IMG/VR virus record: IMGVR_UViG_3300042327_001260
Span: 32,001 to 96,000 of that record
DNA: 64,000 nucleotides
Origin: a virus
Lineage: Duplodnaviria; Caudoviricetes
Reading direction: 5' to 3' (one strand)
Both the position numbers and the translations under genes were made by a program. This document shows, one piece after another, positions 1 through 64,000 of the stretch. Positions within the stretch are counted from its first letter, which is position 1, and each line of letters opens with the position of its first letter. The notes beneath the pieces are model-generated. The model searched no databases. It saw only the letters and a program-made list of their open reading frames with translations, and was not told the origin of the DNA.

Positions 1-66
1 ACTCAAAAAGGAATGAAAACAATGTTTGGTAAACAATACCCTAATTGTGTTAAAAAGAAAAAATAA
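1..66 (+). CDS. 3' end of an ORF truncated by the window edge (..TQKGMKTMFGKQYPNCVKKK*)
   Basis: Frame 1 is open to TAA at 64-66, which overlaps the next ATG (TAATG). Confidence 0.6.
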   Translation, partial: TQKGMKTMFGKQYPNCVKKKK

Positions 67-839
67 TGAATCTACAAGAACAAATATCAAGAATGAAATC
101 AATAATGTTATCCGAAGAGATGGTACAATCTGACGGATGGAAAGTATTAGAAGAAACAATTAAAATACTTAAAAATAAAAAGAAAGTTTTATTACTAAGT
201 TGTTCCAATAGATATAATTGGGATGAGAATAATATGGACATTCCTAAATCAAGATTGTTGGCATTACACATTAAAGAAGAATTGGGTAACAAGGCAACTT
301 ATATGGATATCACAGAACTTAAAATATTACCATGTGAGGGTAATGTATCAAGAGCTGATGGAAACTCTTGTGGATTATTAAAAGCGGCTCTTAAAGACAA
401 GAAAAAGAACCCCACAGGACATCATAGATGTTGGGTAAATATTAATGAACCATCAGATGAACTATGGAAGGTTAGTAAAGAATTATTTGAATCAGATGCG
501 GTGGTATTCTTTTCATCTGTAAGATGGGGACAAGCAAATATGTATTACCAAAACTTAATGGAAAGACTTACATGGATTCAAAATAGACACTCAACCTTAG
601 GTGAGTCTAATTTAATTAAAGATATTGAATCAGGATTTATTTGTGTTGGACAAAATTGGAATGGTGAGAATGTTACTGAAACACAAAAAGAAAGTCATGA
701 GTATTATGGGTTCAAACCTAACAACAAACTTTATTGGAATTGGCAATACACTAAAGATTCAAATGATGAGTCACAGAAATCTTATAAAAAGTCTCACGAT
801 AAATTTATAAAGGATATGAAATTACCTGAGTCTAAATAA
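66..839 (+). CDS. Leader-bearing flavodoxin-like / NADPH-dependent FMN reductase (iron-sulfur flavoprotein-like) protein
   Basis: MNLQEQISRMKSIM leader; ILPCEGNVS..HHRCW..ESDAVVFFSSVRWG pattern of multimeric flavodoxins. Confidence 0.7.
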   Translation: MNLQEQISRMKSIMLSEEMVQSDGWKVLEETIKILKNKKKVLLLSCSNRYNWDENNMDIPKSRLLALHIKEELGNKATYMDITELKILPCEGNVSRADGNSCGLLKAALKDKKKNPTGHHRCWVNINEPSDELWKVSKELFESDAVVFFSSVRWGQANMYYQNLMERLTWIQNRHSTLGESNLIKDIESGFICVGQNWNGENVTETQKESHEYYGFKPNNKLYWNWQYTKDSNDESQKSYKKSHDKFIKDMKLPESK

Positions 840-840
840 T

Positions 841-1614
841 ATGAACTTACAAGAACAAATATCAAGAATACAGTCAATGATGGGATTAAATGAAGTATCA
901 AACCCATACAAAGTTGAATGGGAATACCCAACAAAGGAATATTTTACACAAGAATTAAGTGAGTTACTAGGAAACCCTGGTAGGTTTACAGAACAAGAGT
1001 TTTTTAATCCCGACAACTACGATACTGTTTATCGTATTATGCCACACACATTTAAAACAATTGCTGAATTTGCCAAAGGTGAAGAAGTAGAAAGTGAAGG
1101 TGAAATTAAGGACATACTTTTAAATCAAAATATGATATCTCTTTTAAAAGAAGAAAAAAGATGGAATGAATTAAAAGATATATTGATGAATGACCAACAA
1201 TGTATAGAAGAAGGGTATAAATTCTTTGGTCTTGGTGAAATGAAAGTATGGAAAGGGATAGATCCAGAAACCGGTGAATATGTTGACAATGTGGACAACA
1301 CAGATTATATGGGAAAAATAACAGATTTCTTATGGAATAAATCACCAGAAAAAGGCGTATCGTCAAGAGTATCACAACGACTAAAAGATTCAGATGAAGA
1401 AGACCCAAGAAGATTGGCAAAAAACATAGATGATTATAGAGATTACGCAAGAAGGGGTGAAGAAAGAAAACTACCACCAGCATTTGTTGTAAAATACTTC
1501 ACACAAAAAGAAGGTAATGATTATGTTTTAATTGGTGGATTCAAAAGAACATCAACAGCATTACAGATGGGGATAGAACCAATAAAAGTTTGGTATATAG
1601 ATATAACAAAATGA
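841..1614 (+). CDS. Leader-bearing protein with possible C-terminal ParB/Srx-like domain
   Basis: MNLQEQISRIQSMMG leader; LPPAFVV..YVLIGGFKRTSTALQMGIEPIKV resembles the ParB-N GxxR motif. Confidence 0.5.
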   Translation: MNLQEQISRIQSMMGLNEVSNPYKVEWEYPTKEYFTQELSELLGNPGRFTEQEFFNPDNYDTVYRIMPHTFKTIAEFAKGEEVESEGEIKDILLNQNMISLLKEEKRWNELKDILMNDQQCIEEGYKFFGLGEMKVWKGIDPETGEYVDNVDNTDYMGKITDFLWNKSPEKGVSSRVSQRLKDSDEEDPRRLAKNIDDYRDYARRGEERKLPPAFVVKYFTQKEGNDYVLIGGFKRTSTALQMGIEPIKVWYIDITK

Positions 1615-2408
1615 ATTTACAAGAACAAATAAATAGAATACAATCAATGATGGGATTAGTTAATGAAAACATTGACGATATCTTAGATAAGATTGGACGA
1701 GGAGAAGAATTATCTAAAGAAGATAAAGATAAAATGGATGCATATAACACCCATTTAAATTCAGGAGGAAATGAACAAGATTTTAATTATGAACCTGAAG
1801 TGGCAAAAGAAGAATCGGGAGAAATTGATTATGAAAGTTTATTAAATAAATTAATATATAACTATTTAAATGAGCTTTTTAAAAATTCATATTATGTCCG
1901 AGGATCCAAACAAATAGAAAGATCACCTGAATTTCTTAAGTTATTTAAGACTATGAGAAGAATGAGAGGGGATGACGAGGATGAAGAAAAGGCAACCTTG
2001 TTAAATAAATATACTATGGTTGGTTATACAACTCAAGGTGTGAATATTTGTATTTTAGCCACCGAATATAACTTATTAAATAGTGATAGAAATATATTTT
2101 TCTCTACGGCGGGACACATACTTCCAATTAGTAAATTTATTAAAAATTATGTTGATACAACTACCGATCAAAATATAAAAGACTCGTATGAGAATGAAGG
2201 TTTATTATTTAGATGGTATAATTTAAATAATTTTAAAGATGATGAGAAAAGACTTATAGATGTTGTATTAAAATGGGTTAATGATAAGTTCGGTGAGATG
2301 TATGATGAAGGTGAATTTGTCACTAAAGGAATAGGTAGTACAAAACAAATTTATTTTAAAGAGTTTATAAACGAAAATGGTATTGATGGGTACGTTAAAG
2401 ATTTATAG
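1611..2408 (+). CDS. Leader-bearing hypothetical protein with IDDILDKI helical motif
   Basis: Start reassigned to ATG 1611 (MNLQEQINRIQSMMG), which overlaps the previous stop (ATGA). Confidence 0.75.
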   Translation: MNLQEQINRIQSMMGLVNENIDDILDKIGRGEELSKEDKDKMDAYNTHLNSGGNEQDFNYEPEVAKEESGEIDYESLLNKLIYNYLNELFKNSYYVRGSKQIERSPEFLKLFKTMRRMRGDDEDEEKATLLNKYTMVGYTTQGVNICILATEYNLLNSDRNIFFSTAGHILPISKFIKNYVDTTTDQNIKDSYENEGLLFRWYNLNNFKDDEKRLIDVVLKWVNDKFGEMYDEGEFVTKGIGSTKQIYFKEFINENGIDGYVKDL

Positions 2409-2411
2409 AGT

Positions 2412-3074
2412 ATGAACCTACAAGAGCACATATCAAGAATGAAATCAATGATGGGGTTAATCATTGAGGAAGAACAAAGGGTTTACGAAAGCAAACCTAT
2501 TGTATTTGTTGGAACGGCAGGTGCTGGTAAATCAACAACTGCTAAAGCGGTTGCTGAAAAATTGGGAATACCTCATATAGATGTTGATGAAATGGAAGGT
2601 AGTATAGAATATGAAGAATTATGTAAGGGAGAACCTGGTGTAGAAGTTAATATTACAAGAACTGAAGACGGACATAATTATGGGTCAACAAATGATGAAT
2701 ACAAGAGATGTGTTCTTACTAAATTGTTACAAAAATATGGTGACACCAAAGTAGTTTTGGATATTGGTGGGGATAGTATAAAAAATTCTGATCTATTAGA
2801 TACTCTACCAAACTTATTTGTTTTTGGTTTACCTTTTTCACCTGAAAACGATAAACCATACATCCAATTCCTAAAACAAACTAGAAAAGACAGAGCGGAA
2901 AAGATGGGACAACCTAATTTAGAGGATGGAATCAAAGATGATGATATACAACAATCAATTAACAGTGTAAGGGAATTTTATATGGGTAAACAAAATATAA
3001 ATCCTTTCACTGAAAACGGACAAAGAAAAACAACAGAAGAACTTGTTGATGAAATTATAACAAAATTAACTTAA
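2412..3074 (+). CDS. Leader-bearing shikimate-kinase-like P-loop kinase
   Basis: Walker A GTAGAGKST, HIDVD, LDIGG. Confidence 0.7.
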   Translation: MNLQEHISRMKSMMGLIIEEEQRVYESKPIVFVGTAGAGKSTTAKAVAEKLGIPHIDVDEMEGSIEYEELCKGEPGVEVNITRTEDGHNYGSTNDEYKRCVLTKLLQKYGDTKVVLDIGGDSIKNSDLLDTLPNLFVFGLPFSPENDKPYIQFLKQTRKDRAEKMGQPNLEDGIKDDDIQQSINSVREFYMGKQNINPFTENGQRKTTEELVDEIITKLT

Positions 3075-3515
3075 ATGAACCTACAAGAACATATCAGAAA
3101 AGTATTAAGGGAGGAAAACCTAAACCAATTTTTAATTAATCAAATTAAAGATAATGGTATATTAGATACATCCAGATTAGTCGGGGGGTTAAAAGAACTA
3201 ATTTATCTTTTAGGTAAAGAATATTTTACAGATGACATTAAGATTAAATTAATTAAAGAGATCGTACTTACTACAGAAGAAGAGTATCTAACTTTTATAG
3301 AGATGAATGAAAACCCATTAGTTTTAACGGATGAAGATGATCTATTAACACAAATAGAAATGTTATACCCACATGATGTTGCTGTATTTTATTATTATGG
3401 ATATGATGAAGAATCGGCAGATGAGGCATATATAAATTATGACATATTAACAAGTCGTGTGTTAAAGGATATATTTAATATGGTTATTAATTATTATATC
3501 AAAAATGAGATGTAA
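3075..3515 (+). CDS. Leader-bearing hypothetical protein (paralog of 10776 and 11509)
   Basis: MNLQEHIRKVLREE, followed by DNGILDTSRLVGG. Confidence 0.75.
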   Translation: MNLQEHIRKVLREENLNQFLINQIKDNGILDTSRLVGGLKELIYLLGKEYFTDDIKIKLIKEIVLTTEEEYLTFIEMNENPLVLTDEDDLLTQIEMLYPHDVAVFYYYGYDEESADEAYINYDILTSRVLKDIFNMVINYYIKNEM

Positions 3516-3542
3516 TAAAAGAGTATAAGACTAAATAATTTA

Positions 3543-3559
3543 TTAACGATTTGTTAATA
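3543..3559 (+). promoter_or_regulatory. Putative Pho-box-like direct repeat (TTAACG-N5-TTAATA)
   Basis: Hexamer repeat with 11-bp period upstream of the GT2/PlcP-like pair; similar element at 20539-20555. Confidence 0.35.
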
Positions 3560-3592
3560 CCAAATACCCAATTACAAAGATAGTTATATTAT

Positions 3593-4297
3593 ATGGAACT
3601 ATCTAAATTTTTAACAATAGTCATTCCGTGTAAAAACGAATCAAAAACAATAGACTCCACACTATCCCTATTAAATTTCCAAGATAACATAGATAACGTA
3701 AAAGTTATTATTTCAGATTCATCCACCGATGAAACCACATATCAATTGGAATCAAGAACAAACGATAAGTTTGATTTAAAAATAATAGAAGGGGGACTAC
3801 CAGCAAAGGCAAGAAACAACGGAGCAAGATACGTAAAAACACCATACGTTTTATTTATTGATTCGGATATGTATTTACTTGATCCGACACTTTTAAATAC
3901 AGTAACAAGAATGATGTTATATGGAGGAATTGATTTACTTACAACGAAGATAAGAACAACAAACGGGAAATATAACTATGTGTTTAGAACGTTTGATTTT
4001 ATACAGAAGATATCCAAGTTCATATCACCATTTTGTTTAGGTGGGTTTATGTTATTTAAAATGAACACATTTAACGAATTAGGGGGATTTGACGAAGAAG
4101 CGAAGGTTGCAGAGGATTACCTACTATCAAAACAAATTAAACCAAATAGATTTAAAATAATAAACACCACAGTATTCACGCCACCAAGAAGATTTGATAA
4201 CAAGGGGGTAATGTATATGATGAGGTTAATGATTAAATCATTTTTGAATAGAAACAATAAACAATTCTTTTCAGACGATAACACATATTGGAAATGA
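3593..4297 (+). CDS. Glycosyltransferase family 2
   Basis: TIVIPCKNE, SDSSTD, ARNNGA, LFIDSD (DxD), GGFDE..AEDY. Confidence 0.9.
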   Translation: MELSKFLTIVIPCKNESKTIDSTLSLLNFQDNIDNVKVIISDSSTDETTYQLESRTNDKFDLKIIEGGLPAKARNNGARYVKTPYVLFIDSDMYLLDPTLLNTVTRMMLYGGIDLLTTKIRTTNGKYNYVFRTFDFIQKISKFISPFCLGGFMLFKMNTFNELGGFDEEAKVAEDYLLSKQIKPNRFKIINTTVFTPPRRFDNKGVMYMMRLMIKSFLNRNNKQFFSDDNTYWK

Positions 4298-5007
4298 AAA
4301 AGTGGAGAACAATTATAATGAGTGATTTACACTTAGGAGCAAGACAATCACAAACAACTAAGATACTACAATTCTTAGAGAAGAATGAATCAGATATATT
4401 AATTCTAAATGGTGACATAATAGATGGTTGGGCAATGAAATCAAAAGGTAAATGGAGTAAGGATTGTTCAAAGATATTTAGAAGGTTTATGAAAAGAAGT
4501 GAACAGGGAACAAAGGTAATATACATAAGAGGAAATCACGACGATTTTTTAAAACCATTCGTCCCGTTTAAGATGAATAACATAGAGATTGTAAGAAAGT
4601 ATGTACACAAAGGATTAGACGGAAGAAAGTATTTTTGTTTTCACGGGGATGTATTAGACTTTGTTATAATGAAAGTAAGATGGTTAGCGGTAATAGGTGG
4701 ATGGAGTTATGATTTTGTTATAAGATTAAATACAATATACAACTACATAAGAAGAAAGTTTAATCTACCATATCATTCATTAGCAAACACAATTAAACAA
4801 TCAGTAAAGGGAGCAATTAACTTTGTATCTGATTTTGAAACAAACGCAAAACAACTAACAATACAGAAGGGATATGATGTTGCGGTATGTGGACATATTC
4901 ATCACCCTAAGTTAGATAAAGATTATATGAACTCAGGAGACTTTTGTGAGAACTCCACTTGTTTAGTAGAAGATTTTAATGGTGAGTGGTTTATCATTAA
5001 TGTGTAG
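4294..5007 (+). CDS. Metallophosphoesterase, UDP-2,3-diacylglucosamine diphosphatase / PlcP phospholipase C-like
   Basis: SDLHLG, GDIIDGW, GNHD, HGD, CGHIH, NSGDF motifs; ATGA coupling to the GT2 gene. Confidence 0.85.
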   Translation: MKKWRTIIMSDLHLGARQSQTTKILQFLEKNESDILILNGDIIDGWAMKSKGKWSKDCSKIFRRFMKRSEQGTKVIYIRGNHDDFLKPFVPFKMNNIEIVRKYVHKGLDGRKYFCFHGDVLDFVIMKVRWLAVIGGWSYDFVIRLNTIYNYIRRKFNLPYHSLANTIKQSVKGAINFVSDFETNAKQLTIQKGYDVAVCGHIHHPKLDKDYMNSGDFCENSTCLVEDFNGEWFIINV

Positions 5008-5096
5008 AGTATAGATTTAATTTACTCACTCATCTCTACCGTTCATTTCATTCACTACGACATTCGTTTCATAACTTAATCCTATACTCTTACATT
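4999..5096. repeat. Long imperfect inverted repeat (AGAGTATAG...CTATACTCT core)
   Basis: 5006-5014 pairs with 5082-5090 and extends imperfectly on both sides. Confidence 0.6.
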
Positions 5097-5970
5097 TCTA
5101 TAAAGGTTATGTGGTAATTCTTAGGACATATCTTAAATCATAATGTAATATACTATTAACAAAATACCTTACAATTGTAAAAAGTATTTACATTTAGCAT
5201 TAAAATATAATAATCATACAACACTAAAATATAATACACATTAATAAGTTTACAGTAAACTATCTATTGTAAACAAATTCCCCCCATTCAGTGGGTTTAA
5301 TAAACTGTCCCCCATTATCTATATGGATAATCTATATAAGATGTATATGTATGTTTCTTATACTATACTGATGAGGTGTTCACTAAAAGGGGATGTTCAG
5401 TGTAACTGAACAATAGTGTATGGTGAACAATAAAGTATTATATAAACGAACCATATAACGTGGGACAGAAAGGGACACGTTTATTTTATATGTACCATAT
5501 TCCTTTAAATTGTCCCACGTTTTCCCACTATTATAATATCTTATCTAAGTGATCCTTTATACGTTGGGGTATATTATATGTCACATTTACATGTTCCATT
5601 CGTTGGAAATACTTAAGGACTTCGTCTCCGCGCTAACTACATAGTTAATACATTAATTAGCTGGAAAATGTATATAGTAAAAAAAATACGTCTACAGATA
5701 CCTACAGAGGGGATTTTTTAGGGTACAGCTATAACCAGCAAGGATTATGGTGGTAAATAGTGGAATAATATGGTGGGGAAAAGTGGTAAAAAGGATTGTC
5801 CCCTGTGTGAAGCTCGACTGACATTTTGACAAAAACAAATAAAATGACATATTTTTTTAAAAAAAAGTTATCAACATTCCCCCTGACATACTGTCAGACA
5901 CCAATTTAGTATTTATTTATCAACAAAACATTAATATAATTAATGGTAAACCGTTACAACATTAAGGAAT

Positions 5971-6294
5971 ATGGAAGGAGTAGAGAAGTTTTTAAAGGAA
6001 GAATTCATCCCCAAGGTAGTAGAAGATAAACAGGGAATCAAATGTTTATTCAAACATAAGAACAACTTAGTGGAAGATGGGGTTGTATTTTTTGAGTTTG
6101 CTAAGAAGTCATGGAGTAAGAAACCCATCATGAATAAAAAACAGTTTGTTATAGTGGATGCAGATATGACTGACGTGTTAACATTTCTAAACACATACTA
6201 CAATCTATCTGAGGATGACTTCCCAACGGTTAGAAAAGTAATCATCGATATGGCAATGTCACATATAGATAAGTTCTTCGGAGGGGAAGATTAA
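5971..6294 (+). CDS. Hypothetical protein
   Basis: 107-aa ORF with ATG start and plausible composition. Confidence 0.65.
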   Translation: MEGVEKFLKEEFIPKVVEDKQGIKCLFKHKNNLVEDGVVFFEFAKKSWSKKPIMNKKQFVIVDADMTDVLTFLNTYYNLSEDDFPTVRKVIIDMAMSHIDKFFGGED

Positions 6295-6461
6295 TCAAGA
6301 GGTTCTAAGTCCTCGTCTGTAAGGATATGTTTTATAATCCAATAGTATTGTTTGGATCCTTTCATGTATTCAACTATGAACACACAGTACAACATCACAA
6401 CCCAAAAGAGGGAGAAGATAATCCCAAGAGAGATAAGAAGATAATTAACGATTGTCATCAT
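6291..6461 (-). CDS. Small membrane protein (56 aa, MMTIVNYLLISLGIIFSLFWVVMLYC...)
   Basis: Translated by hand; below the ORF-track cutoff; one long hydrophobic stretch. Confidence 0.5.
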   Translation of the reverse strand: MMTIVNYLLISLGIIFSLFWVVMLYCVFIVEYMKGSKQYYWIIKHILTDEDLEPLD

Positions 6462-6846
6462 GGTTAGATATGTAAACTATTAAGTAAGATATGAATAGGG
6501 ATAACATACACATAAATAAAGTAACAACATCCTCTTTCATACAATGATAATTAATAATGATAAATATCTTATCAGTCAAGTTTGTATATGTCAAATCTTT
6601 TTCGTACCTTAGCTCTGTAACTGTCACTAACGATGGGGACCGAGTAGACTCCAACACGTCCCAACTTTTGTAAACTATAAGGCAGGTTGGAGTCCACCCT
6701 CTTAGAGAAGAACTTGTTTCCCTGACCCGTCTCGGACTGAACCACTGACAATCATAAAGGTACGGATTATATATGAGACTACAAAACATTCCCCCATATA
6801 TTTTTAGAGAGTTATTAACATGACACATTGACTGTTAATAAATGAC

Positions 6847-6970
6847 GGGGACTATATACCCCCCTCTATACTTTGGCATACCCCACCCCCCTATATATTT
6901 GGGGCCCCCTCCCCCGTATCCCCCCTCCGATATGACACATTGTCAGGGGTAAAAAGGGGGGACAGTCCCC
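6847..6970. other. Cluster of C/G homopolymer tracts (G-quadruplex-capable on the minus strand)
   Basis: At least six runs of 4-6 C plus several G runs in about 120 nt of an otherwise very AT-rich sequence. Confidence 0.7.
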
Positions 6971-7070
6971 TTTGCAAAGTATTCATAAGAAAAAAGTCCC
7001 TATGATATTAAAAAAAATTCTGGAAAAATTTTATGAAAAATCGGGGTATTTATGTATAAAACATTATATT

Positions 7071-7487
7071 ATGAAAAGAACTATAAAACTTACAGAATCA
7101 GATTTAACACGTATTGTTAAACGGGTGGTTAAAGAAAATGAAAACCATTGGGAAGGTTTTGGATTTGAAGATGAGGAATCATTTATTGAGTCTTATGTTG
7201 AGGCCGATGAGTATGCTAATGATTTATATTGGGACTTGAATTTGGATATTGAAAATGAGTTTGCTAATTGTATTAAAAACATGAATTTACCAAAAATGAT
7301 TTCAGATTATCAAAATGAGTTTATTCAAAAATACGGAAAATACATTAACATGGATGCATCAATTTACAATGAACATATTGATTCCTTTTTGAGTCTTGAT
7401 GGAAGAAATATTGATGTTAGTGATTTATCCTCCGCATTGACTGAAACGGTCTTTATATGGATGGAAAAAAATATAAAAAACAATTGA
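7071..7487 (+). CDS. Leader-bearing hypothetical protein
   Basis: Start reassigned to ATG 7071 (MKRTIKLTESDLTRIVKRVVKE); TATTTAT at 7047. Confidence 0.8.
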   Translation: MKRTIKLTESDLTRIVKRVVKENENHWEGFGFEDEESFIESYVEADEYANDLYWDLNLDIENEFANCIKNMNLPKMISDYQNEFIQKYGKYINMDASIYNEHIDSFLSLDGRNIDVSDLSSALTETVFIWMEKNIKNN

Positions 7488-7493
7488 TAGTTT

Positions 7494-7522
7494 AACCCCC
7501 CCTCCCAACAGAGGGGTTTTTT
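7494..7522 (+). terminator. Intrinsic terminator
   Basis: CCCCTC/GAGGGG stem followed by a T-run. Confidence 0.7.
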
Positions 7523-7546
7523 ATTTCCCCTTATATTTATTCTTAT

Positions 7547-7879
7547 ATGAAACATCTTATTAAACGTATACTCAAAGAAGAAACCGAGACAGAGTTTCGT
7601 AAAGTAATTAAAGTATTAAAGAACTTTATTATAGAATACTTTTCTGATGTAGATTGGTTTAAAGACGTTGATTTTGAAATGGGTACTTGGTTTAATTCAA
7701 ATTTAATCCCAACTCCAGAAATTAAAATTACAATTTATATTTCTGATGAAGATGATATTGTAACAACAAGTGATTTTTCAGAATTAGTAGGAGAGATTGA
7801 TTTTATAATGGATATGTTTTTTCCAATGAAAGATTATACGTATACTGCTGTTTGGACATTAGATGTAAACCCTGTATAA
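7547..7879 (+). CDS. Leader-bearing hypothetical protein
   Basis: MKHLIKRILKEE; TATTTAT at 7534. Confidence 0.8.
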   Translation: MKHLIKRILKEETETEFRKVIKVLKNFIIEYFSDVDWFKDVDFEMGTWFNSNLIPTPEIKITIYISDEDDIVTTSDFSELVGEIDFIMDMFFPMKDYTYTAVWTLDVNPV

Positions 7880-7973
7880 TATTATTTCCCCCTAAAAACT
7901 TTTCACATCTTTTATACCCCCAAATCTCAAAAAAAATTTCCATAAAATTTTTGGTAAATCCCAACTATTATAT

Positions 7974-7981
7974 TATCTTTG
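7974..7981 (+). promoter_or_regulatory. Bacteroidota -7 promoter element TATCTTTG
   Basis: Matches TAnnTTTG; lies upstream of leader-less ORFs 8007, 8205 and 8506. Confidence 0.6.
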
Positions 7982-8006
7982 TATTCAACATTAAATATCA
8001 ACTATT

Positions 8007-8180
8007 ATGACACGGTATCAATTCGATTTATTCTTCTCATTACTTTTTCTTTTATTGTGTAATGTAATTTGTTATTATACCAACGGAAAGTTTGTTCATA
8101 TCTCAACAAACATTGGAATGTCCTGTATAATACTTTTTATTTACTTTACAAGTAGGGGATTTAGTCAAAAATTGAAATAG
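8007..8180 (+). CDS. Small two-TM membrane protein (57 aa)
   Basis: Translated by hand: MTRYQFDLFFSLLFLLLCNVICYY..IGMSCIILFIYF. Confidence 0.5.
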   Translation: MTRYQFDLFFSLLFLLLCNVICYYTNGKFVHISTNIGMSCIILFIYFTSRGFSQKLK

Positions 8181-8204
8181 TTAACATCTTAAAAAATTTA
8201 TTAT

Positions 8205-8501
8205 ATGAAATGTAAAATATTATTTGAATCAAAACACGTTAACAGTAGCGATTACTTTGGAACAAAGATTATATCCATGTTTGAAAAGAAATTTAAGATT
8301 TTGTATGAATGTAGAAACGGGTCTTCAGGACTTACTGTGGAGGTAATGAACTCTGACGGATCGTTTAACCACCTTCTTTCTAAATACACCCTTGGGTTTA
8401 CCCACTCTGCCAGATATGTTAGCGATGTATCAGAAAAGGATAAGGACTTCTATAAGGGGTTTGAATTATGTAAGGAAGTTATCTCTAAAATTTATTCTTA
8501 A
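8205..8501 (+). CDS. Hypothetical protein
   Basis: 98-aa ORF in a putative host-promoter operon. Confidence 0.7.
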   Translation: MKCKILFESKHVNSSDYFGTKIISMFEKKFKILYECRNGSSGLTVEVMNSDGSFNHLLSKYTLGFTHSARYVSDVSEKDKDFYKGFELCKEVISKIYS

Positions 8502-8505
8502 TCAT

Positions 8506-8763
8506 ATGGGTGATAAAATGTTTGTTGGAGTTTCCGTGACTGTTAAAGACGGGAGATTCTATTTTGATATAATGGCAGATAAGGGATTGTATATGGAAGA
8601 TATTCGTTCTATTCTTGTTGGGGGTGTTGCATTATCCATACGTGGGGAGAAGACACCTGAACTTCAGGCAAAGGCAATGCGGGATGTTATTTCACATTTG
8701 GAATCTGAATTTATTAATCCCGATTCATTTAGTGATTTGGGTGTAAATGATGATGTAAAATAA
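8506..8763 (+). CDS. Hypothetical protein
   Basis: Start reassigned to ATG 8506 (MGDKMFVG), just after the previous stop. Confidence 0.65.
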   Translation: MGDKMFVGVSVTVKDGRFYFDIMADKGLYMEDIRSILVGGVALSIRGEKTPELQAKAMRDVISHLESEFINPDSFSDLGVNDDVK

Positions 8764-8841
8764 AAAATTTTTTTTACACCGAACCATCCCCCCGCCCCCT
8801 TCCTTTTTGGTGTGTCATCATATTTATAAATAAAAATAATT

Positions 8842-9459
8842 ATGAAAAGAATAATAAGACTTACAGAATCTGATTTAACTCGTATTGTTAAACGAACCAT
8901 TAGTGAGATGAGATTTTCTGATGACGAAGAATTTGATTCGGAAAATGAGTTGATACCTTATGATTTGTGTAGAAATATGGAATACCTTGTACATGCCGAT
9001 TTTCCAAGTGGAATGATAACCAAAGAAAAAATTATTCAAATACTGGATGATTACATGAATACCGCAAGTAGATACTTGAGAAAAAAATTAATATCATCAG
9101 ATGATTATGAAAAAATTTCTGATTGTTATGAAGAATCTATGTTAGAATTAGAAAATACAGAATATAACAAATTAAATGAAATGGAAATTTTTAAACGTGT
9201 TATTAAAGAACAAGAAGAACTATTTCACAAAAAGACAAATGAGAACGGTGTTTTTATTAGTGTTAAAGAAACCATGAATGGAATTTTTGAATTATATATT
9301 AGTGATGATGATAATGGATTTGGTGAGGTATATTCATTTGAGGGTGACAGGGGGTTAGCCAATGGAGTTTTTGTACAATCAAAATTACATGTACAAGATG
9401 GGAAAAGTGGTGAAGAAGTTTTTAATTATATTGTTGAAAAATTGCAACAAATGAATTAG
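8842..9459 (+). CDS. Leader-bearing protein with a second internal leader-like segment
   Basis: MKRIIRLTESDLTRIVKRTISE; internal KLNEMEIFKRVIKEQE; TATTTAT at 8821. Confidence 0.8.
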   Translation: MKRIIRLTESDLTRIVKRTISEMRFSDDEEFDSENELIPYDLCRNMEYLVHADFPSGMITKEKIIQILDDYMNTASRYLRKKLISSDDYEKISDCYEESMLELENTEYNKLNEMEIFKRVIKEQEELFHKKTNENGVFISVKETMNGIFELYISDDDNGFGEVYSFEGDRGLANGVFVQSKLHVQDGKSGEEVFNYIVEKLQQMN

Positions 9460-9483
9460 TAAAAATAATTAAAACTATAAGTT

Positions 9484-9513
9484 ACCCCATTCCTAATAAG
9501 ATTGGGGGTTTTT
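9484..9513 (+). terminator. Intrinsic terminator
   Basis: ACCCC...GGGGGT stem followed by a T-run. Confidence 0.6.
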
Positions 9514-9533
9514 ATTATGTTATATTTATCTAT

Positions 9534-10223
9534 ATGAATGACAATGAAATAAATAAAATCATAAAAATTTGTTATAATCAATTTTTGGAGAAGTCCTATG
9601 ATTTTAATGGGTTAACTTTAAAACCTGTTTTATATGATGGTAGAAATGGTTATGAAATATTTTGGGAATTAGAAAATAAAAAAAACATATCCTGTAACGA
9701 AACTATTGTTGTTGATTACATTCACGACATTATCAATGAATTCTCAACACTTGTTAGTAACAGTGAATACAATTTATATAGGCACAATTGGAAAAGACTT
9801 TGTAAATTGCAAACAGATATATTCCCAAAATGGGGGATGTACATTAATGGTAATGATAGAAAAAAATTAGATGATATATTATTTAATATTTCTGAAATAA
9901 ACTATAAACAATTTCACTGCGATATTGATTTCGTGGATTTTACTATAGACACCTCAGGTGGCGAAGATATATACATTGGGTATGATTGTATAATGTCTAA
10001 CGTGGTTTATAAAGGTGAAGAATTGGAGGACTTTAGTGACAAATATGTTGCAGCTATTTGTGAACTTTTTTATAACGATAGTTTTCAGGATTATCAGTTT
10101 GATTTAATGGTACCCTTTACAAGAGAGCTTGTAAATAACCCTCTTTTATTTGATAATACATACATGTATTTTACAAATGATTTTCTCGCAAAGGATGACA
10201 ATGGAAAATCGATTCTTTGTTAA
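9534..10223 (+). CDS. Hypothetical protein (paralog of 26803..27450)
   Basis: Shared NGLxLKP..I.FxxxN.N.S...V..Y..DI...FS..V pattern. Confidence 0.75.
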   Translation: MNDNEINKIIKICYNQFLEKSYDFNGLTLKPVLYDGRNGYEIFWELENKKNISCNETIVVDYIHDIINEFSTLVSNSEYNLYRHNWKRLCKLQTDIFPKWGMYINGNDRKKLDDILFNISEINYKQFHCDIDFVDFTIDTSGGEDIYIGYDCIMSNVVYKGEELEDFSDKYVAAICELFYNDSFQDYQFDLMVPFTRELVNNPLLFDNTYMYFTNDFLAKDDNGKSILC

Positions 10224-10298
10224 ATCATTATTTCTAATTTTTTTTACACTTAATCTTCTCCAGCCACCCTCTTTTTTATTTGTGGGTATTTATTGTAT

Positions 10299-10772
10299 AT
10301 GAAAAAAATTATAAGATTAACAGAATCAGAATTAATCCGTGTTGTTAAACGTATCATTGCTGAAGATACGGAAATAAAGGGGATACAAAAAATAACTGAC
10401 ATTAAAAATCAAATTGAAAAGGTATTGGATTACTATACAATTATAGATGGTAAAGTTATCGATAAGGAATTAAATAAGGAGATTAGCCCTGAAACCGTTA
10501 AAAAGTTGGGTCCTTACTATAAAACAAAAATCGAAAGTATTTTGGTTGGATCCGACGAGGAGAATAATCAAGTTGATTCTATTAATTCAGTTAAGGATGA
10601 AATTGTAAATGGTCCTTTTAAAGATTTTTTTGGTGAGTATGATCAAATTGGTATTAATAAAAATCAAATCCAAGATTACTACACTGATATAAGATGTGAA
10701 TATTTTAGAAAAGGTATGGATAGAACCGGTAAACCTTTAAACATAAAAAACAGACCTTGGTGTACCAAGTAA
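10299..10772 (+). CDS. Leader-bearing hypothetical protein
   Basis: MKKIIRLTESELIRVVKRIIAE; TATTTAT at 10287. Confidence 0.8.
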   Translation: MKKIIRLTESELIRVVKRIIAEDTEIKGIQKITDIKNQIEKVLDYYTIIDGKVIDKELNKEISPETVKKLGPYYKTKIESILVGSDEENNQVDSINSVKDEIVNGPFKDFFGEYDQIGINKNQIQDYYTDIRCEYFRKGMDRTGKPLNIKNRPWCTK

Positions 10773-10775
10773 AAA

Positions 10776-11174
10776 ATGAAACATATAATTAAAAAAATAT
10801 TAAAAGAAGAAAATATTAAATCTGATTTAAAACGTATGGTTAATTTGGATGGTTGGGAAAGTACGTACCCTTTGGTTGGTGATCCTGAAACCTTGGCACA
10901 ATTGGCATTTGATAATGATCCCATACAATTTATGGATTTATTGGTGACAAAAAGGGTTAATGGAAAATATGGTGACTATTTTGGTAATCATGAGAATAAA
11001 TTGTTTTTGCAATTTACACGAGATATTGAAATAGTTGAGGTTAATAGTGAACTTTCAGATTTTTTACGTTTTGGATTTAAACTTGATAAGGACGGAGCAA
11101 GAAATGTAATTAAAGATTGGTTGTTTGATCGTCACGGGATTGAAATAAACTCTATTGGTAAAATTTATATATAA
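10776..11174 (+). CDS. Leader-bearing hypothetical protein
   Basis: MKHIIKKILKEE followed by DGWESTYPLVG. Confidence 0.8.
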   Translation: MKHIIKKILKEENIKSDLKRMVNLDGWESTYPLVGDPETLAQLAFDNDPIQFMDLLVTKRVNGKYGDYFGNHENKLFLQFTRDIEIVEVNSELSDFLRFGFKLDKDGARNVIKDWLFDRHGIEINSIGKIYI

Positions 11175-11191
11175 ACGTATATTTATAAACT

Positions 11192-11443
11192 ATGAGAACT
11201 AGAATAACAGAAAACGACGTTACAAGAATTGTAAAAAAAGTGTTAAATGAGAATACCCCGTCTTTAGAAGGTGTTAAAGATGAACTAAGAAGTGTGACAC
11301 GAAGATTAACAGCATCTATGGATGACTATGGTGCATTACAAAGAAAAGGAGATTATAAAAAAATGGGTGACGAGGTGGATAACATTCGAAGACTTGTTCG
11401 TAAACTAAAAGACGTTATTCAACAAATTGATTCTAAAATTTAA
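11192..11443 (+). CDS. Leader-bearing small coiled-coil protein
   Basis: MRTRITENDVTRIVKKVLNE; TATTTAT at 11180. Confidence 0.75.
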   Translation: MRTRITENDVTRIVKKVLNENTPSLEGVKDELRSVTRRLTASMDDYGALQRKGDYKKMGDEVDNIRRLVRKLKDVIQQIDSKI

Positions 11444-11452
11444 ATTATACAT

Positions 11453-11480
11453 CCCCCACCCTATCAAGTGGGGTTTTTTA
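11453..11480 (+). terminator. Intrinsic terminator
   Basis: CCCCAC/GTGGGG stem followed by T6. Confidence 0.7.
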
Positions 11481-11508
11481 TTTTGATATATTTATTAAAG
11501 TAGACTAT

Positions 11509-11955
11509 ATGAAAAATTTAATTAAAAAAATATTAAAGGAAGAAACTTTAGATAACACACTTCTTGATAGAATTGAACAAGATGGGTGGAATGAAACCGC
11601 CGAACTTGTTGGTGGGGTTGGAAACTTGCTTGATATCATCGGAAATAATAAAGAAAATATAGTTTCATATCTTATTAGTCATTATGATGATTTACATTTA
11701 GAAAGAAGGGGTGGTGATATTCTTTTAATGGATCGTGGTTTAACACTTATTAGAAAATCAGGGTTTGTCGGTGCAGTTGTGTTTGATGATTATCTTAAAC
11801 ATAGATTTGGTGAAGATGCGTATGCATTATATAACGTCTATAATATTGATTTAATAAAAGGACTTATTAATCTATTTCCTGATTTATATTCAGAAAAAAT
11901 TTCAATGTATAAAGATTCAGGAATGTATCGCAAATACGGTGAAATTTATTTATAG
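11509..11955 (+). CDS. Leader-bearing hypothetical protein
   Basis: MKNLIKKILKEE followed by DGWNETAELVGG; TATTTAT at 11489. Confidence 0.8.
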   Translation: MKNLIKKILKEETLDNTLLDRIEQDGWNETAELVGGVGNLLDIIGNNKENIVSYLISHYDDLHLERRGGDILLMDRGLTLIRKSGFVGAVVFDDYLKHRFGEDAYALYNVYNIDLIKGLINLFPDLYSEKISMYKDSGMYRKYGEIYL

Positions 11956-11973
11956 GGGTAATATTTATCTTAT

Positions 11974-12399
11974 ATGAAAATCATTATCACAAAAAAACAA
12001 TATAAACTTCTTGTTTATACTTTACTTGATACCATCACAGGTGGTAAACTTTCATTTGGTGAGTCTGATCGTAATAATAAGCAATGGGTTGACATTAATG
12101 ATTCTAATGGGAGTGATATAATGACAATTTTTTATGGAAAAAAATCAGGTAAAAGTCCTGGTTGTAAAAATGATTTGTCATTGAGCAGTGATTTTGTTGA
12201 AGATTTAATAAAATATATTCCCCACTTTAGACGTAAAATATTTTCTGAAGTTATGGTTGATTATGTATATGATTATTTGGGTGTAAAATGTGATTGTATT
12301 GACTACAACTACGATGATTCTAAGGATTCTGAGGTTTCTTTTGGGTATACACGTTTTGCATATAATATTAAAAAGAAAAAAAGATTTAAATTTAATTAA
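11974..12399 (+). CDS. Hypothetical protein with MKIIITxxQY leader variant
   Basis: TATTTAT at 11962. Confidence 0.75.
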   Translation: MKIIITKKQYKLLVYTLLDTITGGKLSFGESDRNNKQWVDINDSNGSDIMTIFYGKKSGKSPGCKNDLSLSSDFVEDLIKYIPHFRRKIFSEVMVDYVYDYLGVKCDCIDYNYDDSKDSEVSFGYTRFAYNIKKKKRFKFN

Positions 12400-12400
12400 T

Positions 12401-12862
12401 ATGGATTTTAATATTAATACTCTTGAAAAATTATTTAACACTCTTACTCGTGAAAGTGTTAAGAACAAATATGGTATTGATTTAACATTTAAAATTATTG
12501 GTTTAGATGAAGATATACTTATAGTCAAAACCGTTGAAGATATTCCTTTGACTTTAAGAAACTATGATTTTAACGGTTGGGGGTACGGTAGATACGATTA
12601 TCCCGGATCAATTAGACGGATGTTACAAAATGATTCAGAGTATCTTTCAAGTCCATATTTTATTGAATTTGGGTATAATAATTATGATGATTATAATGAT
12701 TGTTATGATACCATCGATTTAGAAAGTGTTGGTACAGAAATTTGTGTGGATTCTGGAATCACACTTGATGATAATATGCATTTAAGTGAAATTGAAGTTG
12801 ATGAATGGTGGGATTCTTTATCTGACCATGATAAATCAAAATTGGAAAAATATTTTGGATAA
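12401..12862 (+). CDS. Hypothetical protein
   Basis: Start reassigned to ATG 12401 (MDFNINTLEK), directly after the previous stop. Confidence 0.7.
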   Translation: MDFNINTLEKLFNTLTRESVKNKYGIDLTFKIIGLDEDILIVKTVEDIPLTLRNYDFNGWGYGRYDYPGSIRRMLQNDSEYLSSPYFIEFGYNNYDDYNDCYDTIDLESVGTEICVDSGITLDDNMHLSEIEVDEWWDSLSDHDKSKLEKYFG

Positions 12863-13523
12863 AAAAGATAAATTAAATAAAATCATCTATGACTTTTTAA
12901 AAGATGAATATTATCCTGATTATGATTGGGGTCCTCATTTATTTGATTTTTATCGTGAAGATGTTGAGAAATATGGTGATATTACTTTTTATGTTAACGA
13001 TAGTGAAGCCTATGTCTACTACGATGATGGGACATTAGAAATTATGCCGTGGGTTTGTGAAAGACTTAATAGTTGGTTTAATAATGCTTGGTATTCAGTG
13101 TTTAAAGATTGGTTTGAAGAAAACTCCGGACTTGTAGTTAGTAGAATCGTTGACTCAACAGACAATAATGTGTTATTAGGTGAATCAACTGATAAAAATA
13201 AAAAATTAATTAATGATGTTATTGGGTTTGATTTTTCAAATAAAATTACACAAGTAACCTCATCTTATGATATCCCAATGGAATTCGATGAGTGTTTTAA
13301 TTACCAATCAGTTAGACTTTGGTTAAACGCTTGGGGACCTATGTATCTTTTTTCATTGAAGGGATCGAAAATTTTATATCAAGATAGATGGGACTATGAA
13401 TGGTTTTTTTATGATGATTGTATGGAATATGTTGATAATGAAATCCCTGAAAAACTTGGTATTGCAATTCTTGGTTTAAGGTTTTCTGACATAATTGATA
13501 TGTATTTTCAAGAAGAGGAATAA
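12786..13523 (+). CDS. Hypothetical protein (true start probably near 12855)
   Basis: 245-aa ORF, aromatic and acidic; appears to be two domains joined at LLGES. Confidence 0.7.
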   Translation: MKLKLMNGGILYLTMINQNWKNILDKKDKLNKIIYDFLKDEYYPDYDWGPHLFDFYREDVEKYGDITFYVNDSEAYVYYDDGTLEIMPWVCERLNSWFNNAWYSVFKDWFEENSGLVVSRIVDSTDNNVLLGESTDKNKKLINDVIGFDFSNKITQVTSSYDIPMEFDECFNYQSVRLWLNAWGPMYLFSLKGSKILYQDRWDYEWFFYDDCMEYVDNEIPEKLGIAILGLRFSDIIDMYFQEEE

Positions 13524-13562
13524 CTTTTTATATGGGTATAGTATTTATAAATAAAACAGTTT

Positions 13563-14075
13563 ATGAAAAATTTTATTATTACTGAAAGTGAAAAAAAAGA
13601 CATACTTAGAATGTATAATGTTATAGGTCTAAGAGAACAAACAGAATCAGGACAAACAACCCCTGTTACCATTTCCGACGTTCAACAACAAGCAACTGAA
13701 TTAGATTCAAATTTACCTGTTCAAAAATATGCCGATCCCACTTGTCCATGCGCACCTAAACTAACTGGTGATTCAGAAAAAGATGGAATAATTAAACAAG
13801 CGTACAGATGGGCTAAAGGACAAACAGTAAAGACTTTGTTTAATGAGTTAAAAAATCTAAGACAAAAAAGAAAAGAAGCAAAAAGATTAAAAAAAGAAGG
13901 TAAACTTAATGAACAAGCGGTGGTTGTATTTACAATTTTAGGTACCGCAGTTACCGCTTCAACATTAATCGTTATTGGTGCAATTTTACTGTTTATTATA
14001 ATTGTTGTTATTTTACTTAAAAACAAAGGTAAAGGTGGTGGATCATGTAACCCTGGTTGGTGGGACGATTTATAA
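13563..14075 (+). CDS. Leader-bearing membrane protein
   Basis: MKNFIITESEKKDILRMY; long hydrophobic C-terminal segment after LNEQ. Confidence 0.8.
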   Translation: MKNFIITESEKKDILRMYNVIGLREQTESGQTTPVTISDVQQQATELDSNLPVQKYADPTCPCAPKLTGDSEKDGIIKQAYRWAKGQTVKTLFNELKNLRQKRKEAKRLKKEGKLNEQAVVVFTILGTAVTASTLIVIGAILLFIIIVVILLKNKGKGGGSCNPGWWDDL

Positions 14076-14093
14076 AAACTAAATGATTTAAAA

Positions 14094-14354
14094 ATGAATA
14101 GAAATTTATTAAATGAAATAAACCAAATGAAATTTATGTTTGGTTACAAACCAGGTAAAGTTTTATCTGAACAAGACGAACCAAAATTCGATATAGGAAC
14201 TGCGTTGTCAATATATCAAGTTAAACCTGGTGATAATTTAACAAAAATATCAAAAGAAATGGGCGTATCTGTTGATGAGATTTTAAAACAAAATCCACAT
14301 ATTAAAGATAAAAATAAAATATTTCCTGGTGACAAAATACAGATAGAGAAATGA
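14094..14354 (+). CDS. Leader-bearing LysM-domain protein
   Basis: YQVKPGDNLTKIS..GVSVDEILKQNP..IFPGDKIQI. Confidence 0.9.
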   Translation: MNRNLLNEINQMKFMFGYKPGKVLSEQDEPKFDIGTALSIYQVKPGDNLTKISKEMGVSVDEILKQNPHIKDKNKIFPGDKIQIEK

Positions 14355-14355
14355 T

Positions 14356-15024
14356 ATGAATCTTAACGAAGAAATATCAAGAATTAAACAAGTTATGGGT
14401 ATTATCTTTGAAGGTAATATTACTTTACCACTTACGGTTAGTGGTAGTTTTAAGGGTGATAACGGTGATAAGTCCCATGCTTTTCAATCCACAGGAGGGG
14501 TTACAGTTGGTGGGATGCAAACTAAGGTTAATGCAAAACTTAAAGAAGTTTATGATGCGGGGTATAATCCTGATATAACAAAAATTAAAATCACAATTGA
14601 TAAGGAAACAAAAACCACAAGTTGGGATGTTACCATTGATGAGAGTACTGATGGTAAAGCTTATGTAGGTTTAGTGACTGTTGGTTCTTGTTGTAATAGT
14701 AGTTTTAAAACAAGAGCAGATGGGCAAGTTAAAACTATGAAGACTTGGAACTCCACACCTGAAAATCATAAATTAGCTGCTGAGATAGTAACAACAGACG
14801 ACGGAAGTTCAAATGGGGATATTACAATAAATGGAGGTAATTACAAATTAAAACAATTATTTTATGTATACAGTAAAGACAGTAAAAAACCTCATCCTAA
14901 AAAAACAGTTGAAAAACCAAAGGAGTCAGTAGAAAAACCACTTAATCTAAAAATAGATAAAAAATATGCGGCACCTGCCGATGCAACCAGGGTTCAAATT
15001 AACTACCCTAAATTCAAATTTTAA
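14356..15024 (+). CDS. Leader-bearing hypothetical protein
   Basis: MNLNEEISRIKQVMGIIFE. Confidence 0.8.
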   Translation: MNLNEEISRIKQVMGIIFEGNITLPLTVSGSFKGDNGDKSHAFQSTGGVTVGGMQTKVNAKLKEVYDAGYNPDITKIKITIDKETKTTSWDVTIDESTDGKAYVGLVTVGSCCNSSFKTRADGQVKTMKTWNSTPENHKLAAEIVTTDDGSSNGDITINGGNYKLKQLFYVYSKDSKKPHPKKTVEKPKESVEKPLNLKIDKKYAAPADATRVQINYPKFKF

Positions 15025-15063
15025 TTATTTGATTTAATATTTTGTTTTTTCTATTTTTATTTC

Positions 15064-15600
15064 ATGTGTAATAACTCCTACCCAAATTTTTACGACCCAC
15101 GTTATAATTGTGAAGTAAAATATCCATATTCAAACTTAAAAAGACATCACGGAAATTATCTTAAACTTGTTGACGTATTTTTTAAATCAATGTATAAGTT
15201 TAATCATTATATTGCACTTGAAGAAAATTGTATTGTTATAGAAATACATGACGTTATTCCCTATAAGATGTATAACCCCGAAAATTTTGACCCATCATAT
15301 AAAGTTAAAACTATTAATGACGAGGTTGACTTTATGTGTGCGTATGATATTTTTCAAACGTTTTATGGTTATTTACCTGATATTGTGCCGTACATGGAGG
15401 TTGAACTTTATGAGTCGTACGGGTATGATAGAAACAACGATCTTTACTTTATGTATGACAAGCCAATCAACAGCAAAGGTTATTTTGAAAGATTTAATTT
15501 TAGAGATTTGTATTATCAATATGAATCCCGTAGACAACAATATATTGCGGTACCTAGAATAAATCCTTGGATGACAGGTGACGAAGAATTTGTTTGGTGA
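15064..15600 (+). CDS. Hypothetical protein
   Basis: 178-aa Tyr-rich ORF. Confidence 0.7.
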   Translation: MCNNSYPNFYDPRYNCEVKYPYSNLKRHHGNYLKLVDVFFKSMYKFNHYIALEENCIVIEIHDVIPYKMYNPENFDPSYKVKTINDEVDFMCAYDIFQTFYGYLPDIVPYMEVELYESYGYDRNNDLYFMYDKPINSKGYFERFNFRDLYYQYESRRQQYIAVPRINPWMTGDEEFVW

Positions 15601-15668
15601 TACACTATTACCGACACTATATTTCATTTTAGATTATATTTATTATATAAAATCTTAATCAATAAATT

Positions 15669-16112
15669 ATGAGTGATAACATAAGAAAAATAGTAAGAAG
15701 GGTATTAAACGAAACAAACTTTTCAAATTTAGATCAACTAATTGAGTTTGCTGAATATGCCAAGTTATTTTCAAAAACTAATATGAAAAAAATTAATAAA
15801 TTTCTTTTATTAATTAGAGAACTCGGTGTTGTTAATATGTTTCAGGCTGGTGATTTTCTTTTAATGTCATCTGATTATTTTAATGATTTTATGAGATTAA
15901 AATCATATGAAAGAGAATATGATGAAGATGTTCTTGATGAAATAAAAGAACTGTTACCTGAAATAAATAGCATTATGATTGGTGCAGGAATTACCCTATT
16001 AGAAAATAAAAATCAAGAAGTAACCCCAAGAAGTGTTGAATTTGCAATAAGAAGAATTGCAAGTACAACGGTTAAATATTATATGACTGGGGTATTACCT
16101 AAGGAATCATAG
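15669..16112 (+). CDS. Leader-bearing hypothetical protein
   Basis: MSDNIRKIVRRVLNE; LIRELGVVNMFQAG motif; TATTTAT at 15637. Confidence 0.75.
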   Translation: MSDNIRKIVRRVLNETNFSNLDQLIEFAEYAKLFSKTNMKKINKFLLLIRELGVVNMFQAGDFLLMSSDYFNDFMRLKSYEREYDEDVLDEIKELLPEINSIMIGAGITLLENKNQEVTPRSVEFAIRRIASTTVKYYMTGVLPKES

Positions 16113-16124
16113 TATTTATTTAAT

Positions 16125-16835
16125 ATGAAAAAAATTATTAGACTTACAGAATCAGATTTATATAGAATCGTTAAAAGAGTTTTAAAAGAAGAAGAAACTG
16201 ATGAATATATACCAACAGGTGAACCTATTTCCGATGGTACGGGGATTACTTTGGATCCTAATCAAACTTTTGGTATTGTGGAAGATAGTTTTTATTTACG
16301 TAATTTGGATCCGGTATTTAAAAATTATAGTAAAACAAAAAAAATACCTAATGGTGTTGATTATTTTTTACAAATGTACGATCAAATCGATGGTTTTTAT
16401 GCATATGTTAATCACGACGGGTATCTAACAATTAAAGATCAAAAATTAGTAGGTAATACATGGGAAGATTTATTTACTAAATTTAGTAAGGTTTCATTTA
16501 AAACCCCAAATGATTTACTATCAGATGAAGATGACATTTTTCAGTCTCTTTTAGATGGTACCGTTCCTTGTTTTGAAATAGATAATATTGAAAACAATAC
16601 TATTAATTATAATATTAAAACAGGAACAGTTAATTCATTTAAATTAAAATTAAAATCAAAGTGTGACGAAAAAATAAATGGTGTTGAATTAACATTAGAT
16701 AGTGACGACGGTGTTAGTGCGGGTGTTACCCCTTCTTCCGGTTCCGATTATGTTGCTAATGTTGTTTGGGATGGAAATGATTTAAGTTTTCCTAAATCTA
16801 AATCGGGTAGTTCTGAGTTAATAATAAAAGTATAG
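16125..16835 (+). CDS. Leader-bearing hypothetical protein
   Basis: MKKIIRLTESDLYRIVKRVLKEE; TATTTAT at 16113. Confidence 0.8.
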   Translation: MKKIIRLTESDLYRIVKRVLKEEETDEYIPTGEPISDGTGITLDPNQTFGIVEDSFYLRNLDPVFKNYSKTKKIPNGVDYFLQMYDQIDGFYAYVNHDGYLTIKDQKLVGNTWEDLFTKFSKVSFKTPNDLLSDEDDIFQSLLDGTVPCFEIDNIENNTINYNIKTGTVNSFKLKLKSKCDEKINGVELTLDSDDGVSAGVTPSSGSDYVANVVWDGNDLSFPKSKSGSSELIIKV

Positions 16836-16859
16836 TATATTTATTAAAAAAAAAAAGAT

Positions 16860-17819
16860 ATGAAAAATTTAAGCGAAGAAATGATAAGAATCCATCAATT
16901 GATGAGTTTTGAAAAAGGTAAAAATACCATTTCAGAATCAGCTCAAATATTATTGGAAGGGGTAAAAAAACAATACAAACTTTTAATCGAAGAAGGTGAT
17001 GAACTTTTTAGTAATGGTGATTATGATGAAGCCCTTGTTAAATATAAAGAAGCTAATAATTTATTTGTCGATAAACCTAATCACAAATTCTTTATAGAAT
17101 CCCAACAAAAAATAAAAAATACTGAAAATAAAATAGTAGAAAAACAAAAATTAGAAGAGGATAAAAAGATTAAAGAATTTTTAACTAAAATAGATAATAT
17201 ACTAAAAAAAGAAATTAATGCTAAATTACAAACATTATTATCTGATTTAAAATTAAAATTTGGTTTTTCTGGTGGCCAATATGTTATGTATGATGCGTCT
17301 AATAGTAACGTATTGTTATCGTTTGACAATAACGGTTGGGGAGGAAAATCAAAAACACTAAGGTACGGTAAAGGGTATTTTGAATTAAAACAAATAAGCG
17401 CGGTTGATTATGTTGAAACAGTAAATTCAAATCTTACTGACGATGAAAAAATAAATTTTGAAAAGGTTGGTTATATAACGTCTATACCTGATAAGTCTAT
17501 TAAAAATATGTTTGATTCAGGATCTATTGGTATATGGTTAAAAGGTTTAAATCCCGACGGGTCAATAAATCAAATGGGATGGGAAAGATGTAACGTATCG
17601 GGTTCAGGTGGACAAATGGAAAAAACATGTTTTAATGATGTTAAAACTGATAATATTTATAAAAATGGTACTGAAGAAATACCTTACGACAAAATTTTAT
17701 ACGTTGAGGGTTCAGGACTAACAGAAAACAAGAGAATAGGATACGGAGGAATAAAAATCTATAACTCAAATGTTGGGGTAGGTTTGGATACCCCAATAAA
17801 TGATATTTTATTCCCCTAA
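16860..17819 (+). CDS. Leader-bearing protein with TPR-like repeat
   Basis: MKNLSEEMIRIHQLMSFE; EEGDELFSNGDYDEALVKYKEA. Confidence 0.75.
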   Translation: MKNLSEEMIRIHQLMSFEKGKNTISESAQILLEGVKKQYKLLIEEGDELFSNGDYDEALVKYKEANNLFVDKPNHKFFIESQQKIKNTENKIVEKQKLEEDKKIKEFLTKIDNILKKEINAKLQTLLSDLKLKFGFSGGQYVMYDASNSNVLLSFDNNGWGGKSKTLRYGKGYFELKQISAVDYVETVNSNLTDDEKINFEKVGYITSIPDKSIKNMFDSGSIGIWLKGLNPDGSINQMGWERCNVSGSGGQMEKTCFNDVKTDNIYKNGTEEIPYDKILYVEGSGLTENKRIGYGGIKIYNSNVGVGLDTPINDILFP

Positions 17820-18274
17820 TTTAAAATTAATTTACCTTCTTTAGTAATTAAAAACACAACTTCATTAACTGAAGGTGCAAAATTTGTAAAAAAAGTAACA
17901 CCACAGTCTGTTGAAACTTTGTATTTATATTTATTTTTTAACACCTTTTTTACTTTGGTGCATTTAACAGGTTTAGTTTCAGAAAAAAGTTTATAGTATT
18001 CTGTATCATACAGTTCGTCAAACAAACTATTTTCATAATCTTTTTTAGTTATGTATTGGTTTTTTTGAGTGTCGTAATAGCAAAATACATCACCAACCAA
18101 ATATGAACTTTTACAAATAAAACCATTAGAATCACTTGTTTTAACATAAAAAGTTGTGTCATTATAATCGGTTTTTTGTTCAACAGATATCACAAATACA
18201 GTATCAATATTTTTTTGCGAGTATGAAAAAAAAGAAATAGTAAACAAAACGATAGACAACAATAGATTTTTCAT
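17816..18274 (-). CDS. Secreted protein (Sec signal peptide)
   Basis: MKNLLLSIVLFTISFFSYS|Q, a typical Bacteroidota signal with +1 Gln. Confidence 0.75.
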   Translation of the reverse strand: MKNLLLSIVLFTISFFSYSQKNIDTVFVISVEQKTDYNDTTFYVKTSDSNGFICKSSYLVGDVFCYYDTQKNQYITKKDYENSLFDELYDTEYYKLFSETKPVKCTKVKKVLKNKYKYKVSTDCGVTFFTNFAPSVNEVVFLITKEGKLILN

Positions 18275-18299
18275 TTTTTTTATTTTTAAAATTATATTA

Positions 18300-18330
18300 C
18301 AAATATAATACTTTTTTAAATAAAAACAAA
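18300..18330 (-). promoter_or_regulatory. Bacteroidota sigma-70-type promoter TTTG-N19-TATATTTG
   Basis: -7 element at 18300-18307 and -33 TTTG at 18327-18330 on the minus strand. Confidence 0.7.
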
Positions 18331-18387
18331 AAAGATAAATTTATTTTTTTACCAGAAACATTATATTTATAATAAAAAGTAACCACT

Positions 18388-19860
18388 ATGAACCCAAACA
18401 AAAGATTATTAGAAGAAATAAGTAGATTTAAAATGATGTCGAGATACCAACCCGGTAAGTTGATTAATGAACAGTTAATTAACGAAGAACCGGATTACCC
18501 TAAACCGACTGATACACCATTGTCTGAAGTTGAATTGTATAGTGTTGCCGATAAAGAGTTAGTTGAGAGAGATATGGTTAGGGTTTTAAATCAGATTATT
18601 GAAGTTGATCAAGATGAAATTATGTCTAAAATTAATGTTAAAGTTAATGAAAAACTACAACTTGTACTTGATGATATAAAAATATTACCTTTTAAAAAGG
18701 TATTAAGTGGTGGTAGAATTTATTTAGGTGATTATTCTTGGAATGAAAGATTAAGAGACATGTCAAGTGTTGAAGATAAGTACATTTATGTTAAACGACC
18801 GGGAATAAGTATAGGGGACGGACCTGTTTATATTGGTGATTACTATAATAAATTAATTGCAAATGACCCAACACCTGGAAAACAATTTAGTGCGTTTTTT
18901 GAAAAATACAAAGATAAGAAATTAGAAAGTGGTGTTAATATTTCTGATTATGTTAAACAACAACTAGAAAATTTAAAAGCAGAAGTGTTTATAGTTCCAA
19001 TTAGATTTGACGAAAGATTTAAAATTGAATATTCTTATCGGGATTACGAAAAAGAATTTGGTTTTAGTATACAACAAGAAAAAACATCAAGAAAAGATTA
19101 TAATGATTATGCTTATAATATTAATGAAGAAATACCACTAGATAAAATAGCATTTCCAAAAGTACCTGTTTACGTAGGGCCAAATCGTAAACAAACATAT
19201 AAAATAGAATCAAGGTATTTACAGTTATCGTTTGGTGATTTAGTTTTAAGTATACCGCCTGAAATGAATGACTTAATTTATGCGGTTACCCCGACACCAA
19301 CACCAACTTCAACCCCGACACCAACACCAACTCCTGAAGTCATTGCTTTTGATTTTGTCGTGGAAACCGCAAAAAATTATGAGTTTGATAAAGCAGAATT
19401 AACTCAAGATGCTAAAAATGAAATTGATAAAAATATAACGGCTAAATTTCTAAGTATATTACCTAAATACCAAGAAGGTTATCTTAATTTTATAAAAGAT
19501 AAAGAAATACCTGTTTACGCTTATGCTTCTATTGATGCTGATCCAGATTATAAGGATGGAGGGTATTATGAAGGTTGCTCCCAATATGGTGTAGGTAAGG
19601 GACCTAGAAAACTTTACAATAAATGTTTAAGTCAAGCTAGGGCACAAAAGGTTGTGGATTATTTAAAAACAACACAAGGGGGTATTTTTAAAGACGTTAA
19701 TTTTAAACCTGTAGGTATGGGTGAAACATGTGAATTTAGTGGTTTATGTTGGAAGGTTAAAAATCCAGGATCTAATGAAAAAAGTCCTTATAGTACCTCT
19801 AAAACTTACCCTGATAGAAGGTTTAGTGTTAACTTCCCTAATTATCATGCGGATTTTTAA
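18388..19860 (+). CDS. Leader-bearing protein with PT linker and C-terminal OmpA-like peptidoglycan-binding domain
   Basis: LLEEISRFKMM leader; (TP)n linker; YEFDKAEL..YNKCLSQARAQKVVDYL..GMGE..DRR. Confidence 0.75.
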   Translation: MNPNKRLLEEISRFKMMSRYQPGKLINEQLINEEPDYPKPTDTPLSEVELYSVADKELVERDMVRVLNQIIEVDQDEIMSKINVKVNEKLQLVLDDIKILPFKKVLSGGRIYLGDYSWNERLRDMSSVEDKYIYVKRPGISIGDGPVYIGDYYNKLIANDPTPGKQFSAFFEKYKDKKLESGVNISDYVKQQLENLKAEVFIVPIRFDERFKIEYSYRDYEKEFGFSIQQEKTSRKDYNDYAYNINEEIPLDKIAFPKVPVYVGPNRKQTYKIESRYLQLSFGDLVLSIPPEMNDLIYAVTPTPTPTSTPTPTPTPEVIAFDFVVETAKNYEFDKAELTQDAKNEIDKNITAKFLSILPKYQEGYLNFIKDKEIPVYAYASIDADPDYKDGGYYEGCSQYGVGKGPRKLYNKCLSQARAQKVVDYLKTTQGGIFKDVNFKPVGMGETCEFSGLCWKVKNPGSNEKSPYSTSKTYPDRRFSVNFPNYHADF

Positions 19861-20456
19861 TTATTAATGTAAACAACACCAATATGGAAAGTTGCGTAAA
19901 TACAAATTGATCCTTGGTAATCGCCTAATTTTGATGAGCACGATCCAATTAAGTAGTTTTGGAATCTATTATTCAATATGTATTTATCTTTTCCGTAATA
20001 CTCTAAAACCATTTTGTGTGGTTCTGATGTGCACCATCTATCTACAATTTTTTTTGCCATTTCTTGATATGTCTTACAATCATTAATATATCCTGTGATA
20101 ATACAAACCTCCATAGTCATATTATTTAAATCCCCGCCTTTATCTACGGATAATTTAGGGTTAGATTTTTGAACAACATTAAATACCTTTTGTTGAATAT
20201 CAGTAACTATTGTACCACGTTCAGGATGATAACATTTTTTAGCATCTAACATTTTTTTTGTTTGGACTTTTGAAACATTATCTCTCATTAAACTTGAAAA
20301 ATGTATAGTATTACGTTCTAATGAGTCACGAATATTATTAACCTCAACAAAAATTAAACTATCTAATAAATTATAATTAATTTTTGACATATCTAACGGT
20401 TGAGAAAAACACCCAAAACCTAAAAGTAAAAATAAAACGAATAATAAATTTTTCAT
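19857..20456 (-). CDS. Secreted CAP/SCP-like domain protein
   Basis: Signal peptide ..GCFS|Q; VNNIR..MAKKIVDRWCTSEPHKMVL; TATATTTG at 20477-20484. Confidence 0.7.
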   Translation of the reverse strand: MKNLLFVLFLLLGFGCFSQPLDMSKINYNLLDSLIFVEVNNIRDSLERNTIHFSSLMRDNVSKVQTKKMLDAKKCYHPERGTIVTDIQQKVFNVVQKSNPKLSVDKGGDLNNMTMEVCIITGYINDCKTYQEMAKKIVDRWCTSEPHKMVLEYYGKDKYILNNRFQNYLIGSCSSKLGDYQGSICIYATFHIGVVYINN

Positions 20457-20588
20457 GACTAATATTTTATATAATACAAATATACTTATTTTTTTCTAAT
20501 CCGCACCATTTTTTTAAAAAAAATAACGTAGCGTTTATTTAACATTACCTTAACACCACCACAAAACCATTTTACTATATATTATAGT

Positions 20589-20693
20589 ATGATGACAACA
20601 ATATTAATTACACTACCATTATCTTTCATTTTAAGAACGATTTTAAATGATAGAAAAGAATTTTTAGAGTGGCAAAATAGAACACAAAAATAA
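20589..20693 (+). CDS. Small ORF (34 aa) downstream of a TTAACA-N5-TTAACA repeat
   Basis: Translated by hand: MMTTILITLPLSFILRTILNDRKEFLEWQNRTQK. Confidence 0.35.
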   Translation: MMTTILITLPLSFILRTILNDRKEFLEWQNRTQK

Positions 20694-20720
20694 TACCTAT
20701 TGTTTGTATATTTATTCTAT

Positions 20721-21185
20721 ATGAATCTTAATGAGGAAATAAATAGGATTAAATCACTAATGATGGAAAACGTTTTGAATTATAAAATTCAAACATATGG
20801 AGACATACATTCCGAAGACGGAATGAGAGTGTGTATTCTAACACCAAAAGATGATTATATTGGTGAAACAAACATCATTGGGTTCCAACACGCATTAGAT
20901 AAAAGTCGTGATCTTAAAACGTTTTTAGAAAATCAAAATGATTTATTTAATCAAGAAAATTGTGTTTATCAGTATGGTTTAAAAGTTGATGATAAATTTA
21001 GAAGACAGGGATGGGGTGAAAAATTAAAAGGTGAGTGTGATAATATTGTTAAAGGTAACGGATTCAAATACATTACAAACATAGTTAGTTGTTCAAACGA
21101 AGCGTCACAAGGATTAATGAAAAAAAAAGGTTACCAAATACATCAAACAAACGGAATAAAAGATTTATTATATTTTGAATTATAA
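20721..21185 (+). CDS. Leader-bearing GNAT acetyltransferase
   Basis: MNLNEEINRIKSLMME; LKVDDKFRRQGWG (acetyl-CoA motif A); NEASQGLMKKKGY. Confidence 0.85.
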   Translation: MNLNEEINRIKSLMMENVLNYKIQTYGDIHSEDGMRVCILTPKDDYIGETNIIGFQHALDKSRDLKTFLENQNDLFNQENCVYQYGLKVDDKFRRQGWGEKLKGECDNIVKGNGFKYITNIVSCSNEASQGLMKKKGYQIHQTNGIKDLLYFEL

Positions 21186-21607
21186 TGTTTAACGAAAAAG
21201 AAAGAAGGGACATTAATAGGTATTTGTCAAATCAAACATTTACATGCTCAATTCCATTTTTTACTCCTGACTCCCCTAAATATGAAATTGAATATAGATT
21301 TAATGTTGTTGGTGAAAAAAGAATGATGTCTGTTGGTGAGTATTACATGTATGCAATGATTGACGTTGAGATTATAGATATAGAGGAAAATTATAAATTG
21401 TATTTTAAAATAATGGGTAGGGATTTTAATAAAGATACTATAATCAATGTTTTTTTTAAAAAAGAATACATATTTAAAATAAACCTTGATCAATGTATTA
21501 GTGAAGAGTTGATATATTTTCATACTGGAGATTATCCAAGAATTGTGATTAATGAAATCACGATGTCCGATGAATTGTATGAAAATATTAAAGGTAAAGA
21601 AATTTAA
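21185..21607 (+). CDS. Hypothetical protein
   Basis: 140-aa ORF coupled to the previous stop. Confidence 0.7.
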   Translation: MFNEKERRDINRYLSNQTFTCSIPFFTPDSPKYEIEYRFNVVGEKRMMSVGEYYMYAMIDVEIIDIEENYKLYFKIMGRDFNKDTIINVFFKKEYIFKINLDQCISEELIYFHTGDYPRIVINEITMSDELYENIKGKEI

Positions 21608-21683
21608 GATACGGCTTAGGACCGATATTGCTACGGCAATAAAAACCCCCATAAGTGTCGCTACCTGTGGGGGTTTATCTTTT

Positions 21684-22109
21684 TTATTGGATTTCTAAAA
21701 CTTCTAAATCAAAAATAAGTTTTTCTCCTGCTAAAGGGTGGTTTGCGTCTAAAATAACAACTTCTTCTTTTACTTCTTTTACGACGAAATTAACAACACC
21801 CATTTGTGTGTTTGCTTGAAGAGGTGTACCAACTTCAACGTCACCTGGCATTTGATCTTTAGGTACTTCTTGAATCATGTAGTCATTGTAAGGTCCGTAA
21901 GCGTCCTCAACTTCAAGTTCTACTGTTTTTTTATCACCAACAATCATATCAATTAGTCCGTTCTCAAAACCAGAAATAAGATTACCTTCACCTAATTTCG
22001 CAACTAATGGTTCTCTACCTTCATTTAATGAAGAATCAAAGACAGTCCCATCAACCAACCGTCCTGTGTAGTTTACTGTGACTGTGTCACCATTTTGTAC
22101 TTTTCTCAT
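21684..22109 (-). CDS. FKBP-type peptidyl-prolyl isomerase (SlyD/SlpA-like, no His-rich tail)
   Basis: VTVNYTGRLVDGTVFDSS..LISGFE..AYG..LDANHPLAGEKLIFDLEV. Confidence 0.95.
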   Translation of the reverse strand: MRKVQNGDTVTVNYTGRLVDGTVFDSSLNEGREPLVAKLGEGNLISGFENGLIDMIVGDKKTVELEVEDAYGPYNDYMIQEVPKDQMPGDVEVGTPLQANTQMGVVNFVVKEVKEEVVILDANHPLAGEKLIFDLEVLEIQ

Positions 22110-22176
22110 ATTAATATTTTTATTAATGATACTTTATTTTTTATATTAAGTCAAATATTTATTTAATAAAAGATTT

Positions 22177-22785
22177 ATGAAAAGAATTATTAGATTGACT
22201 GAAAACGATTTAGCAAGAATTGTTAAACGAGTTATTAGAGAAAGTGAAGAGTCAGTAGATATTGAATTAGATACAAATTATAGTGATCCTGAAAAAACAA
22301 TAAAGTCAGATTTAAAAAGGGAAAAAAACGAAGATAGTCTTTATAGACCAATTATGAGTCCTGAAGAAAGGGAGGAAGAAATACAAAAATGTATCTCTGG
22401 TGGTTGGTACCGAGGAGATCCGAAGAGACTTGAATATGAGTGTAGATATAGGGCTGGAATGGAAGATTTTAAAGATTTAGTTTTTGGTTATAAAATGATA
22501 CAACCATTAGAGAATGTTTTAACGGATGAAACGCATAAGGTAGTAATTGCTAGTAAACATTTTAGATTACCTAGTAAAGATAGAGGTAATGATTTAATAA
22601 TTTATCACTGCCCTAATTCTGAAGATAACACAGGTGCAGGATTTTTAGAATATAAAAATACTGTAGAACCAGAACAAGAACAACAAAAAAGAGATGAGTT
22701 ATGGTTAGGTTATTTTTGTGATTCGGTAAATTGGGCAAGTAGAGTTGGTAAAAAAAGAAACATCTTCAGAAATCCAAAAATATAA
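22177..22785 (+). CDS. Leader-bearing hypothetical protein
   Basis: MKRIIRLTENDLARIVKRVIRE; TATTTAT at 22156. Confidence 0.8.
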   Translation: MKRIIRLTENDLARIVKRVIRESEESVDIELDTNYSDPEKTIKSDLKREKNEDSLYRPIMSPEEREEEIQKCISGGWYRGDPKRLEYECRYRAGMEDFKDLVFGYKMIQPLENVLTDETHKVVIASKHFRLPSKDRGNDLIIYHCPNSEDNTGAGFLEYKNTVEPEQEQQKRDELWLGYFCDSVNWASRVGKKRNIFRNPKI

Positions 22786-22812
22786 ATTATTGAATTCTGA
22801 AGATGCATTTAT

Positions 22813-23298
22813 TTAAACGGAAAACTTAGATAAGTCACAATTTTTACTAAAGTAGGTTTTTACTTTACCTCTTTTATTTTTTTCTAAAATTAGAACGTTG
22901 AATTTATTATTTTCTCCTGACGTTATTTTTACTTGATAGGTTTTACCTTTTTTGGCTAAATAATCGAAACAAATAGAACCACTAACTAAATTTGTTGATT
23001 TAATAAAACCTACATTTGTATAATAATCCCTATTACGGTATAAAACTTTTTTATCATTAATATTAAAATAAAAGTAAAAGAACGGTTTAGATTGTTTTTT
23101 ACTTTTACAAGAATATAAAGAGTCAACATTTTCGGTTTTTAAATCATCATTTAAAACCATCATACCCAAAACTTTTAATTTTATAGCAACAAAGTCACCA
23201 CCAAAGTCAGATTTAACAATGTTTGAATCTATTTGTAATTGAGAAAAACCAAAAATAGGTAGAACAAAAAGTAAAATAGATAAAACTAATGATTTCAT
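22813..23298 (-). CDS. Secreted protein (Sec signal peptide)
   Basis: Start reassigned to 23298 (MKSLVLSILLFVLPIFGFS|Q); TATATTTG at 23326-23333. Confidence 0.75.
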   Translation of the reverse strand: MKSLVLSILLFVLPIFGFSQLQIDSNIVKSDFGGDFVAIKLKVLGMMVLNDDLKTENVDSLYSCKSKKQSKPFFYFYFNINDKKVLYRNRDYYTNVGFIKSTNLVSGSICFDYLAKKGKTYQVKITSGENNKFNVLILEKNKRGKVKTYFSKNCDLSKFSV

Positions 23299-23377
23299 AA
23301 TATATTTTTTTAAATGTTTATAATACAAATATACTACATTTTTTTTAATTGCAAAACTATTTATTAAAAAAATAATT

Positions 23378-23710
23378 ATGCAAAGTAGAAAACGTAAATT
23401 AATTCAAAATACAAATTTAATAGTAGAAGAAAGATATTTAAAAAACAAATTTCTTTTTGAAGAGGAAAGTGAAGATTTACCTGAATTACAAGTAACACCT
23501 GAAGGGTTAGGTAAAACAAAAATTAAGTTTACGTGGAAATCAAAAGGGGTTACATTGCCACAAGACGTAAGAGATAGTAAATTATTTAACAATCCTGAAT
23601 TGGGTGATAAGTTTGAACCACTTAAAAGGATTTATGTTGATAACGATGAGGCGGTTAAAGTGGTATCAGATTTTTTAAATTCTAAACAATCTTTATTTAA
23701 AGGAATATAA
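23378..23710 (+). CDS. Hypothetical protein, possibly a fourth leader type
   Basis: MQSRKRKLIQNTNLIVEERYL..LFEE; TATTTAT at 23358. Confidence 0.7.
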   Translation: MQSRKRKLIQNTNLIVEERYLKNKFLFEEESEDLPELQVTPEGLGKTKIKFTWKSKGVTLPQDVRDSKLFNNPELGDKFEPLKRIYVDNDEAVKVVSDFLNSKQSLFKGI

Positions 23711-24115
23711 ATGGAAGAAGAAGACAAACAAAAAATATACGAAAATTGTTTTTATTCATTTGATAGTTTAAAATATATTTTAGAGATTAAGTTTGGTAAC
23801 CTTGTTAGAGATATACAATATGGTATTGTACCGGGTATTAACGAGGACGGTTTAGTTGATCTTGAAGGGGATATGTATTTTGATATGGATTGTCCTGATC
23901 CGGATTTGACATCTGTCACGTTAAGATTAAAAAATTTAGATTCAATATTAAATGATGTTCTTAGCACTTATTATTTTACCAATGAAGGAAATTTAGTAAA
24001 ACACAAAGAAGATACAACATTAATGGGTATTAGTCATATGTTATCTAAATTAGAATACGACCCCTTTGATGAAGTTATGAAAATATATCTTAATATACTT
24101 TTTTTTGATGTTTAA
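23711..24115 (+). CDS. Hypothetical protein
   Basis: 134-aa ORF abutting the previous gene. Confidence 0.7.
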   Translation: MEEEDKQKIYENCFYSFDSLKYILEIKFGNLVRDIQYGIVPGINEDGLVDLEGDMYFDMDCPDPDLTSVTLRLKNLDSILNDVLSTYYFTNEGNLVKHKEDTTLMGISHMLSKLEYDPFDEVMKIYLNILFFDV

Positions 24116-24153
24116 TTTTTTTTTGTATATTTGTAGAATAATCGTTTTACAGT

Positions 24154-24450
24154 ATGGAAAAATTAGAAACCTTAGACTTACCTGAAATCAAATCACTTTG
24201 TAAGAAATACGGCATTAGTGTTGTGGGTGATAAAAAATCTTTAATTAAAAATCTTAAATACTTTTTAGATCCTGTTGTTGAGACATTAAATTCTCATCCA
24301 GGAAGAAAACTACCTGACGATAAAAAAATTGTTGGGGTTAAAGTTAATGAAAAAGATAAGATAAACCTCATCCTTAAAAATAAAGGATCATTTCTTTATT
24401 ACTCCTTCGGATATCATTACTATATTGTTAGTAAACAATTAGAATTATAA
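24154..24450 (+). CDS. Small protein with SAP/HeH-like N-terminal motif
   Basis: LETLDLPEIKSLCKKYGISVVGDKKSLIKNL; TATATTTG at 24126-24133. Confidence 0.6.
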   Translation: MEKLETLDLPEIKSLCKKYGISVVGDKKSLIKNLKYFLDPVVETLNSHPGRKLPDDKKIVGVKVNEKDKINLILKNKGSFLYYSFGYHYYIVSKQLEL

Positions 24451-24463
24451 AGTATTTATAGGT

Positions 24464-24949
24464 ATGAGAGACTTATCAAAACAGTTTAGTGATAAAATGT
24501 TAAGGAACGTATTGAAGCAACTTGAAGATGCGTTTCATTATGAATATAATGGGTATAGTATGCACCAAAGATATGAAGAAGGTTACTGTGACATTGTTGA
24601 TGGTATTGTTAAGTATTATGGGTTACACGATTTAGAGTGGGAAGAGTATGGATTCTTTTTTCAATTAATGGAATTAAATCCTGACTATAGAGATGAAAAT
24701 AAACAAATTAAAGTACCTAAACTTGGTATGTATGATGTTTATTATGATAGTGAAGAAAGACTATGGGTTACATACACATATAAACATAGAGTATATGGTT
24801 ATGGTAGAGACATGGTAAGGGACCAATTAAACAATTCTACAGATTTTGAATATTACGATGGTCAAATTATTAATGAAAGCGTTGATGATTCTGAAGTTGT
24901 TAATGGAAGGATTATAGATGTCGAAGAAGTTAAAAAAGATAGGAATTAA
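24464..24949 (+). CDS. Hypothetical protein
   Basis: 161-aa ORF; TATTTAT at 24453. Confidence 0.75.
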   Translation: MRDLSKQFSDKMLRNVLKQLEDAFHYEYNGYSMHQRYEEGYCDIVDGIVKYYGLHDLEWEEYGFFFQLMELNPDYRDENKQIKVPKLGMYDVYYDSEERLWVTYTYKHRVYGYGRDMVRDQLNNSTDFEYYDGQIINESVDDSEVVNGRIIDVEEVKKDRN

Positions 24950-24993
24950 ACTAATAAATAAAAATAACTGTATATTTATAAAAAAAGAAAATT

Positions 24994-25509
24994 ATGAAAA
25001 AAAACTTAATAAATGAAATCAGTGAGATGAAACGTCTTTTTGGACACCAAAGAGGTGTTGTAATTTCTGAACAACCCGATGTAATGGAACCTGATACTGA
25101 AACTGAGACTAGACCAAAAACTCGCCCTGGAAAACCCGATTCAGACCCATTCCCTAACCCATTTGATCCTGATAGAAGTAGAGAATTTAACCCACTACCC
25201 GATTTAGAACCACAAGGTTATGAGGAAGAAGAATTTTTTATGTCAGAACCTGACGTAATGGAACCTGATACTGAAACTGAGACTAGACCAAAAACTCGTC
25301 CAGGTAAACCTGATAGTGATCCATTCCCTAATCCATTTGATCCTGACAGAAGTAGAGAATTTAATCCTCTGCCTGATTTAGAACCACAAGGTAGATTAAG
25401 TGATGAAGAAAACGAACCTTTTATCGAAGATCCGAGCACTGACTATTCAGAAAGTAGAAGTTTAGAAGACTTAGTTGCAAAATACTTAAAAAGAAGAAAT
25501 TTTAACTAA
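24994..25509 (+). CDS. Leader-bearing Pro/acidic protein with an exact 48-aa internal duplication
   Basis: LINEISEMKRLFG..VISEQ; repeat copies at 25075-25218 and 25249-25392. Confidence 0.8.
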   Translation: MKKNLINEISEMKRLFGHQRGVVISEQPDVMEPDTETETRPKTRPGKPDSDPFPNPFDPDRSREFNPLPDLEPQGYEEEEFFMSEPDVMEPDTETETRPKTRPGKPDSDPFPNPFDPDRSREFNPLPDLEPQGRLSDEENEPFIEDPSTDYSESRSLEDLVAKYLKRRNFN

Positions 25510-25511
25510 TA

Positions 25512-26501
25512 ATGATAAGAAGAAGATTACATGAATCACCACCTGTTGGTGACTATCTACCTGATGAGTTTAAACAACAGGCAAGGCAAGCAGGTACTAC
25601 TCAAGATAGGCAAGAAAAAATGCAAAAATTGGGTAATTTAAATCGCGTTATGAATGAACTACCTGAGGTGGAAAGAGAAAATAAACAAGAGTTAGAGGAA
25701 TTGGCTCAAGAAGCCGTTTTTAGAATTTACCCTGCACTAAAACAAATGGTGGATTCGGGTAAAGTTATAATTGATGCTAAGATAATATCAAATCCTGGAG
25801 GAAGACAAACACCACAAAATATTTCACCAAGGGAGATTGAAAAGGTTAAAGAAAAAAATCCTAATTTTTCAGCATTAGAAAAGAAAAGACATTTTCAAAA
25901 CGCACAAACACAGGCAAGGGCTTGGACGGATGGTTTTAATTATGTCTCACTTTTTATGGAAGATGAATTAAATGATATTAATCCCGCACTTTATAACAAA
26001 TATAGAGACTTTACAAAAGGTATCTCTGATTTTTATTGGGATAATGCTAACATGCTTGAAAAAATGGCTTCTATGGGTGCTGGTAGAATTGCATACTGTG
26101 ATGTTTTACCTATGGAAGGAGGTAAAGTTAAGATTGAAGCAAGAGCACCACACTTTCCTTTACTTGTACACGAATTAATTAAAGGTGCTGAATATTATAA
26201 AACAGCTCATAGTTTACCTAAAGACCCTGAACTAAGGAAAGCGTTAGTAAAATCAACCGATACCCACAAACATGAAATCCAAAACATGAATTTTGGTAGA
26301 CAATTAGTAAATGTAATGAGAGGTATTTTGAGTAAAATTAATGGATATCTTCCTTATATGGAGGTACAGATATCAACTAACATGGATATGTTACCTGAAG
26401 ATACGTATAACGAATATATGGACGCAATTGTCAATAACGACAAAGATGGGATCAGAAGATTTGTAATCTTTGCTGAAAAAATAGTAAATCAATTAAAATG
26501 A
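25512..26501 (+). CDS. Hypothetical protein
   Basis: 329-aa ORF; IEARAPHFPLLVHELIKG motif. Confidence 0.8.
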   Translation: MIRRRLHESPPVGDYLPDEFKQQARQAGTTQDRQEKMQKLGNLNRVMNELPEVERENKQELEELAQEAVFRIYPALKQMVDSGKVIIDAKIISNPGGRQTPQNISPREIEKVKEKNPNFSALEKKRHFQNAQTQARAWTDGFNYVSLFMEDELNDINPALYNKYRDFTKGISDFYWDNANMLEKMASMGAGRIAYCDVLPMEGGKVKIEARAPHFPLLVHELIKGAEYYKTAHSLPKDPELRKALVKSTDTHKHEIQNMNFGRQLVNVMRGILSKINGYLPYMEVQISTNMDMLPEDTYNEYMDAIVNNDKDGIRRFVIFAEKIVNQLK

Positions 26502-26776
26502 GAAGGATAAGTGAATTAGATATTAAAAGAATCGTTAAAAAAGTTATAAACGAAGACGATAAATTTGTAACAGGGGTTGCTGCATCTGAAAGAACCGAGT
26601 TGGTTGATGATGTTATTAATAGAATCAATGAACATGGTATGAAATATATTATGGCTTTAAATGAATTGAATTTTAATTTCCCTACTGAAAAATATAAAAG
26701 ACAGGATAGGGTAAAAAGAAGTGATTTTGAACTACCTAAAGGTGTAAGAGTTAAGAGTAGTCACTTTCCTGATTAA
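26498..26776 (+). CDS. Leader-bearing small protein
   Basis: MRRISELDIKRIVKKVINE. Confidence 0.75.
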   Translation: MRRISELDIKRIVKKVINEDDKFVTGVAASERTELVDDVINRINEHGMKYIMALNELNFNFPTEKYKRQDRVKRSDFELPKGVRVKSSHFPD

Positions 26777-26802
26777 TATTTTTTCATATATCTAAGTAAT
26801 AT

Positions 26803-27450
26803 ATGGATAAATCACAATTATATTGGTTATTTTTAGATTTTATTGGTGGTGAATCGATAGAAATTAATGGATTATACCTAAAACCCGAAAGAATTCTTAG
26901 GGATGGAATAACAATTGAGTTTTCAATTGATAATACTAATGATACGTCTTTCTATCTTGGGGTTGTTGGTGAATATTTAGATGATATTCTATTTGATTTT
27001 AGTAAATTTGTCAACCACAAGTTCAAATATCATATAGACACAAATTATCCTGAGATATATTTCAATGAAACTTTAAAAAATGATATAAAAAAGGTATTAC
27101 AATCAATTACTACTCTTAAATTATCTCGTGAGTACTCATCTCATACTATAATTGCTGAAATAAAAGGGCATAGTGTTGGTTTTAACGTTGAATCCAATTA
27201 CGATCAAATAAATATATGGAATGAATTTGATGCAAAGTCAGGAAAAGTCTATAATGAAACTACAAACACTATACTAACAACAGATTTAAATGAATGTGTA
27301 GAAAATTACATTGGAATTATTGAATCTTATAGTGCATATTTAGAATCTGACACCGTTTATCAAGAATTAGACATGGTTTTAGAAGATTATCCTTTAATTT
27401 CTACCGAATGGATAGCTCAAGTATACCATACAGGGTTTACAAACCTATGA
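26803..27450 (+). CDS. Hypothetical protein (paralog of 9534..10223)
   Basis: INGLYLKP..IEFSIDNTNDTS..YLDDILFDFSKFV. Confidence 0.75.
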   Translation: MDKSQLYWLFLDFIGGESIEINGLYLKPERILRDGITIEFSIDNTNDTSFYLGVVGEYLDDILFDFSKFVNHKFKYHIDTNYPEIYFNETLKNDIKKVLQSITTLKLSREYSSHTIIAEIKGHSVGFNVESNYDQINIWNEFDAKSGKVYNETTNTILTTDLNECVENYIGIIESYSAYLESDTVYQELDMVLEDYPLISTEWIAQVYHTGFTNL

Positions 27451-28719
27451 TAACATAGATTTACTACGTTTTTTACGGTGAAAAGTGATAACAAACCTGT
27501 GAACCTCATCTTGAATTGACGCAAGTAGGTTAAAAAACTTAGAATTTTCAAATTTTACACTATTTCCATCACAAAAATGAACAATATCTGACTTGTGAGA
27601 CGAATTTTTACCAATAGATAGTAAATCTACCTTGTCAAGTAGTGAAAGTTCCTCAAAAACCCTCTTTGCTACCCCTAATTGTCCTTTACCACCGTCAATA
27701 ATAACCATATCAGGTAGTTTTTTCTTCTCTTTTATTAATCTGGTAAACCTTCTACGTAAAACTTCATCAAAAGATGCGTAATCATCGGGACCTTCCACTG
27801 TTTTTATGTTGAATTTACGGTATTCTGACGTGTTTTTCTTACCATTTGTGTATCTAACAAGCGCAGAAACCTGACAATCACCCGCAGTATGGGAGTTATC
27901 GTACATTTCTATGTCAATTGGAGTGTTTTTTAACCCGTAGTTAGTCTTAAAGTCGTCAGCAAGTACCAAATAACCACCGATACGAGTAGTTTCAACACAC
28001 TTTTCGTACTTATCAAGGGCATTTAGTCTGAATTTGATGGTATTTGCCTTCTCAAACTCCATATTTTTACTAAATGTGTTCATTAAACGTGTTAATTTAC
28101 CTCTAAGTTGAGTAAAATTAAAGGATAACAACTGTTTTAAGTCAGTAATAGTTGAATTATACACAAATTTATTGATATTATTAACACATGGAGCGTCACA
28201 TCTACCCATATGGTACTCTAAACACACAGAAAACTTGTTATTTTCAACATTTTCAGGTGTAATATCATACGAACAAGAGCGTAAATTAAAGATATCATGC
28301 AATAATTCATACATTTCATAACATAAATTACTGTTTGACACACAAATTAGCGGATTTGAATCCAAGTTAGAGTCATTTTTTACCTCTAAACGTGGAAATA
28401 CCTCATTTGTAAGTGTTAAATACCATCTTTTTGAACGATCGTCCTTTAATTTGATGTTAAATTTAGGTTTATGGGACTTAATTAAGTCATTTTCAAGAAT
28501 AATAGCTGAATTTTCGTCCAAAGTAGTCACAAAATCAACATCTGAGACGTTTTTTACCAATATTTTAGTCTTTTCTGTGTGATTTTTGTTAGAAAAGTAC
28601 GATTTTACCCTATTTGGGAGGTGTTTTGCCTTACCAACATAGATAATTTGTCCTTTTTTGTCTTTAAAAAGGTAACAACCACTAGATTTTGGTATATTTT
28701 TAAGTTTTTCTTCTAACAT
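27445..28719 (-). CDS. uvrC: UvrC-like excinuclease (GIY-YIG, UVR and RNase H-like domains; no C-terminal HhH)
   Basis: GCYLFKD..IIYVGKAK.L..RV.SYF, KPKFNIKLKDD, DNSH, YRKFNIK, DDYA, IIDGGKGQL, QDEVHRF. Confidence 0.9.
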   Translation of the reverse strand: MLEEKLKNIPKSSGCYLFKDKKGQIIYVGKAKHLPNRVKSYFSNKNHTEKTKILVKNVSDVDFVTTLDENSAIILENDLIKSHKPKFNIKLKDDRSKRWYLTLTNEVFPRLEVKNDSNLDSNPLICVSNSNLCYEMYELLHDIFNLRSCSYDITPENVENNKFSVCLEYHMGRCDAPCVNNINKFVYNSTITDLKQLLSFNFTQLRGKLTRLMNTFSKNMEFEKANTIKFRLNALDKYEKCVETTRIGGYLVLADDFKTNYGLKNTPIDIEMYDNSHTAGDCQVSALVRYTNGKKNTSEYRKFNIKTVEGPDDYASFDEVLRRRFTRLIKEKKKLPDMVIIDGGKGQLGVAKRVFEELSLLDKVDLLSIGKNSSHKSDIVHFCDGNSVKFENSKFFNLLASIQDEVHRFVITFHRKKRSKSMLS

Positions 28720-28776
28720 TTAGGCTAAAATAGGTGTTTTTTGGGTAAAAACCAAGGATTTAGACTATTTATTTGT

Positions 28777-29349
28777 ATGAAAATCATAATTACAGAGTCA
28801 CAATACCGTTTTTTAATGGAAAATACCGTTGAAATTAACCAAATTTTGGATAAAATGAACGAAATTGGGTATGAAAACCTTGAAAATCACGAAAAAAACA
28901 CCCTAAATCAGTACTCAGAGTGGTTAAAAGGGGGTAAAAAGGGTGAATTTATACCTCAAAATACCCCTAAAAACACCGATTTTGACGGTGAAAACGATGA
29001 TTTTGACGGTAAAACAGGTGAAGAATACACCACTTATTTACCTGATGGTAGTGAATTTTCATTTAGATATGACTATTCTGATATATTAAATGATGAAAAC
29101 ATATACTATGGTAGTGTAAAATGGCATGGAGAAGAGTGGATTGGGTTAATTGCTACAGATAAAAAAGACAATTTAACAGAAATTGACTTTGTTTTAGATC
29201 AAGATTCGTTCCAAACATATGATTCTGAAGATGAATTTGCAGGATATGATGAAAATAAAGAGGTTAGACTACAACTTGAGATAGGAAATGACATACACCA
29301 GGTAAAATATTTCTTCCAAGAGGATGTTATACCTTATTTAGTTGATTAA
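28777..29349 (+). CDS. Leader-bearing protein with ILDKM..GYENL motif
   Basis: Start reassigned to 28777 (MKIIITESQYRFLME); TATTTAT at 28766. Confidence 0.8.
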   Translation: MKIIITESQYRFLMENTVEINQILDKMNEIGYENLENHEKNTLNQYSEWLKGGKKGEFIPQNTPKNTDFDGENDDFDGKTGEEYTTYLPDGSEFSFRYDYSDILNDENIYYGSVKWHGEEWIGLIATDKKDNLTEIDFVLDQDSFQTYDSEDEFAGYDENKEVRLQLEIGNDIHQVKYFFQEDVIPYLVD

Positions 29350-29943
29350 ATTATTTTCTTTTAAGTGTTTAAACAAAGATTTCGCTAGTTTTTCGCCAAA
29401 TTTTATATCCGATGGGTAATGCGCTTTAGCCATTTGTCTTGAATATACAATATCATCTTTAATTTTTTTTAATTCTTTTCTATAGTTTGGGTATTTGTCG
29501 GATAAAACCAAGTATATTAGGTTTGATTGTGTTGAATGTCCTGAAGGATAAGCAAACCCATCGGTTGATTTTAACATGGGATCAGTTAATTTTGAATCTA
29601 CCCTAAACGGTCTTGGTCTTTTATAAAAATTCTTTAGCTCTAATATAACAATACGGGCACTTTCACCTAATTTAAAAATCAATTTTTTCTCATCAATATC
29701 CTTTGTTAGTAAAAAGTCATTAAAGTTACCATCAATATCATCGTTTTTTTGTACAAATCGTTTTTCTAAATTTATATTTTTAAGGTATTCAATTTCTTTT
29801 TTGGTTTCTTTACTGTTTTCTGGTGATGGTGGGTAATTTTTAAATTCTGTTAAATCAAAATTTTTAAATAAATTATGTTTACGAGATTCCTCGTTGATAT
29901 CCATTAAATTTTTTATTCTATTTATTTCTTCATTTAATAACAT
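29338..29943 (-). CDS. Leader-bearing PAP2-family (acid) phosphatase
   Basis: KNFYKRPRP, YPSGH, SRQMAKAHYPSD; MLLNEEINRIKNLMDINEE leader. Confidence 0.9.
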   Translation of the reverse strand: MLLNEEINRIKNLMDINEESRKHNLFKNFDLTEFKNYPPSPENSKETKKEIEYLKNINLEKRFVQKNDDIDGNFNDFLLTKDIDEKKLIFKLGESARIVILELKNFYKRPRPFRVDSKLTDPMLKSTDGFAYPSGHSTQSNLIYLVLSDKYPNYRKELKKIKDDIVYSRQMAKAHYPSDIKFGEKLAKSLFKHLKENNLIN

Positions 29944-29971
29944 ATTTATAAATATAGAAATATTTATTAAG

Positions 29972-30397
29972 ATGATAACAAAAAAAGATTTTTTAACTAG
30001 CGGTTCATTTATAAATGAACAAAAAGAAAGTAATTCTGATTATGTAGAAATGGTATCATTACTACTTCATTCAAGAACGCAAGCACACACATTACATTTA
30101 CAAACAGAATCATACCCTGAACACATGGCATTAAATGGGTACTATGATGGTATTGGAGATATCATTGACGGATTAGTTGAATCTTATCAAGGTAAGTACG
30201 GAATATTAAAGGGATATAAATCTTATGATATTGTTGGGTATAAATCCACTGAATCAACTATAAAGTATTTAAAGGATTTATGTGGTAAAGTTGAGAAATT
30301 AAGAGATTGTTGTAAAGACTCTTATATCCAAAATCAAATAGATATGGTTTGTGAATTAATAAATTCTACATTATATAAATTACGTTTTTTAAAGTAA
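29972..30397 (+). CDS. Ferritin/Dps-like four-helix-bundle protein (DUF5856-like)
   Basis: AHTLHLQT.SY.EH.AL..YYD.I.D..D.LVESYQG..NQID..LINSTLYKL. Confidence 0.7.
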   Translation: MITKKDFLTSGSFINEQKESNSDYVEMVSLLLHSRTQAHTLHLQTESYPEHMALNGYYDGIGDIIDGLVESYQGKYGILKGYKSYDIVGYKSTESTIKYLKDLCGKVEKLRDCCKDSYIQNQIDMVCELINSTLYKLRFLK

Positions 30398-30447
30398 GAT
30401 ATATTTATATACAAAAAGACAAATAAATACAATTAAAAAAAATAAAA

Positions 30448-30936
30448 ATGGCAATTAGAAAAGTTATATTAACAGAAGCTGAACTTACAAGACTAATCAA
30501 AAATATTGTAATGGAAACCAAAGCTGAAATGGAAGAAGGTTGGTTAGAAGACAAACTTGGTAGAGTAGGGAAAGGTATTGAAAATATTGGAAAAGGTACT
30601 AAAAGATTTGCAACAGGGCATGGTTCAAAACAAGAAAGACAGGAAACTATGGATCAATTCTTTTCTGATTTAGATGAAGTAGGTGCAATGGTTGAGGAAA
30701 ATCCTGATGACTATTATGGTGGTAATAATTGGGAAAGAATGAGAGCGTCATTAGAAAGACAAGCAGAAGAAAATAACTATAAAGGTGAATTGGTTGTTAT
30801 GTATAAAACACCTCCTCATGTTATTAGATATGAAAAAGGTTATACAGGATTAGAGCATATGGGTGCAGGTGCAACCGCAGGTATAACAGCTGGACACACA
30901 TTTGGTGGTGGTAGAAGAGGATCTTCTTTAGGATAA
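30448..30936 (+). CDS. Leader-bearing hypothetical protein
   Basis: KVILTEAELTRLIKNIVME; TATTTAT at 30402. Confidence 0.8.
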   Translation: MAIRKVILTEAELTRLIKNIVMETKAEMEEGWLEDKLGRVGKGIENIGKGTKRFATGHGSKQERQETMDQFFSDLDEVGAMVEENPDDYYGGNNWERMRASLERQAEENNYKGELVVMYKTPPHVIRYEKGYTGLEHMGAGATAGITAGHTFGGGRRGSSLG

Positions 30937-30956
30937 TACTTAAAAAAATGAATAGT

Positions 30957-30982
30957 AAAACCGTAGAGAAATCTACGGTTTT
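30957..30982. terminator. Bidirectional intrinsic terminator
   Basis: Perfect AAAACCGTAGA-GAAA-TCTACGGTTTT hairpin between convergent genes. Confidence 0.85.
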
Positions 30983-31390
30983 TTATTTTTGTAGAATTTT
31001 GTAATCAACCTCGTTAAGTGAGTCGATACCCATATCATTAATTTTATCTAAAATGGTGTCTTTATCTAAATTAGTCTCTAAAAAACTAACCAACGTTTCT
31101 TTAAACTCACCACCATTAAAAATAGGATTTAAATTTTTTTGATATAAAAAAGAATCTGTTAGATTTTTGTAAGAAAGCAAAACATCGTATTTCTTGAAAA
31201 GATTATATATTTCTTTATGCTTTTCAATATCTAAAAAAACATATAACATATCTTTACCGATACCATTGTCACAATATGCAATATTTTTCAAATCTGACTC
31301 TGAAAAAATATTCATTAAAAAATTGAATATTTTTCTTTTCATAAAATTAGAATTTGGTTCGTCGATAATAAAAAGCCCTACCTGTGTCAT
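30983..31390 (-). CDS. Hypothetical protein with C-terminal ILDKI..G..SL motif
   Basis: DTILDKINDMGIDSLNEVDYKIL; TATATTTG at 31407-31414. Confidence 0.7.
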   Translation of the reverse strand: MTQVGLFIIDEPNSNFMKRKIFNFLMNIFSESDLKNIAYCDNGIGKDMLYVFLDIEKHKEIYNLFKKYDVLLSYKNLTDSFLYQKNLNPIFNGGEFKETLVSFLETNLDKDTILDKINDMGIDSLNEVDYKILQK

Positions 31391-31439
31391 AATTTGTTTA
31401 TTTATACAAATATAATACTTTTTAATTAAATAAAAAAAA

Positions 31440-33263
31440 TTAAGATAAGTTTGTTTTATATTTTTTGAAAAACTCTAAAGGTATTTTTTCGTGTGATAAA
31501 TTGGTGTGAGTTAAAACTTTATTTTTTTCTAAACTTTCTAACCTTTTTTGTATTTTTGGATAATCATCCCAATTATTATAATTAGAAAGTGACTTAACTT
31601 GAGAAGGTAAACCACCATCTTTATATTTTTGGAACACCGTTTCAGATGTTGAAGGATCAATTAATCCCATGAAAACATAATCAGAGCTGCTTGATATAAT
31701 CTCATCCCAAACGTCAGTACCCCCGGCAGAAAAACCAACAATTTTATTTATTTTATTATTTTTTTTAACATTTGATAATTCCGTTGATGTGTAGTCTAAG
31801 AAAACCGCCTTGTCTACAGGTAATCCAGCATCCACCCATTGTGATTTCATCCATTCAGATGTTGCGTAACTCATACCACCAAAAACAACTGTTTTTCCAT
31901 TAGACGATGTATTATTTTCATTATTTAAGTCGTCATCTTCCTCTTCAGATTCTGCACCAACATAAAATAAATGCCAAGGTTCCTTCTTCCTAAGAGTACC
32001 GTCGGTTTTATATGTTACCTCAAATCCATAACTATTAGCATTATTTGCAACCCATTTTTTAACATCACTATTTGTATCCCACCAAGACGGATCAGTACTA
32101 AATATATCAAAGGCTTTACCTGTATGGTGTTGGCTAAATCCAGGTATAGTATTATAACTCTGAACATCGTCTATTGTTCTACCCCCTTTAACTTTAGTAC
32201 CAAAGTTTACTACTTGATCATCATAACTTCTATAATCTGAAATAATGTCGGTAGTAACTTTTGTAAATTGTTTTTTACAATCTTTAATTAACTTTTTTAT
32301 TTGTTTCTTCGCTTCACTGTCAACACCACCAGCATCTTCGGTTGTATCACCCTCTTGATCCATTTCTTTTTTAAGATGGTAATCGGTAATGTTTACCCCC
32401 CAATTTGTTTTTAATTTATCAACTGCCTTTTTAACGTCAGAAGGTAAATTATCATAAATTGATCCTGTTTTATTTCCATTATCAATTTTTATTTCATCAT
32501 TAATTGAATTCCTAATTTTAAATACGTCAGATTCGAAATTATCTTTTTTCCCGTTTTGGACAAAAACAAAATATTTATCTTCCATACCTGAAGGATCTTC
32601 ATCACAAACAGTTACACTTTTAGTCGAACCTTTAACCGATTCGTGGGTTTCCGTTCTACATTTTTGTGTTGTCGGGTAGTATTCCCAGTGTAAGTGGGGT
32701 CCTGTACCAACACCCTTATTTCCCACAGTGGCAACAATATCTCCTGGTAATACAGTCTCACCGTTTTCAAAGTACACACTATCACAGTGACAGTATTTAG
32801 TTATACTATTATCGTAGTGTTTTATTTTAAAACAAACGGGACCCTTATCTTGTATCACCCCTTTCTTTAATATTGCAATAGGTACTCCTGTACTATTTGC
32901 ATAATCTCTACCGGCATGCCAATGCCAATCACAGTATCTAACCTTTTTACCACAGAGACTCCAAATCGGTCCCCTCCAACCGTAAGTTTTACCTCTTTTG
33001 ACTGACCCAGAATAATAATTACTTGTATTTAATTTATTTATGTTTATTAAATTAGTTGAACTATAGTCATCCACATCACTATTTGATAAAACCTCATTTT
33101 CAGGATTTTTATAATCTCTATCAAAAGGTTTATTTGTGGTAAAATCAAAACCACGAGTATCACCGACTTTTTTACCCCCAGATGTTTCCCAATCTTTAAA
33201 GTAATGTCCGTAACCTTGTTCGGCAATTTCTTCCTTTAATATGTTAAGTAATTTTAAATACAT
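31440..33263 (-). CDS. Multidomain peptidoglycan hydrolase: M23 peptidase, M15B (VanY-like) carboxypeptidase and C-terminal alpha/beta-hydrolase-like domain
   Basis: HAGRD..YCH..TGPHLHWE (M23); SDYRSYDDQ..PGFSQHHTGKAFD..EPWH (M15B); GFSAGG; MYLKLLNILKEE leader. Confidence 0.85.
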   Translation of the reverse strand: MYLKLLNILKEEIAEQGYGHYFKDWETSGGKKVGDTRGFDFTTNKPFDRDYKNPENEVLSNSDVDDYSSTNLININKLNTSNYYSGSVKRGKTYGWRGPIWSLCGKKVRYCDWHWHAGRDYANSTGVPIAILKKGVIQDKGPVCFKIKHYDNSITKYCHCDSVYFENGETVLPGDIVATVGNKGVGTGPHLHWEYYPTTQKCRTETHESVKGSTKSVTVCDEDPSGMEDKYFVFVQNGKKDNFESDVFKIRNSINDEIKIDNGNKTGSIYDNLPSDVKKAVDKLKTNWGVNITDYHLKKEMDQEGDTTEDAGGVDSEAKKQIKKLIKDCKKQFTKVTTDIISDYRSYDDQVVNFGTKVKGGRTIDDVQSYNTIPGFSQHHTGKAFDIFSTDPSWWDTNSDVKKWVANNANSYGFEVTYKTDGTLRKKEPWHLFYVGAESEEEDDDLNNENNTSSNGKTVVFGGMSYATSEWMKSQWVDAGLPVDKAVFLDYTSTELSNVKKNNKINKIVGFSAGGTDVWDEIISSSSDYVFMGLIDPSTSETVFQKYKDGGLPSQVKSLSNYNNWDDYPKIQKRLESLEKNKVLTHTNLSHEKIPLEFFKKYKTNLS

Positions 33264-33360
33264 ATACTATAAATACCTTAAATGTTAATTAATATATAAC
33301 ATATGAAAACTTACAAGTAAAACTAATTACTAAATGAATAAAAATTAATATTTATTACAT

Positions 33361-35562
33361 ATGAAACTAATAAAATATCTTATGATGTTTATAACCTTTT
33401 ATGGTTATTCACAATACTGCCCTTATTTGGGTCCGAATCAAATATTACCTTGTGGTGTAAACTCAACAACACTTACTGCAGATTTAAGTCAATGCGGTGT
33501 AGGACAAAACCCAAATGCAACAACCAATTACCAAAACACACAAATACCATATGTTGCGCAAACAAATACAGGAACGTCTTTAATTATGTCCGATGACTCA
33601 CAACAAGGACCTTTCAATATAGGATTTACTTTTTGTTTTTATGGAAACACATACAATCAGTTTTATGTCGGTAGTAATGGTTGGGTATCATTTTCCCCTA
33701 ACCAACCTGTAACGTATACATCTGCTAGTATTCCTTCAGCAGCAAATCCCGTTAATTCAATTATGGGTGCATGGCAAGATTGGCATCCAGGTTTAGGTGG
33801 ACAAATTAGGTATCAAGTACAAGGAACCGCACCTTGCCGTAAATTAGTTGTTAGTTGGGTAAATGTCCCTTTTTATTCATGTACATCAATAAATGGTACA
33901 TTTCATATAGTCCTTTATGAATCAACAAATGTTATTGAGGTTCATATTCAAAATAAACAATTTTGTGCTTGGGCAAATGGAACCGCAGTTCAAGGTATTC
34001 AAAACATTAATGGAACACAAGCAGTGACAACGCCAGGTAGAAACTCATCACAATGGACGGCACAAAATGATGGACGTAGATGGACACCATCAGGACCAAC
34101 AGTAACCCCAACATTGACTTGGTATCAAGTCGGTAATCCAAATCCTATTGGTACAGGTCCGACAATAACTGTTACTCCACCACAACAGGGGGCTAATTAT
34201 ACTTGCCAATTTGTTTACCCTTCTTGTAATGCGGGGTGGGCAACATGTAACAATAATGGTGGGTTGGGTCCTGATACTGTTTTTGTACAACCAGGACCAC
34301 CAAATTTACCACAACCTATTATTAATTTTACAAACCCAACATGTAATTCATATTGTGATGGTACCATAGATGTAATACCACAAGGAGGTAACGGTGTTCA
34401 AACTATATCTTGGATCGGTTCACAACCACCACAGTTTAATCAAACATCACTTTGTTCAGGTAATTATTCTTTTACAATAACTGATGCTGCTGGATGTACA
34501 GTATCTTCTAATGTTACGTTAGTTAATCCACCACAAATTTTTATAACACCGATTAGTGGTGAGGATACTATTTGTTACCTTTCTAATTTAGAAACATACA
34601 CTGTACCTACTATGGGTAACGGATTTATTTATACATGGATGTCAAATTCAAATATAACAGGTGGACAGGGAACTGAAACCATATCAACCGATTGGTCTCA
34701 ATTACCTTCAGGGTTTTATCAAAATTCTGTAAGTGTTTACACAACAAATCAAAATGGTTGTTATAGTGATACGTCATATTTTAATACATTTATTTTAAAT
34801 ATAAACCCAACAATAACCCCAATCGGACCTTTTTGTTCTTATGATGGTTGTGTTAGTTTAAATGCATCACCATTAGGTGGGGTTTTTAGTGGAGATAACG
34901 TTTTAAATAATCAGTTTTGTCCTTCACCGAATAATATATTAAATAATGTGACTTACACCTACAACCAATCAAACTGTATTTTTGACACTACAATTAACGT
35001 TACAGTAAACCCACAGCCAATCATTTTACCAATAACTCCGTCAGATGAATTTTTTGAACTTTGTGAAGGGGATTCTTTACCTAAAGTTTACACCACAAGT
35101 TCTAATTTATCAGGATTATTTGATTGGATAATAAACAATGATACCATTGAGGGTAACCCAATATCATATACTTGGTTACAGGAGGGGTTATATACTATAA
35201 CGGTAACACAAACATCGGACTATGGTTGTATATCACAACCACAACAAACCACGATTAGTATTGATAAGTGTCCCGAAGAATTAATCTTTATACCTAATAC
35301 TTTTACACCTGATGGTGATGAAAATAACAATGAATGGTATCCTGTTTTCACTTCAGGTTATGATCCATATAGATTTGAACTATTAATTTTTAATAGATGG
35401 GGTAATACAATATGGGAAAGTTATAACCCATCAGCAAAATGGGATGGTACATATGACGGTAAAAAATGTCAAGACGGTGTTTATTTTTGGACAATAACTT
35501 ACGGAGTTGAGGGTACTGACGAAAGAAAAGTAATACACGGACATTTAACAATTATTCGTTAG
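33361..35562 (+). CDS. Secreted adhesin-like protein with T9SS type-B (gliding-motility-associated) C-terminal domain
   Basis: Signal ..GYS|Q; NIDO-like IGFTFCFYG..YVGSNGWVSF; SprB-like repeat; IPNTFTPDGD..IFNRWG..WDG..DGVY. Confidence 0.85.
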   Translation: MKLIKYLMMFITFYGYSQYCPYLGPNQILPCGVNSTTLTADLSQCGVGQNPNATTNYQNTQIPYVAQTNTGTSLIMSDDSQQGPFNIGFTFCFYGNTYNQFYVGSNGWVSFSPNQPVTYTSASIPSAANPVNSIMGAWQDWHPGLGGQIRYQVQGTAPCRKLVVSWVNVPFYSCTSINGTFHIVLYESTNVIEVHIQNKQFCAWANGTAVQGIQNINGTQAVTTPGRNSSQWTAQNDGRRWTPSGPTVTPTLTWYQVGNPNPIGTGPTITVTPPQQGANYTCQFVYPSCNAGWATCNNNGGLGPDTVFVQPGPPNLPQPIINFTNPTCNSYCDGTIDVIPQGGNGVQTISWIGSQPPQFNQTSLCSGNYSFTITDAAGCTVSSNVTLVNPPQIFITPISGEDTICYLSNLETYTVPTMGNGFIYTWMSNSNITGGQGTETISTDWSQLPSGFYQNSVSVYTTNQNGCYSDTSYFNTFILNINPTITPIGPFCSYDGCVSLNASPLGGVFSGDNVLNNQFCPSPNNILNNVTYTYNQSNCIFDTTINVTVNPQPIILPITPSDEFFELCEGDSLPKVYTTSSNLSGLFDWIINNDTIEGNPISYTWLQEGLYTITVTQTSDYGCISQPQQTTISIDKCPEELIFIPNTFTPDGDENNNEWYPVFTSGYDPYRFELLIFNRWGNTIWESYNPSAKWDGTYDGKKCQDGVYFWTITYGVEGTDERKVIHGHLTIIR

Positions 35563-35734
35563 TTCCTAAAATCATACCTATTTCTAAAAGCTCCTTTATT
35601 GTTTTATTTAAAGGGGCTTTAATAAAATATGTCCCATCTTCCTGTCTAAAAAAACACCATCCACTTAACATGGAATGTAATTTTTCGTAGGTTTCTTTAT
35701 CTTTAACTTTATAAGTTTTTAATCCCACCACCAT
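35552..35734 (-). CDS. Small hypothetical protein
   Basis: 60-aa ORF in a minus-strand operon. Confidence 0.55.
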   Translation of the reverse strand: MVVGLKTYKVKDKETYEKLHSMLSGWCFFRQEDGTYFIKAPLNKTIKELLEIGMILGTNE

Positions 35735-36309
35735 CTCATTCTTTCTTTTAAAATTTTAAACAATAAATCATGTGCCTTTTTCTCATTATGTTTTGCAACA
35801 TAATAACATAAATCTCTTTTATCTAAACCTGATTTCTTTTTCAATACTTTACGAACACTTGATGGGTACTTTCTTAAATAAGCATCGTAATTCTCTGATA
35901 TAACATCTTCCTCCATTGAATAAAGTTCTCTACCTCCCTCCACAGGTTCAAATCTGAATTTAGTTTCAGAGTAATCAAGATACTCAGCCCCATAATATTC
36001 TTCTTTTACTCTTTCTATTAGGTTTAAAACAATAGTCATATCACGATTATCGCGATCAACTTGCATATGACGGTTTGCGTAGATAATTTCTTTTCTTTGA
36101 AATTCTATCTTTTTCTGAAGGATTGTAAATATGTACCAATCGTCCCAATCCTTATCTTTATATAAAGTGGGTATCCATCTTAGGATATTTTTTATACCTC
36201 CAAAAAAGTATCTTATTCTCCAATGTGTTTTTCGCCATAAGAATGGTAAAACTCCTTTTCTATTCCAAGCGGAGTCTTCAGGGATTGTCAGTTTTTTGTA
36301 ATTTTTCAT
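35719..36309 (-). CDS. Hypothetical phage protein
   Basis: GIKNILRWIPTLYKDKDWD..WWD C-terminus; TATATTTG at 36329-36336. Confidence 0.75.
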   Translation of the reverse strand: MKNYKKLTIPEDSAWNRKGVLPFLWRKTHWRIRYFFGGIKNILRWIPTLYKDKDWDDWYIFTILQKKIEFQRKEIIYANRHMQVDRDNRDMTIVLNLIERVKEEYYGAEYLDYSETKFRFEPVEGGRELYSMEEDVISENYDAYLRKYPSSVRKVLKKKSGLDKRDLCYYVAKHNEKKAHDLLFKILKERMRWWWD

Positions 36310-36493
36310 TTTCTTTTTCTTTGTATTGCAAATATAGTGAAAAAATTACTAATAAGTTAATAAAAACACATAAAAAAGATTCTAAAATCCAATGCCAATC
36401 AGTTTGTGTCATGGACACATGTGTCCCGAACCACATGAAAGAACCATATTTATTCATAAGTTCAACCAACAAATACTTCAAAAATTTTATCAT
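36278..36493 (-). CDS. Small membrane protein
   Basis: 71 aa with a hydrophobic segment. Confidence 0.5.
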   Translation of the reverse strand: MIKFLKYLLVELMNKYGSFMWFGTHVSMTQTDWHWILESFLCVFINLLVIFSLYLQYKEKENEKLQKTDNP

Positions 36494-36529
36494 ACCATTA
36501 CTATTACGTTTATATTAATATTTATCTAT

Positions 36530-36859
36530 ATGAGTGAAAAAAACTTTAATGAACCAAATCCAAAACTTAAAAAAAAAGATAGGATAATTGTGTGGTATGT
36601 TGCTGGAGAAGATATCCCAACACAATCAAAAGGTATTGTTATAGGGATTAATAACCTACCAAAACATAAACCAACAGATTGTGGATATGGTTATTGGGTT
36701 GAGTTTTATGATAAAGACACTAATGAATTCATAACAAAACTAACTCTAATACCTGAAGACGATATTTGGTTTTTTGATAAAGATTATTATGAAAATGAAA
36801 ATTTAAAAGAAAGTTTATTTTCAATAACTAAAAAAAACATAAACAAAATAAAATTATAA
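36530..36859 (+). CDS. Hypothetical protein
   Basis: Start reassigned to 36530 (MSEKNFNEPNP); TATTTAT at 36519. Confidence 0.7.
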   Translation: MSEKNFNEPNPKLKKKDRIIVWYVAGEDIPTQSKGIVIGINNLPKHKPTDCGYGYWVEFYDKDTNEFITKLTLIPEDDIWFFDKDYYENENLKESLFSITKKNINKIKL

Positions 36860-36861
36860 TT

Positions 36862-37347
36862 ATGAAAGGATTTATAGGCTTAACACAGTCAGCTAAAGAA
36901 GACATATTAAAACAACACAGTGAAACATATAATGGTTACTCTGTTGGTAACGTACCATCTAACATGTACCCAATAACAACATTTAATGACGCAAGAGACA
37001 CTAATGGAATTACCGTAGATATGAATGGGAATGTAAAATCATACACAAACCATAAAATAAATGAAATTGCTGCTAAAAATTTACATTATGATGAAATTGA
37101 TTCTGCTTATGAGTTTGACTCCGATGGTCCACAACAAAGTATGGTACAACCTAATTTAGGTAAAAGACCTTATGATTTTGATTCAAAAGGACCTGTTGAT
37201 GTTTATGAAGATGATGAAGACTTTTTTGATGTTTATGATTCTGACTTTACTGATTCTGATGACATTAAAGATGATGACAAAATAAATGATATAACAGAAA
37301 GTGTTAATAAAAGTTTAGAAATGTTTAGAAAATTTAAAAATTACTAA
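36862..37347 (+). CDS. Leader-bearing acidic protein
   Basis: LTQSAKEDILKQH N-terminus; ITESVNKSLEMFRKF C-terminus. Confidence 0.75.
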   Translation: MKGFIGLTQSAKEDILKQHSETYNGYSVGNVPSNMYPITTFNDARDTNGITVDMNGNVKSYTNHKINEIAAKNLHYDEIDSAYEFDSDGPQQSMVQPNLGKRPYDFDSKGPVDVYEDDEDFFDVYDSDFTDSDDIKDDDKINDITESVNKSLEMFRKFKNY

Positions 37348-37348
37348 A

Positions 37349-37654
37349 ATGGAAGTAATAGACATATTATCTCATTATATAGATAAGACTCAAAATTTAA
37401 TAATTGTTGAGTTCAGAATGATGGGTGATGACGATGAGGTAGTTAGAGAAGATTTTATTGAATATTCTTATTTTGAAGAGTTTGGTTTTGATAAAAATAA
37501 AAACTTTGAAATATTTGAGTCTTTAATCGAGGAAGGTGATGAGTGGGAGGATGATGACGTTGATTATATTTCAGATGAATCATCACTAATTAATTTTTTA
37601 AACGAATATTATGTTGTTTATCCAAAAAAAATACCTAAACCAGAATTTAAATAA
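37349..37654 (+). CDS. Acidic hypothetical protein
   Basis: 101-aa ORF in the operon. Confidence 0.7.
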   Translation: MEVIDILSHYIDKTQNLIIVEFRMMGDDDEVVREDFIEYSYFEEFGFDKNKNFEIFESLIEEGDEWEDDDVDYISDESSLINFLNEYYVVYPKKIPKPEFK

Positions 37655-37656
37655 AA

Positions 37657-39285
37657 ATGGGAAATTTATTAAATGAAATAAGACAATTTAGAAGATTTGT
37701 TAACTTAAATGAGGAGTTTTCTCCAATAAAAAATGTAATGTTTGGTGACGAACTAATTTATTTTTTATACGATGATGATATAACCATTATTAAAGAACTT
37801 AGTGATAAGTTTTTAACTATGACAGATTTAATTACTCGGTTGAGCAGTATGGAACCTGATTTTAGTATTGATCACGTATTTTTTTCAATAGGTACAGATG
37901 ATAAGTTTAAAAACACTAATCAAATTTTTATTTTATCTAAAGAAATTAGAAGAGCATTTCCAAAATCAAGATTAAACGTAATTAGAGCAATTATCGATGA
38001 ATCTTATTTTTATTCGTATGAGGAAGATAAAGTTATTGATAATTTAGAATTAGAAATTGATAATTTTTATAATGTGTTTGATAAAGCCAATGTAAAAGTT
38101 ATTGGTACATATAATTCTGTTGATTACGGTGGTGGGATTTCTAGAGAAAAAATTAATAATATTAAAACAGAAATTGCAAAATCAATATTAGACGATGTTA
38201 CTGATATTGATATAAATTCACCAATAAATCAAAGTTTATCTTCAGAACCATTTATTAATGTTAATAATGATGTTATAGAAGGTGATGATGAAACTGACTT
38301 TGATACAATTTATGAATTTTTGGATAGATTTGAAAAGATTTATAAATCAGGAAATCAATATAATAGAAGAACCAACCAAACACATAAGTTAGATATCGAA
38401 CAAATTCAAATAGCTCTTAATTTTTTATTAGACGAAGAAATTGATATTAATGGTAAATATGATTTAGAAACTGAAGACTCTGTAATGTATTATCAGAGTT
38501 TAAAGGATTTACCGGAAACAGGAATTTGTGATAAAGAAACATTAGAAGAAATTTTTTACGATTTAAAAGTAAAAAGCTTCGATGAGGACGATCTTTCAAG
38601 GTATATCACTATTGATAGAGATATTATCCAAATGGAAAAAGAAATAAGAAAATTTACAGGAACTGTTGATAGTGTTTGGAAAGGGTTTACTGATAAAATC
38701 ATAGATAATTTTGAGGGAGGATATTGGAATAAAGATAGAACTAAACCTGATAGTGAGAAATGTTTAAATCATCCATATGACCCGATGTATGATAATTCAG
38801 GAGAAACTATGTTCGGTATTGATAGAAGAGCCGGTGATTGGGATAATGATTCTGCTGGTAGAGAATTTTTTGGTTTAATAGATGATGAAAAGGAAAGTGC
38901 GGGAAGTATGGTGGAATTCTGTAGTACTTGGGTTTATAACTATCGTGGTGGATCATTAAAAGAAGAATTAAAATTAAGAGCATCAGCACTAATGAAATCT
39001 TCATATGATAAAAATTCAAGATATTTTACTTCCGAGGCAAAAGAATTAGTTGAATCAGATAAGAGGTTACTTTTTCATTTTGCTTACGCTTGTTGGAACG
39101 GTTCCGGATTTTTCCAAGATTTTGCAACAGATATTAATAATGCTGTAAGAGATGGTAAAATTGGTGATGAACTTGTTGACGTTGCTGTTGAATCAAGAAA
39201 CAATCGTTTTAGTGGTACTGATTGGGCAGACGGTAACGCAAAGGTAGTTGATATAATCAAAAACGACGCAAGTTTACAGTCTTAA
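37657..39285 (+). CDS. Leader-bearing putative lysin: PG-binding domain plus GH108-like lysozyme
   Basis: IEQIQIAL..INGKYD..TEDSV..YQ...L..TGICD (PG_binding_1-like); FEGGY..SGETMFGI. Confidence 0.7.
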   Translation: MGNLLNEIRQFRRFVNLNEEFSPIKNVMFGDELIYFLYDDDITIIKELSDKFLTMTDLITRLSSMEPDFSIDHVFFSIGTDDKFKNTNQIFILSKEIRRAFPKSRLNVIRAIIDESYFYSYEEDKVIDNLELEIDNFYNVFDKANVKVIGTYNSVDYGGGISREKINNIKTEIAKSILDDVTDIDINSPINQSLSSEPFINVNNDVIEGDDETDFDTIYEFLDRFEKIYKSGNQYNRRTNQTHKLDIEQIQIALNFLLDEEIDINGKYDLETEDSVMYYQSLKDLPETGICDKETLEEIFYDLKVKSFDEDDLSRYITIDRDIIQMEKEIRKFTGTVDSVWKGFTDKIIDNFEGGYWNKDRTKPDSEKCLNHPYDPMYDNSGETMFGIDRRAGDWDNDSAGREFFGLIDDEKESAGSMVEFCSTWVYNYRGGSLKEELKLRASALMKSSYDKNSRYFTSEAKELVESDKRLLFHFAYACWNGSGFFQDFATDINNAVRDGKIGDELVDVAVESRNNRFSGTDWADGNAKVVDIIKNDASLQS

Positions 39286-39322
39286 CACATTTATTTAATA
39301 CGTTTTTATTATATTTATTGGT

Positions 39323-39697
39323 ATGTGCTCATACCATGTAAATTTTAGTAATTTCATTGCGATAATATACCTTAAAAAAACCAATTTTTTAGGTATGAAG
39401 AACACTATTTCTATAGTTGTAACACCAACATTTAAAGTGGTAAAAATTGATACTATTTATAATACTAATATCCCTATAAAAAAAGGTGAAATTATTAATA
39501 TAGAAAAATTCTCAAAATGGGTGGTAGATAATAAATACGACATGCACTTTTCAACAAAAAATTCAAAATTTAAAAGAGATCTTTATTTCTATTTTGATGA
39601 TATTATTTTAAATAGTAATAACACAAAAAAAGGATTATTCAATAATATTATGTCATATTTAAAATCTTTATTTAGTTTTATAATATTTATAAAATAA
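39323..39697 (+). CDS. Hypothetical protein
   Basis: 124-aa ORF; TATTTAT at 39312. Confidence 0.55.
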   Translation: MCSYHVNFSNFIAIIYLKKTNFLGMKNTISIVVTPTFKVVKIDTIYNTNIPIKKGEIINIEKFSKWVVDNKYDMHFSTKNSKFKRDLYFYFDDIILNSNNTKKGLFNNIMSYLKSLFSFIIFIK

Positions 39698-40092
39698 TGA
39701 ATTTATTAGAACAAGACATAAAAAGAATAAAACAATTGATGATTTTAGAGGATCAATTGGATACTGACATTAATTTGGCTAAAACAGGTAGTGACCAAGA
39801 TATAAAACAAAAAGGTCCGTCAACAGATGATGGTAATAACGATTCTGAAGATGGTATGAGTGAATCTGAGTTAGGAGAAGAAGAGGCGTCTACTGATACT
39901 ACTACAGATACAAAATCCGATACAGGAGCATCAATCACGCCATGGGAAAGTGGTAGAACTTTAGGACCAACATATAAAGGACCAAACGCCAAATGGGAAA
40001 GTGGTGTTGGTAAGGGTCCTGGTAATAAAACTGCTACGGAAAAATGGGCTTCAGGTAGAACCATGGGACCAACGGGGAAAAATTATAAGTAA
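39697..40092 (+). CDS. Leader-bearing protein with three WxSGxxxGP repeats
   Basis: MNLLEQDIKRIKQLMILE; WESGRTLGP, WESGVGKGP, WASGRTMGP. Confidence 0.8.
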   Translation: MNLLEQDIKRIKQLMILEDQLDTDINLAKTGSDQDIKQKGPSTDDGNNDSEDGMSESELGEEEASTDTTTDTKSDTGASITPWESGRTLGPTYKGPNAKWESGVGKGPGNKTATEKWASGRTMGPTGKNYK

Positions 40093-41138
40093 TGATAAAT
40101 AAAACTATATTATATGAAATAAATAATTATCGTAAATTAATGGGTTTATCTGCATTAGTGATTGAACAGGACGAACCAAAAGTTGAAGATAAAGAAGAAG
40201 AAAACATAAATATTGTTAATACTATTTTTGATGGTTCCGATTCTTCTGAAATTTTAGAACTATTAGAGGGGACTAATAAAACTTTGGGGGAGTTAATTAG
40301 TTCGGATTATTTAACGGAAAATGAATATAAAATTTTAATTAAAGTAGCTGAAATTAAAAACTTAAGTGCCTTTAATACAGTTATGGAAAACATTTATATT
40401 TCTGATGACTACAAAAAAGTGATAATAAATGAGTATAATTTAGAATTAAATTTGTTTGTTGAAGAAATGAAATCAAGGGAGGGTATTACTAAATATGAAT
40501 ACCCTTCTTGTGTAAAAGAATTTACATATTCTTTAATTAATTTTTTAAATGAAGATTTTAAAAATGTAGAAAATACAATTTTAGGTGAGTACGAAAGTAA
40601 AATAAAAAATCAATGGGTTGATTATGAAATGAATGAAATCGCAAATCAATATAACGAACATGCGATAGACGAAACCGACTATGTATTTTTATCTACAAAA
40701 CAACCAAATTATAGTGGTTGGAAATTTTATCTATATGCTGAAAATACAACAGATGTTATTGATCTACTTATTTTGGTGGGTGATTACCTTAAAAATAGTG
40801 GAGTAGTGTTTAAGGCGTCCACAAAAAAGAATTTTGATGGTGGAGTAAAAAAAGGTATAATCATATATCTTCCTTATGATATGGTTTTAAACAAAAAACA
40901 AAAAGAATTTATAGATTACATTAGTAATGAAATAACAAATTATACTAAAACCGGAACGATAGATGGCACAAAATCATATAATAGTAAAATATTTTATTCT
41001 TATGAGTTTAACAAAAAATTTGACAAGTTACCAAAAGGGGGTGTTAAATACGACGAACTAAGTAAATTTTATATACCTAATACGGGTGGTGATTATATGA
41101 AAAATATAAAACAATCAGATTTATTTGATACGGAATAA
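40092..41138 (+). CDS. Leader-bearing hypothetical protein
   Basis: ILYEINNYRKLMGL..VIEQ. Confidence 0.8.
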   Translation: MINKTILYEINNYRKLMGLSALVIEQDEPKVEDKEEENINIVNTIFDGSDSSEILELLEGTNKTLGELISSDYLTENEYKILIKVAEIKNLSAFNTVMENIYISDDYKKVIINEYNLELNLFVEEMKSREGITKYEYPSCVKEFTYSLINFLNEDFKNVENTILGEYESKIKNQWVDYEMNEIANQYNEHAIDETDYVFLSTKQPNYSGWKFYLYAENTTDVIDLLILVGDYLKNSGVVFKASTKKNFDGGVKKGIIIYLPYDMVLNKKQKEFIDYISNEITNYTKTGTIDGTKSYNSKIFYSYEFNKKFDKLPKGGVKYDELSKFYIPNTGGDYMKNIKQSDLFDTE

Positions 41139-41158
41139 AAAAACATAAAAAAATAAAA

Positions 41159-43645
41159 ATGTTAAAGTTAATAAGTACTAAAAATATTTTATTAGAAGTT
41201 GATGGAAGAAAGTATTATATAACATCTGATAATCAATATGGTTATGTCGATGCCCCATATAGTATCCCCCCAGGATCAACCGAAATAACTGAAGATCAAT
41301 ATAACTCATGGTATGATCAAAATAAGTCTAAATTAAATTCACTATCAACCACTACCTATAGTTGGGAGGGTGATAACTTAAAGGGGGTTCAAGAAAGAAT
41401 GCCACCTGTAGAATATAATGGACAGGTAGTGTCTAAATTGGGTAGTATTAATCCAGAACAGTGGGGTCAGTATATGGGTGTTTTAGGTGATTATAATAAA
41501 CAAATGGAAGAACATACTGCTTGGTTAAAAAAATGGTTTAAAGATAATGCTCCTGGAGACGATTATTATAAAAATAATATGTTTTATTATAAGGGTTCTG
41601 ACGGGTTACCGGTTTATAACGAATCGGCAATGAAGAATCATATACCAGGTTTACACCCACAAGAATCTGCAGAATACCACGCAAAAAAAAATACAATATT
41701 AAGTAACCATAACTCAGCATTAACTACCCTAAAACAAAATCACGACTCGATAAATCAAAGATATAAATCTGATTTAGATAAAGTTGAGAAGGATTGGGGT
41801 CAACCTGAGACACCAACAAACTATGAAGATGTTTATAACACAGGTGCTGGTAAATATAATGCATATGATCCCGAAGGTGGTCTTGGAGCAACATTAAAAA
41901 GCCCAACAAGTGGAGGTGTAGCGACTGGGGACCCAAACATCGATAGTTGGATTAAATTTACAAAACCCACATATGAGAAAAAAAGGGAAGAGGTTTTAAA
42001 TAAAATGTCTGCAGAGTCTACTTCATATAAAAATAAGATTAAGGCTCAAGAATCAAAATATAATGATGAAGTAAAAAAATTAGATAAAGAATATTTACAC
42101 CCTGAGTTTAATGGTGGTATTGGTATAACGAAAGAAGAGTTAAAACTTTACAATAAATTAAGTGATGCTCAGAAAAAAAAATGGGACGAAATTAATAAAG
42201 ATATACGTAAGGCTGATAGTCTTGCTTGGGCGGAATATAATCGTGACGAACAAACCCCAGGATTAGCTGGACAACCCGGTTTTGATACAGGGAGCGAATC
42301 TTGGAAGTTAAGAGAATTAGTTATTTCTAAAGCAGAACAACCTATAACAAATTGGTCGGATGACCCTGAAATAAAAAAACAAACGGAGTTACAAAAAATA
42401 AAATTAAAAACAACAGACTTGATGATTAGTCAACTTTATCAAGAAGACCTTGATTTGCTTGCCGCGACTTTTGGTGCTAAAACAAGTAAACAAAAGTACG
42501 AAGAAGAAAAAGAAAACGCTTCTTGGTATGATGTAACGTATTGGGATGTTCATGATTGGTTAATGGTTGCTAGTGTTGCGTGTTTTTTAATTCCTGGATT
42601 ACAAGGAGTTGCTCTTGCAGGTAGGGGATTATCATTATTTGGGGCAGCAGATGCTGCCGCAACGGCGTTAAGTCTTGGACTTACTGACGCAGCATTACTC
42701 TCATCGGCAATTGATTTGTTAGACGCTGGTATATACGTAAGTGAGGATAATTGGAAGTCTGCGGGGTTATCTGTATTATTTGCGTTTGTACCTATTGCTG
42801 TAGATGCCGGTATTTTAAAGGGTGTTGGATCAAAAGGGGTAAAAATTATTACTGATTTTTTAAAGTCTGTACCTGATGCGTTTTTAAAGGCAAATGGACA
42901 AATGACTATGAGGGAACTTTATGAATACACAAAAGTAATTCTTGATGCTGAAGTTCAAAATGTAATAAAAAAGGTTTCTCAAAAATCAGCAGATATTATT
43001 GATTTAATGAATACTGCTTCTGGTAATATATTAAAAACTGCCTCTGAAAAAATAGGCGCATCAACAATTGCAAAATCAACCGCAACAGTGGTTAAAGTTT
43101 CGGCTAAAGGTATGGTAGGACTTCTAAAATTTGGAAGTAAATCGGGGTTAGTTTTGGCTGGGTATGGAGGAATGGCAATTGCATATGATTATGGTGTAGA
43201 AGTTTACCAAGAAAATATTGCAAAATCACCAAGAACTGTAATTGAGGAGGGCGGATTTCCTTGGGAATCCCTAAAAAGTGAGTTTGGTAGTGATGGTAGT
43301 GCAAATGATAATAATTTACTTAAACAAGCATTTCTTTTGGGTTGGAGGCCAGGAATGCCAATACCTACCGAATTTCAAACAACAACCTATAAAAAAAGGT
43401 TGGCTGAACAAAAAAAACAAAAAGAAGAGGAATTCACTAGTGAGGAAGCATTAGCCCTTATAAATGATTTTATTAATCAGAATCAACAAAAAATAAAAGA
43501 AGAAAAAGAAACTGAAATAACTGAAGAAATTAAAGATAAATTAGAAAATAACGATAAAAAGGTTGAGGAAATAAGAAATAGTATTTTGGATAAATGGACA
43601 AAAGTTCAAAATAAAGAAGGTAGTACATCTGAAACACAAAAATAA
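41159..43645 (+). CDS. Large protein with coiled coils and an internal hydrophobic pre-toxin-like segment
   Basis: 828 aa; VHDWLMVASVACFLIPG..IDLLDAGIYVSEDNWKSAGLSVLFAFVP. Confidence 0.75.
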   Translation: MLKLISTKNILLEVDGRKYYITSDNQYGYVDAPYSIPPGSTEITEDQYNSWYDQNKSKLNSLSTTTYSWEGDNLKGVQERMPPVEYNGQVVSKLGSINPEQWGQYMGVLGDYNKQMEEHTAWLKKWFKDNAPGDDYYKNNMFYYKGSDGLPVYNESAMKNHIPGLHPQESAEYHAKKNTILSNHNSALTTLKQNHDSINQRYKSDLDKVEKDWGQPETPTNYEDVYNTGAGKYNAYDPEGGLGATLKSPTSGGVATGDPNIDSWIKFTKPTYEKKREEVLNKMSAESTSYKNKIKAQESKYNDEVKKLDKEYLHPEFNGGIGITKEELKLYNKLSDAQKKKWDEINKDIRKADSLAWAEYNRDEQTPGLAGQPGFDTGSESWKLRELVISKAEQPITNWSDDPEIKKQTELQKIKLKTTDLMISQLYQEDLDLLAATFGAKTSKQKYEEEKENASWYDVTYWDVHDWLMVASVACFLIPGLQGVALAGRGLSLFGAADAAATALSLGLTDAALLSSAIDLLDAGIYVSEDNWKSAGLSVLFAFVPIAVDAGILKGVGSKGVKIITDFLKSVPDAFLKANGQMTMRELYEYTKVILDAEVQNVIKKVSQKSADIIDLMNTASGNILKTASEKIGASTIAKSTATVVKVSAKGMVGLLKFGSKSGLVLAGYGGMAIAYDYGVEVYQENIAKSPRTVIEEGGFPWESLKSEFGSDGSANDNNLLKQAFLLGWRPGMPIPTEFQTTTYKKRLAEQKKQKEEEFTSEEALALINDFINQNQQKIKEEKETEITEEIKDKLENNDKKVEEIRNSILDKWTKVQNKEGSTSETQK

Positions 43646-43649
43646 AAAA

Positions 43650-44918
43650 ATGAAAAATAATTTATTACTAGAAGTAGAAAGAAATTTAACATTAATGGGG
43701 ATTTCAAAAAAAGTTAACCTTATTAATGAAGGTAGAGGTGAATTTTCTAATAGAATTTGGTCATTAATTTTAGGTGTTGGAGATAATACCCCGTCTGTAA
43801 TTAAAAAACGATCAAATAACATCTCAATCATTTTAAATAATACAGGATTAAATTTAAATACACTAAGAAAAAATGAAATAAAGTCAGGTATTGAAAAACT
43901 AATCTCCGCCAACACTAATATTGAGGAGGTGTTGATATACATGGAAAAAGAATTAACACCAAGTGTTGTTGAAAAGATTGAAAAAAAATTATCATCTCTT
44001 GGTTTACTAGATAATCAAATAATAAAATCACTTATAAGTGATTTATCCGATAAAAATTCAGATTTATCTAAAGGATTTATTTTAGATGTTAATCAAGAAT
44101 TAAATAAATTTATTAACGACGAAAGATTTGTTAATTTAAGTCCATCGAATAAAATTAAATCTTTAGATGATTTTAAACAAATATTGGCGTCGACATACAG
44201 TAGTTATTTTGGTGTTGGGACAACCCCTAAAAATGTTATTGATTTAGTTGATGGTGTATTTCAAAAAGAAGTGGATAACATAAACACTTCATCCGAAGCT
44301 AAAACAATTTTTGACAATAAAAAACAAAATATATTTTCTTCTGATCAATCGACATCATCTAATAATTCTATTTTTATGTTTAATGAAACAGGAACAAAAG
44401 GATATTATCAAGTACTTTCTTTTTCTAAATTTCCTGATGAGTTTTATGATTATGTTTCGTCTTTAGGTAAAGATTTAGAATCTGAAGTAATGGATTATTT
44501 AATTAACCGTACTTATATTGAAGCAAGCGGAGAATTTAATAGAGTACATTTTAGAGAAGGAATACACCCAAAATTACAAGGGATTGGTTTAGGTTATACC
44601 ATATATAGAGATTTTATTAATTTTTTAGGTTACGCATCCTCATCTGATAACGCAACAGTAGAATCAAAAAGAGTTTGGGAAAAACTATTTGACAGTTCAG
44701 ATTATTATGGTGTATACGGTACAGGGGATAATGTTTTAATCGTAAATAAAAATTGGGTAGGGGACATTGAATCGTTATTCAAATCTTTCATATCAAAAAA
44801 ATGTCAAGGTAATGATGTAAAAATAAATAATTCTTTTTTATCGGATTATCCTGAATTTAGTGTTTATTTAAGTAAAAACGTAAATGAATTGTATTATAAA
44901 TTAAAAAATAAAAATTAA
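43650..44918 (+). CDS. Leader-bearing protein; N-terminus paralogous to the next gene, C-terminal GNAT-like domain
   Basis: IHPKLQGIGLGYTIY..SKRVWEKL. Confidence 0.75.
   Translation: MKNNLLLEVERNLTLMGISKKVNLINEGRGEFSNRIWSLILGVGDNTPSVIKKRSNNISIILNNTGLNLNTLRKNEIKSGIEKLISANTNIEEVLIYMEKELTPSVVEKIEKKLSSLGLLDNQIIKSLISDLSDKNSDLSKGFILDVNQELNKFINDERFVNLSPSNKIKSLDDFKQILASTYSSYFGVGTTPKNVIDLVDGVFQKEVDNINTSSEAKTIFDNKKQNIFSSDQSTSSNNSIFMFNETGTKGYYQVLSFSKFPDEFYDYVSSLGKDLESEVMDYLINRTYIEASGEFNRVHFREGIHPKLQGIGLGYTIYRDFINFLGYASSSDNATVESKRVWEKLFDSSDYYGVYGTGDNVLIVNKNWVGDIESLFKSFISKKCQGNDVKINNSFLSDYPEFSVYLSKNVNELYYKLKNKN
43663..43760 (+). repeat. 98-bp exact direct repeat, copy 1 (copy 2 at 44958-45055)
   Basis: Identical DNA across codons 5-37 of two adjacent genes. 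Confidence 0.9.
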
Positions 44919-44944
44919 GACAATATTTATAAAAAAATAAAAAA

Positions 44945-47900
44945 ATGAAAAAAAATCTATTACTAGAAGTAGAAAGAAATTTAACATTAATGGGGATTTC
45001 AAAAAAAGTTAACCTTATTAATGAAGGTAGAGGTGAATTTTCTAATAGAATTTGGGGATTAATACTACAAATTGATGACGCTACCGCAGCTGGAATACAA
45101 AAAAGGGCGACTAATCTTACCAAAATGTTAAACAATACAAATACGTCTATATTGGAATCTAGAAAGAGGGCATTAAAGGAGGAAATTGAAAGAATGATTA
45201 GAGAAGGGAAAACTGTCGATCAGGTTATTGAATATTTAGAAAGAGAATTAACTCCAGAAGTTATGTCAACACTTGAAAAGAAGATATCTTCTCTTCAATT
45301 AATTGATGATGCTGTTCGTAGATCTCTTTACGATGATTTAGTTGATACGAATTCTTTGTTAAGGGGTGAGGTTTTAGAAGATGCTGAACAAGAAATCGCT
45401 AATTTAGTGGATGATCCGAGATTCATCGATTTAGACTTCACAAATCAAATTAAAGCATTAAATGATTTTAAAACCCAACTTGCTGACATGTACAGTAAAT
45501 ATTTTGGTATTGAGTCTACTTCTAAAATATTAAACGACATAATAGAAGAACCAATAGAAAAGGCTAGAACCGAAGTAAGTACAACAGGTGTTAAAACGTT
45601 AGATAAACAAACGGAAGAGTCTATTGAATTACTTAAGAAAAGTGACAAATGGTTAGGAGACGTAGAAAAAGGTATTTCAGTACCAACAAGACTACAAAAA
45701 ATTGCAATGTTAAATGAGTTATTGGCTCAATTAAAAGATAATGCAGTAAAAAAATTAGGGATACTTTCAGATAATATAAAAATAAAAAATGGAATAGATG
45801 ATTTAATAGAAAAAGAAATTAAATTGATTGAATCGGAAGTTGCGGGGTTAAAAAGTACTTTAAAAACAGGATGGAAAAATTTCGCACCTAGATTAAGTGA
45901 TTTTGCAATGAGAGTTACAACATCATGGCAAAATAATTTAGATAAGGCAAAACAAGAAATTGATGACTTAGTTGTTGCTATGGGAAGTACTGATGATATT
46001 GGACCTGAACTAGCAAAAACTATCAGATCAAAATTCGCGGGACTTGTATCACATATGAAGGCTCCAGACATAAAAAAAGTATGGAGTGACTTGGAAAAAT
46101 TAATAAGAGAGGCGTATGGTGAGGTTGAGGGTTTATCAATAATAAACATGATAAAATCAGAAGGTGAAGAAAAGGATTGGATTGAATTTTTAGTAAAAGA
46201 GTCGGAACAAGGAGGTGATTCTCAGTTGACGGGGTATGTTGCAAGAATGGGACAAATGTGTGTTGGATGGTATGGATACATTTCATATCTTATTAGAGGA
46301 ATGAAAGATACGATGCCTGTTTGGAATAAAGTTTGGTGGAAACGTTTTACAAATTGGGGGTTAGTTGGTCACACAACAACCCTTAGAGAATTTATGGATT
46401 CTTTTATAAAGGCTCAATATGCTATACCATGGCTTAAATTAGGTAAAATTAAAGGGTATAACCCTCAATCATTAATGTTGAAATGGGTGCAACTTTGGTT
46501 TTATGCTAAAGTAGTACCTACAATAATATATTCAATTATATACGGAATGGTTGCGGGGGCAATGGCTAGAGTAGCACAACCATCACCAGAAGAAATTGCG
46601 GAAATGACTCCCGAAGAAAAAGAACTTTACGACGTATCAAAAAATGGGTTGAGTTTGATATGGTACACAATGAAGGAAGGGTTTTTAGAGAACTTTGATT
46701 TATTTATGTCTAGTAATGAAGATGTCAAAAAGGCAGTTGCGGAAGTTAAAAAAAATGGGGGGTTAATTAACACTGAATGGAAATGGTATCTTACAGAATT
46801 TTTTGATACTTTTATTCCTGTTGAACCTATGATATTAGAAATAATGGGGTGGGTAGATGCTGGATTAAAAACCCCATTTGAAAAAACTTGGTTAGAAAGA
46901 GCAAAGAATAAGGTATTAGAAAAAAAATCTGAGCTTGAAGAAGAGTTATCCCCAATTAAAGAAAAGTTTAAAAAACAATTGGATAATATTGATAAATCAC
47001 ACGAACAAAAAAAATTCGAGACAAACTATTCAAACTCACACCATGGATTAACACAGGAAGAGGTGGACATGTTAACAAAATGGACAAGTTCTAGAGATGC
47101 TGCCGATGGAAGTACTGAAGTATGGGTGGATGATAGGTATAGTGATGATAAATATTTTTTAACTGCAGGGACAAAAGAAAATGGTGGATCACCAAAATAT
47201 GCATATTGGAATGATAACGGAAAGTTGCGTTCATTAAAAGAATTGGCTCAAAAATTATCTCAAGAACCGGTAAAAGAATCAATAATAAAAAAAATTAGAA
47301 AAATAATAATGGAAGAAATGACAGGAAAAAAATTCGGAGACGATAATTTTAAACATTGGAAGGATACATTTACATTTAAGTCTGTTGATGAAAAAAATCC
47401 AGGACAATACAAAGAAGTAAAAATTAACATGGAAGATGTTATGGATAGAATTAACCACTTTAGAAAAAAATACGATGAGGACGATGCGTTTGTAAGAGCA
47501 GTAATTGATACACATGAAGATGTTGTAAAAGTTATGTTTACAAAAGATTTGGCTCACTTACAAGAAAACTTTAAACCAAAAGGTTTAGCGATAATTTTAC
47601 AACAAATTAGAGAATCAAGAGGTGAGATGGAAATATGGTCAGTATCTAGACCAGCAAATGGAAACTGGTTTTTAGTTAAAGGAGATTACACACCAAATCA
47701 GTTGGCAAATATGGACTTAGAAAAAAAAGAACCACAACCAAAAGAAAAGGAAGTTGACTCAAGAACAGAGGACGACTTAAAAAAAAAAGAAGAGTTAGCA
47801 CTACACAACTTAAAAAGCAACGAAAAAGAAGGGATTAACGACTTACCAAAACAAGTAAGAGATAAAGTTAATGAAAAACTTTCTAAAGGATGGACAACTG

Positions 47901-48199
47901 AGGAACCGTTTTTTGCCTTTGAAGAATTTTACGAGGTAAGTGAAATAAATTCAGTTTTTAACGATAAAATAAAAATTTATAAGTTAAATCCTTCTGAAGA
48001 ATTTTTTAAGGCTTTAGTTAAAGAATCTGCAAGTGTTAGAGTTAGTAGAGGTTTTTGTAAAACACTAAACCAAGTAAAAAATCAAACAGGTTTAGTTGAA
48101 AGACAACAAAAAGTATTAAATCATTTTATTCAAAAATGTGAAAATAAGTTTGGAAACGAGCCTATAAAAAAATATAGACAAGTTAGATTTAATGATTAA
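44945..48199 (+). CDS. Large leader-bearing helical protein with hydrophobic segments
   Basis: 1084 aa; internal VKESIIKKIRKIIMEE leader-like segment; TATTTAT at 44924. Confidence 0.85.
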   Translation: MKKNLLLEVERNLTLMGISKKVNLINEGRGEFSNRIWGLILQIDDATAAGIQKRATNLTKMLNNTNTSILESRKRALKEEIERMIREGKTVDQVIEYLERELTPEVMSTLEKKISSLQLIDDAVRRSLYDDLVDTNSLLRGEVLEDAEQEIANLVDDPRFIDLDFTNQIKALNDFKTQLADMYSKYFGIESTSKILNDIIEEPIEKARTEVSTTGVKTLDKQTEESIELLKKSDKWLGDVEKGISVPTRLQKIAMLNELLAQLKDNAVKKLGILSDNIKIKNGIDDLIEKEIKLIESEVAGLKSTLKTGWKNFAPRLSDFAMRVTTSWQNNLDKAKQEIDDLVVAMGSTDDIGPELAKTIRSKFAGLVSHMKAPDIKKVWSDLEKLIREAYGEVEGLSIINMIKSEGEEKDWIEFLVKESEQGGDSQLTGYVARMGQMCVGWYGYISYLIRGMKDTMPVWNKVWWKRFTNWGLVGHTTTLREFMDSFIKAQYAIPWLKLGKIKGYNPQSLMLKWVQLWFYAKVVPTIIYSIIYGMVAGAMARVAQPSPEEIAEMTPEEKELYDVSKNGLSLIWYTMKEGFLENFDLFMSSNEDVKKAVAEVKKNGGLINTEWKWYLTEFFDTFIPVEPMILEIMGWVDAGLKTPFEKTWLERAKNKVLEKKSELEEELSPIKEKFKKQLDNIDKSHEQKKFETNYSNSHHGLTQEEVDMLTKWTSSRDAADGSTEVWVDDRYSDDKYFLTAGTKENGGSPKYAYWNDNGKLRSLKELAQKLSQEPVKESIIKKIRKIIMEEMTGKKFGDDNFKHWKDTFTFKSVDEKNPGQYKEVKINMEDVMDRINHFRKKYDEDDAFVRAVIDTHEDVVKVMFTKDLAHLQENFKPKGLAIILQQIRESRGEMEIWSVSRPANGNWFLVKGDYTPNQLANMDLEKKEPQPKEKEVDSRTEDDLKKKEELALHNLKSNEKEGINDLPKQVRDKVNEKLSKGWTTEEPFFAFEEFYEVSEINSVFNDKIKIYKLNPSEEFFKALVKESASVRVSRGFCKTLNQVKNQTGLVERQQKVLNHFIQKCENKFGNEPIKKYRQVRFND
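44958..45055 (+). repeat. 98-bp exact direct repeat, copy 2
   Basis: Identical to 43663-43760. Confidence 0.9.
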
Positions 48200-50225
48200 A
48201 AAAGTTTACATAACTGAATCTGAAAAAGAAAATATATTAAAACTACACAAAAAGTTAAACGAAGAAACAGGTTTATCTATTGGTGGTAAAGTTTTGGATA
48301 TTATAACTAATGAACCTGTTTTTGATGCAACAGTTACTCTAACTTTGTCGAATGCAACCAAAGGTTTAGCAAAAACAAATGCTGATGGTAATTTTAAATT
48401 TGATGGTTTAAATTCAGGTGAATATGTTATTTCTGGATCGGCAAAAAATCAAGGTTATATCACTATAAGTAATAACATAAATTTAGAGGATAAAGATATT
48501 TTAGATGTTCAAATTTTATTATCCAAGAGTATTAAGGATTTACAAGAGGTAGGAGTTACTGTTAGTAAATTAACATTTTTAGATTTTATATTTGTAGATA
48601 GTGACGGTAAAGAAATACCAAACGTATCATATTCTTTATATGATAAAAAGAAACTTATAGGTACTTACACATCAGAAACGGGTAAAAGCACATTAATTTT
48701 TAATTCTTTTGATTACCAAGTTAAAAAAGGCGAATCAGTAACATATCCTGAAAGTAAAGAATACGGTTATTTTTATAGTCAAGGTAAAAGTTGTGAAGAA
48801 GAAAAAGAATTAATAATTGACATCAAATCGGATGGATATATTGGGGATAAACAAAAAATAAACTTTTGTTTAAATAATGGATCATACAGTACTTACATTA
48901 CAAAAGAAAATGGTAACGTTACTGTTAAACCAACTAATGGTGATAATGGAATACCAACAAAAACCTCAAATTCTTTAGAAAGTAATATATTTAAAATTGA
49001 ACTTTTAAAACCTCAAATATCTGCAAAATTATTAACTTTTGATACTGACGATGAAATTTTACCAAATGTTAAAATAGACATTTATAAAGATAAAGATCGT
49101 CAGGAACTTTTTCAATCATTAGAAACTAATCAAAGTGGGGAGTCGTATTTAAATATTACTACAGGTAATTTTGATTTATTTAACGACGATAATGATCCGG
49201 TTAAAAAAGTAAGACTGTTTTTTGATGTTAGAAAAGATGGGTATAAGACGTTATCAGGATACGGAACCATTAAATATGGAAAAGTTGATGAATACTCATG
49301 GAATCTACCACCAATTAAACAACCAAAAGTTAAACAACCAAAACAACCCAAAGAGATAACAATAGGGCAGTGTAGAAGATTCACAAGAAAATACCATAGA
49401 GGTTTGGTTTCATTAATTAAAAGAAAAAAAACAATTGATGAATTAGGTGGTAATGACGCTATAGAAGAAGCAAGAACACAAGTTCAATGGTGTTTTTTAA
49501 GATATAAAGATGACTACTCAAATAACATGAGAAAGCTGATAACTAAGTTAACAAATGTGCCACCTAAATTTGATATTTTCGAATTAAGGTTCACTCTTGA
49601 TCAACAAAGAGATATTTATAAGGAAAGTAAAGACATGGGAATATCACACACAATAAGAAAAGTAATTTCTGAACAATCAGAGAAAAAATCACTTTTATTA
49701 AAAGAATCACAAATAATTAAAAATAGACTATTATTTGTATATAATTCTTCAAATAGAAGAACATTAAAAAATAACTTGTTAGGTGAAAGTAACGAATTAG
49801 TTAATAGTGGGTACGATAGAAGATTAGTTAAGGAAAATTTTTTAGAAATAATGAATACCGTTAAGGATTCAGGGAAATTTTTAAGTGACGTAAAGGCACA
49901 ATTAGGACAAAAAATTGCAGATACAGTAAAAGATAAACAACAAGAACATGAAATGATACTAGGAGCCTTTAATGAATTGGATCCAGCAATAGTAGAAAGA
50001 GCGTTTAAAGAAAACAGAGTTGACGAGTTAAGTGAGATTATTGCTAAAAAAGCATTAGAGAACTATAAAACACAATTTGGTGAAGCGGGAATTTTTGGTT
50101 CAATGGTTGCAAGTGTAGACATTGAAAAATTTAAAACTGAGGTTGCAAAATTGATTCAAACATCAATAGATGCGGTTTCAAATGATTTGGACAGTAAAGT
50201 CCAAGATGCCGTTACAGAAGATTAA
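48192..50225 (+). CDS. Leader-bearing protein with carboxypeptidase-regulatory-like (beta-sandwich) domains
   Basis: VYITESEKENILKLH..LNEE; IGGKVLD..EPVFDATV..TNADGNFKF.GL.SGEY. Confidence 0.8.
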   Translation: MIKKVYITESEKENILKLHKKLNEETGLSIGGKVLDIITNEPVFDATVTLTLSNATKGLAKTNADGNFKFDGLNSGEYVISGSAKNQGYITISNNINLEDKDILDVQILLSKSIKDLQEVGVTVSKLTFLDFIFVDSDGKEIPNVSYSLYDKKKLIGTYTSETGKSTLIFNSFDYQVKKGESVTYPESKEYGYFYSQGKSCEEEKELIIDIKSDGYIGDKQKINFCLNNGSYSTYITKENGNVTVKPTNGDNGIPTKTSNSLESNIFKIELLKPQISAKLLTFDTDDEILPNVKIDIYKDKDRQELFQSLETNQSGESYLNITTGNFDLFNDDNDPVKKVRLFFDVRKDGYKTLSGYGTIKYGKVDEYSWNLPPIKQPKVKQPKQPKEITIGQCRRFTRKYHRGLVSLIKRKKTIDELGGNDAIEEARTQVQWCFLRYKDDYSNNMRKLITKLTNVPPKFDIFELRFTLDQQRDIYKESKDMGISHTIRKVISEQSEKKSLLLKESQIIKNRLLFVYNSSNRRTLKNNLLGESNELVNSGYDRRLVKENFLEIMNTVKDSGKFLSDVKAQLGQKIADTVKDKQQEHEMILGAFNELDPAIVERAFKENRVDELSEIIAKKALENYKTQFGEAGIFGSMVASVDIEKFKTEVAKLIQTSIDAVSNDLDSKVQDAVTED

Positions 50226-50307
50226 TCTTAATGGCTTGAATTAGGAATCAAGAGGTAGTTCTCTTTATTCATAAACCTTAAAGAAAGGGAGGTGTTCTAA
50301 ATCTAAG

Positions 50308-50338
50308 AAAGGTGTTCGTAAGAACACCTTTTCTTTTT
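50308..50338 (+). terminator. Intrinsic terminator
   Basis: AAAGGTGTTC-GTAA-GAACACCTTT followed by a T-run. Confidence 0.8.
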
Positions 50339-50348
50339 TAGGATATTT

Positions 50349-50708
50349 ATGAATATGGAATTTTTTATTAGAAAAAAAGCAACATTACCAATATTAGAAG
50401 TCGACATTATAAAAGACGGTAGATTAGACTATAATCATAAATTGAATCTTAGTGCAGGTACAATTACTTTTTCTATGAGAGACGTTGATACAGGATTTTA
50501 TAAGGTGACGAATGGTACCTGTTATTATTCCACTGAAAACGAAAGTGTTTATTATCAGTTTACAAAAAGAAATACTTCAACCATAGGCAGATATGAAGGT
50601 GAGTTTAATATCACCACAAGCCAAGGGTTGGTTATATTACCTCTCAGAGATAGACTTTATATAAACGTTATAGACTCATTTGTGGATCCAGAATTTTGTT
50701 GTAGGTAA
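50349..50708 (+). CDS. Possible BppU-like (baseplate upper protein N-terminal) beta-sandwich protein; start may be 50355
   Basis: FFIRKKATLPIL..ITFSM..YYQF...T...G.YEGEF.I; TATTTAT at 50344. Confidence 0.55.
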   Translation: MNMEFFIRKKATLPILEVDIIKDGRLDYNHKLNLSAGTITFSMRDVDTGFYKVTNGTCYYSTENESVYYQFTKRNTSTIGRYEGEFNITTSQGLVILPLRDRLYINVIDSFVDPEFCCR

Positions 50709-51186
50709 CATTATTAAAGTAAATCCTTTCTTTGGTTCCTACAATTTGTTTATACCACTTATTTTTCTCGTCCATCCAAACATAAGGATCTTCAGGATTT
50801 TCATCCCAACCATGTTTCGAGTAATATTCATTATCTTTACGTAATAGATTTGCTCTGTGAGACGAATGGAACTCTTCGTTACCCAACCAATGTGGTAATA
50901 CAAATTCACCGTCAATTGTCTCGTATTCCATGTTATTTTTAAATCCACGCGATTTCCAAACATCAATACAATCATTGTAGTATTGTTTAAGTGCATTTAC
51001 ATAGTCTCTCCACATAACAGAACAAGGATGTGATGTCCACCCTTTATATGGTTGTCCGTTCTTTTTTGGTCTACCTGTGATGGCTGAAATAATTTGATAA
51101 GCCTCAACACGTTGCTTACCTAAACGTTTGTTGTCTAATGACTCTAATGATTTTCTAAAATCAGAATATGGAAGAAATGTTTGCAT
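50668..51186 (-). CDS. Pyrimidine-dimer DNA glycosylase / endonuclease V-like protein (MSMEG_6728 family)
   Basis: MQTFLPY..LDNKRLGKQRVEAYQI..HP...MW..PHWLG..HSSHRANLLRKD; TAAATTTG at 51192-51199. Confidence 0.85.
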   Translation of the reverse strand: MQTFLPYSDFRKSLESLDNKRLGKQRVEAYQIISAITGRPKKNGQPYKGWTSHPCSVMWRDYVNALKQYYNDCIDVWKSRGFKNNMEYETIDGEFVLPHWLGNEEFHSSHRANLLRKDNEYYSKHGWDENPEDPYVWMDEKNKWYKQIVGTKERIYFNNVTYNKILDPQMSL

Positions 51187-51229
51187 ATATACAAATTTAC
51201 ATATATTTATTAATATTACAAAATTTTTT

Positions 51230-52522
51230 ATGAAGATTATTTTAACAGAAAACCAAATAAAACAACTACAGTTAGAAATTAATAGAAAAAAAACTAATGA
51301 TAAAATAATTGAAGAAATTAAGTTTATCAAAAAAGTTCTTTTTTCTTATACTAATACGTCCACACAATCAGAAAAGGATAAATTAAAATTTGTTGAAAAA
51401 TATATAAATGAGATAAATTCTAAATTAGGAATTCATAATAATCTTTTTGAGGTTAAAAAAAATAACATTTACATTAACGAGAATACCGTAAAAAGTAAAA
51501 TTAAAAACTCGTTTAATTTAATTGAGAGCAGAATTAATAACCTTGGTTTAATTAAAGAGGCGGGAGAAGTTGTAAATCCTATACAACAAGTTGATTTTGG
51601 AACCCAAACTCCTGAAACCGTAAAATCAGATACAGAAATTGCTTCTGATAATGATGTTGCGGAATTTTGGGCGAAATGTGGAATATCCGAACCTAAAGCT
51701 GAAGATTCAATTGAATTTAAAGACAAGCAAATTGGTAAATGTTTTAATAAAATAATAAAAGATGATCCAAGTTACCAAAACGCATTTCAAAAAGGGTGGA
51801 GTAACTTAAAAGATTCAGGATTATTAATGAGTGGTGCAACAATTGCTGCTAAATATTTTGGGTTTAAATTAAAAGAAAAAAAAGAAGAGAAAGAAGGCAC
51901 AAAACCAGCAGAAGGGAATAAATTTTTAAATTGGATAAAAAGTTTTAAATGGTCAGCATTTTTTGAAGGGTTAAGAAATGTTTTACAAAGTTCAGGAGGA
52001 CAATTAATTCAAAAGTTTCTTTCATCAACAGGTATAGGGGCGATTGGGGTTACCGCAGCATGGGGAATTGTTACTCTTTATGATATTTGGAATTTGATAA
52101 AAGGTACAGGTAATTGGTTTAATTTAATTATTGATATTGTATCAATTGCTAGTGGTGGTTGGATTGGTAATAAGTTATCTACATTAAAAAACATGGTTGC
52201 AAATAACATAGACGATGTTGTAAAAACAATATCAAAAAATAAAAATGTAAGGGCGATTATAAAACCTGTGTTAAAACAAATTTCTAATTTAGATAGTTGG
52301 TTAAAAAGTACTATGGAATGGGCTAAAAAGAAATTAAATGCCGATTGGTTAGGTGAAGCGGGAAGTAGTGTAAGTACCGTTACCACTGACTTATCTTCAA
52401 AATTAGAGACTGAAATTGCAAAGGCTGAAAGTGAAGAAAAAACCGGAGGTGAGGAAATACCTCCACCACCTACAAATACAAGTAATGAGGAAATACCTCC
52501 ACCACCCACGAGTAATGGGTAA
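51230..52522 (+). CDS. Leader-bearing protein with hydrophobic hairpin and C-terminal EEIPPPPT repeats
   Basis: Start reassigned to 51230 (MKIILTENQIKQL); TATTTAT at 51204. Confidence 0.8.
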   Translation: MKIILTENQIKQLQLEINRKKTNDKIIEEIKFIKKVLFSYTNTSTQSEKDKLKFVEKYINEINSKLGIHNNLFEVKKNNIYINENTVKSKIKNSFNLIESRINNLGLIKEAGEVVNPIQQVDFGTQTPETVKSDTEIASDNDVAEFWAKCGISEPKAEDSIEFKDKQIGKCFNKIIKDDPSYQNAFQKGWSNLKDSGLLMSGATIAAKYFGFKLKEKKEEKEGTKPAEGNKFLNWIKSFKWSAFFEGLRNVLQSSGGQLIQKFLSSTGIGAIGVTAAWGIVTLYDIWNLIKGTGNWFNLIIDIVSIASGGWIGNKLSTLKNMVANNIDDVVKTISKNKNVRAIIKPVLKQISNLDSWLKSTMEWAKKKLNADWLGEAGSSVSTVTTDLSSKLETEIAKAESEEKTGGEEIPPPPTNTSNEEIPPPPTSNG

Positions 52523-52561
52523 CTTTTTTAATAAACGATATATTTATAATAAAAAACTAAA

Positions 52562-53383
52562 ATGAGAAAAAATAATTTATATTTAGAAAAATTAATTAGG
52601 AGAGCAATAATGGAACAAGATGAAATTCCTGCTCCACCCGCAGGTGCAACAGGAGACGATGTTCCACCACCACCAACACAATCCACTGTAACATATAATA
52701 TTATAGGTGCAGATGGTAAAACCGACCCAACAAAGTATACTGCGGATCAATTAAAAGGTAAAAATTTAACGGCAGACTCGTATGTTTATAACAAAACATT
52801 AGGGGCATGGAAACAATTAAAAGATGTTCCTGAATTAAATAATGTGATAGCAGCTAGTGGTGGGTCAACACCAACAAATAAAGGTAATGAAAGTGTTAGT
52901 GATAACGCAACTATGGATCAACCAATTGAGGGGGCCCAAAAATCTTTTATGGAGTATTGTCCAAACGCAAAAAGACTTAGAGACACCACTCTAAACGCAT
53001 ATAATAAACAAATGGAGGGTGAATTAGGTAGTGTTGCCGATGTTGAGGAGGTAAATACGATATATGATAAATATACGGGTTACCAAGGACAATTTGATAA
53101 AGATAAATTTTTAAAACCTTGTATGGATGAACTTAAAGTTACCCTTAAAGGTCAACCTGAGTTAATACAAAAATTCCAATCGGCATTTGGTAAATGGATG
53201 GCTAAAGATGGTAAAGAATTAGCCAAAAAGGCATTAAGTGCGGGTGGTAACGTTTTATTAAATTTAGCAAATAAGGCTCTACAGGCTAAAGGTTTGGGTT
53301 CATTAACCGAACACAGAATTAGAAAAAACACAAAAAGTCATTTAATTGAAATTTATAATTTAAAAAATAGAAGAAGATACTAA
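52562..53383 (+). CDS. Leader-bearing protein with GYF_2/DUF4339-like domain
   Basis: LEKLIRRAIMEQ; YTADQL....LTADSYVY...LGAWKQLKDVPEL. Confidence 0.7.
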   Translation: MRKNNLYLEKLIRRAIMEQDEIPAPPAGATGDDVPPPPTQSTVTYNIIGADGKTDPTKYTADQLKGKNLTADSYVYNKTLGAWKQLKDVPELNNVIAASGGSTPTNKGNESVSDNATMDQPIEGAQKSFMEYCPNAKRLRDTTLNAYNKQMEGELGSVADVEEVNTIYDKYTGYQGQFDKDKFLKPCMDELKVTLKGQPELIQKFQSAFGKWMAKDGKELAKKALSAGGNVLLNLANKALQAKGLGSLTEHRIRKNTKSHLIEIYNLKNRRRY

Positions 53384-53389
53384 AAATTT

Positions 53390-53416
53390 AAAACCCACTT
53401 AAAAGAGTGGGTTTTT
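53390..53416 (+). terminator. Intrinsic terminator
   Basis: AAAACCCACT/AGTGGGTTTT hairpin. Confidence 0.8.
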
Positions 53417-53477
53417 TATTTACATAAATAAAAAAAATAGATATATATTATAAAAATAAACTTTAACCTATAAAAAA

Positions 53478-53642
53478 ATGAAAAAATTATTTATTCTTTC
53501 TTTATCATTTTTTATGACAATCTCTCTTTTGACGGCTTGTGGTGAAAAAGGAACAGGAAACGCAACTGAAGAAGTAACAAAAGAATGTTGCGACTCAACA
53601 AAGAATTGTACAACAAACGTGGCAGATACTTTAACTAAGTAA
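53478..53642 (+). CDS. Small lipoprotein (54 aa)
   Basis: Translated by hand: MKKLFILSLSFFMTISLLTA-CGEKG...; lipobox LTAC; missing from the ORF track. Confidence 0.75.
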   Translation: MKKLFILSLSFFMTISLLTACGEKGTGNATEEVTKECCDSTKNCTTNVADTLTK

Positions 53643-53663
53643 TTTGAACGTGTCCTAAAAAAG

Positions 53664-53692
53664 AAAACCCACTTCAAAAGAGTGGGTTTTTT
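53664..53692. terminator. Bidirectional terminator between the lipoprotein gene and the tmRNA
   Basis: AAAACCCACT/AGTGGGTTTT hairpin, nearly identical to the one at 53390. Confidence 0.8.
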
Positions 53693-53695
53693 AAT

Positions 53696-54104
53696 TGGTG
53701 GACCTAGAGGGCTCCGACTCCCTCGTCCGGCTCATCTTGTTTAAAAGACGACTACATGTTTAGGTTGGAGTTTTCTAACCCCCCAAAATATTTGATTTTT
53801 AACTTGATCGAAAACAAGGTTAGTTTGTTCTTCACTATCGTAAACCAACAACCAATAGACGACTCGATTTTGGGTTCAGTCGTATTCCACCTTAGTCACT
53901 TCTGTTCCTGAGCGTATGTGAACCGGCTCGCGTATCCGTAAACTTCTTAAGCTACAGTTACTTCTTGAGTTGAGATTAGACCCAAAGTCTCAAGGTTGTT
54001 TAGCACATTGCCATTTGTAGTGTGAATCAGTTTTTAACGAGATTAATTCAGTCCCGACATGCTTCTTTTATTCAACCAATGCCCGTCAAATCCAATATAG
54101 GCCC
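53696..54104 (-). ncRNA. ssrA: tmRNA
   Basis: 5' GGGCCUA pairs with 3' UAGGUCC-ACCA (G3:U70 Ala determinant); GGAUUUGAC D-loop; T-arm; tag frame 54012-53947 GNVLNNLETLGLISTQEVTVA*. Confidence 0.92.
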
Positions 54105-54137
54105 CTATATCGTAATTTTATTTTCAAAGAACTTATA

Positions 54138-54145
54138 CAAAGATA
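54138..54145 (-). promoter_or_regulatory. Bacteroidota -7 element TATCTTTG driving the tmRNA
   Basis: TAnnTTTG match about 35 nt upstream of the mature 5' end. Confidence 0.65.
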
Positions 54146-54181
54146 ATACATTTGTTTTGATTATCCAATATATTTATAAAT

Positions 54182-55318
54182 ATGTTAAGAAAAAAATTTA
54201 TTTTTGAAAATGATGAAAATGACGATGAAAACGAAAAATCGGATTTTCAAAAAATATTAGATTTAAATAAAAAAAGAGTTCATTACTCTGACGTTTATTT
54301 TGAAACATCGGAAGGTGAAGATTTTTCAGATTATATTGAAACATCCCAAGACGGTTTAATTTTTACTTTTGATGGTGTAGGTGATTATTTAAAGTTTTTT
54401 TTTCCTGATGAATATGGGGATGATAATAGTGATGGTGGATATGATAGAAGTAACTATGAATGGATGTATAGTGGTCGTTGGAATTGGTACGATGAGTTCT
54501 ATGATAGAACATCTGATGATTGGGGTGAGGGGTATATTGTTGATGCATTTAAATCTGAACATATTGAAATCCTTGAAAAAATGGCAACTATCGCGTCTCC
54601 AAGTATTTTAAAATACATAGAAAAAAGTAAAAAGGGTTGGAGTATAACAGAAAATAAACCTGTCGTTGATTTTTTATCATCAATTGGTTTAGAAGATACC
54701 TTAATAGACATATTCATTGATGCACAGGTGGCTGCGGTAGAAAATGAGGTGGTTAAAGGAATTGAAAGTACCTATTGTAATTGTTTAACTGATGTTGGAA
54801 TTGAAAGATATTCAAATAAGTATTGTTTTTGGAAATACGAACTAGATTGGGGTTCAGCAATTTTACTTTTTGTACGTTTTGGAACTGAAAATGATAGACT
54901 TTTAGATTTATTATTTGAGGCAATTAAAAAAACAAGCGTTTCGCACCTTCCTGAATATTATGAAATGCAACATTACTTTTGGAATAGGGACGAATTTGAT
55001 TCGGTATGGATACCAAAAATTAAAAAAGTTTTAGAAGATAAATTAGAAGAGTTAGAAGAAAATATAGATAATAAAGAATATTATGAGGTTTTAGATAAAG
55101 TCATTTCTATTGGTGGAATACAAGATTGGATTAGTACTAAAGATAAAAAACACGAAATTTATATTAGAGGAATTGATCCAGAAACATTAAAAATAACCTA
55201 TAATATTAGAGAAAAAAATAAATGGGGTGGTTCTAATAAAGAGGGTATTACCGACATAGATTCTATTTTGAATATATTAAACGTTGGCTCCCTCTTCGAT
55301 AGAATGGATTATAGATAA
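54182..55318 (+). CDS. Acidic hypothetical protein
   Basis: 378 aa; TATTTAT at 54171; short MLRKKFIFE N-terminus. Confidence 0.8.
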   Translation: MLRKKFIFENDENDDENEKSDFQKILDLNKKRVHYSDVYFETSEGEDFSDYIETSQDGLIFTFDGVGDYLKFFFPDEYGDDNSDGGYDRSNYEWMYSGRWNWYDEFYDRTSDDWGEGYIVDAFKSEHIEILEKMATIASPSILKYIEKSKKGWSITENKPVVDFLSSIGLEDTLIDIFIDAQVAAVENEVVKGIESTYCNCLTDVGIERYSNKYCFWKYELDWGSAILLFVRFGTENDRLLDLLFEAIKKTSVSHLPEYYEMQHYFWNRDEFDSVWIPKIKKVLEDKLEELEENIDNKEYYEVLDKVISIGGIQDWISTKDKKHEIYIRGIDPETLKITYNIREKNKWGGSNKEGITDIDSILNILNVGSLFDRMDYR

Positions 55319-56368
55319 TTAATTAGATAATAGTCTTTCTCTAATAATTTCATATAGAGCAGGTAAATCATCGTCTGACACAAAAAAAGGATTACCGTCA
55401 AAACCGTCAATTAAGTATAAACCATCTTTATCTTCAATAACATCGATAGTTTCAAGATTGTGAATTGTTTCGGTTTCTTCATCCTCATAGTCATCATCAT
55501 ATTGTAAAAGTGAGTTCATTACCGTTTGAGGTGTGTAAACAATTGGTTTATAAACGTATTCGTATTTTTTATACCCAAGTTCTTTAACCATGTTTTTTCC
55601 GGCATCAATTGCACATTTAACATCATCAATAGATACAAACTCTTGGTTTGAGTGCATATTGTAATATCCACAAGACATGTTAATACAAGAAACGTCAGCC
55701 TTTTTCTTTAACTGTGATACGTCAGTGTATGGGTGAGATTGAACCAACATTTCATTACCAAAAGAATTTTCAATTGCTGACAATGATTTTGTAAAGAATT
55801 CACTTTCACGATCAAACAAACGAACTCCCGAGCAAATCTCGGATATTAAATGATTGCCAGGGGCATCGTATTGAGTAATATAACCAACATCTTTTAAAAA
55901 ATCTTCATCACATTTTGATGATCCGTGACAACCCGTTTCTTCACTAACAAACAAACCAATTTTTACTTTATCTAATTGTTTTAAAAGTTCTAAACAAATA
56001 AAAATGCCACATTTGTCATCTCCACCTATACCTGTTGGGTTGCCGTCTTCAGTATATGCCTTTAGACATGAAACCTCATCTGTACCAAATGATTTACCAA
56101 AGGTGTTTGGTCTAACAAGACTTTCTTCTTTTACAACAATTTTATCTACTTTTTGGTGAACGGTATCTGTGTGGGCTATAAACATTGGGTAGAACTCCCC
56201 TTCTGAGAGTTCACCCTTTGTTGCGTAGACATTCATCATATTGTCTCGATAGAAAGACACGCCTGGAATGTTTTCAAGTTCATGGCAAAGATATTCAACC
56301 ATATCCTCTTCTTGATATGTTTTTGATGGTACTGATAATAATTCCTTAAATTTTTCTAAATTGTACAT
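55319..56368 (-). CDS. M20/M28-family zinc peptidase
   Basis: AHTDTVH, GGDDKCG, SEETG, QYD, GYYNMH; start reassigned to 56368; TATATTTG at 56386-56393. Confidence 0.85.
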   Translation of the reverse strand: MYNLEKFKELLSVPSKTYQEEDMVEYLCHELENIPGVSFYRDNMMNVYATKGELSEGEFYPMFIAHTDTVHQKVDKIVVKEESLVRPNTFGKSFGTDEVSCLKAYTEDGNPTGIGGDDKCGIFICLELLKQLDKVKIGLFVSEETGCHGSSKCDEDFLKDVGYITQYDAPGNHLISEICSGVRLFDRESEFFTKSLSAIENSFGNEMLVQSHPYTDVSQLKKKADVSCINMSCGYYNMHSNQEFVSIDDVKCAIDAGKNMVKELGYKKYEYVYKPIVYTPQTVMNSLLQYDDDYEDEETETIHNLETIDVIEDKDGLYLIDGFDGNPFFVSDDDLPALYEIIRERLLSN

Positions 56369-56421
56369 CTTTTTTATCTTTTTTACAAATATAACATATT
56401 TATATTTAAAATACAAATATT

Positions 56422-57078
56422 ATGAAAAGAATTATAAGATTAACAGAATCTGATTTAACAAGAATTGTTAGAAGAGTTCTAAGAGAAAGTGAGGATTCGG
56501 CAATGGCTATCGGAGATGATCCGAAAGAGTTTCACAGACATAGTGATGGAGGAAATCCAGGAATTGAGAAATTTTTAATGAATCCCCTTGATGAGGCAAT
56601 CGCCGATGAATTAGAACAACAACTTGAAAATGACCCGTACGCTAAAAATACAAAAAGTAATTTAGGTAAGGGTACAGGTAAAATGATGATTGAATTTAAT
56701 TATAAAATGATGAGTCCTGTTGAATTTATTGATCAAGTTCAAGAAGACGCAAAAGAAGGTATTTGTCACACAATAACATCTTATGAGTATAATAATAGAC
56801 TTTTAAAAAGTACCCTTATTAAAGTAAGAACAAACGAAGGACAATGTGCTAAAGCCGGATCATCTACAAAACCTAAAAAAACCACTAAGGCTTGTAAACA
56901 TTCTACAAAACAAGTTGTATTGGATAATGTGAAAGGATTCCAAAGATGGTGTATTAGTTCAGGTAACTACTACGCAGAATATACTGATGGATCAACTTCT
57001 AAATGTTCAAAAGTTGACGGTATAATAGGTTGTTGTACCGCCACATGTTACGCAAAAACAAGAAATAAAGATTACTAA
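56422..57078 (+). CDS. Leader-bearing protein with Cys-rich, PG-binding-like C-terminus
   Basis: MKRIIRLTESDLTRIVRRVLRE; VKGFQRW..VDGIIG..T. Confidence 0.75.
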   Translation: MKRIIRLTESDLTRIVRRVLRESEDSAMAIGDDPKEFHRHSDGGNPGIEKFLMNPLDEAIADELEQQLENDPYAKNTKSNLGKGTGKMMIEFNYKMMSPVEFIDQVQEDAKEGICHTITSYEYNNRLLKSTLIKVRTNEGQCAKAGSSTKPKKTTKACKHSTKQVVLDNVKGFQRWCISSGNYYAEYTDGSTSKCSKVDGIIGCCTATCYAKTRNKDY

Positions 57079-57090
57079 AATATTTAAAAC

Positions 57091-57121
57091 AAAATCCCCA
57101 TTTAAAAGTGGGGATTTTTTT
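57091..57121. terminator. Bidirectional intrinsic terminator
   Basis: AAAATCCCCA/TGGGGATTTT hairpin between convergent genes. Confidence 0.8.
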
Positions 57122-59159
57122 ATGCTTTTAATTTTCTTTTTGTTGGTTTTTTAATCTTAACCTCGGTTTTTTTATCTTTTTCATTATAAGACAATAAAAA
57201 CTTAGAACCTTTTTCAGGATTATCCGATATAATCTTATCAGTTACAGCATCATCAACCCATTTTTGAATTGTTCTTTTTAGAATTCTAGCCCCGAACCTT
57301 GTATCTGTACCAACACCAATTATATGTTTTTTAAGTGTTTCATCAACTTCTAATTCAAAATCAATAGATTCTATTCTTTTGTAAACTTTAACAAGTTCTA
57401 ATTCAACAATTTTCATTAAATCGTCCTCATTTAAATCTTTAAAATAAATAATTTCATCAAATCTATTAATAAACTCAGGTGCAAATTTTTTGAATAACTC
57501 CTTTTCCAACACGGATTTAATTTCTTCGTCCTTTTGTTCTTGTTTTGAGTTTGTTGAAAACCCTACGCCCGTACCATATTGTTGTACTACTCTTGTACCT
57601 ACGTTTGATGTCATCAAAATAATACAATTTTTGAAGTTAATTTTTCTACCATGTCCATCAGTTAAAAATCCTTCATCTAACATTTGTAAAAATACGTTAA
57701 ATATTTCGGGGTGAGCCTTTTCAATCTCGTCTAACAAAATTACAGAATACGGTTTGTTTTTAATTTTATTTAAAAACGGGGAACCATCCTCATATCCAAC
57801 ATAACCTGGAGAAGTTCCCGTTAGTTTTGATGTTGCGATTTTATCTGAAAACTCACTCATATCTAATCTTATAAGTGCATCTTCGGTATTAAACATATGT
57901 TTAGCTAACTGTTTTGCTAATTCTGTCTTACCAACACCTGAATTACCAATTAATAAACCACTAAAGATTGGTTTTTTTGGATCATTCAAACCTACTTTAT
58001 TTCTTTGTATTGCTCTTGATATTTTACTTATTGCATCATTTTGTCCAACAACTTTATTACTAAGAGTTTTTTTTAAGGTTTTTAATTGTTCCGTTTCGTC
58101 GTTTGTTATTTTATTGATTGGTATTTTTGTCATTAAAGATACGACATCGTAGACAACCTCCTCAGTAACCTCTCTTTTATATAAGTTTCTATTTTTTTCA
58201 AATTCGTCCTTTTCTCTTTGTAAATCAGACAAAACTTTACGTTCCTTATCTCTAAGATTTGCAGCCTCTTCATATTTTTGGCTGTTAATTACCTTAACCT
58301 TTTCTTTTTTAATATCTTCCGCCTGCCTTTTTAAGTTCTCAATAATTTCAGGTAATTTAATTTCAACTTGTGATCTAGCACCAACCTCATCAATAATATC
58401 AAACGCCTTATCAGGAAATTCTCTATCTGTGATATATCTATCGGCTAATTCAACACATAGTTTTAAAATATCATCACTATATTTTACTTTATGGTGATTC
58501 TCATATCTTTCTTTTGAGTTTTGAAGTATCTCTAACGTCTCTTCTTTTGTTGAAGGGTCAACCATAACTTTTTGGAATCTTCTTTCAAGGGCTCCGTCCT
58601 TCTCGATGTTTTTTCTATATTCTTCTAATGTAGTTGCTCCAATACATTGTAATTCACCACGAGAAAGTGCGGGTTTAAATATGTTAGATGCATCCATAGA
58701 ACCTGAAGAGTTTCCTGCACCAATCATTGTATGTATTTCATCAATGAAAATAATAATATCAGGGTTCGCATAAAGTTCTTCAATAATAACTTTCATACGT
58801 TCTTCAAACTGTCCTCTATATTTTGTTCCTGCAACAATAGAAGTCATATCTAAAGAAACAATCCTTTTTCCTGATAAATTTTGCGGACAGTCCCCTTCAA
58901 AAATCTTTTTAGCTAACCCCTCAACAATCGCAGTTTTACCACAACCAGGTTCACCAAGAATTATAGGGTTATTTTTTTTCCTTCTTGATAGAATCTGAGC
59001 AATCCGATTAATTTCATTCTCTCTTCCAACAACAGGATCTAATTTACCTTCTTCTGCTAATTTGATTAAATCCCTTGAAAAATTATCAAGTACTGGGGTT
59101 TTTGTTGATCCGTCTTGGGATTTCTTCGGTTTTTCGTTACCGTCTACTGACTCTATCAT
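57120..59159 (-). CDS. clpC: ClpC-like AAA+ unfoldase lacking the N-terminal Clp-repeat domain
   Basis: Two Walker A motifs (GEPGCGKT, GNSGVGKT), short UVR-type middle domain (YEEAANLRD), ClpP-docking VGF loop. Confidence 0.9.
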   Translation of the reverse strand: MIESVDGNEKPKKSQDGSTKTPVLDNFSRDLIKLAEEGKLDPVVGRENEINRIAQILSRRKKNNPIILGEPGCGKTAIVEGLAKKIFEGDCPQNLSGKRIVSLDMTSIVAGTKYRGQFEERMKVIIEELYANPDIIIFIDEIHTMIGAGNSSGSMDASNIFKPALSRGELQCIGATTLEEYRKNIEKDGALERRFQKVMVDPSTKEETLEILQNSKERYENHHKVKYSDDILKLCVELADRYITDREFPDKAFDIIDEVGARSQVEIKLPEIIENLKRQAEDIKKEKVKVINSQKYEEAANLRDKERKVLSDLQREKDEFEKNRNLYKREVTEEVVYDVVSLMTKIPINKITNDETEQLKTLKKTLSNKVVGQNDAISKISRAIQRNKVGLNDPKKPIFSGLLIGNSGVGKTELAKQLAKHMFNTEDALIRLDMSEFSDKIATSKLTGTSPGYVGYEDGSPFLNKIKNKPYSVILLDEIEKAHPEIFNVFLQMLDEGFLTDGHGRKINFKNCIILMTSNVGTRVVQQYGTGVGFSTNSKQEQKDEEIKSVLEKELFKKFAPEFINRFDEIIYFKDLNEDDLMKIVELELVKVYKRIESIDFELEVDETLKKHIIGVGTDTRFGARILKRTIQKWVDDAVTDKIISDNPEKGSKFLLSYNEKDKKTEVKIKKPTKRKLKA

Positions 59160-59397
59160 AGTTATTTATTTTTTAAATATTAAACATAACCTAAATAATA
59201 ATCAATCAATTATTTTAATTTGTATATTTGTCAGTAAATATGACATTTTGTCAGTATTTTAATTTTGTTATTTATTTAGTAAAAAATTATACCAAAATAA
59301 AACAATTAAAATAAAAATATCACATTGGTGATGGTATTAATCTGCTTTAAAAGTGGACTTTTCGTTTTATTTACATATTTATTTTAAAAAAAACATT

Positions 59398-60984
59398 ATG
59401 AGAAATAACTTTATTTTAACTGAAGACGAAAAAAGAAGAATATTAGGTTTATATGAAACCCCTTCATCAAGAACAATTACAGAACAATACACGGGTAAAC
59501 CAGGTGCGGGATATGCGTCAGTTGCTATTTGTAAACAAAATGTTCCTATGAATGTTGTTATGAATGCGGGTTTGAATTGGAAAACAGTAAGAGCCGCTTG
59601 GGGTTCAACAGGAACCGCACAAGATAATATGGCGCTTAGAAACGCGTTCTGTGATGGTTGGAGACCTGGCGATGCGAAACCAGGAGCTGCAGGTGGAGGT
59701 GTCGCGGGAGCAGGTGCCACAGGAGCCGCAGGTGCAGGTGGGGGTGCTACAGGTGTTGTTGCTCCCGATGGAGTTGCTCAATCGGCGGTTAGTCCTGATT
59801 GTATTAATTTGACAGTTTCAGGAAGTTTTCCTGCAAATGTTTCATCTGATCCAAAACATATTACAAATTTCCTCAATAAGTTTATGGCACAGATAAATGC
59901 AAATCCACTATTACAATCGTCTTATAAGGCGGGTACTCTATATGTGGGAGGTATTAAATTAACAGGAGGGGCGAGTAACACATATGGTGGTCCTGTTGCC
60001 CCTGAAGTTGATAATAACTATAACCCGACAAGTCCGTCACCAAACGTAAGATACACAGGGAACGCGACTAAAAATAAGGCATTAGCAGTTCAAAGAGCTA
60101 ATGGTTTATATGCTGAGTTACAAAAACAATTACCGGCAATGAGAATTAATTTCGGACCAAGTGTTCAACCAACGGTATCATCTATGATTGTGGATACAGG
60201 TGGTCGTCCCGATTCATCAAAAACCGCAGCGTATCCAAATCCTGGACAAATTGTAAAATGTGAAATCGATTTATGTGGTGTAAATGCCGGATCATCAACA
60301 GGAGCTACTCCAACAACCGCAACAACAGTTACTGATACAGGTTCAACTCCAACAACAGCAACAACAGTTACTGATACAGGTTCAACACCAACAAACTTAA
60401 CTCAAATACAAGTTGAGATTCTTGATTGTTTTAAAGATGCTAAAATACAAGTTAACTACACGGGTACCGGACATAAATGTAATTTTGCGGTTTATGAAAT
60501 ATTTGTTAATGGTGTAAAATTAAAAAGAACCACAGGACAAGATTATGCTAGTTTAAATAATAAGGGCGATTTTGATAACGCTGAGAAAAAAGGTGAACAT
60601 AGATTTAACACTTTTATTATTGATAAAATTACAGCAACGTCTTTTGTTAATAAGGAAAGTTTATACGCATATAAAGGAAATTTACAAATAGATGCCGTTT
60701 GTGTATTAAAAAATCCTAAAAATGCTGCAGGATGGAATGGTGGTGGAGGTTGTCACGATGGTGTTGGTGAGGTAATTTGTGATGTTAATGGTCAAGAATA
60801 CTCAGAAACCGCAACGACTCCTGATAAGTATGGTGAGTCTTTAACGTTAGCCAATTTCCCGGCATGTAAAGCACAGTATGAAAAATTAATGCAATCTGGA
60901 GGTTTAAATAGTTTAGGAAGTGGTACTACCGCAGCACCACAACAACCAAAACAAAAAAGAGGATTATTCGGAAGAAGACAATAA
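59398..60984 (+). CDS. Leader-bearing multidomain protein with OmpA-like segment and Gly/Ala and Thr-rich linkers
   Basis: Start reassigned to 59398 (MRNNFILTEDEKRRILGLY..ITEQ); GGAS..NKALAVQRANGL; TPTTATTVTDTGS twice. Confidence 0.75.
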   Translation: MRNNFILTEDEKRRILGLYETPSSRTITEQYTGKPGAGYASVAICKQNVPMNVVMNAGLNWKTVRAAWGSTGTAQDNMALRNAFCDGWRPGDAKPGAAGGGVAGAGATGAAGAGGGATGVVAPDGVAQSAVSPDCINLTVSGSFPANVSSDPKHITNFLNKFMAQINANPLLQSSYKAGTLYVGGIKLTGGASNTYGGPVAPEVDNNYNPTSPSPNVRYTGNATKNKALAVQRANGLYAELQKQLPAMRINFGPSVQPTVSSMIVDTGGRPDSSKTAAYPNPGQIVKCEIDLCGVNAGSSTGATPTTATTVTDTGSTPTTATTVTDTGSTPTNLTQIQVEILDCFKDAKIQVNYTGTGHKCNFAVYEIFVNGVKLKRTTGQDYASLNNKGDFDNAEKKGEHRFNTFIIDKITATSFVNKESLYAYKGNLQIDAVCVLKNPKNAAGWNGGGGCHDGVGEVICDVNGQEYSETATTPDKYGESLTLANFPACKAQYEKLMQSGGLNSLGSGTTAAPQQPKQKRGLFGRRQ

Positions 60985-61002
60985 AATTTTATAACTAAAT
61001 AG

Positions 61003-61033
61003 AAAAAAAGGGGGGTTATTAATCCCCCTTTTT
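61003..61033. terminator. Bidirectional intrinsic terminator
   Basis: AAAAGGGGG/CCCCCTTTT hairpin between convergent genes. Confidence 0.75.
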
Positions 61034-61622
61034 AATTATACATCATTTTGATAATATCTTTATCTAATTCAGAATAATTTTGAGTCTCAGTCCACCCTTG
61101 ATAAAAAATACTATCAACGTAACTAAAAGAGTCATTTCCAAAACCTAAACATTGTGTTAATTCTTCTCTCAAAACATGTTTTCTTTGAGTGTTATTCCAA
61201 CTTCTTTCGACATCAACAAAAGCCAATGACATATCAATTTCACCGTATTTAGGAAAGATAAAAAATAACCCCCAAGAATCCTCAATAAAACTTTTACTCA
61301 TCGGATTAACTTTTACATAATCGTCAGGGCCTCCGAAATAAAGTCTAACATTTGCTTTAGTAATATCGTCAGTTAAGTAAAACTCAATTGGGTCTATTAA
61401 ATCGTTTAATTCTTTTAAAATTTTAATAGTCTCATCCTTTAATTCTTGATTGCAGTTACCTTGGATTATAACATACACATCTTTTTTAAATTTTAATATT
61501 TCTTTATGTGAACTATATTCAGTACCCATAGTAATCTCATTAAAATAAGAAACTACAGTGGTGTCCTGAGATAACCCTAAAAATCCTACTAATAAAAATA
61601 AAAGTGTTATTACTTGTTTCAT
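61032..61622 (-). CDS. Secreted DUF2927-like (zincin-like) protein
   Basis: Signal ..GLS|Q; REELTQCLGFGNDS...SIFY; TTTG-N19-TATATTTG promoter at 61640-61670. Confidence 0.75.
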   Translation of the reverse strand: MKQVITLLFLLVGFLGLSQDTTVVSYFNEITMGTEYSSHKEILKFKKDVYVIIQGNCNQELKDETIKILKELNDLIDPIEFYLTDDITKANVRLYFGGPDDYVKVNPMSKSFIEDSWGLFFIFPKYGEIDMSLAFVDVERSWNNTQRKHVLREELTQCLGFGNDSFSYVDSIFYQGWTETQNYSELDKDIIKMMYN

Positions 61623-61682
61623 GGTTTTTAATTATACAACAAATATAATACATTTATTTTAAACTGCAAAATATTTATTTAT

Positions 61683-61976
61683 ATGAGTGCATGGAAAGGA
61701 TTTATAGATGAGTTAAATTTAACAGAAAAATTAGAAGAAATATATTTCAGAATTAGGTTGGTTATTCAAAAAGAAGGGTGGTCAGATAAAGATTTAGAAC
61801 GACCACCATACTACCCAAATGAATTAATGAGTTTGCATCATAAATTTATGAATGAAAGAGATAAGTTACTTAAAACTATGGGTGATTATGGGTTTGATGT
61901 TGACTTAGACGAGTTGGTAAATTACCTTCAAGTTAAATTAAAAAAGATAGACGAAATAACTCCTTTAAAAAACTAA
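61683..61976 (+). CDS. Hypothetical protein
   Basis: 97 aa; TATTTAT at 61672. Confidence 0.7.
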   Translation: MSAWKGFIDELNLTEKLEEIYFRIRLVIQKEGWSDKDLERPPYYPNELMSLHHKFMNERDKLLKTMGDYGFDVDLDELVNYLQVKLKKIDEITPLKN

Positions 61977-61978
61977 TC

Positions 61979-62221
61979 ATGGCAATTAAAAAAACTGAAA
62001 TTATAGGAACAAAAATTATTTGTGAGATTGAATCAAGTAATTTAGTAAAAACAGAATATGACACAGTCACTAAAAAAATGATAGCCGAATTTAAAAATGG
62101 CGTAAGATATGAGTATGATGATGTCCCTCATAACACTTATGTTAAATTTAGAATGTCGGATTCACAAGGTAAGTATTTTAATTCAGATATATCTAAAAAA
62201 TTTAAGTATACAAAACTATAA
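61979..62221 (+). CDS. KTSC-domain protein
   Basis: ESSNL....YD......EFKNG..YEY.DVP...Y..F..S.SQGKYFN..I. Confidence 0.9.
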   Translation: MAIKKTEIIGTKIICEIESSNLVKTEYDTVTKKMIAEFKNGVRYEYDDVPHNTYVKFRMSDSQGKYFNSDISKKFKYTKL

Positions 62222-62248
62222 TCATTTTTCTAACTATTTATAAGTTAT

Positions 62249-63022
62249 ATGTCAAAAGATAAAAAAATTATAAATAGTTTTTATTTACAGGATGAATTAA
62301 ATCCTGACGTTTGGATTTTACCAAATGAAAAATTCATGGGTGATCCTGAAGGACAAAAACCAAAATTAAAACCTGAAATCAGAGAAAGACTTTTAAAGGC
62401 TTCAAAAATATTTATAGAATATTTGGATGTTGATTTTTTTGTACAAGATATCATATTAATTGGTTCTTTGGTTGGTTATAATTGGAGTGAATTTTCAGAT
62501 TTTGATTTACATGTTGTATATGACCCTAAAGACTTTGGTGATGAGAGTGAATTATACAGTGAATTGTTTTATCTAAAAAAAACAATTTTCAATGCTGCTC
62601 ATGATATTAGAATAAAAGGGTTTGAAGTTGAGTTATTTGCACAAGATGTTAACGAAAAAGAATCAAGTGTGGGTAGGTATTCTGTTTTAAATGATGAGTG
62701 GGTTAGAATTCCAGAAAAAGAAAATTTCTCAATAGACGAAAAAACATTAAAAGACAAGGCAAAACAATGGATGGATATTATCGATGGTGTTTTAGAAAAC
62801 GCTGAGGATGAGGATCTTGAGGATGCAATAGAACTTGTTAAAAAATATAAAGATAAATTACGTAAATATAGAACTTGTGGTTTAAAAAAAGAAGGTGAAT
62901 TTTCTTATGAAAATTTAGTGTTTAAATTTTTAAGACGTAACGGATATATATCTAAATTAGAAGATTTTAAAAATAAAATTACAGATAAAAAACTGTCGTT
63001 AGAACAAGAAAATTTTGAATAA
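62249..63022 (+). CDS. Pol-beta-superfamily nucleotidyltransferase-like protein
   Basis: IILIGSLVGYNWSEFSDFDLH (GS..DxD motif) and VELF; TATTTAT at 62235. Confidence 0.75.
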   Translation: MSKDKKIINSFYLQDELNPDVWILPNEKFMGDPEGQKPKLKPEIRERLLKASKIFIEYLDVDFFVQDIILIGSLVGYNWSEFSDFDLHVVYDPKDFGDESELYSELFYLKKTIFNAAHDIRIKGFEVELFAQDVNEKESSVGRYSVLNDEWVRIPEKENFSIDEKTLKDKAKQWMDIIDGVLENAEDEDLEDAIELVKKYKDKLRKYRTCGLKKEGEFSYENLVFKFLRRNGYISKLEDFKNKITDKKLSLEQENFE

Positions 63023-63107
63023 AAGATAAATTACAAAATAACAATATATTTATATAATAAAAAATTATACTAATGTAATTTAGTATTAACTTTAAACAAA
63101 TTAAAAA

Positions 63108-64000
63108 ATGGCAGATTTAAAACCTTTAGGGAGTGAGAAATTACAAGGAATGGATAAAATAAGAAGAATTCTTGAAATTTCTAGATATAAAGAGACTACC
63201 CCAAGAAACGAAAATATAAATGAAAGTGATGGTAGTACTGAATATAGTACTAAATTATCTGATGGTTTTTACTATGGTATAGTAAGAGAAAATAGAGGAT
63301 ATATTTTAATGCACGGTGTAAAACCTGATGAATTAACTTATATGGATGAGTTGTTAGAGAGAAAACACTACCCATCATATTCACAAGCACTTAAAAGACT
63401 TAATATTATTGCTTCGGAAGTCAATAGAAATACAGGGTATTCGTATGGTACCCCTTTGATTGGTGAACAATCAGAGCCAAAAAAAAAATTCATTTTAAAA
63501 ACACCTAAACCTAATGTTGGTGGGGATTCACCTGCGCCGCCCGCAGATTTAGGGGCACCAATGCCACCACCACCTGCACCGCCCGCAGATTTAGGGGCAC
63601 CAATGCCACCACCACCTGCACCGCCCGCAGATTTAGGGGCACCAATGCCACCAATGGGTGGAGAAGAAGGAATGCCACCAATACCACCAATGGGTGGAGA
63701 AGAAGGAATGCCACCTGCAGATTTAGGGGCACCAATGCCACCAATGGGTGGAGAAGAAGGAATGCCACCTGCAGATTTAGGAATGCCACCAATGGGTGGA
63801 GGAGAAGGATTACCTCCAGCGGATTTAGGAGTACCTATGGGTGGAGAAGAAGGAATGACACCAATGGGTGGAGAAGAAGGTGATGAAGGTGGTCCTGTAG
63901 GATTAAAAACTATCCAAAAATTAACAGGTAGACTAAGTCAAAAAATAAGATCATTTGATAAGGATAAAGGTATGGATTCTCAAGACATAAAATATGTTGT
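63108..64000 (+). CDS. Protein with Pro/Gly/Met-rich repeat region, truncated by the window end
   Basis: Translated by hand: MADLKPLGSEKLQGMDKIRRILEISRY...; appears open to the end; TATTTAT at 63047. Confidence 0.8.
   Translation, partial: MADLKPLGSEKLQGMDKIRRILEISRYKETTPRNENINESDGSTEYSTKLSDGFYYGIVRENRGYILMHGVKPDELTYMDELLERKHYPSYSQALKRLNIIASEVNRNTGYSYGTPLIGEQSEPKKKFILKTPKPNVGGDSPAPPADLGAPMPPPPAPPADLGAPMPPPPAPPADLGAPMPPMGGEEGMPPIPPMGGEEGMPPADLGAPMPPMGGEEGMPPADLGMPPMGGGEGLPPADLGVPMGGEEGMTPMGGEEGDEGGPVGLKTIQKLTGRLSQKIRSFDKDKGMDSQDIKYV
63530..63880 (+). repeat. Coding tandem repeats (39-nt PAPPADLGAPMPP units and PMGGEEGMPP units)
   Basis: Repeated gcagatttaggggcaccaatgccacc and atgggtggagaagaaggaatg. 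Confidence 0.85.

What the first reader, a model, noticed from the sequence alone, without database searches (positions are those of the whole stretch)
66..3515. Five abutting genes all starting MNLQE(Q/H)I: a leader-bounded cassette array
Seen: ORFs at 66, 841, 1611, 2412 and 3075 are overlapping or at most 3 nt apart. Each begins with near-identical DNA (atgaa(t/c)(c/t)tacaaga(a/g)ca(a/c/t)at...), and the first four continue similarly for about 40 nt. Their bodies are unrelated (flavodoxin-like, ParB-like, unknown, kinase, unknown). Inference: the leader DNA doubles as a homology arm, so cargo genes can be inserted, deleted or shuffled by recombination between leaders, like an integron array without an integrase.
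Basis: partly seen in the sequence, partly recalled or inferred. Interest (0 to 1): 0.78.

Follow-up and report, generated by a model that had tools for sequence, protein, structure and literature searches.

The report
Shared leader peptides on phage genes
A giant phage from lake water starts dozens of unrelated genes with the same few short peptides, most likely address tags like the capsid-targeting tag of phage T4, and related phages gain, lose and swap genes exactly at these tags.

Summary
Five abutting ORFs (66, 841, 1611, 2412, 3075) all start MNLQE(Q/H)I: 5 pattern hits against 0.03 expected. Their bodies are unrelated by BLASTP.

It is one corner of something larger. The window lies in a 128-kb, 43%-complete fragment of a roughly 300-kb T4-like jumbo phage of a probable Bacteroidota host. 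At least 41-59 of its 176 ORFs start with one of four related leader peptides, and these motifs are almost never internal.

- **Leader goes with the genome, body goes with the gene.** The same kinase carries MNLQENIQRIKQMMGLLTE in one lineage and MIKLIDILNE in another.
- **Leaders resemble T4's capsid-targeting propeptides.** They are 10-22 aa long and end in hydrophobic-x-Glu. The phage encodes a T4-type S77 prohead protease. Spaced leader genes share a promoter-like motif with the protease and scaffold genes.
- **Best reading (about 0.4):** a translated address or propeptide tag like the T4 CTS.
Gene content around the array is highly variable. In relatives, five whole-cassette indels have their crossover inside leader DNA.
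- **Limits on that idea.** In this window the leaders share at most 22-24 identical bases, and non-leader genes shuffle just as precisely.

Verdict: a new variant of two known T4 themes, CTS-tagged internal proteins and PeSL shuffling.

The parts
1..66 (+). 3' end of a DUF2237-family gene (genome 31575-32066) that also starts with a class A leader, MNLQEQLSRMKSMMDI. It is the first gene of the abutting operon; the promoter-like TATTTAT and a terminator hairpin lie upstream, outside the window.
66..839 (+). Gene 1, 257 aa. Class A leader MNLQEQISRMKSIM (66-107) followed by LSE, then a weakly flavodoxin/FMN-reductase-like body. It has 221 relatives in IMG/VR with lineage-specific leaders.
841..1614 (+). 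Gene 2, 257 aa. Class A leader MNLQEQISRIQSMMGLNE. The body has no family match; relatives were found only in L005 and L115, with other neighbours.
1611..2408 (+). Gene 3, 265 aa. Class A leader MNLQEQINRIQSMMGLVNE. The body has no relative in IMG/VR.
2412..3074 (+). Gene 4, 220 aa. Class A leader MNLQEHISRMKSMMGLIIE, then a P-loop kinase-like body. Orthologues carry either class A leaders or the unrelated 10-aa leader MIKLIDILNE.
3075..3515 (+). Gene 5, 146 aa. Hybrid leader MNLQEHIRKVLREE (class A start, class C end). It belongs to a small family that shares about 45 N-terminal residues (L..I...G.....VGG...L) with window genes 10776 and 11509.
7496..7546 (+). Example of an intergenic composite: GC-rich hairpin, T-run, promoter-like TATATTTAT (7532-7540), then the ATG of a class C leader gene at 7547. 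It is an analogue of T4 PeSL cassettes.
7547..7879 (+). Class C leader gene (MKHLIKRILKEE).
8842..9459 (+). Class B leader gene (MKRIIRLTESDLTRIVKRTISE). Further class B genes lie at 7071, 10299, 11192, 16125, 22177, 26498, 30448 and 56422.
14094..14354 (+). Leader gene with a LysM domain and no signal peptide.
20721..21185 (+). Class A leader gene (MNLNEEINRIKSLM) with a GNAT acetyltransferase body.
28777..29349 (+). Class D leader gene (MKIIITESQYRFLME). Further class D or D-like genes lie at 13563, 48192, 51230 and 59398.
29338..29943 (-). Class A leader gene (MLLNEEINRIKNLM) with a PAP2 phosphatase body.
31440..33263 (-). Class C-like leader (MYLKLLNILKEE) on a 607-aa Peptidase_M23 + VanY cell-wall hydrolase without a signal peptide.
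37657..39285 (+). Class A-like leader (MGNLLNEIRQFRRFVNLNE) on a 542-aa protein with a PG_binding_1 domain.
43650..48199 (+). Two adjacent paralogues (422 and 1084 aa) that share the leader MK(N/K)NLLLEVERNLTLMGIS.

Best explanation
The five genes are part of a genome-wide set of leader-tagged accessory genes in a T4-like jumbo phage.

The leader is a translated N-terminal module of 10-22 residues, an amphipathic helix that ends in hydrophobic-x-Glu. It comes in four related classes, and it belongs to the phage lineage rather than to the gene it sits on.

1. It docks the cargo protein to the scaffolding core while the prohead is built.
2. The T4-type S77 prohead protease cuts it off behind the Glu.
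3. The cargo (cell-wall hydrolases, kinase, acetyltransferase, redox and unknown proteins) stays in the head and enters the host with the DNA.

Because the same coding stretch is repeated at the head of many abutting genes, it also serves as a crossover point. Together with PeSL-like terminator-promoter cassettes between operons, this lets whole leader+cargo units be gained, lost and moved.

What is shown and what is inferred:
- Shown: the motif, its N-terminal specificity, its lineage-specificity, the leader swaps, the crossovers in relatives, and the T4-type head genes.
- Inferred: docking, cleavage, packaging and injection.

Sub-confidences: about 0.8 that the leader is a selected peptide module; about 0.65 that leader DNA is a real recombination substrate in this phage group; about 0.4 for capsid targeting itself.
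For: - **Motif specificity.** Four leader classes sit on 45 of 176 ORFs by class patterns, with 1 internal match in 33,135 residues. One combined pattern finds 41 of 176 here and 283 of 1,535 ORFs in 81 related loci, against 12 of 4,305 internal-Met controls.
- **T4-type head.** Portal_T4 1.4e-77, Peptidase_S77 1.1e-22, Gp23 1.2e-74. S77 is present in 5 of 5 complete relatives of 292-322 kb and in the MIKL-leader lineage.
- **Capsid protein site.** The major capsid protein keeps an invariant L-I-N-E-A at residues 57-61, in front of the conserved shell domain, in 3 of 3 relatives.
- **Leader ends.** 87 of 102 class A leaders have [LIVM]xE within 8 residues behind the pattern, against 14.7% of background windows; about 43 of these rows are orthologues of gene 1. 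In this genome it is 57 of 59 leader proteins against 47 of 117 others (partly circular). The Glu column is invariant across both leader types of the kinase.
- **Leader follows the genome.** Gene 1 and gene 4 orthologues carry the leader flavour of their neighbours. Contigs where gene 1 is leaderless have 0 leader genes among 30 and 27 ORFs.
- **Leader is an add-on.** It precedes the DUF2237, kinase and GNAT domains. In the gene 1 model it is a low-confidence free helix, pLDDT 44-54.
- **Co-regulation hint.** 22 of 24 leader genes with an upstream gap of at least 25 nt have TATTTAT within 45 nt and 0 have the host-like TAnnTTTG. Among 57 non-leader genes, 12 have TATTTAT only, 12 the host-like motif only and 1 both. 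The same motif precedes the protease and scaffold genes.
- **Cargo.** It includes five cell-wall-directed proteins without signal peptides: LysM, PG_binding_1, M23+VanY, Hydrolase_2 and PAP2.
- **Literature.** T4 Ips share only an N-terminal leader that directs packaging (PMC12373910, passages). CTS propeptides are 10-20 aa and cleavage is behind Glu (PMC5694885, passages). The CTS is MKTYQEFIAE (10.1101/2021.01.19.427310, passage).
- **Recombination.**
Against: - No virion proteome, cleavage data or expression data exist for this phage group. Packaging is inferred by analogy only.
- The leaders have no detectable sequence homology to the T4 CTS, only similar length and an h-x-E end.
- The number of tagged genes is far above the 3-10 Ips known in T-even phages: 41-59 in a 43%-complete fragment, and 32 of 385 ORFs in a complete relative. 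The set includes proteins of 828-1084 aa and ordinary cytoplasmic-type enzymes.
- [LIVM]xE is common in this Glu- and Ile-rich proteome (40% of non-leader N-termini).
- The TATTTAT motif also precedes many non-structural, non-leader genes: 67 of 176 spaced non-leader genes in G002. It is therefore not specific to the head regulon.
- Start regions of leader genes are unusually unstructured (MFE -2.19 against -4.10 kcal/mol, p=1e-5). Synonymous codons are shared more often than genome codon usage predicts (0.69-0.81 against 0.52-0.56). Both fit a translation-initiation role as well.
- My ORF calls are naive (longest ATG ORF), so counts are approximate. 18 of the 59 leader genes were added by eye.
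Confidence: 0.4

Rival explanations
1. First reader's reading taken literally. The leader exists because of its DNA: it is a homology arm that makes the array an integrase-free, integron-like cassette system, and the peptide is incidental.
For: - Five cassette indels in relatives have their crossover inside leader DNA, including two adjacent leaders identical over 44 of 44 nt on unrelated bodies and one chimeric leader.
- Exact runs of at least 30 nt occur in 3 of 1,252 within-locus leader pairs against 9 of 24,532 between-locus pairs, and the top cases are all adjacent genes.
- Within-genome codon sharing is slightly higher than between genomes, 694/1035 against 7373/11913.
- Metagenome contigs break at leader ATGs.
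Against: - In this window leaders share at most 22 exact nt (24 genome-wide), within what simulated back-translations give.
- Synonymous differences are frequent: AAT/AAC, CTA/TTA, GAA/GAG, GGA/GGG.
- Conservation follows amphipathic-helix rules (I/L/V/M and K/R exchanges) across classes and lineages. A pure DNA role does not demand this.
- Leaders also head isolated genes that have their own promoter-like motif and are not in arrays.
- Non-leader genes show equally precise indels (about 28 of 39).
- No integrase was found in the fragment.
Confidence: 0.08
2. The leader is a protein-level docking helix for something other than the prohead. Candidates are the phage's own ClpB/ClpC-like AAA+ unfoldase or another chaperone, a membrane or cell-pole site, or a common oligomerisation partner.
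For: - It rests on the same evidence for a selected, lineage-specific peptide module.
- The window encodes a two-ring AAA+ ClpB-like protein without an N-domain.
- The number and size range of tagged proteins is easier to accept for a cytoplasmic system than for capsid cargo.
Against: - No partner is identified.
- It does not explain the constant h-x-Glu end, nor the match in length and layout to T4 propeptides in a phage that has the T4 protease.
- It does not explain the cell-wall enzymes that lack export signals.
Confidence: 0.22
3. The leader is mainly a standardised translation-initiation region. In a host without Shine-Dalgarno usage, and in operons without intergenic space, an A-rich unstructured first 30-60 nt guarantees expression of newly acquired genes. 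The peptide is tolerated baggage.
For: - Start windows (-15..+45) of 59 leader genes fold more weakly than those of 117 other genes: -2.19 against -4.10 kcal/mol, Mann-Whitney p=1e-5, GC 20.5% against 24.2%.
- All leaders start ATGAA.
- Identical residues share codons more often than codon usage predicts.
- Genes abut or overlap, leaving no room for upstream signals.
Against: - Any A/U-rich sequence would do, yet four specific motifs of up to 22 residues are kept across lineages with helix periodicity and conservative replacements.
- Hydrophobic positions (NUN codons) are the best conserved.
- Leader-less orthologues exist only in leader-less genomes, which points to a genome-encoded reader.
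- The weak folding may simply follow from a Lys/Glu/Ile/Asn-rich helix.
Confidence: 0.15
4. The genes are old tandem paralogues that have diverged beyond recognition except at the N-terminus.
For: - Some subsets do share more than the leader. The VGG family (gene 5, window 10776, 11509) shares about 45 N-terminal residues. The pair at 43650/44945 is 42% identical over 186 residues.
Against: - Bodies belong to unrelated folds with cellular homologues: P-loop kinase, flavodoxin-like, DUF2237, GNAT, LysM, M23, PAP2.
- One and the same body carries non-alignable leaders in different lineages.
- There is no BLASTP similarity among the five bodies.
Confidence: 0.05

Closest known systems
Capsid-targeting sequence (CTS) of the internal proteins Ip1-3 and Alt of phage T4 and other T-even phages
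   Same: - Unrelated proteins share only a short N-terminal leader.
- The leader is 10-20 residues long and ends at a Glu where the prohead protease cuts.
- The genes sit in variable hotspots.
- The phage has gp20-, gp21- and gp23-type head genes.

Sources: PMC12373910, PMC5694885 and PMC3012670 (passages); CTS sequence from 10.1101/2021.01.19.427310.
   Different: - There is no sequence homology to MKTYQEFIAE.
- There are four leader classes plus hybrids instead of one.
- There are 30-60 tagged genes per genome instead of 3-10.
- Cargo includes large enzymes and cell-wall hydrolases.
- Leader flavour differs between lineages for the same cargo.
- Packaging and cleavage are untested here.
[quoted passage not shown]
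   Same: - Short repeats flank non-essential ORFs in hyperplastic regions.
- Indels between close relatives have the crossover inside the repeat.
- The phage also has intergenic hairpin + promoter-like composites.

Sources: PMC2839356 (abstract and passages); PMC4122927 (abstract).
   Different: - Here the repeat that carries the crossover is coding (the first 15-60 nt of the gene) and is held by selection on a peptide.
- Arrays have no intergenic space.
- Mini-circles could not be looked for.
Integron gene-cassette arrays
   Same: A one-way array of unrelated, tightly packed cassettes is read from an upstream promoter-like site, with high turnover of content.
   Different: - No integrase.
- No attC/attI.
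- The repeat is at the 5' coding end and is translated.
- Exchange, where seen, looks like homologous recombination.
N-terminal propeptides of ejection proteins of giant phages (SPN3US, phiKZ)
   Same: - These are jumbo phages with a T4-related protease and about 50 head proteins.
- Diverged paralogues keep identical N-termini that contain the cleavage motif.

Source: PMC5694885 (passages).
   Different: - Those propeptides are mostly over 100 residues, the motif is A/S-x-E, and only 8 proteins are known to be processed.
- No families of short leaders on dozens of unrelated genes have been described there.

Membership tests
T4-type CTS-tagged internal (injected) proteins | A short N-terminal leader is shared by otherwise unrelated proteins of one phage. 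| tested here: met
   5 of 5 array genes and 41-59 of 176 ORFs carry a leader; the bodies are unrelated by BLASTP.
T4-type CTS-tagged internal (injected) proteins | The leader ends at a prohead-protease site (cleavage behind Glu). | tested here: inconclusive
   The motif is present: [LIVM]xE in 87 of 102 class A leaders against 14.7% background, with an invariant Glu column in kinase orthologues. Cleavage itself is not testable here. The L/I-x-E consensus of T4 gp21 is recalled; only 'behind Glu' was read.
T4-type CTS-tagged internal (injected) proteins | The phage encodes a gp21-type (Peptidase_S77) prohead protease and a T4-type portal and capsid protein. | tested here: met
   S77 1.1e-22, Portal_T4 1.4e-77, Gp23 1.2e-74; S77 is present in 5 of 5 complete relatives.
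T4-type CTS-tagged internal (injected) proteins | Sequence similarity of the leader to the T4 CTS. | tested here: not met
   tblastn of two 42-aa leader stretches against 50,697 phage records gave 1 weak unrelated hit and 0 hits. There is only a likeness in length and h-x-E end (MIKLIDILNE against MKTYQEFIAE).
T4-type CTS-tagged internal (injected) proteins | The proteins are found inside the head, trimmed, and are injected. | not testable with these tools
   No proteome or cultured member is available. The cultured relative Flavobacterium phage immuto has no such leaders in its first 50 kb.
PeSL-mediated modular shuffling | A repeated element flanks accessory ORFs, and indels between close relatives cross over inside it. 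| tested here: met
   Met in relatives: five leader-to-leader events with 26-60 nt overlap. No such event was seen for the window's own array; its nearest relatives are only 75-80% identical.
PeSL-mediated modular shuffling | The element is a non-coding promoter plus stem-loop terminator. | tested here: not met
   The leader is coding and the array genes abut. Separate hairpin + TATATTTAT composites do exist between operons.
PeSL-mediated modular shuffling | Excised mini-circles. | not testable with these tools
   All 24 runs holding the phage are served as contigs only.
Integron | Tyrosine-recombinase integrase next to the array. | tested here: not met
   PF00589: 0 matches in the 128-kb record, while the control rang in 14 of 14 genomes. 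The record is only 43% complete.
Integron | attC recombination sites at the 3' end of each cassette. | not tested
   Genes abut or overlap by -4 to +3 nt, which leaves no room for attC. No attC model was run.

The most novel reading that the evidence does not exclude
Freshwater jumbo phages of Bacteroidota run a plug-and-play cargo system. A few families of short N-terminal address tags, read by a lineage-specific receptor in the prohead core and removed by the T4-type protease, load 30-60 different enzymes and effectors into the capsid for injection. These include cell-wall hydrolases, kinases, acetyltransferases, redox proteins and many unknowns. The tag-coding DNA doubles as the recombination handle by which effectors are exchanged within and between phage lineages, each time acquiring the resident tag. 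If so, the tag is a sequence signature that picks out the injected arsenal of uncultured phages.
Probability: 0.3. Interest if true: 0.85.

Novelty: new variant of a known kind. Interest (0 to 1): 0.66.

Why it matters
If the leaders are packaging tags, they mark which of the many unknown genes of uncultured giant phages encode proteins delivered into the host at infection. In T4 that class has turned out to be anti-defence proteins.

This would give:
- a simple sequence handle for mining injected effectors from metagenomes;
- a natural set of orthogonal cargo-loading tags for phage engineering.

Independently of function, the data show a coding repeat acting as a crossover site for whole-gene exchange. 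This extends the PeSL idea of modular shuffling from regulatory DNA to translated DNA. It also explains how foreign cellular genes (DUF2237, kinase, GNAT) become fitted with a phage-specific N-terminus.

No paper in the searched library contains any of ten leader strings. Subscription journals are mostly not covered by that library.

Tried and rejected
- **Complex prediction.** Scaffold protein (482 aa) with residues 1-40 of gene 3 gave no verdict, score 0.00. It is not used for or against anything.
- **tblastn of leader stretches.** Searches against 50,697 phage records gave nothing useful. blastn of window 1-6000 against the same records found no match.
- **RNA searches.** Rfam on window 1-9000 gave 0 matches and ARAGORN on the whole window found 0 tRNAs. 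No known RNA element explains the repeat.
- **Family and structure searches for the bodies.** PDB sequence search for genes 1 and 2 gave only chance-level hits. PHROGs gave nothing for genes 1, 2, 3 and 5.
- **Gene 3.** No relative in IMG/VR.
- **Earlier findings of this scan.** None by place or by sequence.
- **Metagenome contigs laid on genome 22001-42000.**
  - Joints have short sides (21-46 nt) at 85% likeness and come from related, not identical, phages.
  - 114 joints and 1,544 loose ends were not shown, so I give examples only and no statistics.
  - Uncovered parts mean nothing.
- **Paralogy.** Considered and rejected: see the rival explanations.
- **Sec, Tat or T9SS signal.** Considered and rejected. 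The leaders are charged amphipathic helices without a hydrophobic core or RR motif. The genuinely exported proteins of this phage carry ordinary signal peptides and no leader.
- **Names for class B leader proteins.** The NCBI-held ones are all 'hypothetical protein'.
- **Repoila et al. 1994 (PMC395341).** This paper on T-even Ip loci is not held. What I say about it comes from papers that cite it.

Full report
**1. The observation**

- ORFs at 66-839, 841-1614, 1611-2408, 2412-3074 and 3075-3515 lie head to tail with spacings of +1, -4, +3 and 0 nt. All of them begin MNLQE(Q/H)I.
- The degenerate 20-mer of the finding hits exactly these five places in 64 kb, against 0.03 expected.
- The first four share MNLQEQISR(M/I)(K/Q)S(I/M)MGL over 48 nt. 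The fifth turns into ...IRKVLREEN.
- After removing 28 residues, the bodies show no BLASTP similarity.
- Gene 4 has a P-loop kinase-like start.
- Gene 1 models weakly as a flavodoxin/FMN-reductase fold.
- Genes 2, 3 and 5 match nothing in Pfam, PHROGs or, for gene 2, PDB sequences. 'ParB-like' is therefore unconfirmed.

**2. Where the window lies**

- The window is bases 32001-96000 of a single 128,044-bp virus record with 30% GC. CheckV puts it at 43% complete.
- It encodes a T4-type terminase, portal (Portal_T4 1.4e-77), prohead protease (Peptidase_S77 1.1e-22) and capsid protein (Gp23 1.2e-74).
- By capsid protein the nearest named phages are Flavobacterium phage vB_FspM_immuto, Microcystis phage Mel-JY01 and Rhodothermus phage RM378, at 38-44% identity over about half the protein.
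- Complete relatives in IMG/VR are 292-322 kb.
- A CHU_C type IX secretion domain protein points to a Bacteroidota host. So do lipoprotein-style signal peptides and TAnnTTTG motifs (the name of that promoter element is recalled).
- Near-identical DNA is held by at least 24 lake-water or freshwater runs, each listed under its own study code.

**3. The five genes are a small part of a genome-wide feature**

The array goes on upstream of the window:
- A DUF2237 gene starting MNLQEQLSRMKSMMDI ends at window base 66.
- Before it, separated by a leaderless nitroreductase gene, lie three MNLQEHI... genes and one ...HIKKVLREE gene.

Across the record I see four related N-terminal classes:
- **A:** NLQEQISRMKSMMGL / NLNEEINRIKSLM
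- **B:** MKRIIRLTESDLTRIVKRVLKEE
- **C:** MKxLIKKILKEE
- **D:** MKIIITESQYKxLLE
- **Hybrids:** for example MNLQE + HIRKVLREE

Counts:
- Class patterns match 45 of 176 ORFs in the first 40 residues, and once in 33,135 internal residues.
- One combined pattern matches 41 of 176. With 18 more added by eye the set is 59.
- In 81 related loci the combined pattern matches 283 of 1,535 ORFs, against 12 of 4,305 windows behind internal Met.
- In a complete 308.6-kb relative it matches 32 of 385 ORFs, and 27 of these lie between 58 and 110 kb.
- ORFs were called naively (longest ATG frame, greedy), so all counts are approximate.

**4. The leader belongs to the genome, the body to the gene**

- Gene 1 has 221 relatives in IMG/VR; 80 loci were fetched.
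- Its body starts at a conserved (L/I)SEEMVQSD. What precedes it differs by lineage:
  - MNLQEQISRMKSIM here
  - MKTILQEELNRLRQLM
  - MNLQENIQRIREMM
  - MSNIIQEEIEKIRKMM
  - MIKLADLISEIM, in contigs whose neighbouring genes start MIKLTDILKEV / MIKLIDILKEV
  - nothing at all in two contigs that have 0 leader genes among 30 and 27 ORFs
- Gene 4 orthologues are 69-77% identical in the body. Four of the five aligned genes (the window's gene 4 and three of its four orthologues) carry class A leaders, and the fifth (L089) carries the unalignable MIKLIDILNE. The Glu that closes the leader is invariant in all five.
- The class B leader is found on 98 metagenome proteins of 131-412 aa. The 16 I read have unrelated bodies, several with peptidoglycan-binding domains.
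- Where the body has a cellular family (DUF2237, kinase, GNAT), the leader is an extension in front of the domain.
- In the gene 1 model the leader is a free helix of low confidence.
- No such leaders were found in the first 50 kb of the cultured relative immuto, nor by tblastn in 50,697 phage records.

**5. What the leader most likely does**

[quoted passage not shown] From passages in the papers:
- The propeptides are 10-20 residues, and the protease cuts behind Glu (PMC5694885).
- The T4 CTS is MKTYQEFIAE.

Here the ingredients are present:
- There is a gp21-type protease in this record, in 5 of 5 complete relatives and in the MIKL lineage.
- The capsid protein has an invariant L-I-N-E-A at residues 57-61, ahead of the conserved shell domain. 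The position of the T4 gp23 cut is recalled.
- Leaders of 10-22 residues close with hydrophobic-x-Glu:
  - 87 of 102 class A leaders against 14.7% of background windows, with about 43 of the rows being gene 1 orthologues
  - 57 of 59 against 47 of 117 in this record, partly built into my patterns
- MIKLIDILNE has the same length and the same h-x-E end as the T4 CTS.

Two further hints:
- Of 24 leader genes with at least 25 nt of upstream spacer, 22 have TATTTAT within 45 nt and none has the host-like TAnnTTTG. Of the 57 such non-leader genes, 12 have TATTTAT only, 12 the host-like motif only, 1 both and 32 neither.
- The same motif stands before the protease, scaffold and other structural genes. 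TATATTTAT lies within 60 nt upstream of a start in 21 of 28 occurrences, where 4.1% is expected (same trend in G002).
- Five leader proteins are cell-wall-directed yet lack export signals: LysM, PG_binding_1, M23+VanY, Hydrolase_2 and PAP2. This would make sense for proteins delivered through the tail.

I put capsid targeting at about 0.4. Against it:
- Nothing has been measured.
- There is no homology to the T4 CTS.
- The number and size of tagged proteins are far above T4.
- The promoter-like motif is not exclusive to structural genes.
- The leader-coding RNA is unusually unstructured (-2.19 against -4.10 kcal/mol, p=1e-5), which also fits a translation-start role in a host without Shine-Dalgarno use.

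**6. The recombination idea**

At the DNA level the window's leaders are not long repeats:
- The longest exact run is 22 nt between the array leaders and 24 nt in the record. This is no more than back-translating the same peptides with the genome's codon usage gives (maximum-run p 0.065-0.99).
- Identical residues do share codons more often than expected, 0.69-0.81 against 0.52-0.56.
- They share them slightly more within a genome than between genomes, 694/1035 against 7373/11913; the pairs are not independent.

- Of 78 loci with gene 1, none has gene 2, 3 or 5 and two have gene 4.
- In L073 gene 4 follows gene 1 directly. Relative to that contig, the window has two extra cassettes.

Among related contigs with 82-97% identical flanks I listed 19 indels (with duplicates) and 39 indels (which re-finds two of the leader events). 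Five independent events are whole leader+body units whose alignment overlap (26-60 nt) is the leader itself:
- **L047/L028:** two adjacent unrelated genes have 44/44-nt identical leaders. The short allele has the upstream flank of the first and the body of the second.
- **L034/L049:** the short allele's leader is a chimera of the two.
- **G004/G013:** two events.
- **G014/G004:** a five-gene block.

Further observations:
- Exact runs of at least 30 nt between leaders of unrelated bodies occur in 3 of 1,252 within-locus pairs against 9 of 24,532 between-locus pairs, and the top cases are all neighbours.
- Lake contigs break exactly at leader ATGs (L087 3589, 8037, 11611) or just behind leaders (10884, 18895). 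Some join one leader to another (7091->9610, 10855->9610). These come from diverged relatives, with short matching sides, and most rows were not shown.
- About 28 of the 39 indels concern non-leader genes and are just as gene-precise. They have overlaps of 2-67 nt in intergenic DNA.
- Operons are separated by hairpin + T-run + TATATTTAT composites that look like PeSLs (PeSL biology from PMC2839356 and PMC4122927).

So leader DNA is one real crossover substrate in this phage group. It is held in place by selection on the peptide rather than existing for recombination.

**7. Comparison and novelty**

- It works like T4 CTS/Ip loci combined with PeSL-type shuffling.
- It is not shown to be a member of the former, because homology is not met and packaging is untested.
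- It fails the defining non-coding feature of the latter, and it fails integron membership.
- What is new: the scale (30-60 tagged genes), several leader classes and hybrids, lineage-specific leaders on orthologous cargo, and a translated repeat acting as a recombination handle.
- Ten leader strings occur in no paper of the searched library. A descriptive search found one unrelated paper.
- I rate it a new variant of a known kind, with interest 0.66.

Noticed in passing
window 7532-7540, 8821-8827, 10287-10293, 11489-11495, 20709-20715 and about 50 more places in the record: A promoter-like TATATTTAT lies 11-22 nt before start codons. 21 of 28 exact copies are within 60 nt upstream of a same-strand start. 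It precedes leader genes, the prohead protease, the scaffold and other structural genes. With only 2-12 nt to the ATG, many of these mRNAs would be leaderless or nearly so.
   Followed up: partly
window 17816-18274(-), 19857-20456(-), 22813-23298(-), 61032-61622(-) and their upstream regions: Minus-strand genes with lipoprotein-like signal peptides are preceded by TAnnTTTG (TATATTTG) instead of TATATTTAT. This is a one-base difference that separates two gene sets and strands, and may mark host-polymerase against phage-directed transcription.
   Followed up: partly
window 7496-7546; also about 9470-9533 and 11450-11508; L087 9527-9575: Intergenic composites of a GC-rich hairpin, a T-run and the promoter-like motif sit directly before the next ATG. 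They resemble the terminator/promoter PeSL cassettes of T4-type phages.
   Followed up: partly
window 57120-59159 (-): A ClpB/ClpC-like two-ring AAA+ protein (AAA_2 4.3e-56, ClpB_D2-small) without the usual N-domain is encoded by the phage. Its relation to the leader peptides is unknown.
   Followed up: no
window 27445-28719 (-), 50668-51186 (-), 21684-22109 (-): The phage carries a UvrC-like nuclease (GIY-YIG + UvrC RNase H domain), a DenV-like pyrimidine-dimer glycosylase and an FKBP-type prolyl isomerase.
   Followed up: no
window 28777-29349 residues 18-48; window 1611-2408 residues 19-45: Pfam DUF6576 (47 positions) matches directly behind the leader of a class D gene (31.2 bits, above the cut-off) and weakly behind that of gene 3 (17.4 bits). 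This may be a second small shared module.
   Followed up: no
proteins P0011 and P0013 (metagenome relatives): Two database proteins contain a second, internal copy of the class B leader. This looks like two adjacent leader genes called as one, or a real in-frame fusion of cassettes.
   Followed up: no
window 5008-5970 and 6300-7000: About 1.6 kb has no convincing ORF, tRNA or Rfam match. It is rich in G/C-run hairpins, and many metagenome joints fall here (L087 15684-16907).
   Followed up: partly
window 63108-63998: An ORF running off the window holds a proline-rich tandem repeat (PPADLGAPMPP... / MGGEEGMPP...), just upstream of the head module.
   Followed up: no
window 24994-25509: A leader gene contains an internal duplication of about 55 residues (SEQPDVMEPDTETETRPKTRPGKPDSDPFPNPFDPDRSREFNPLPDLEPQG, twice).
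   Followed up: no
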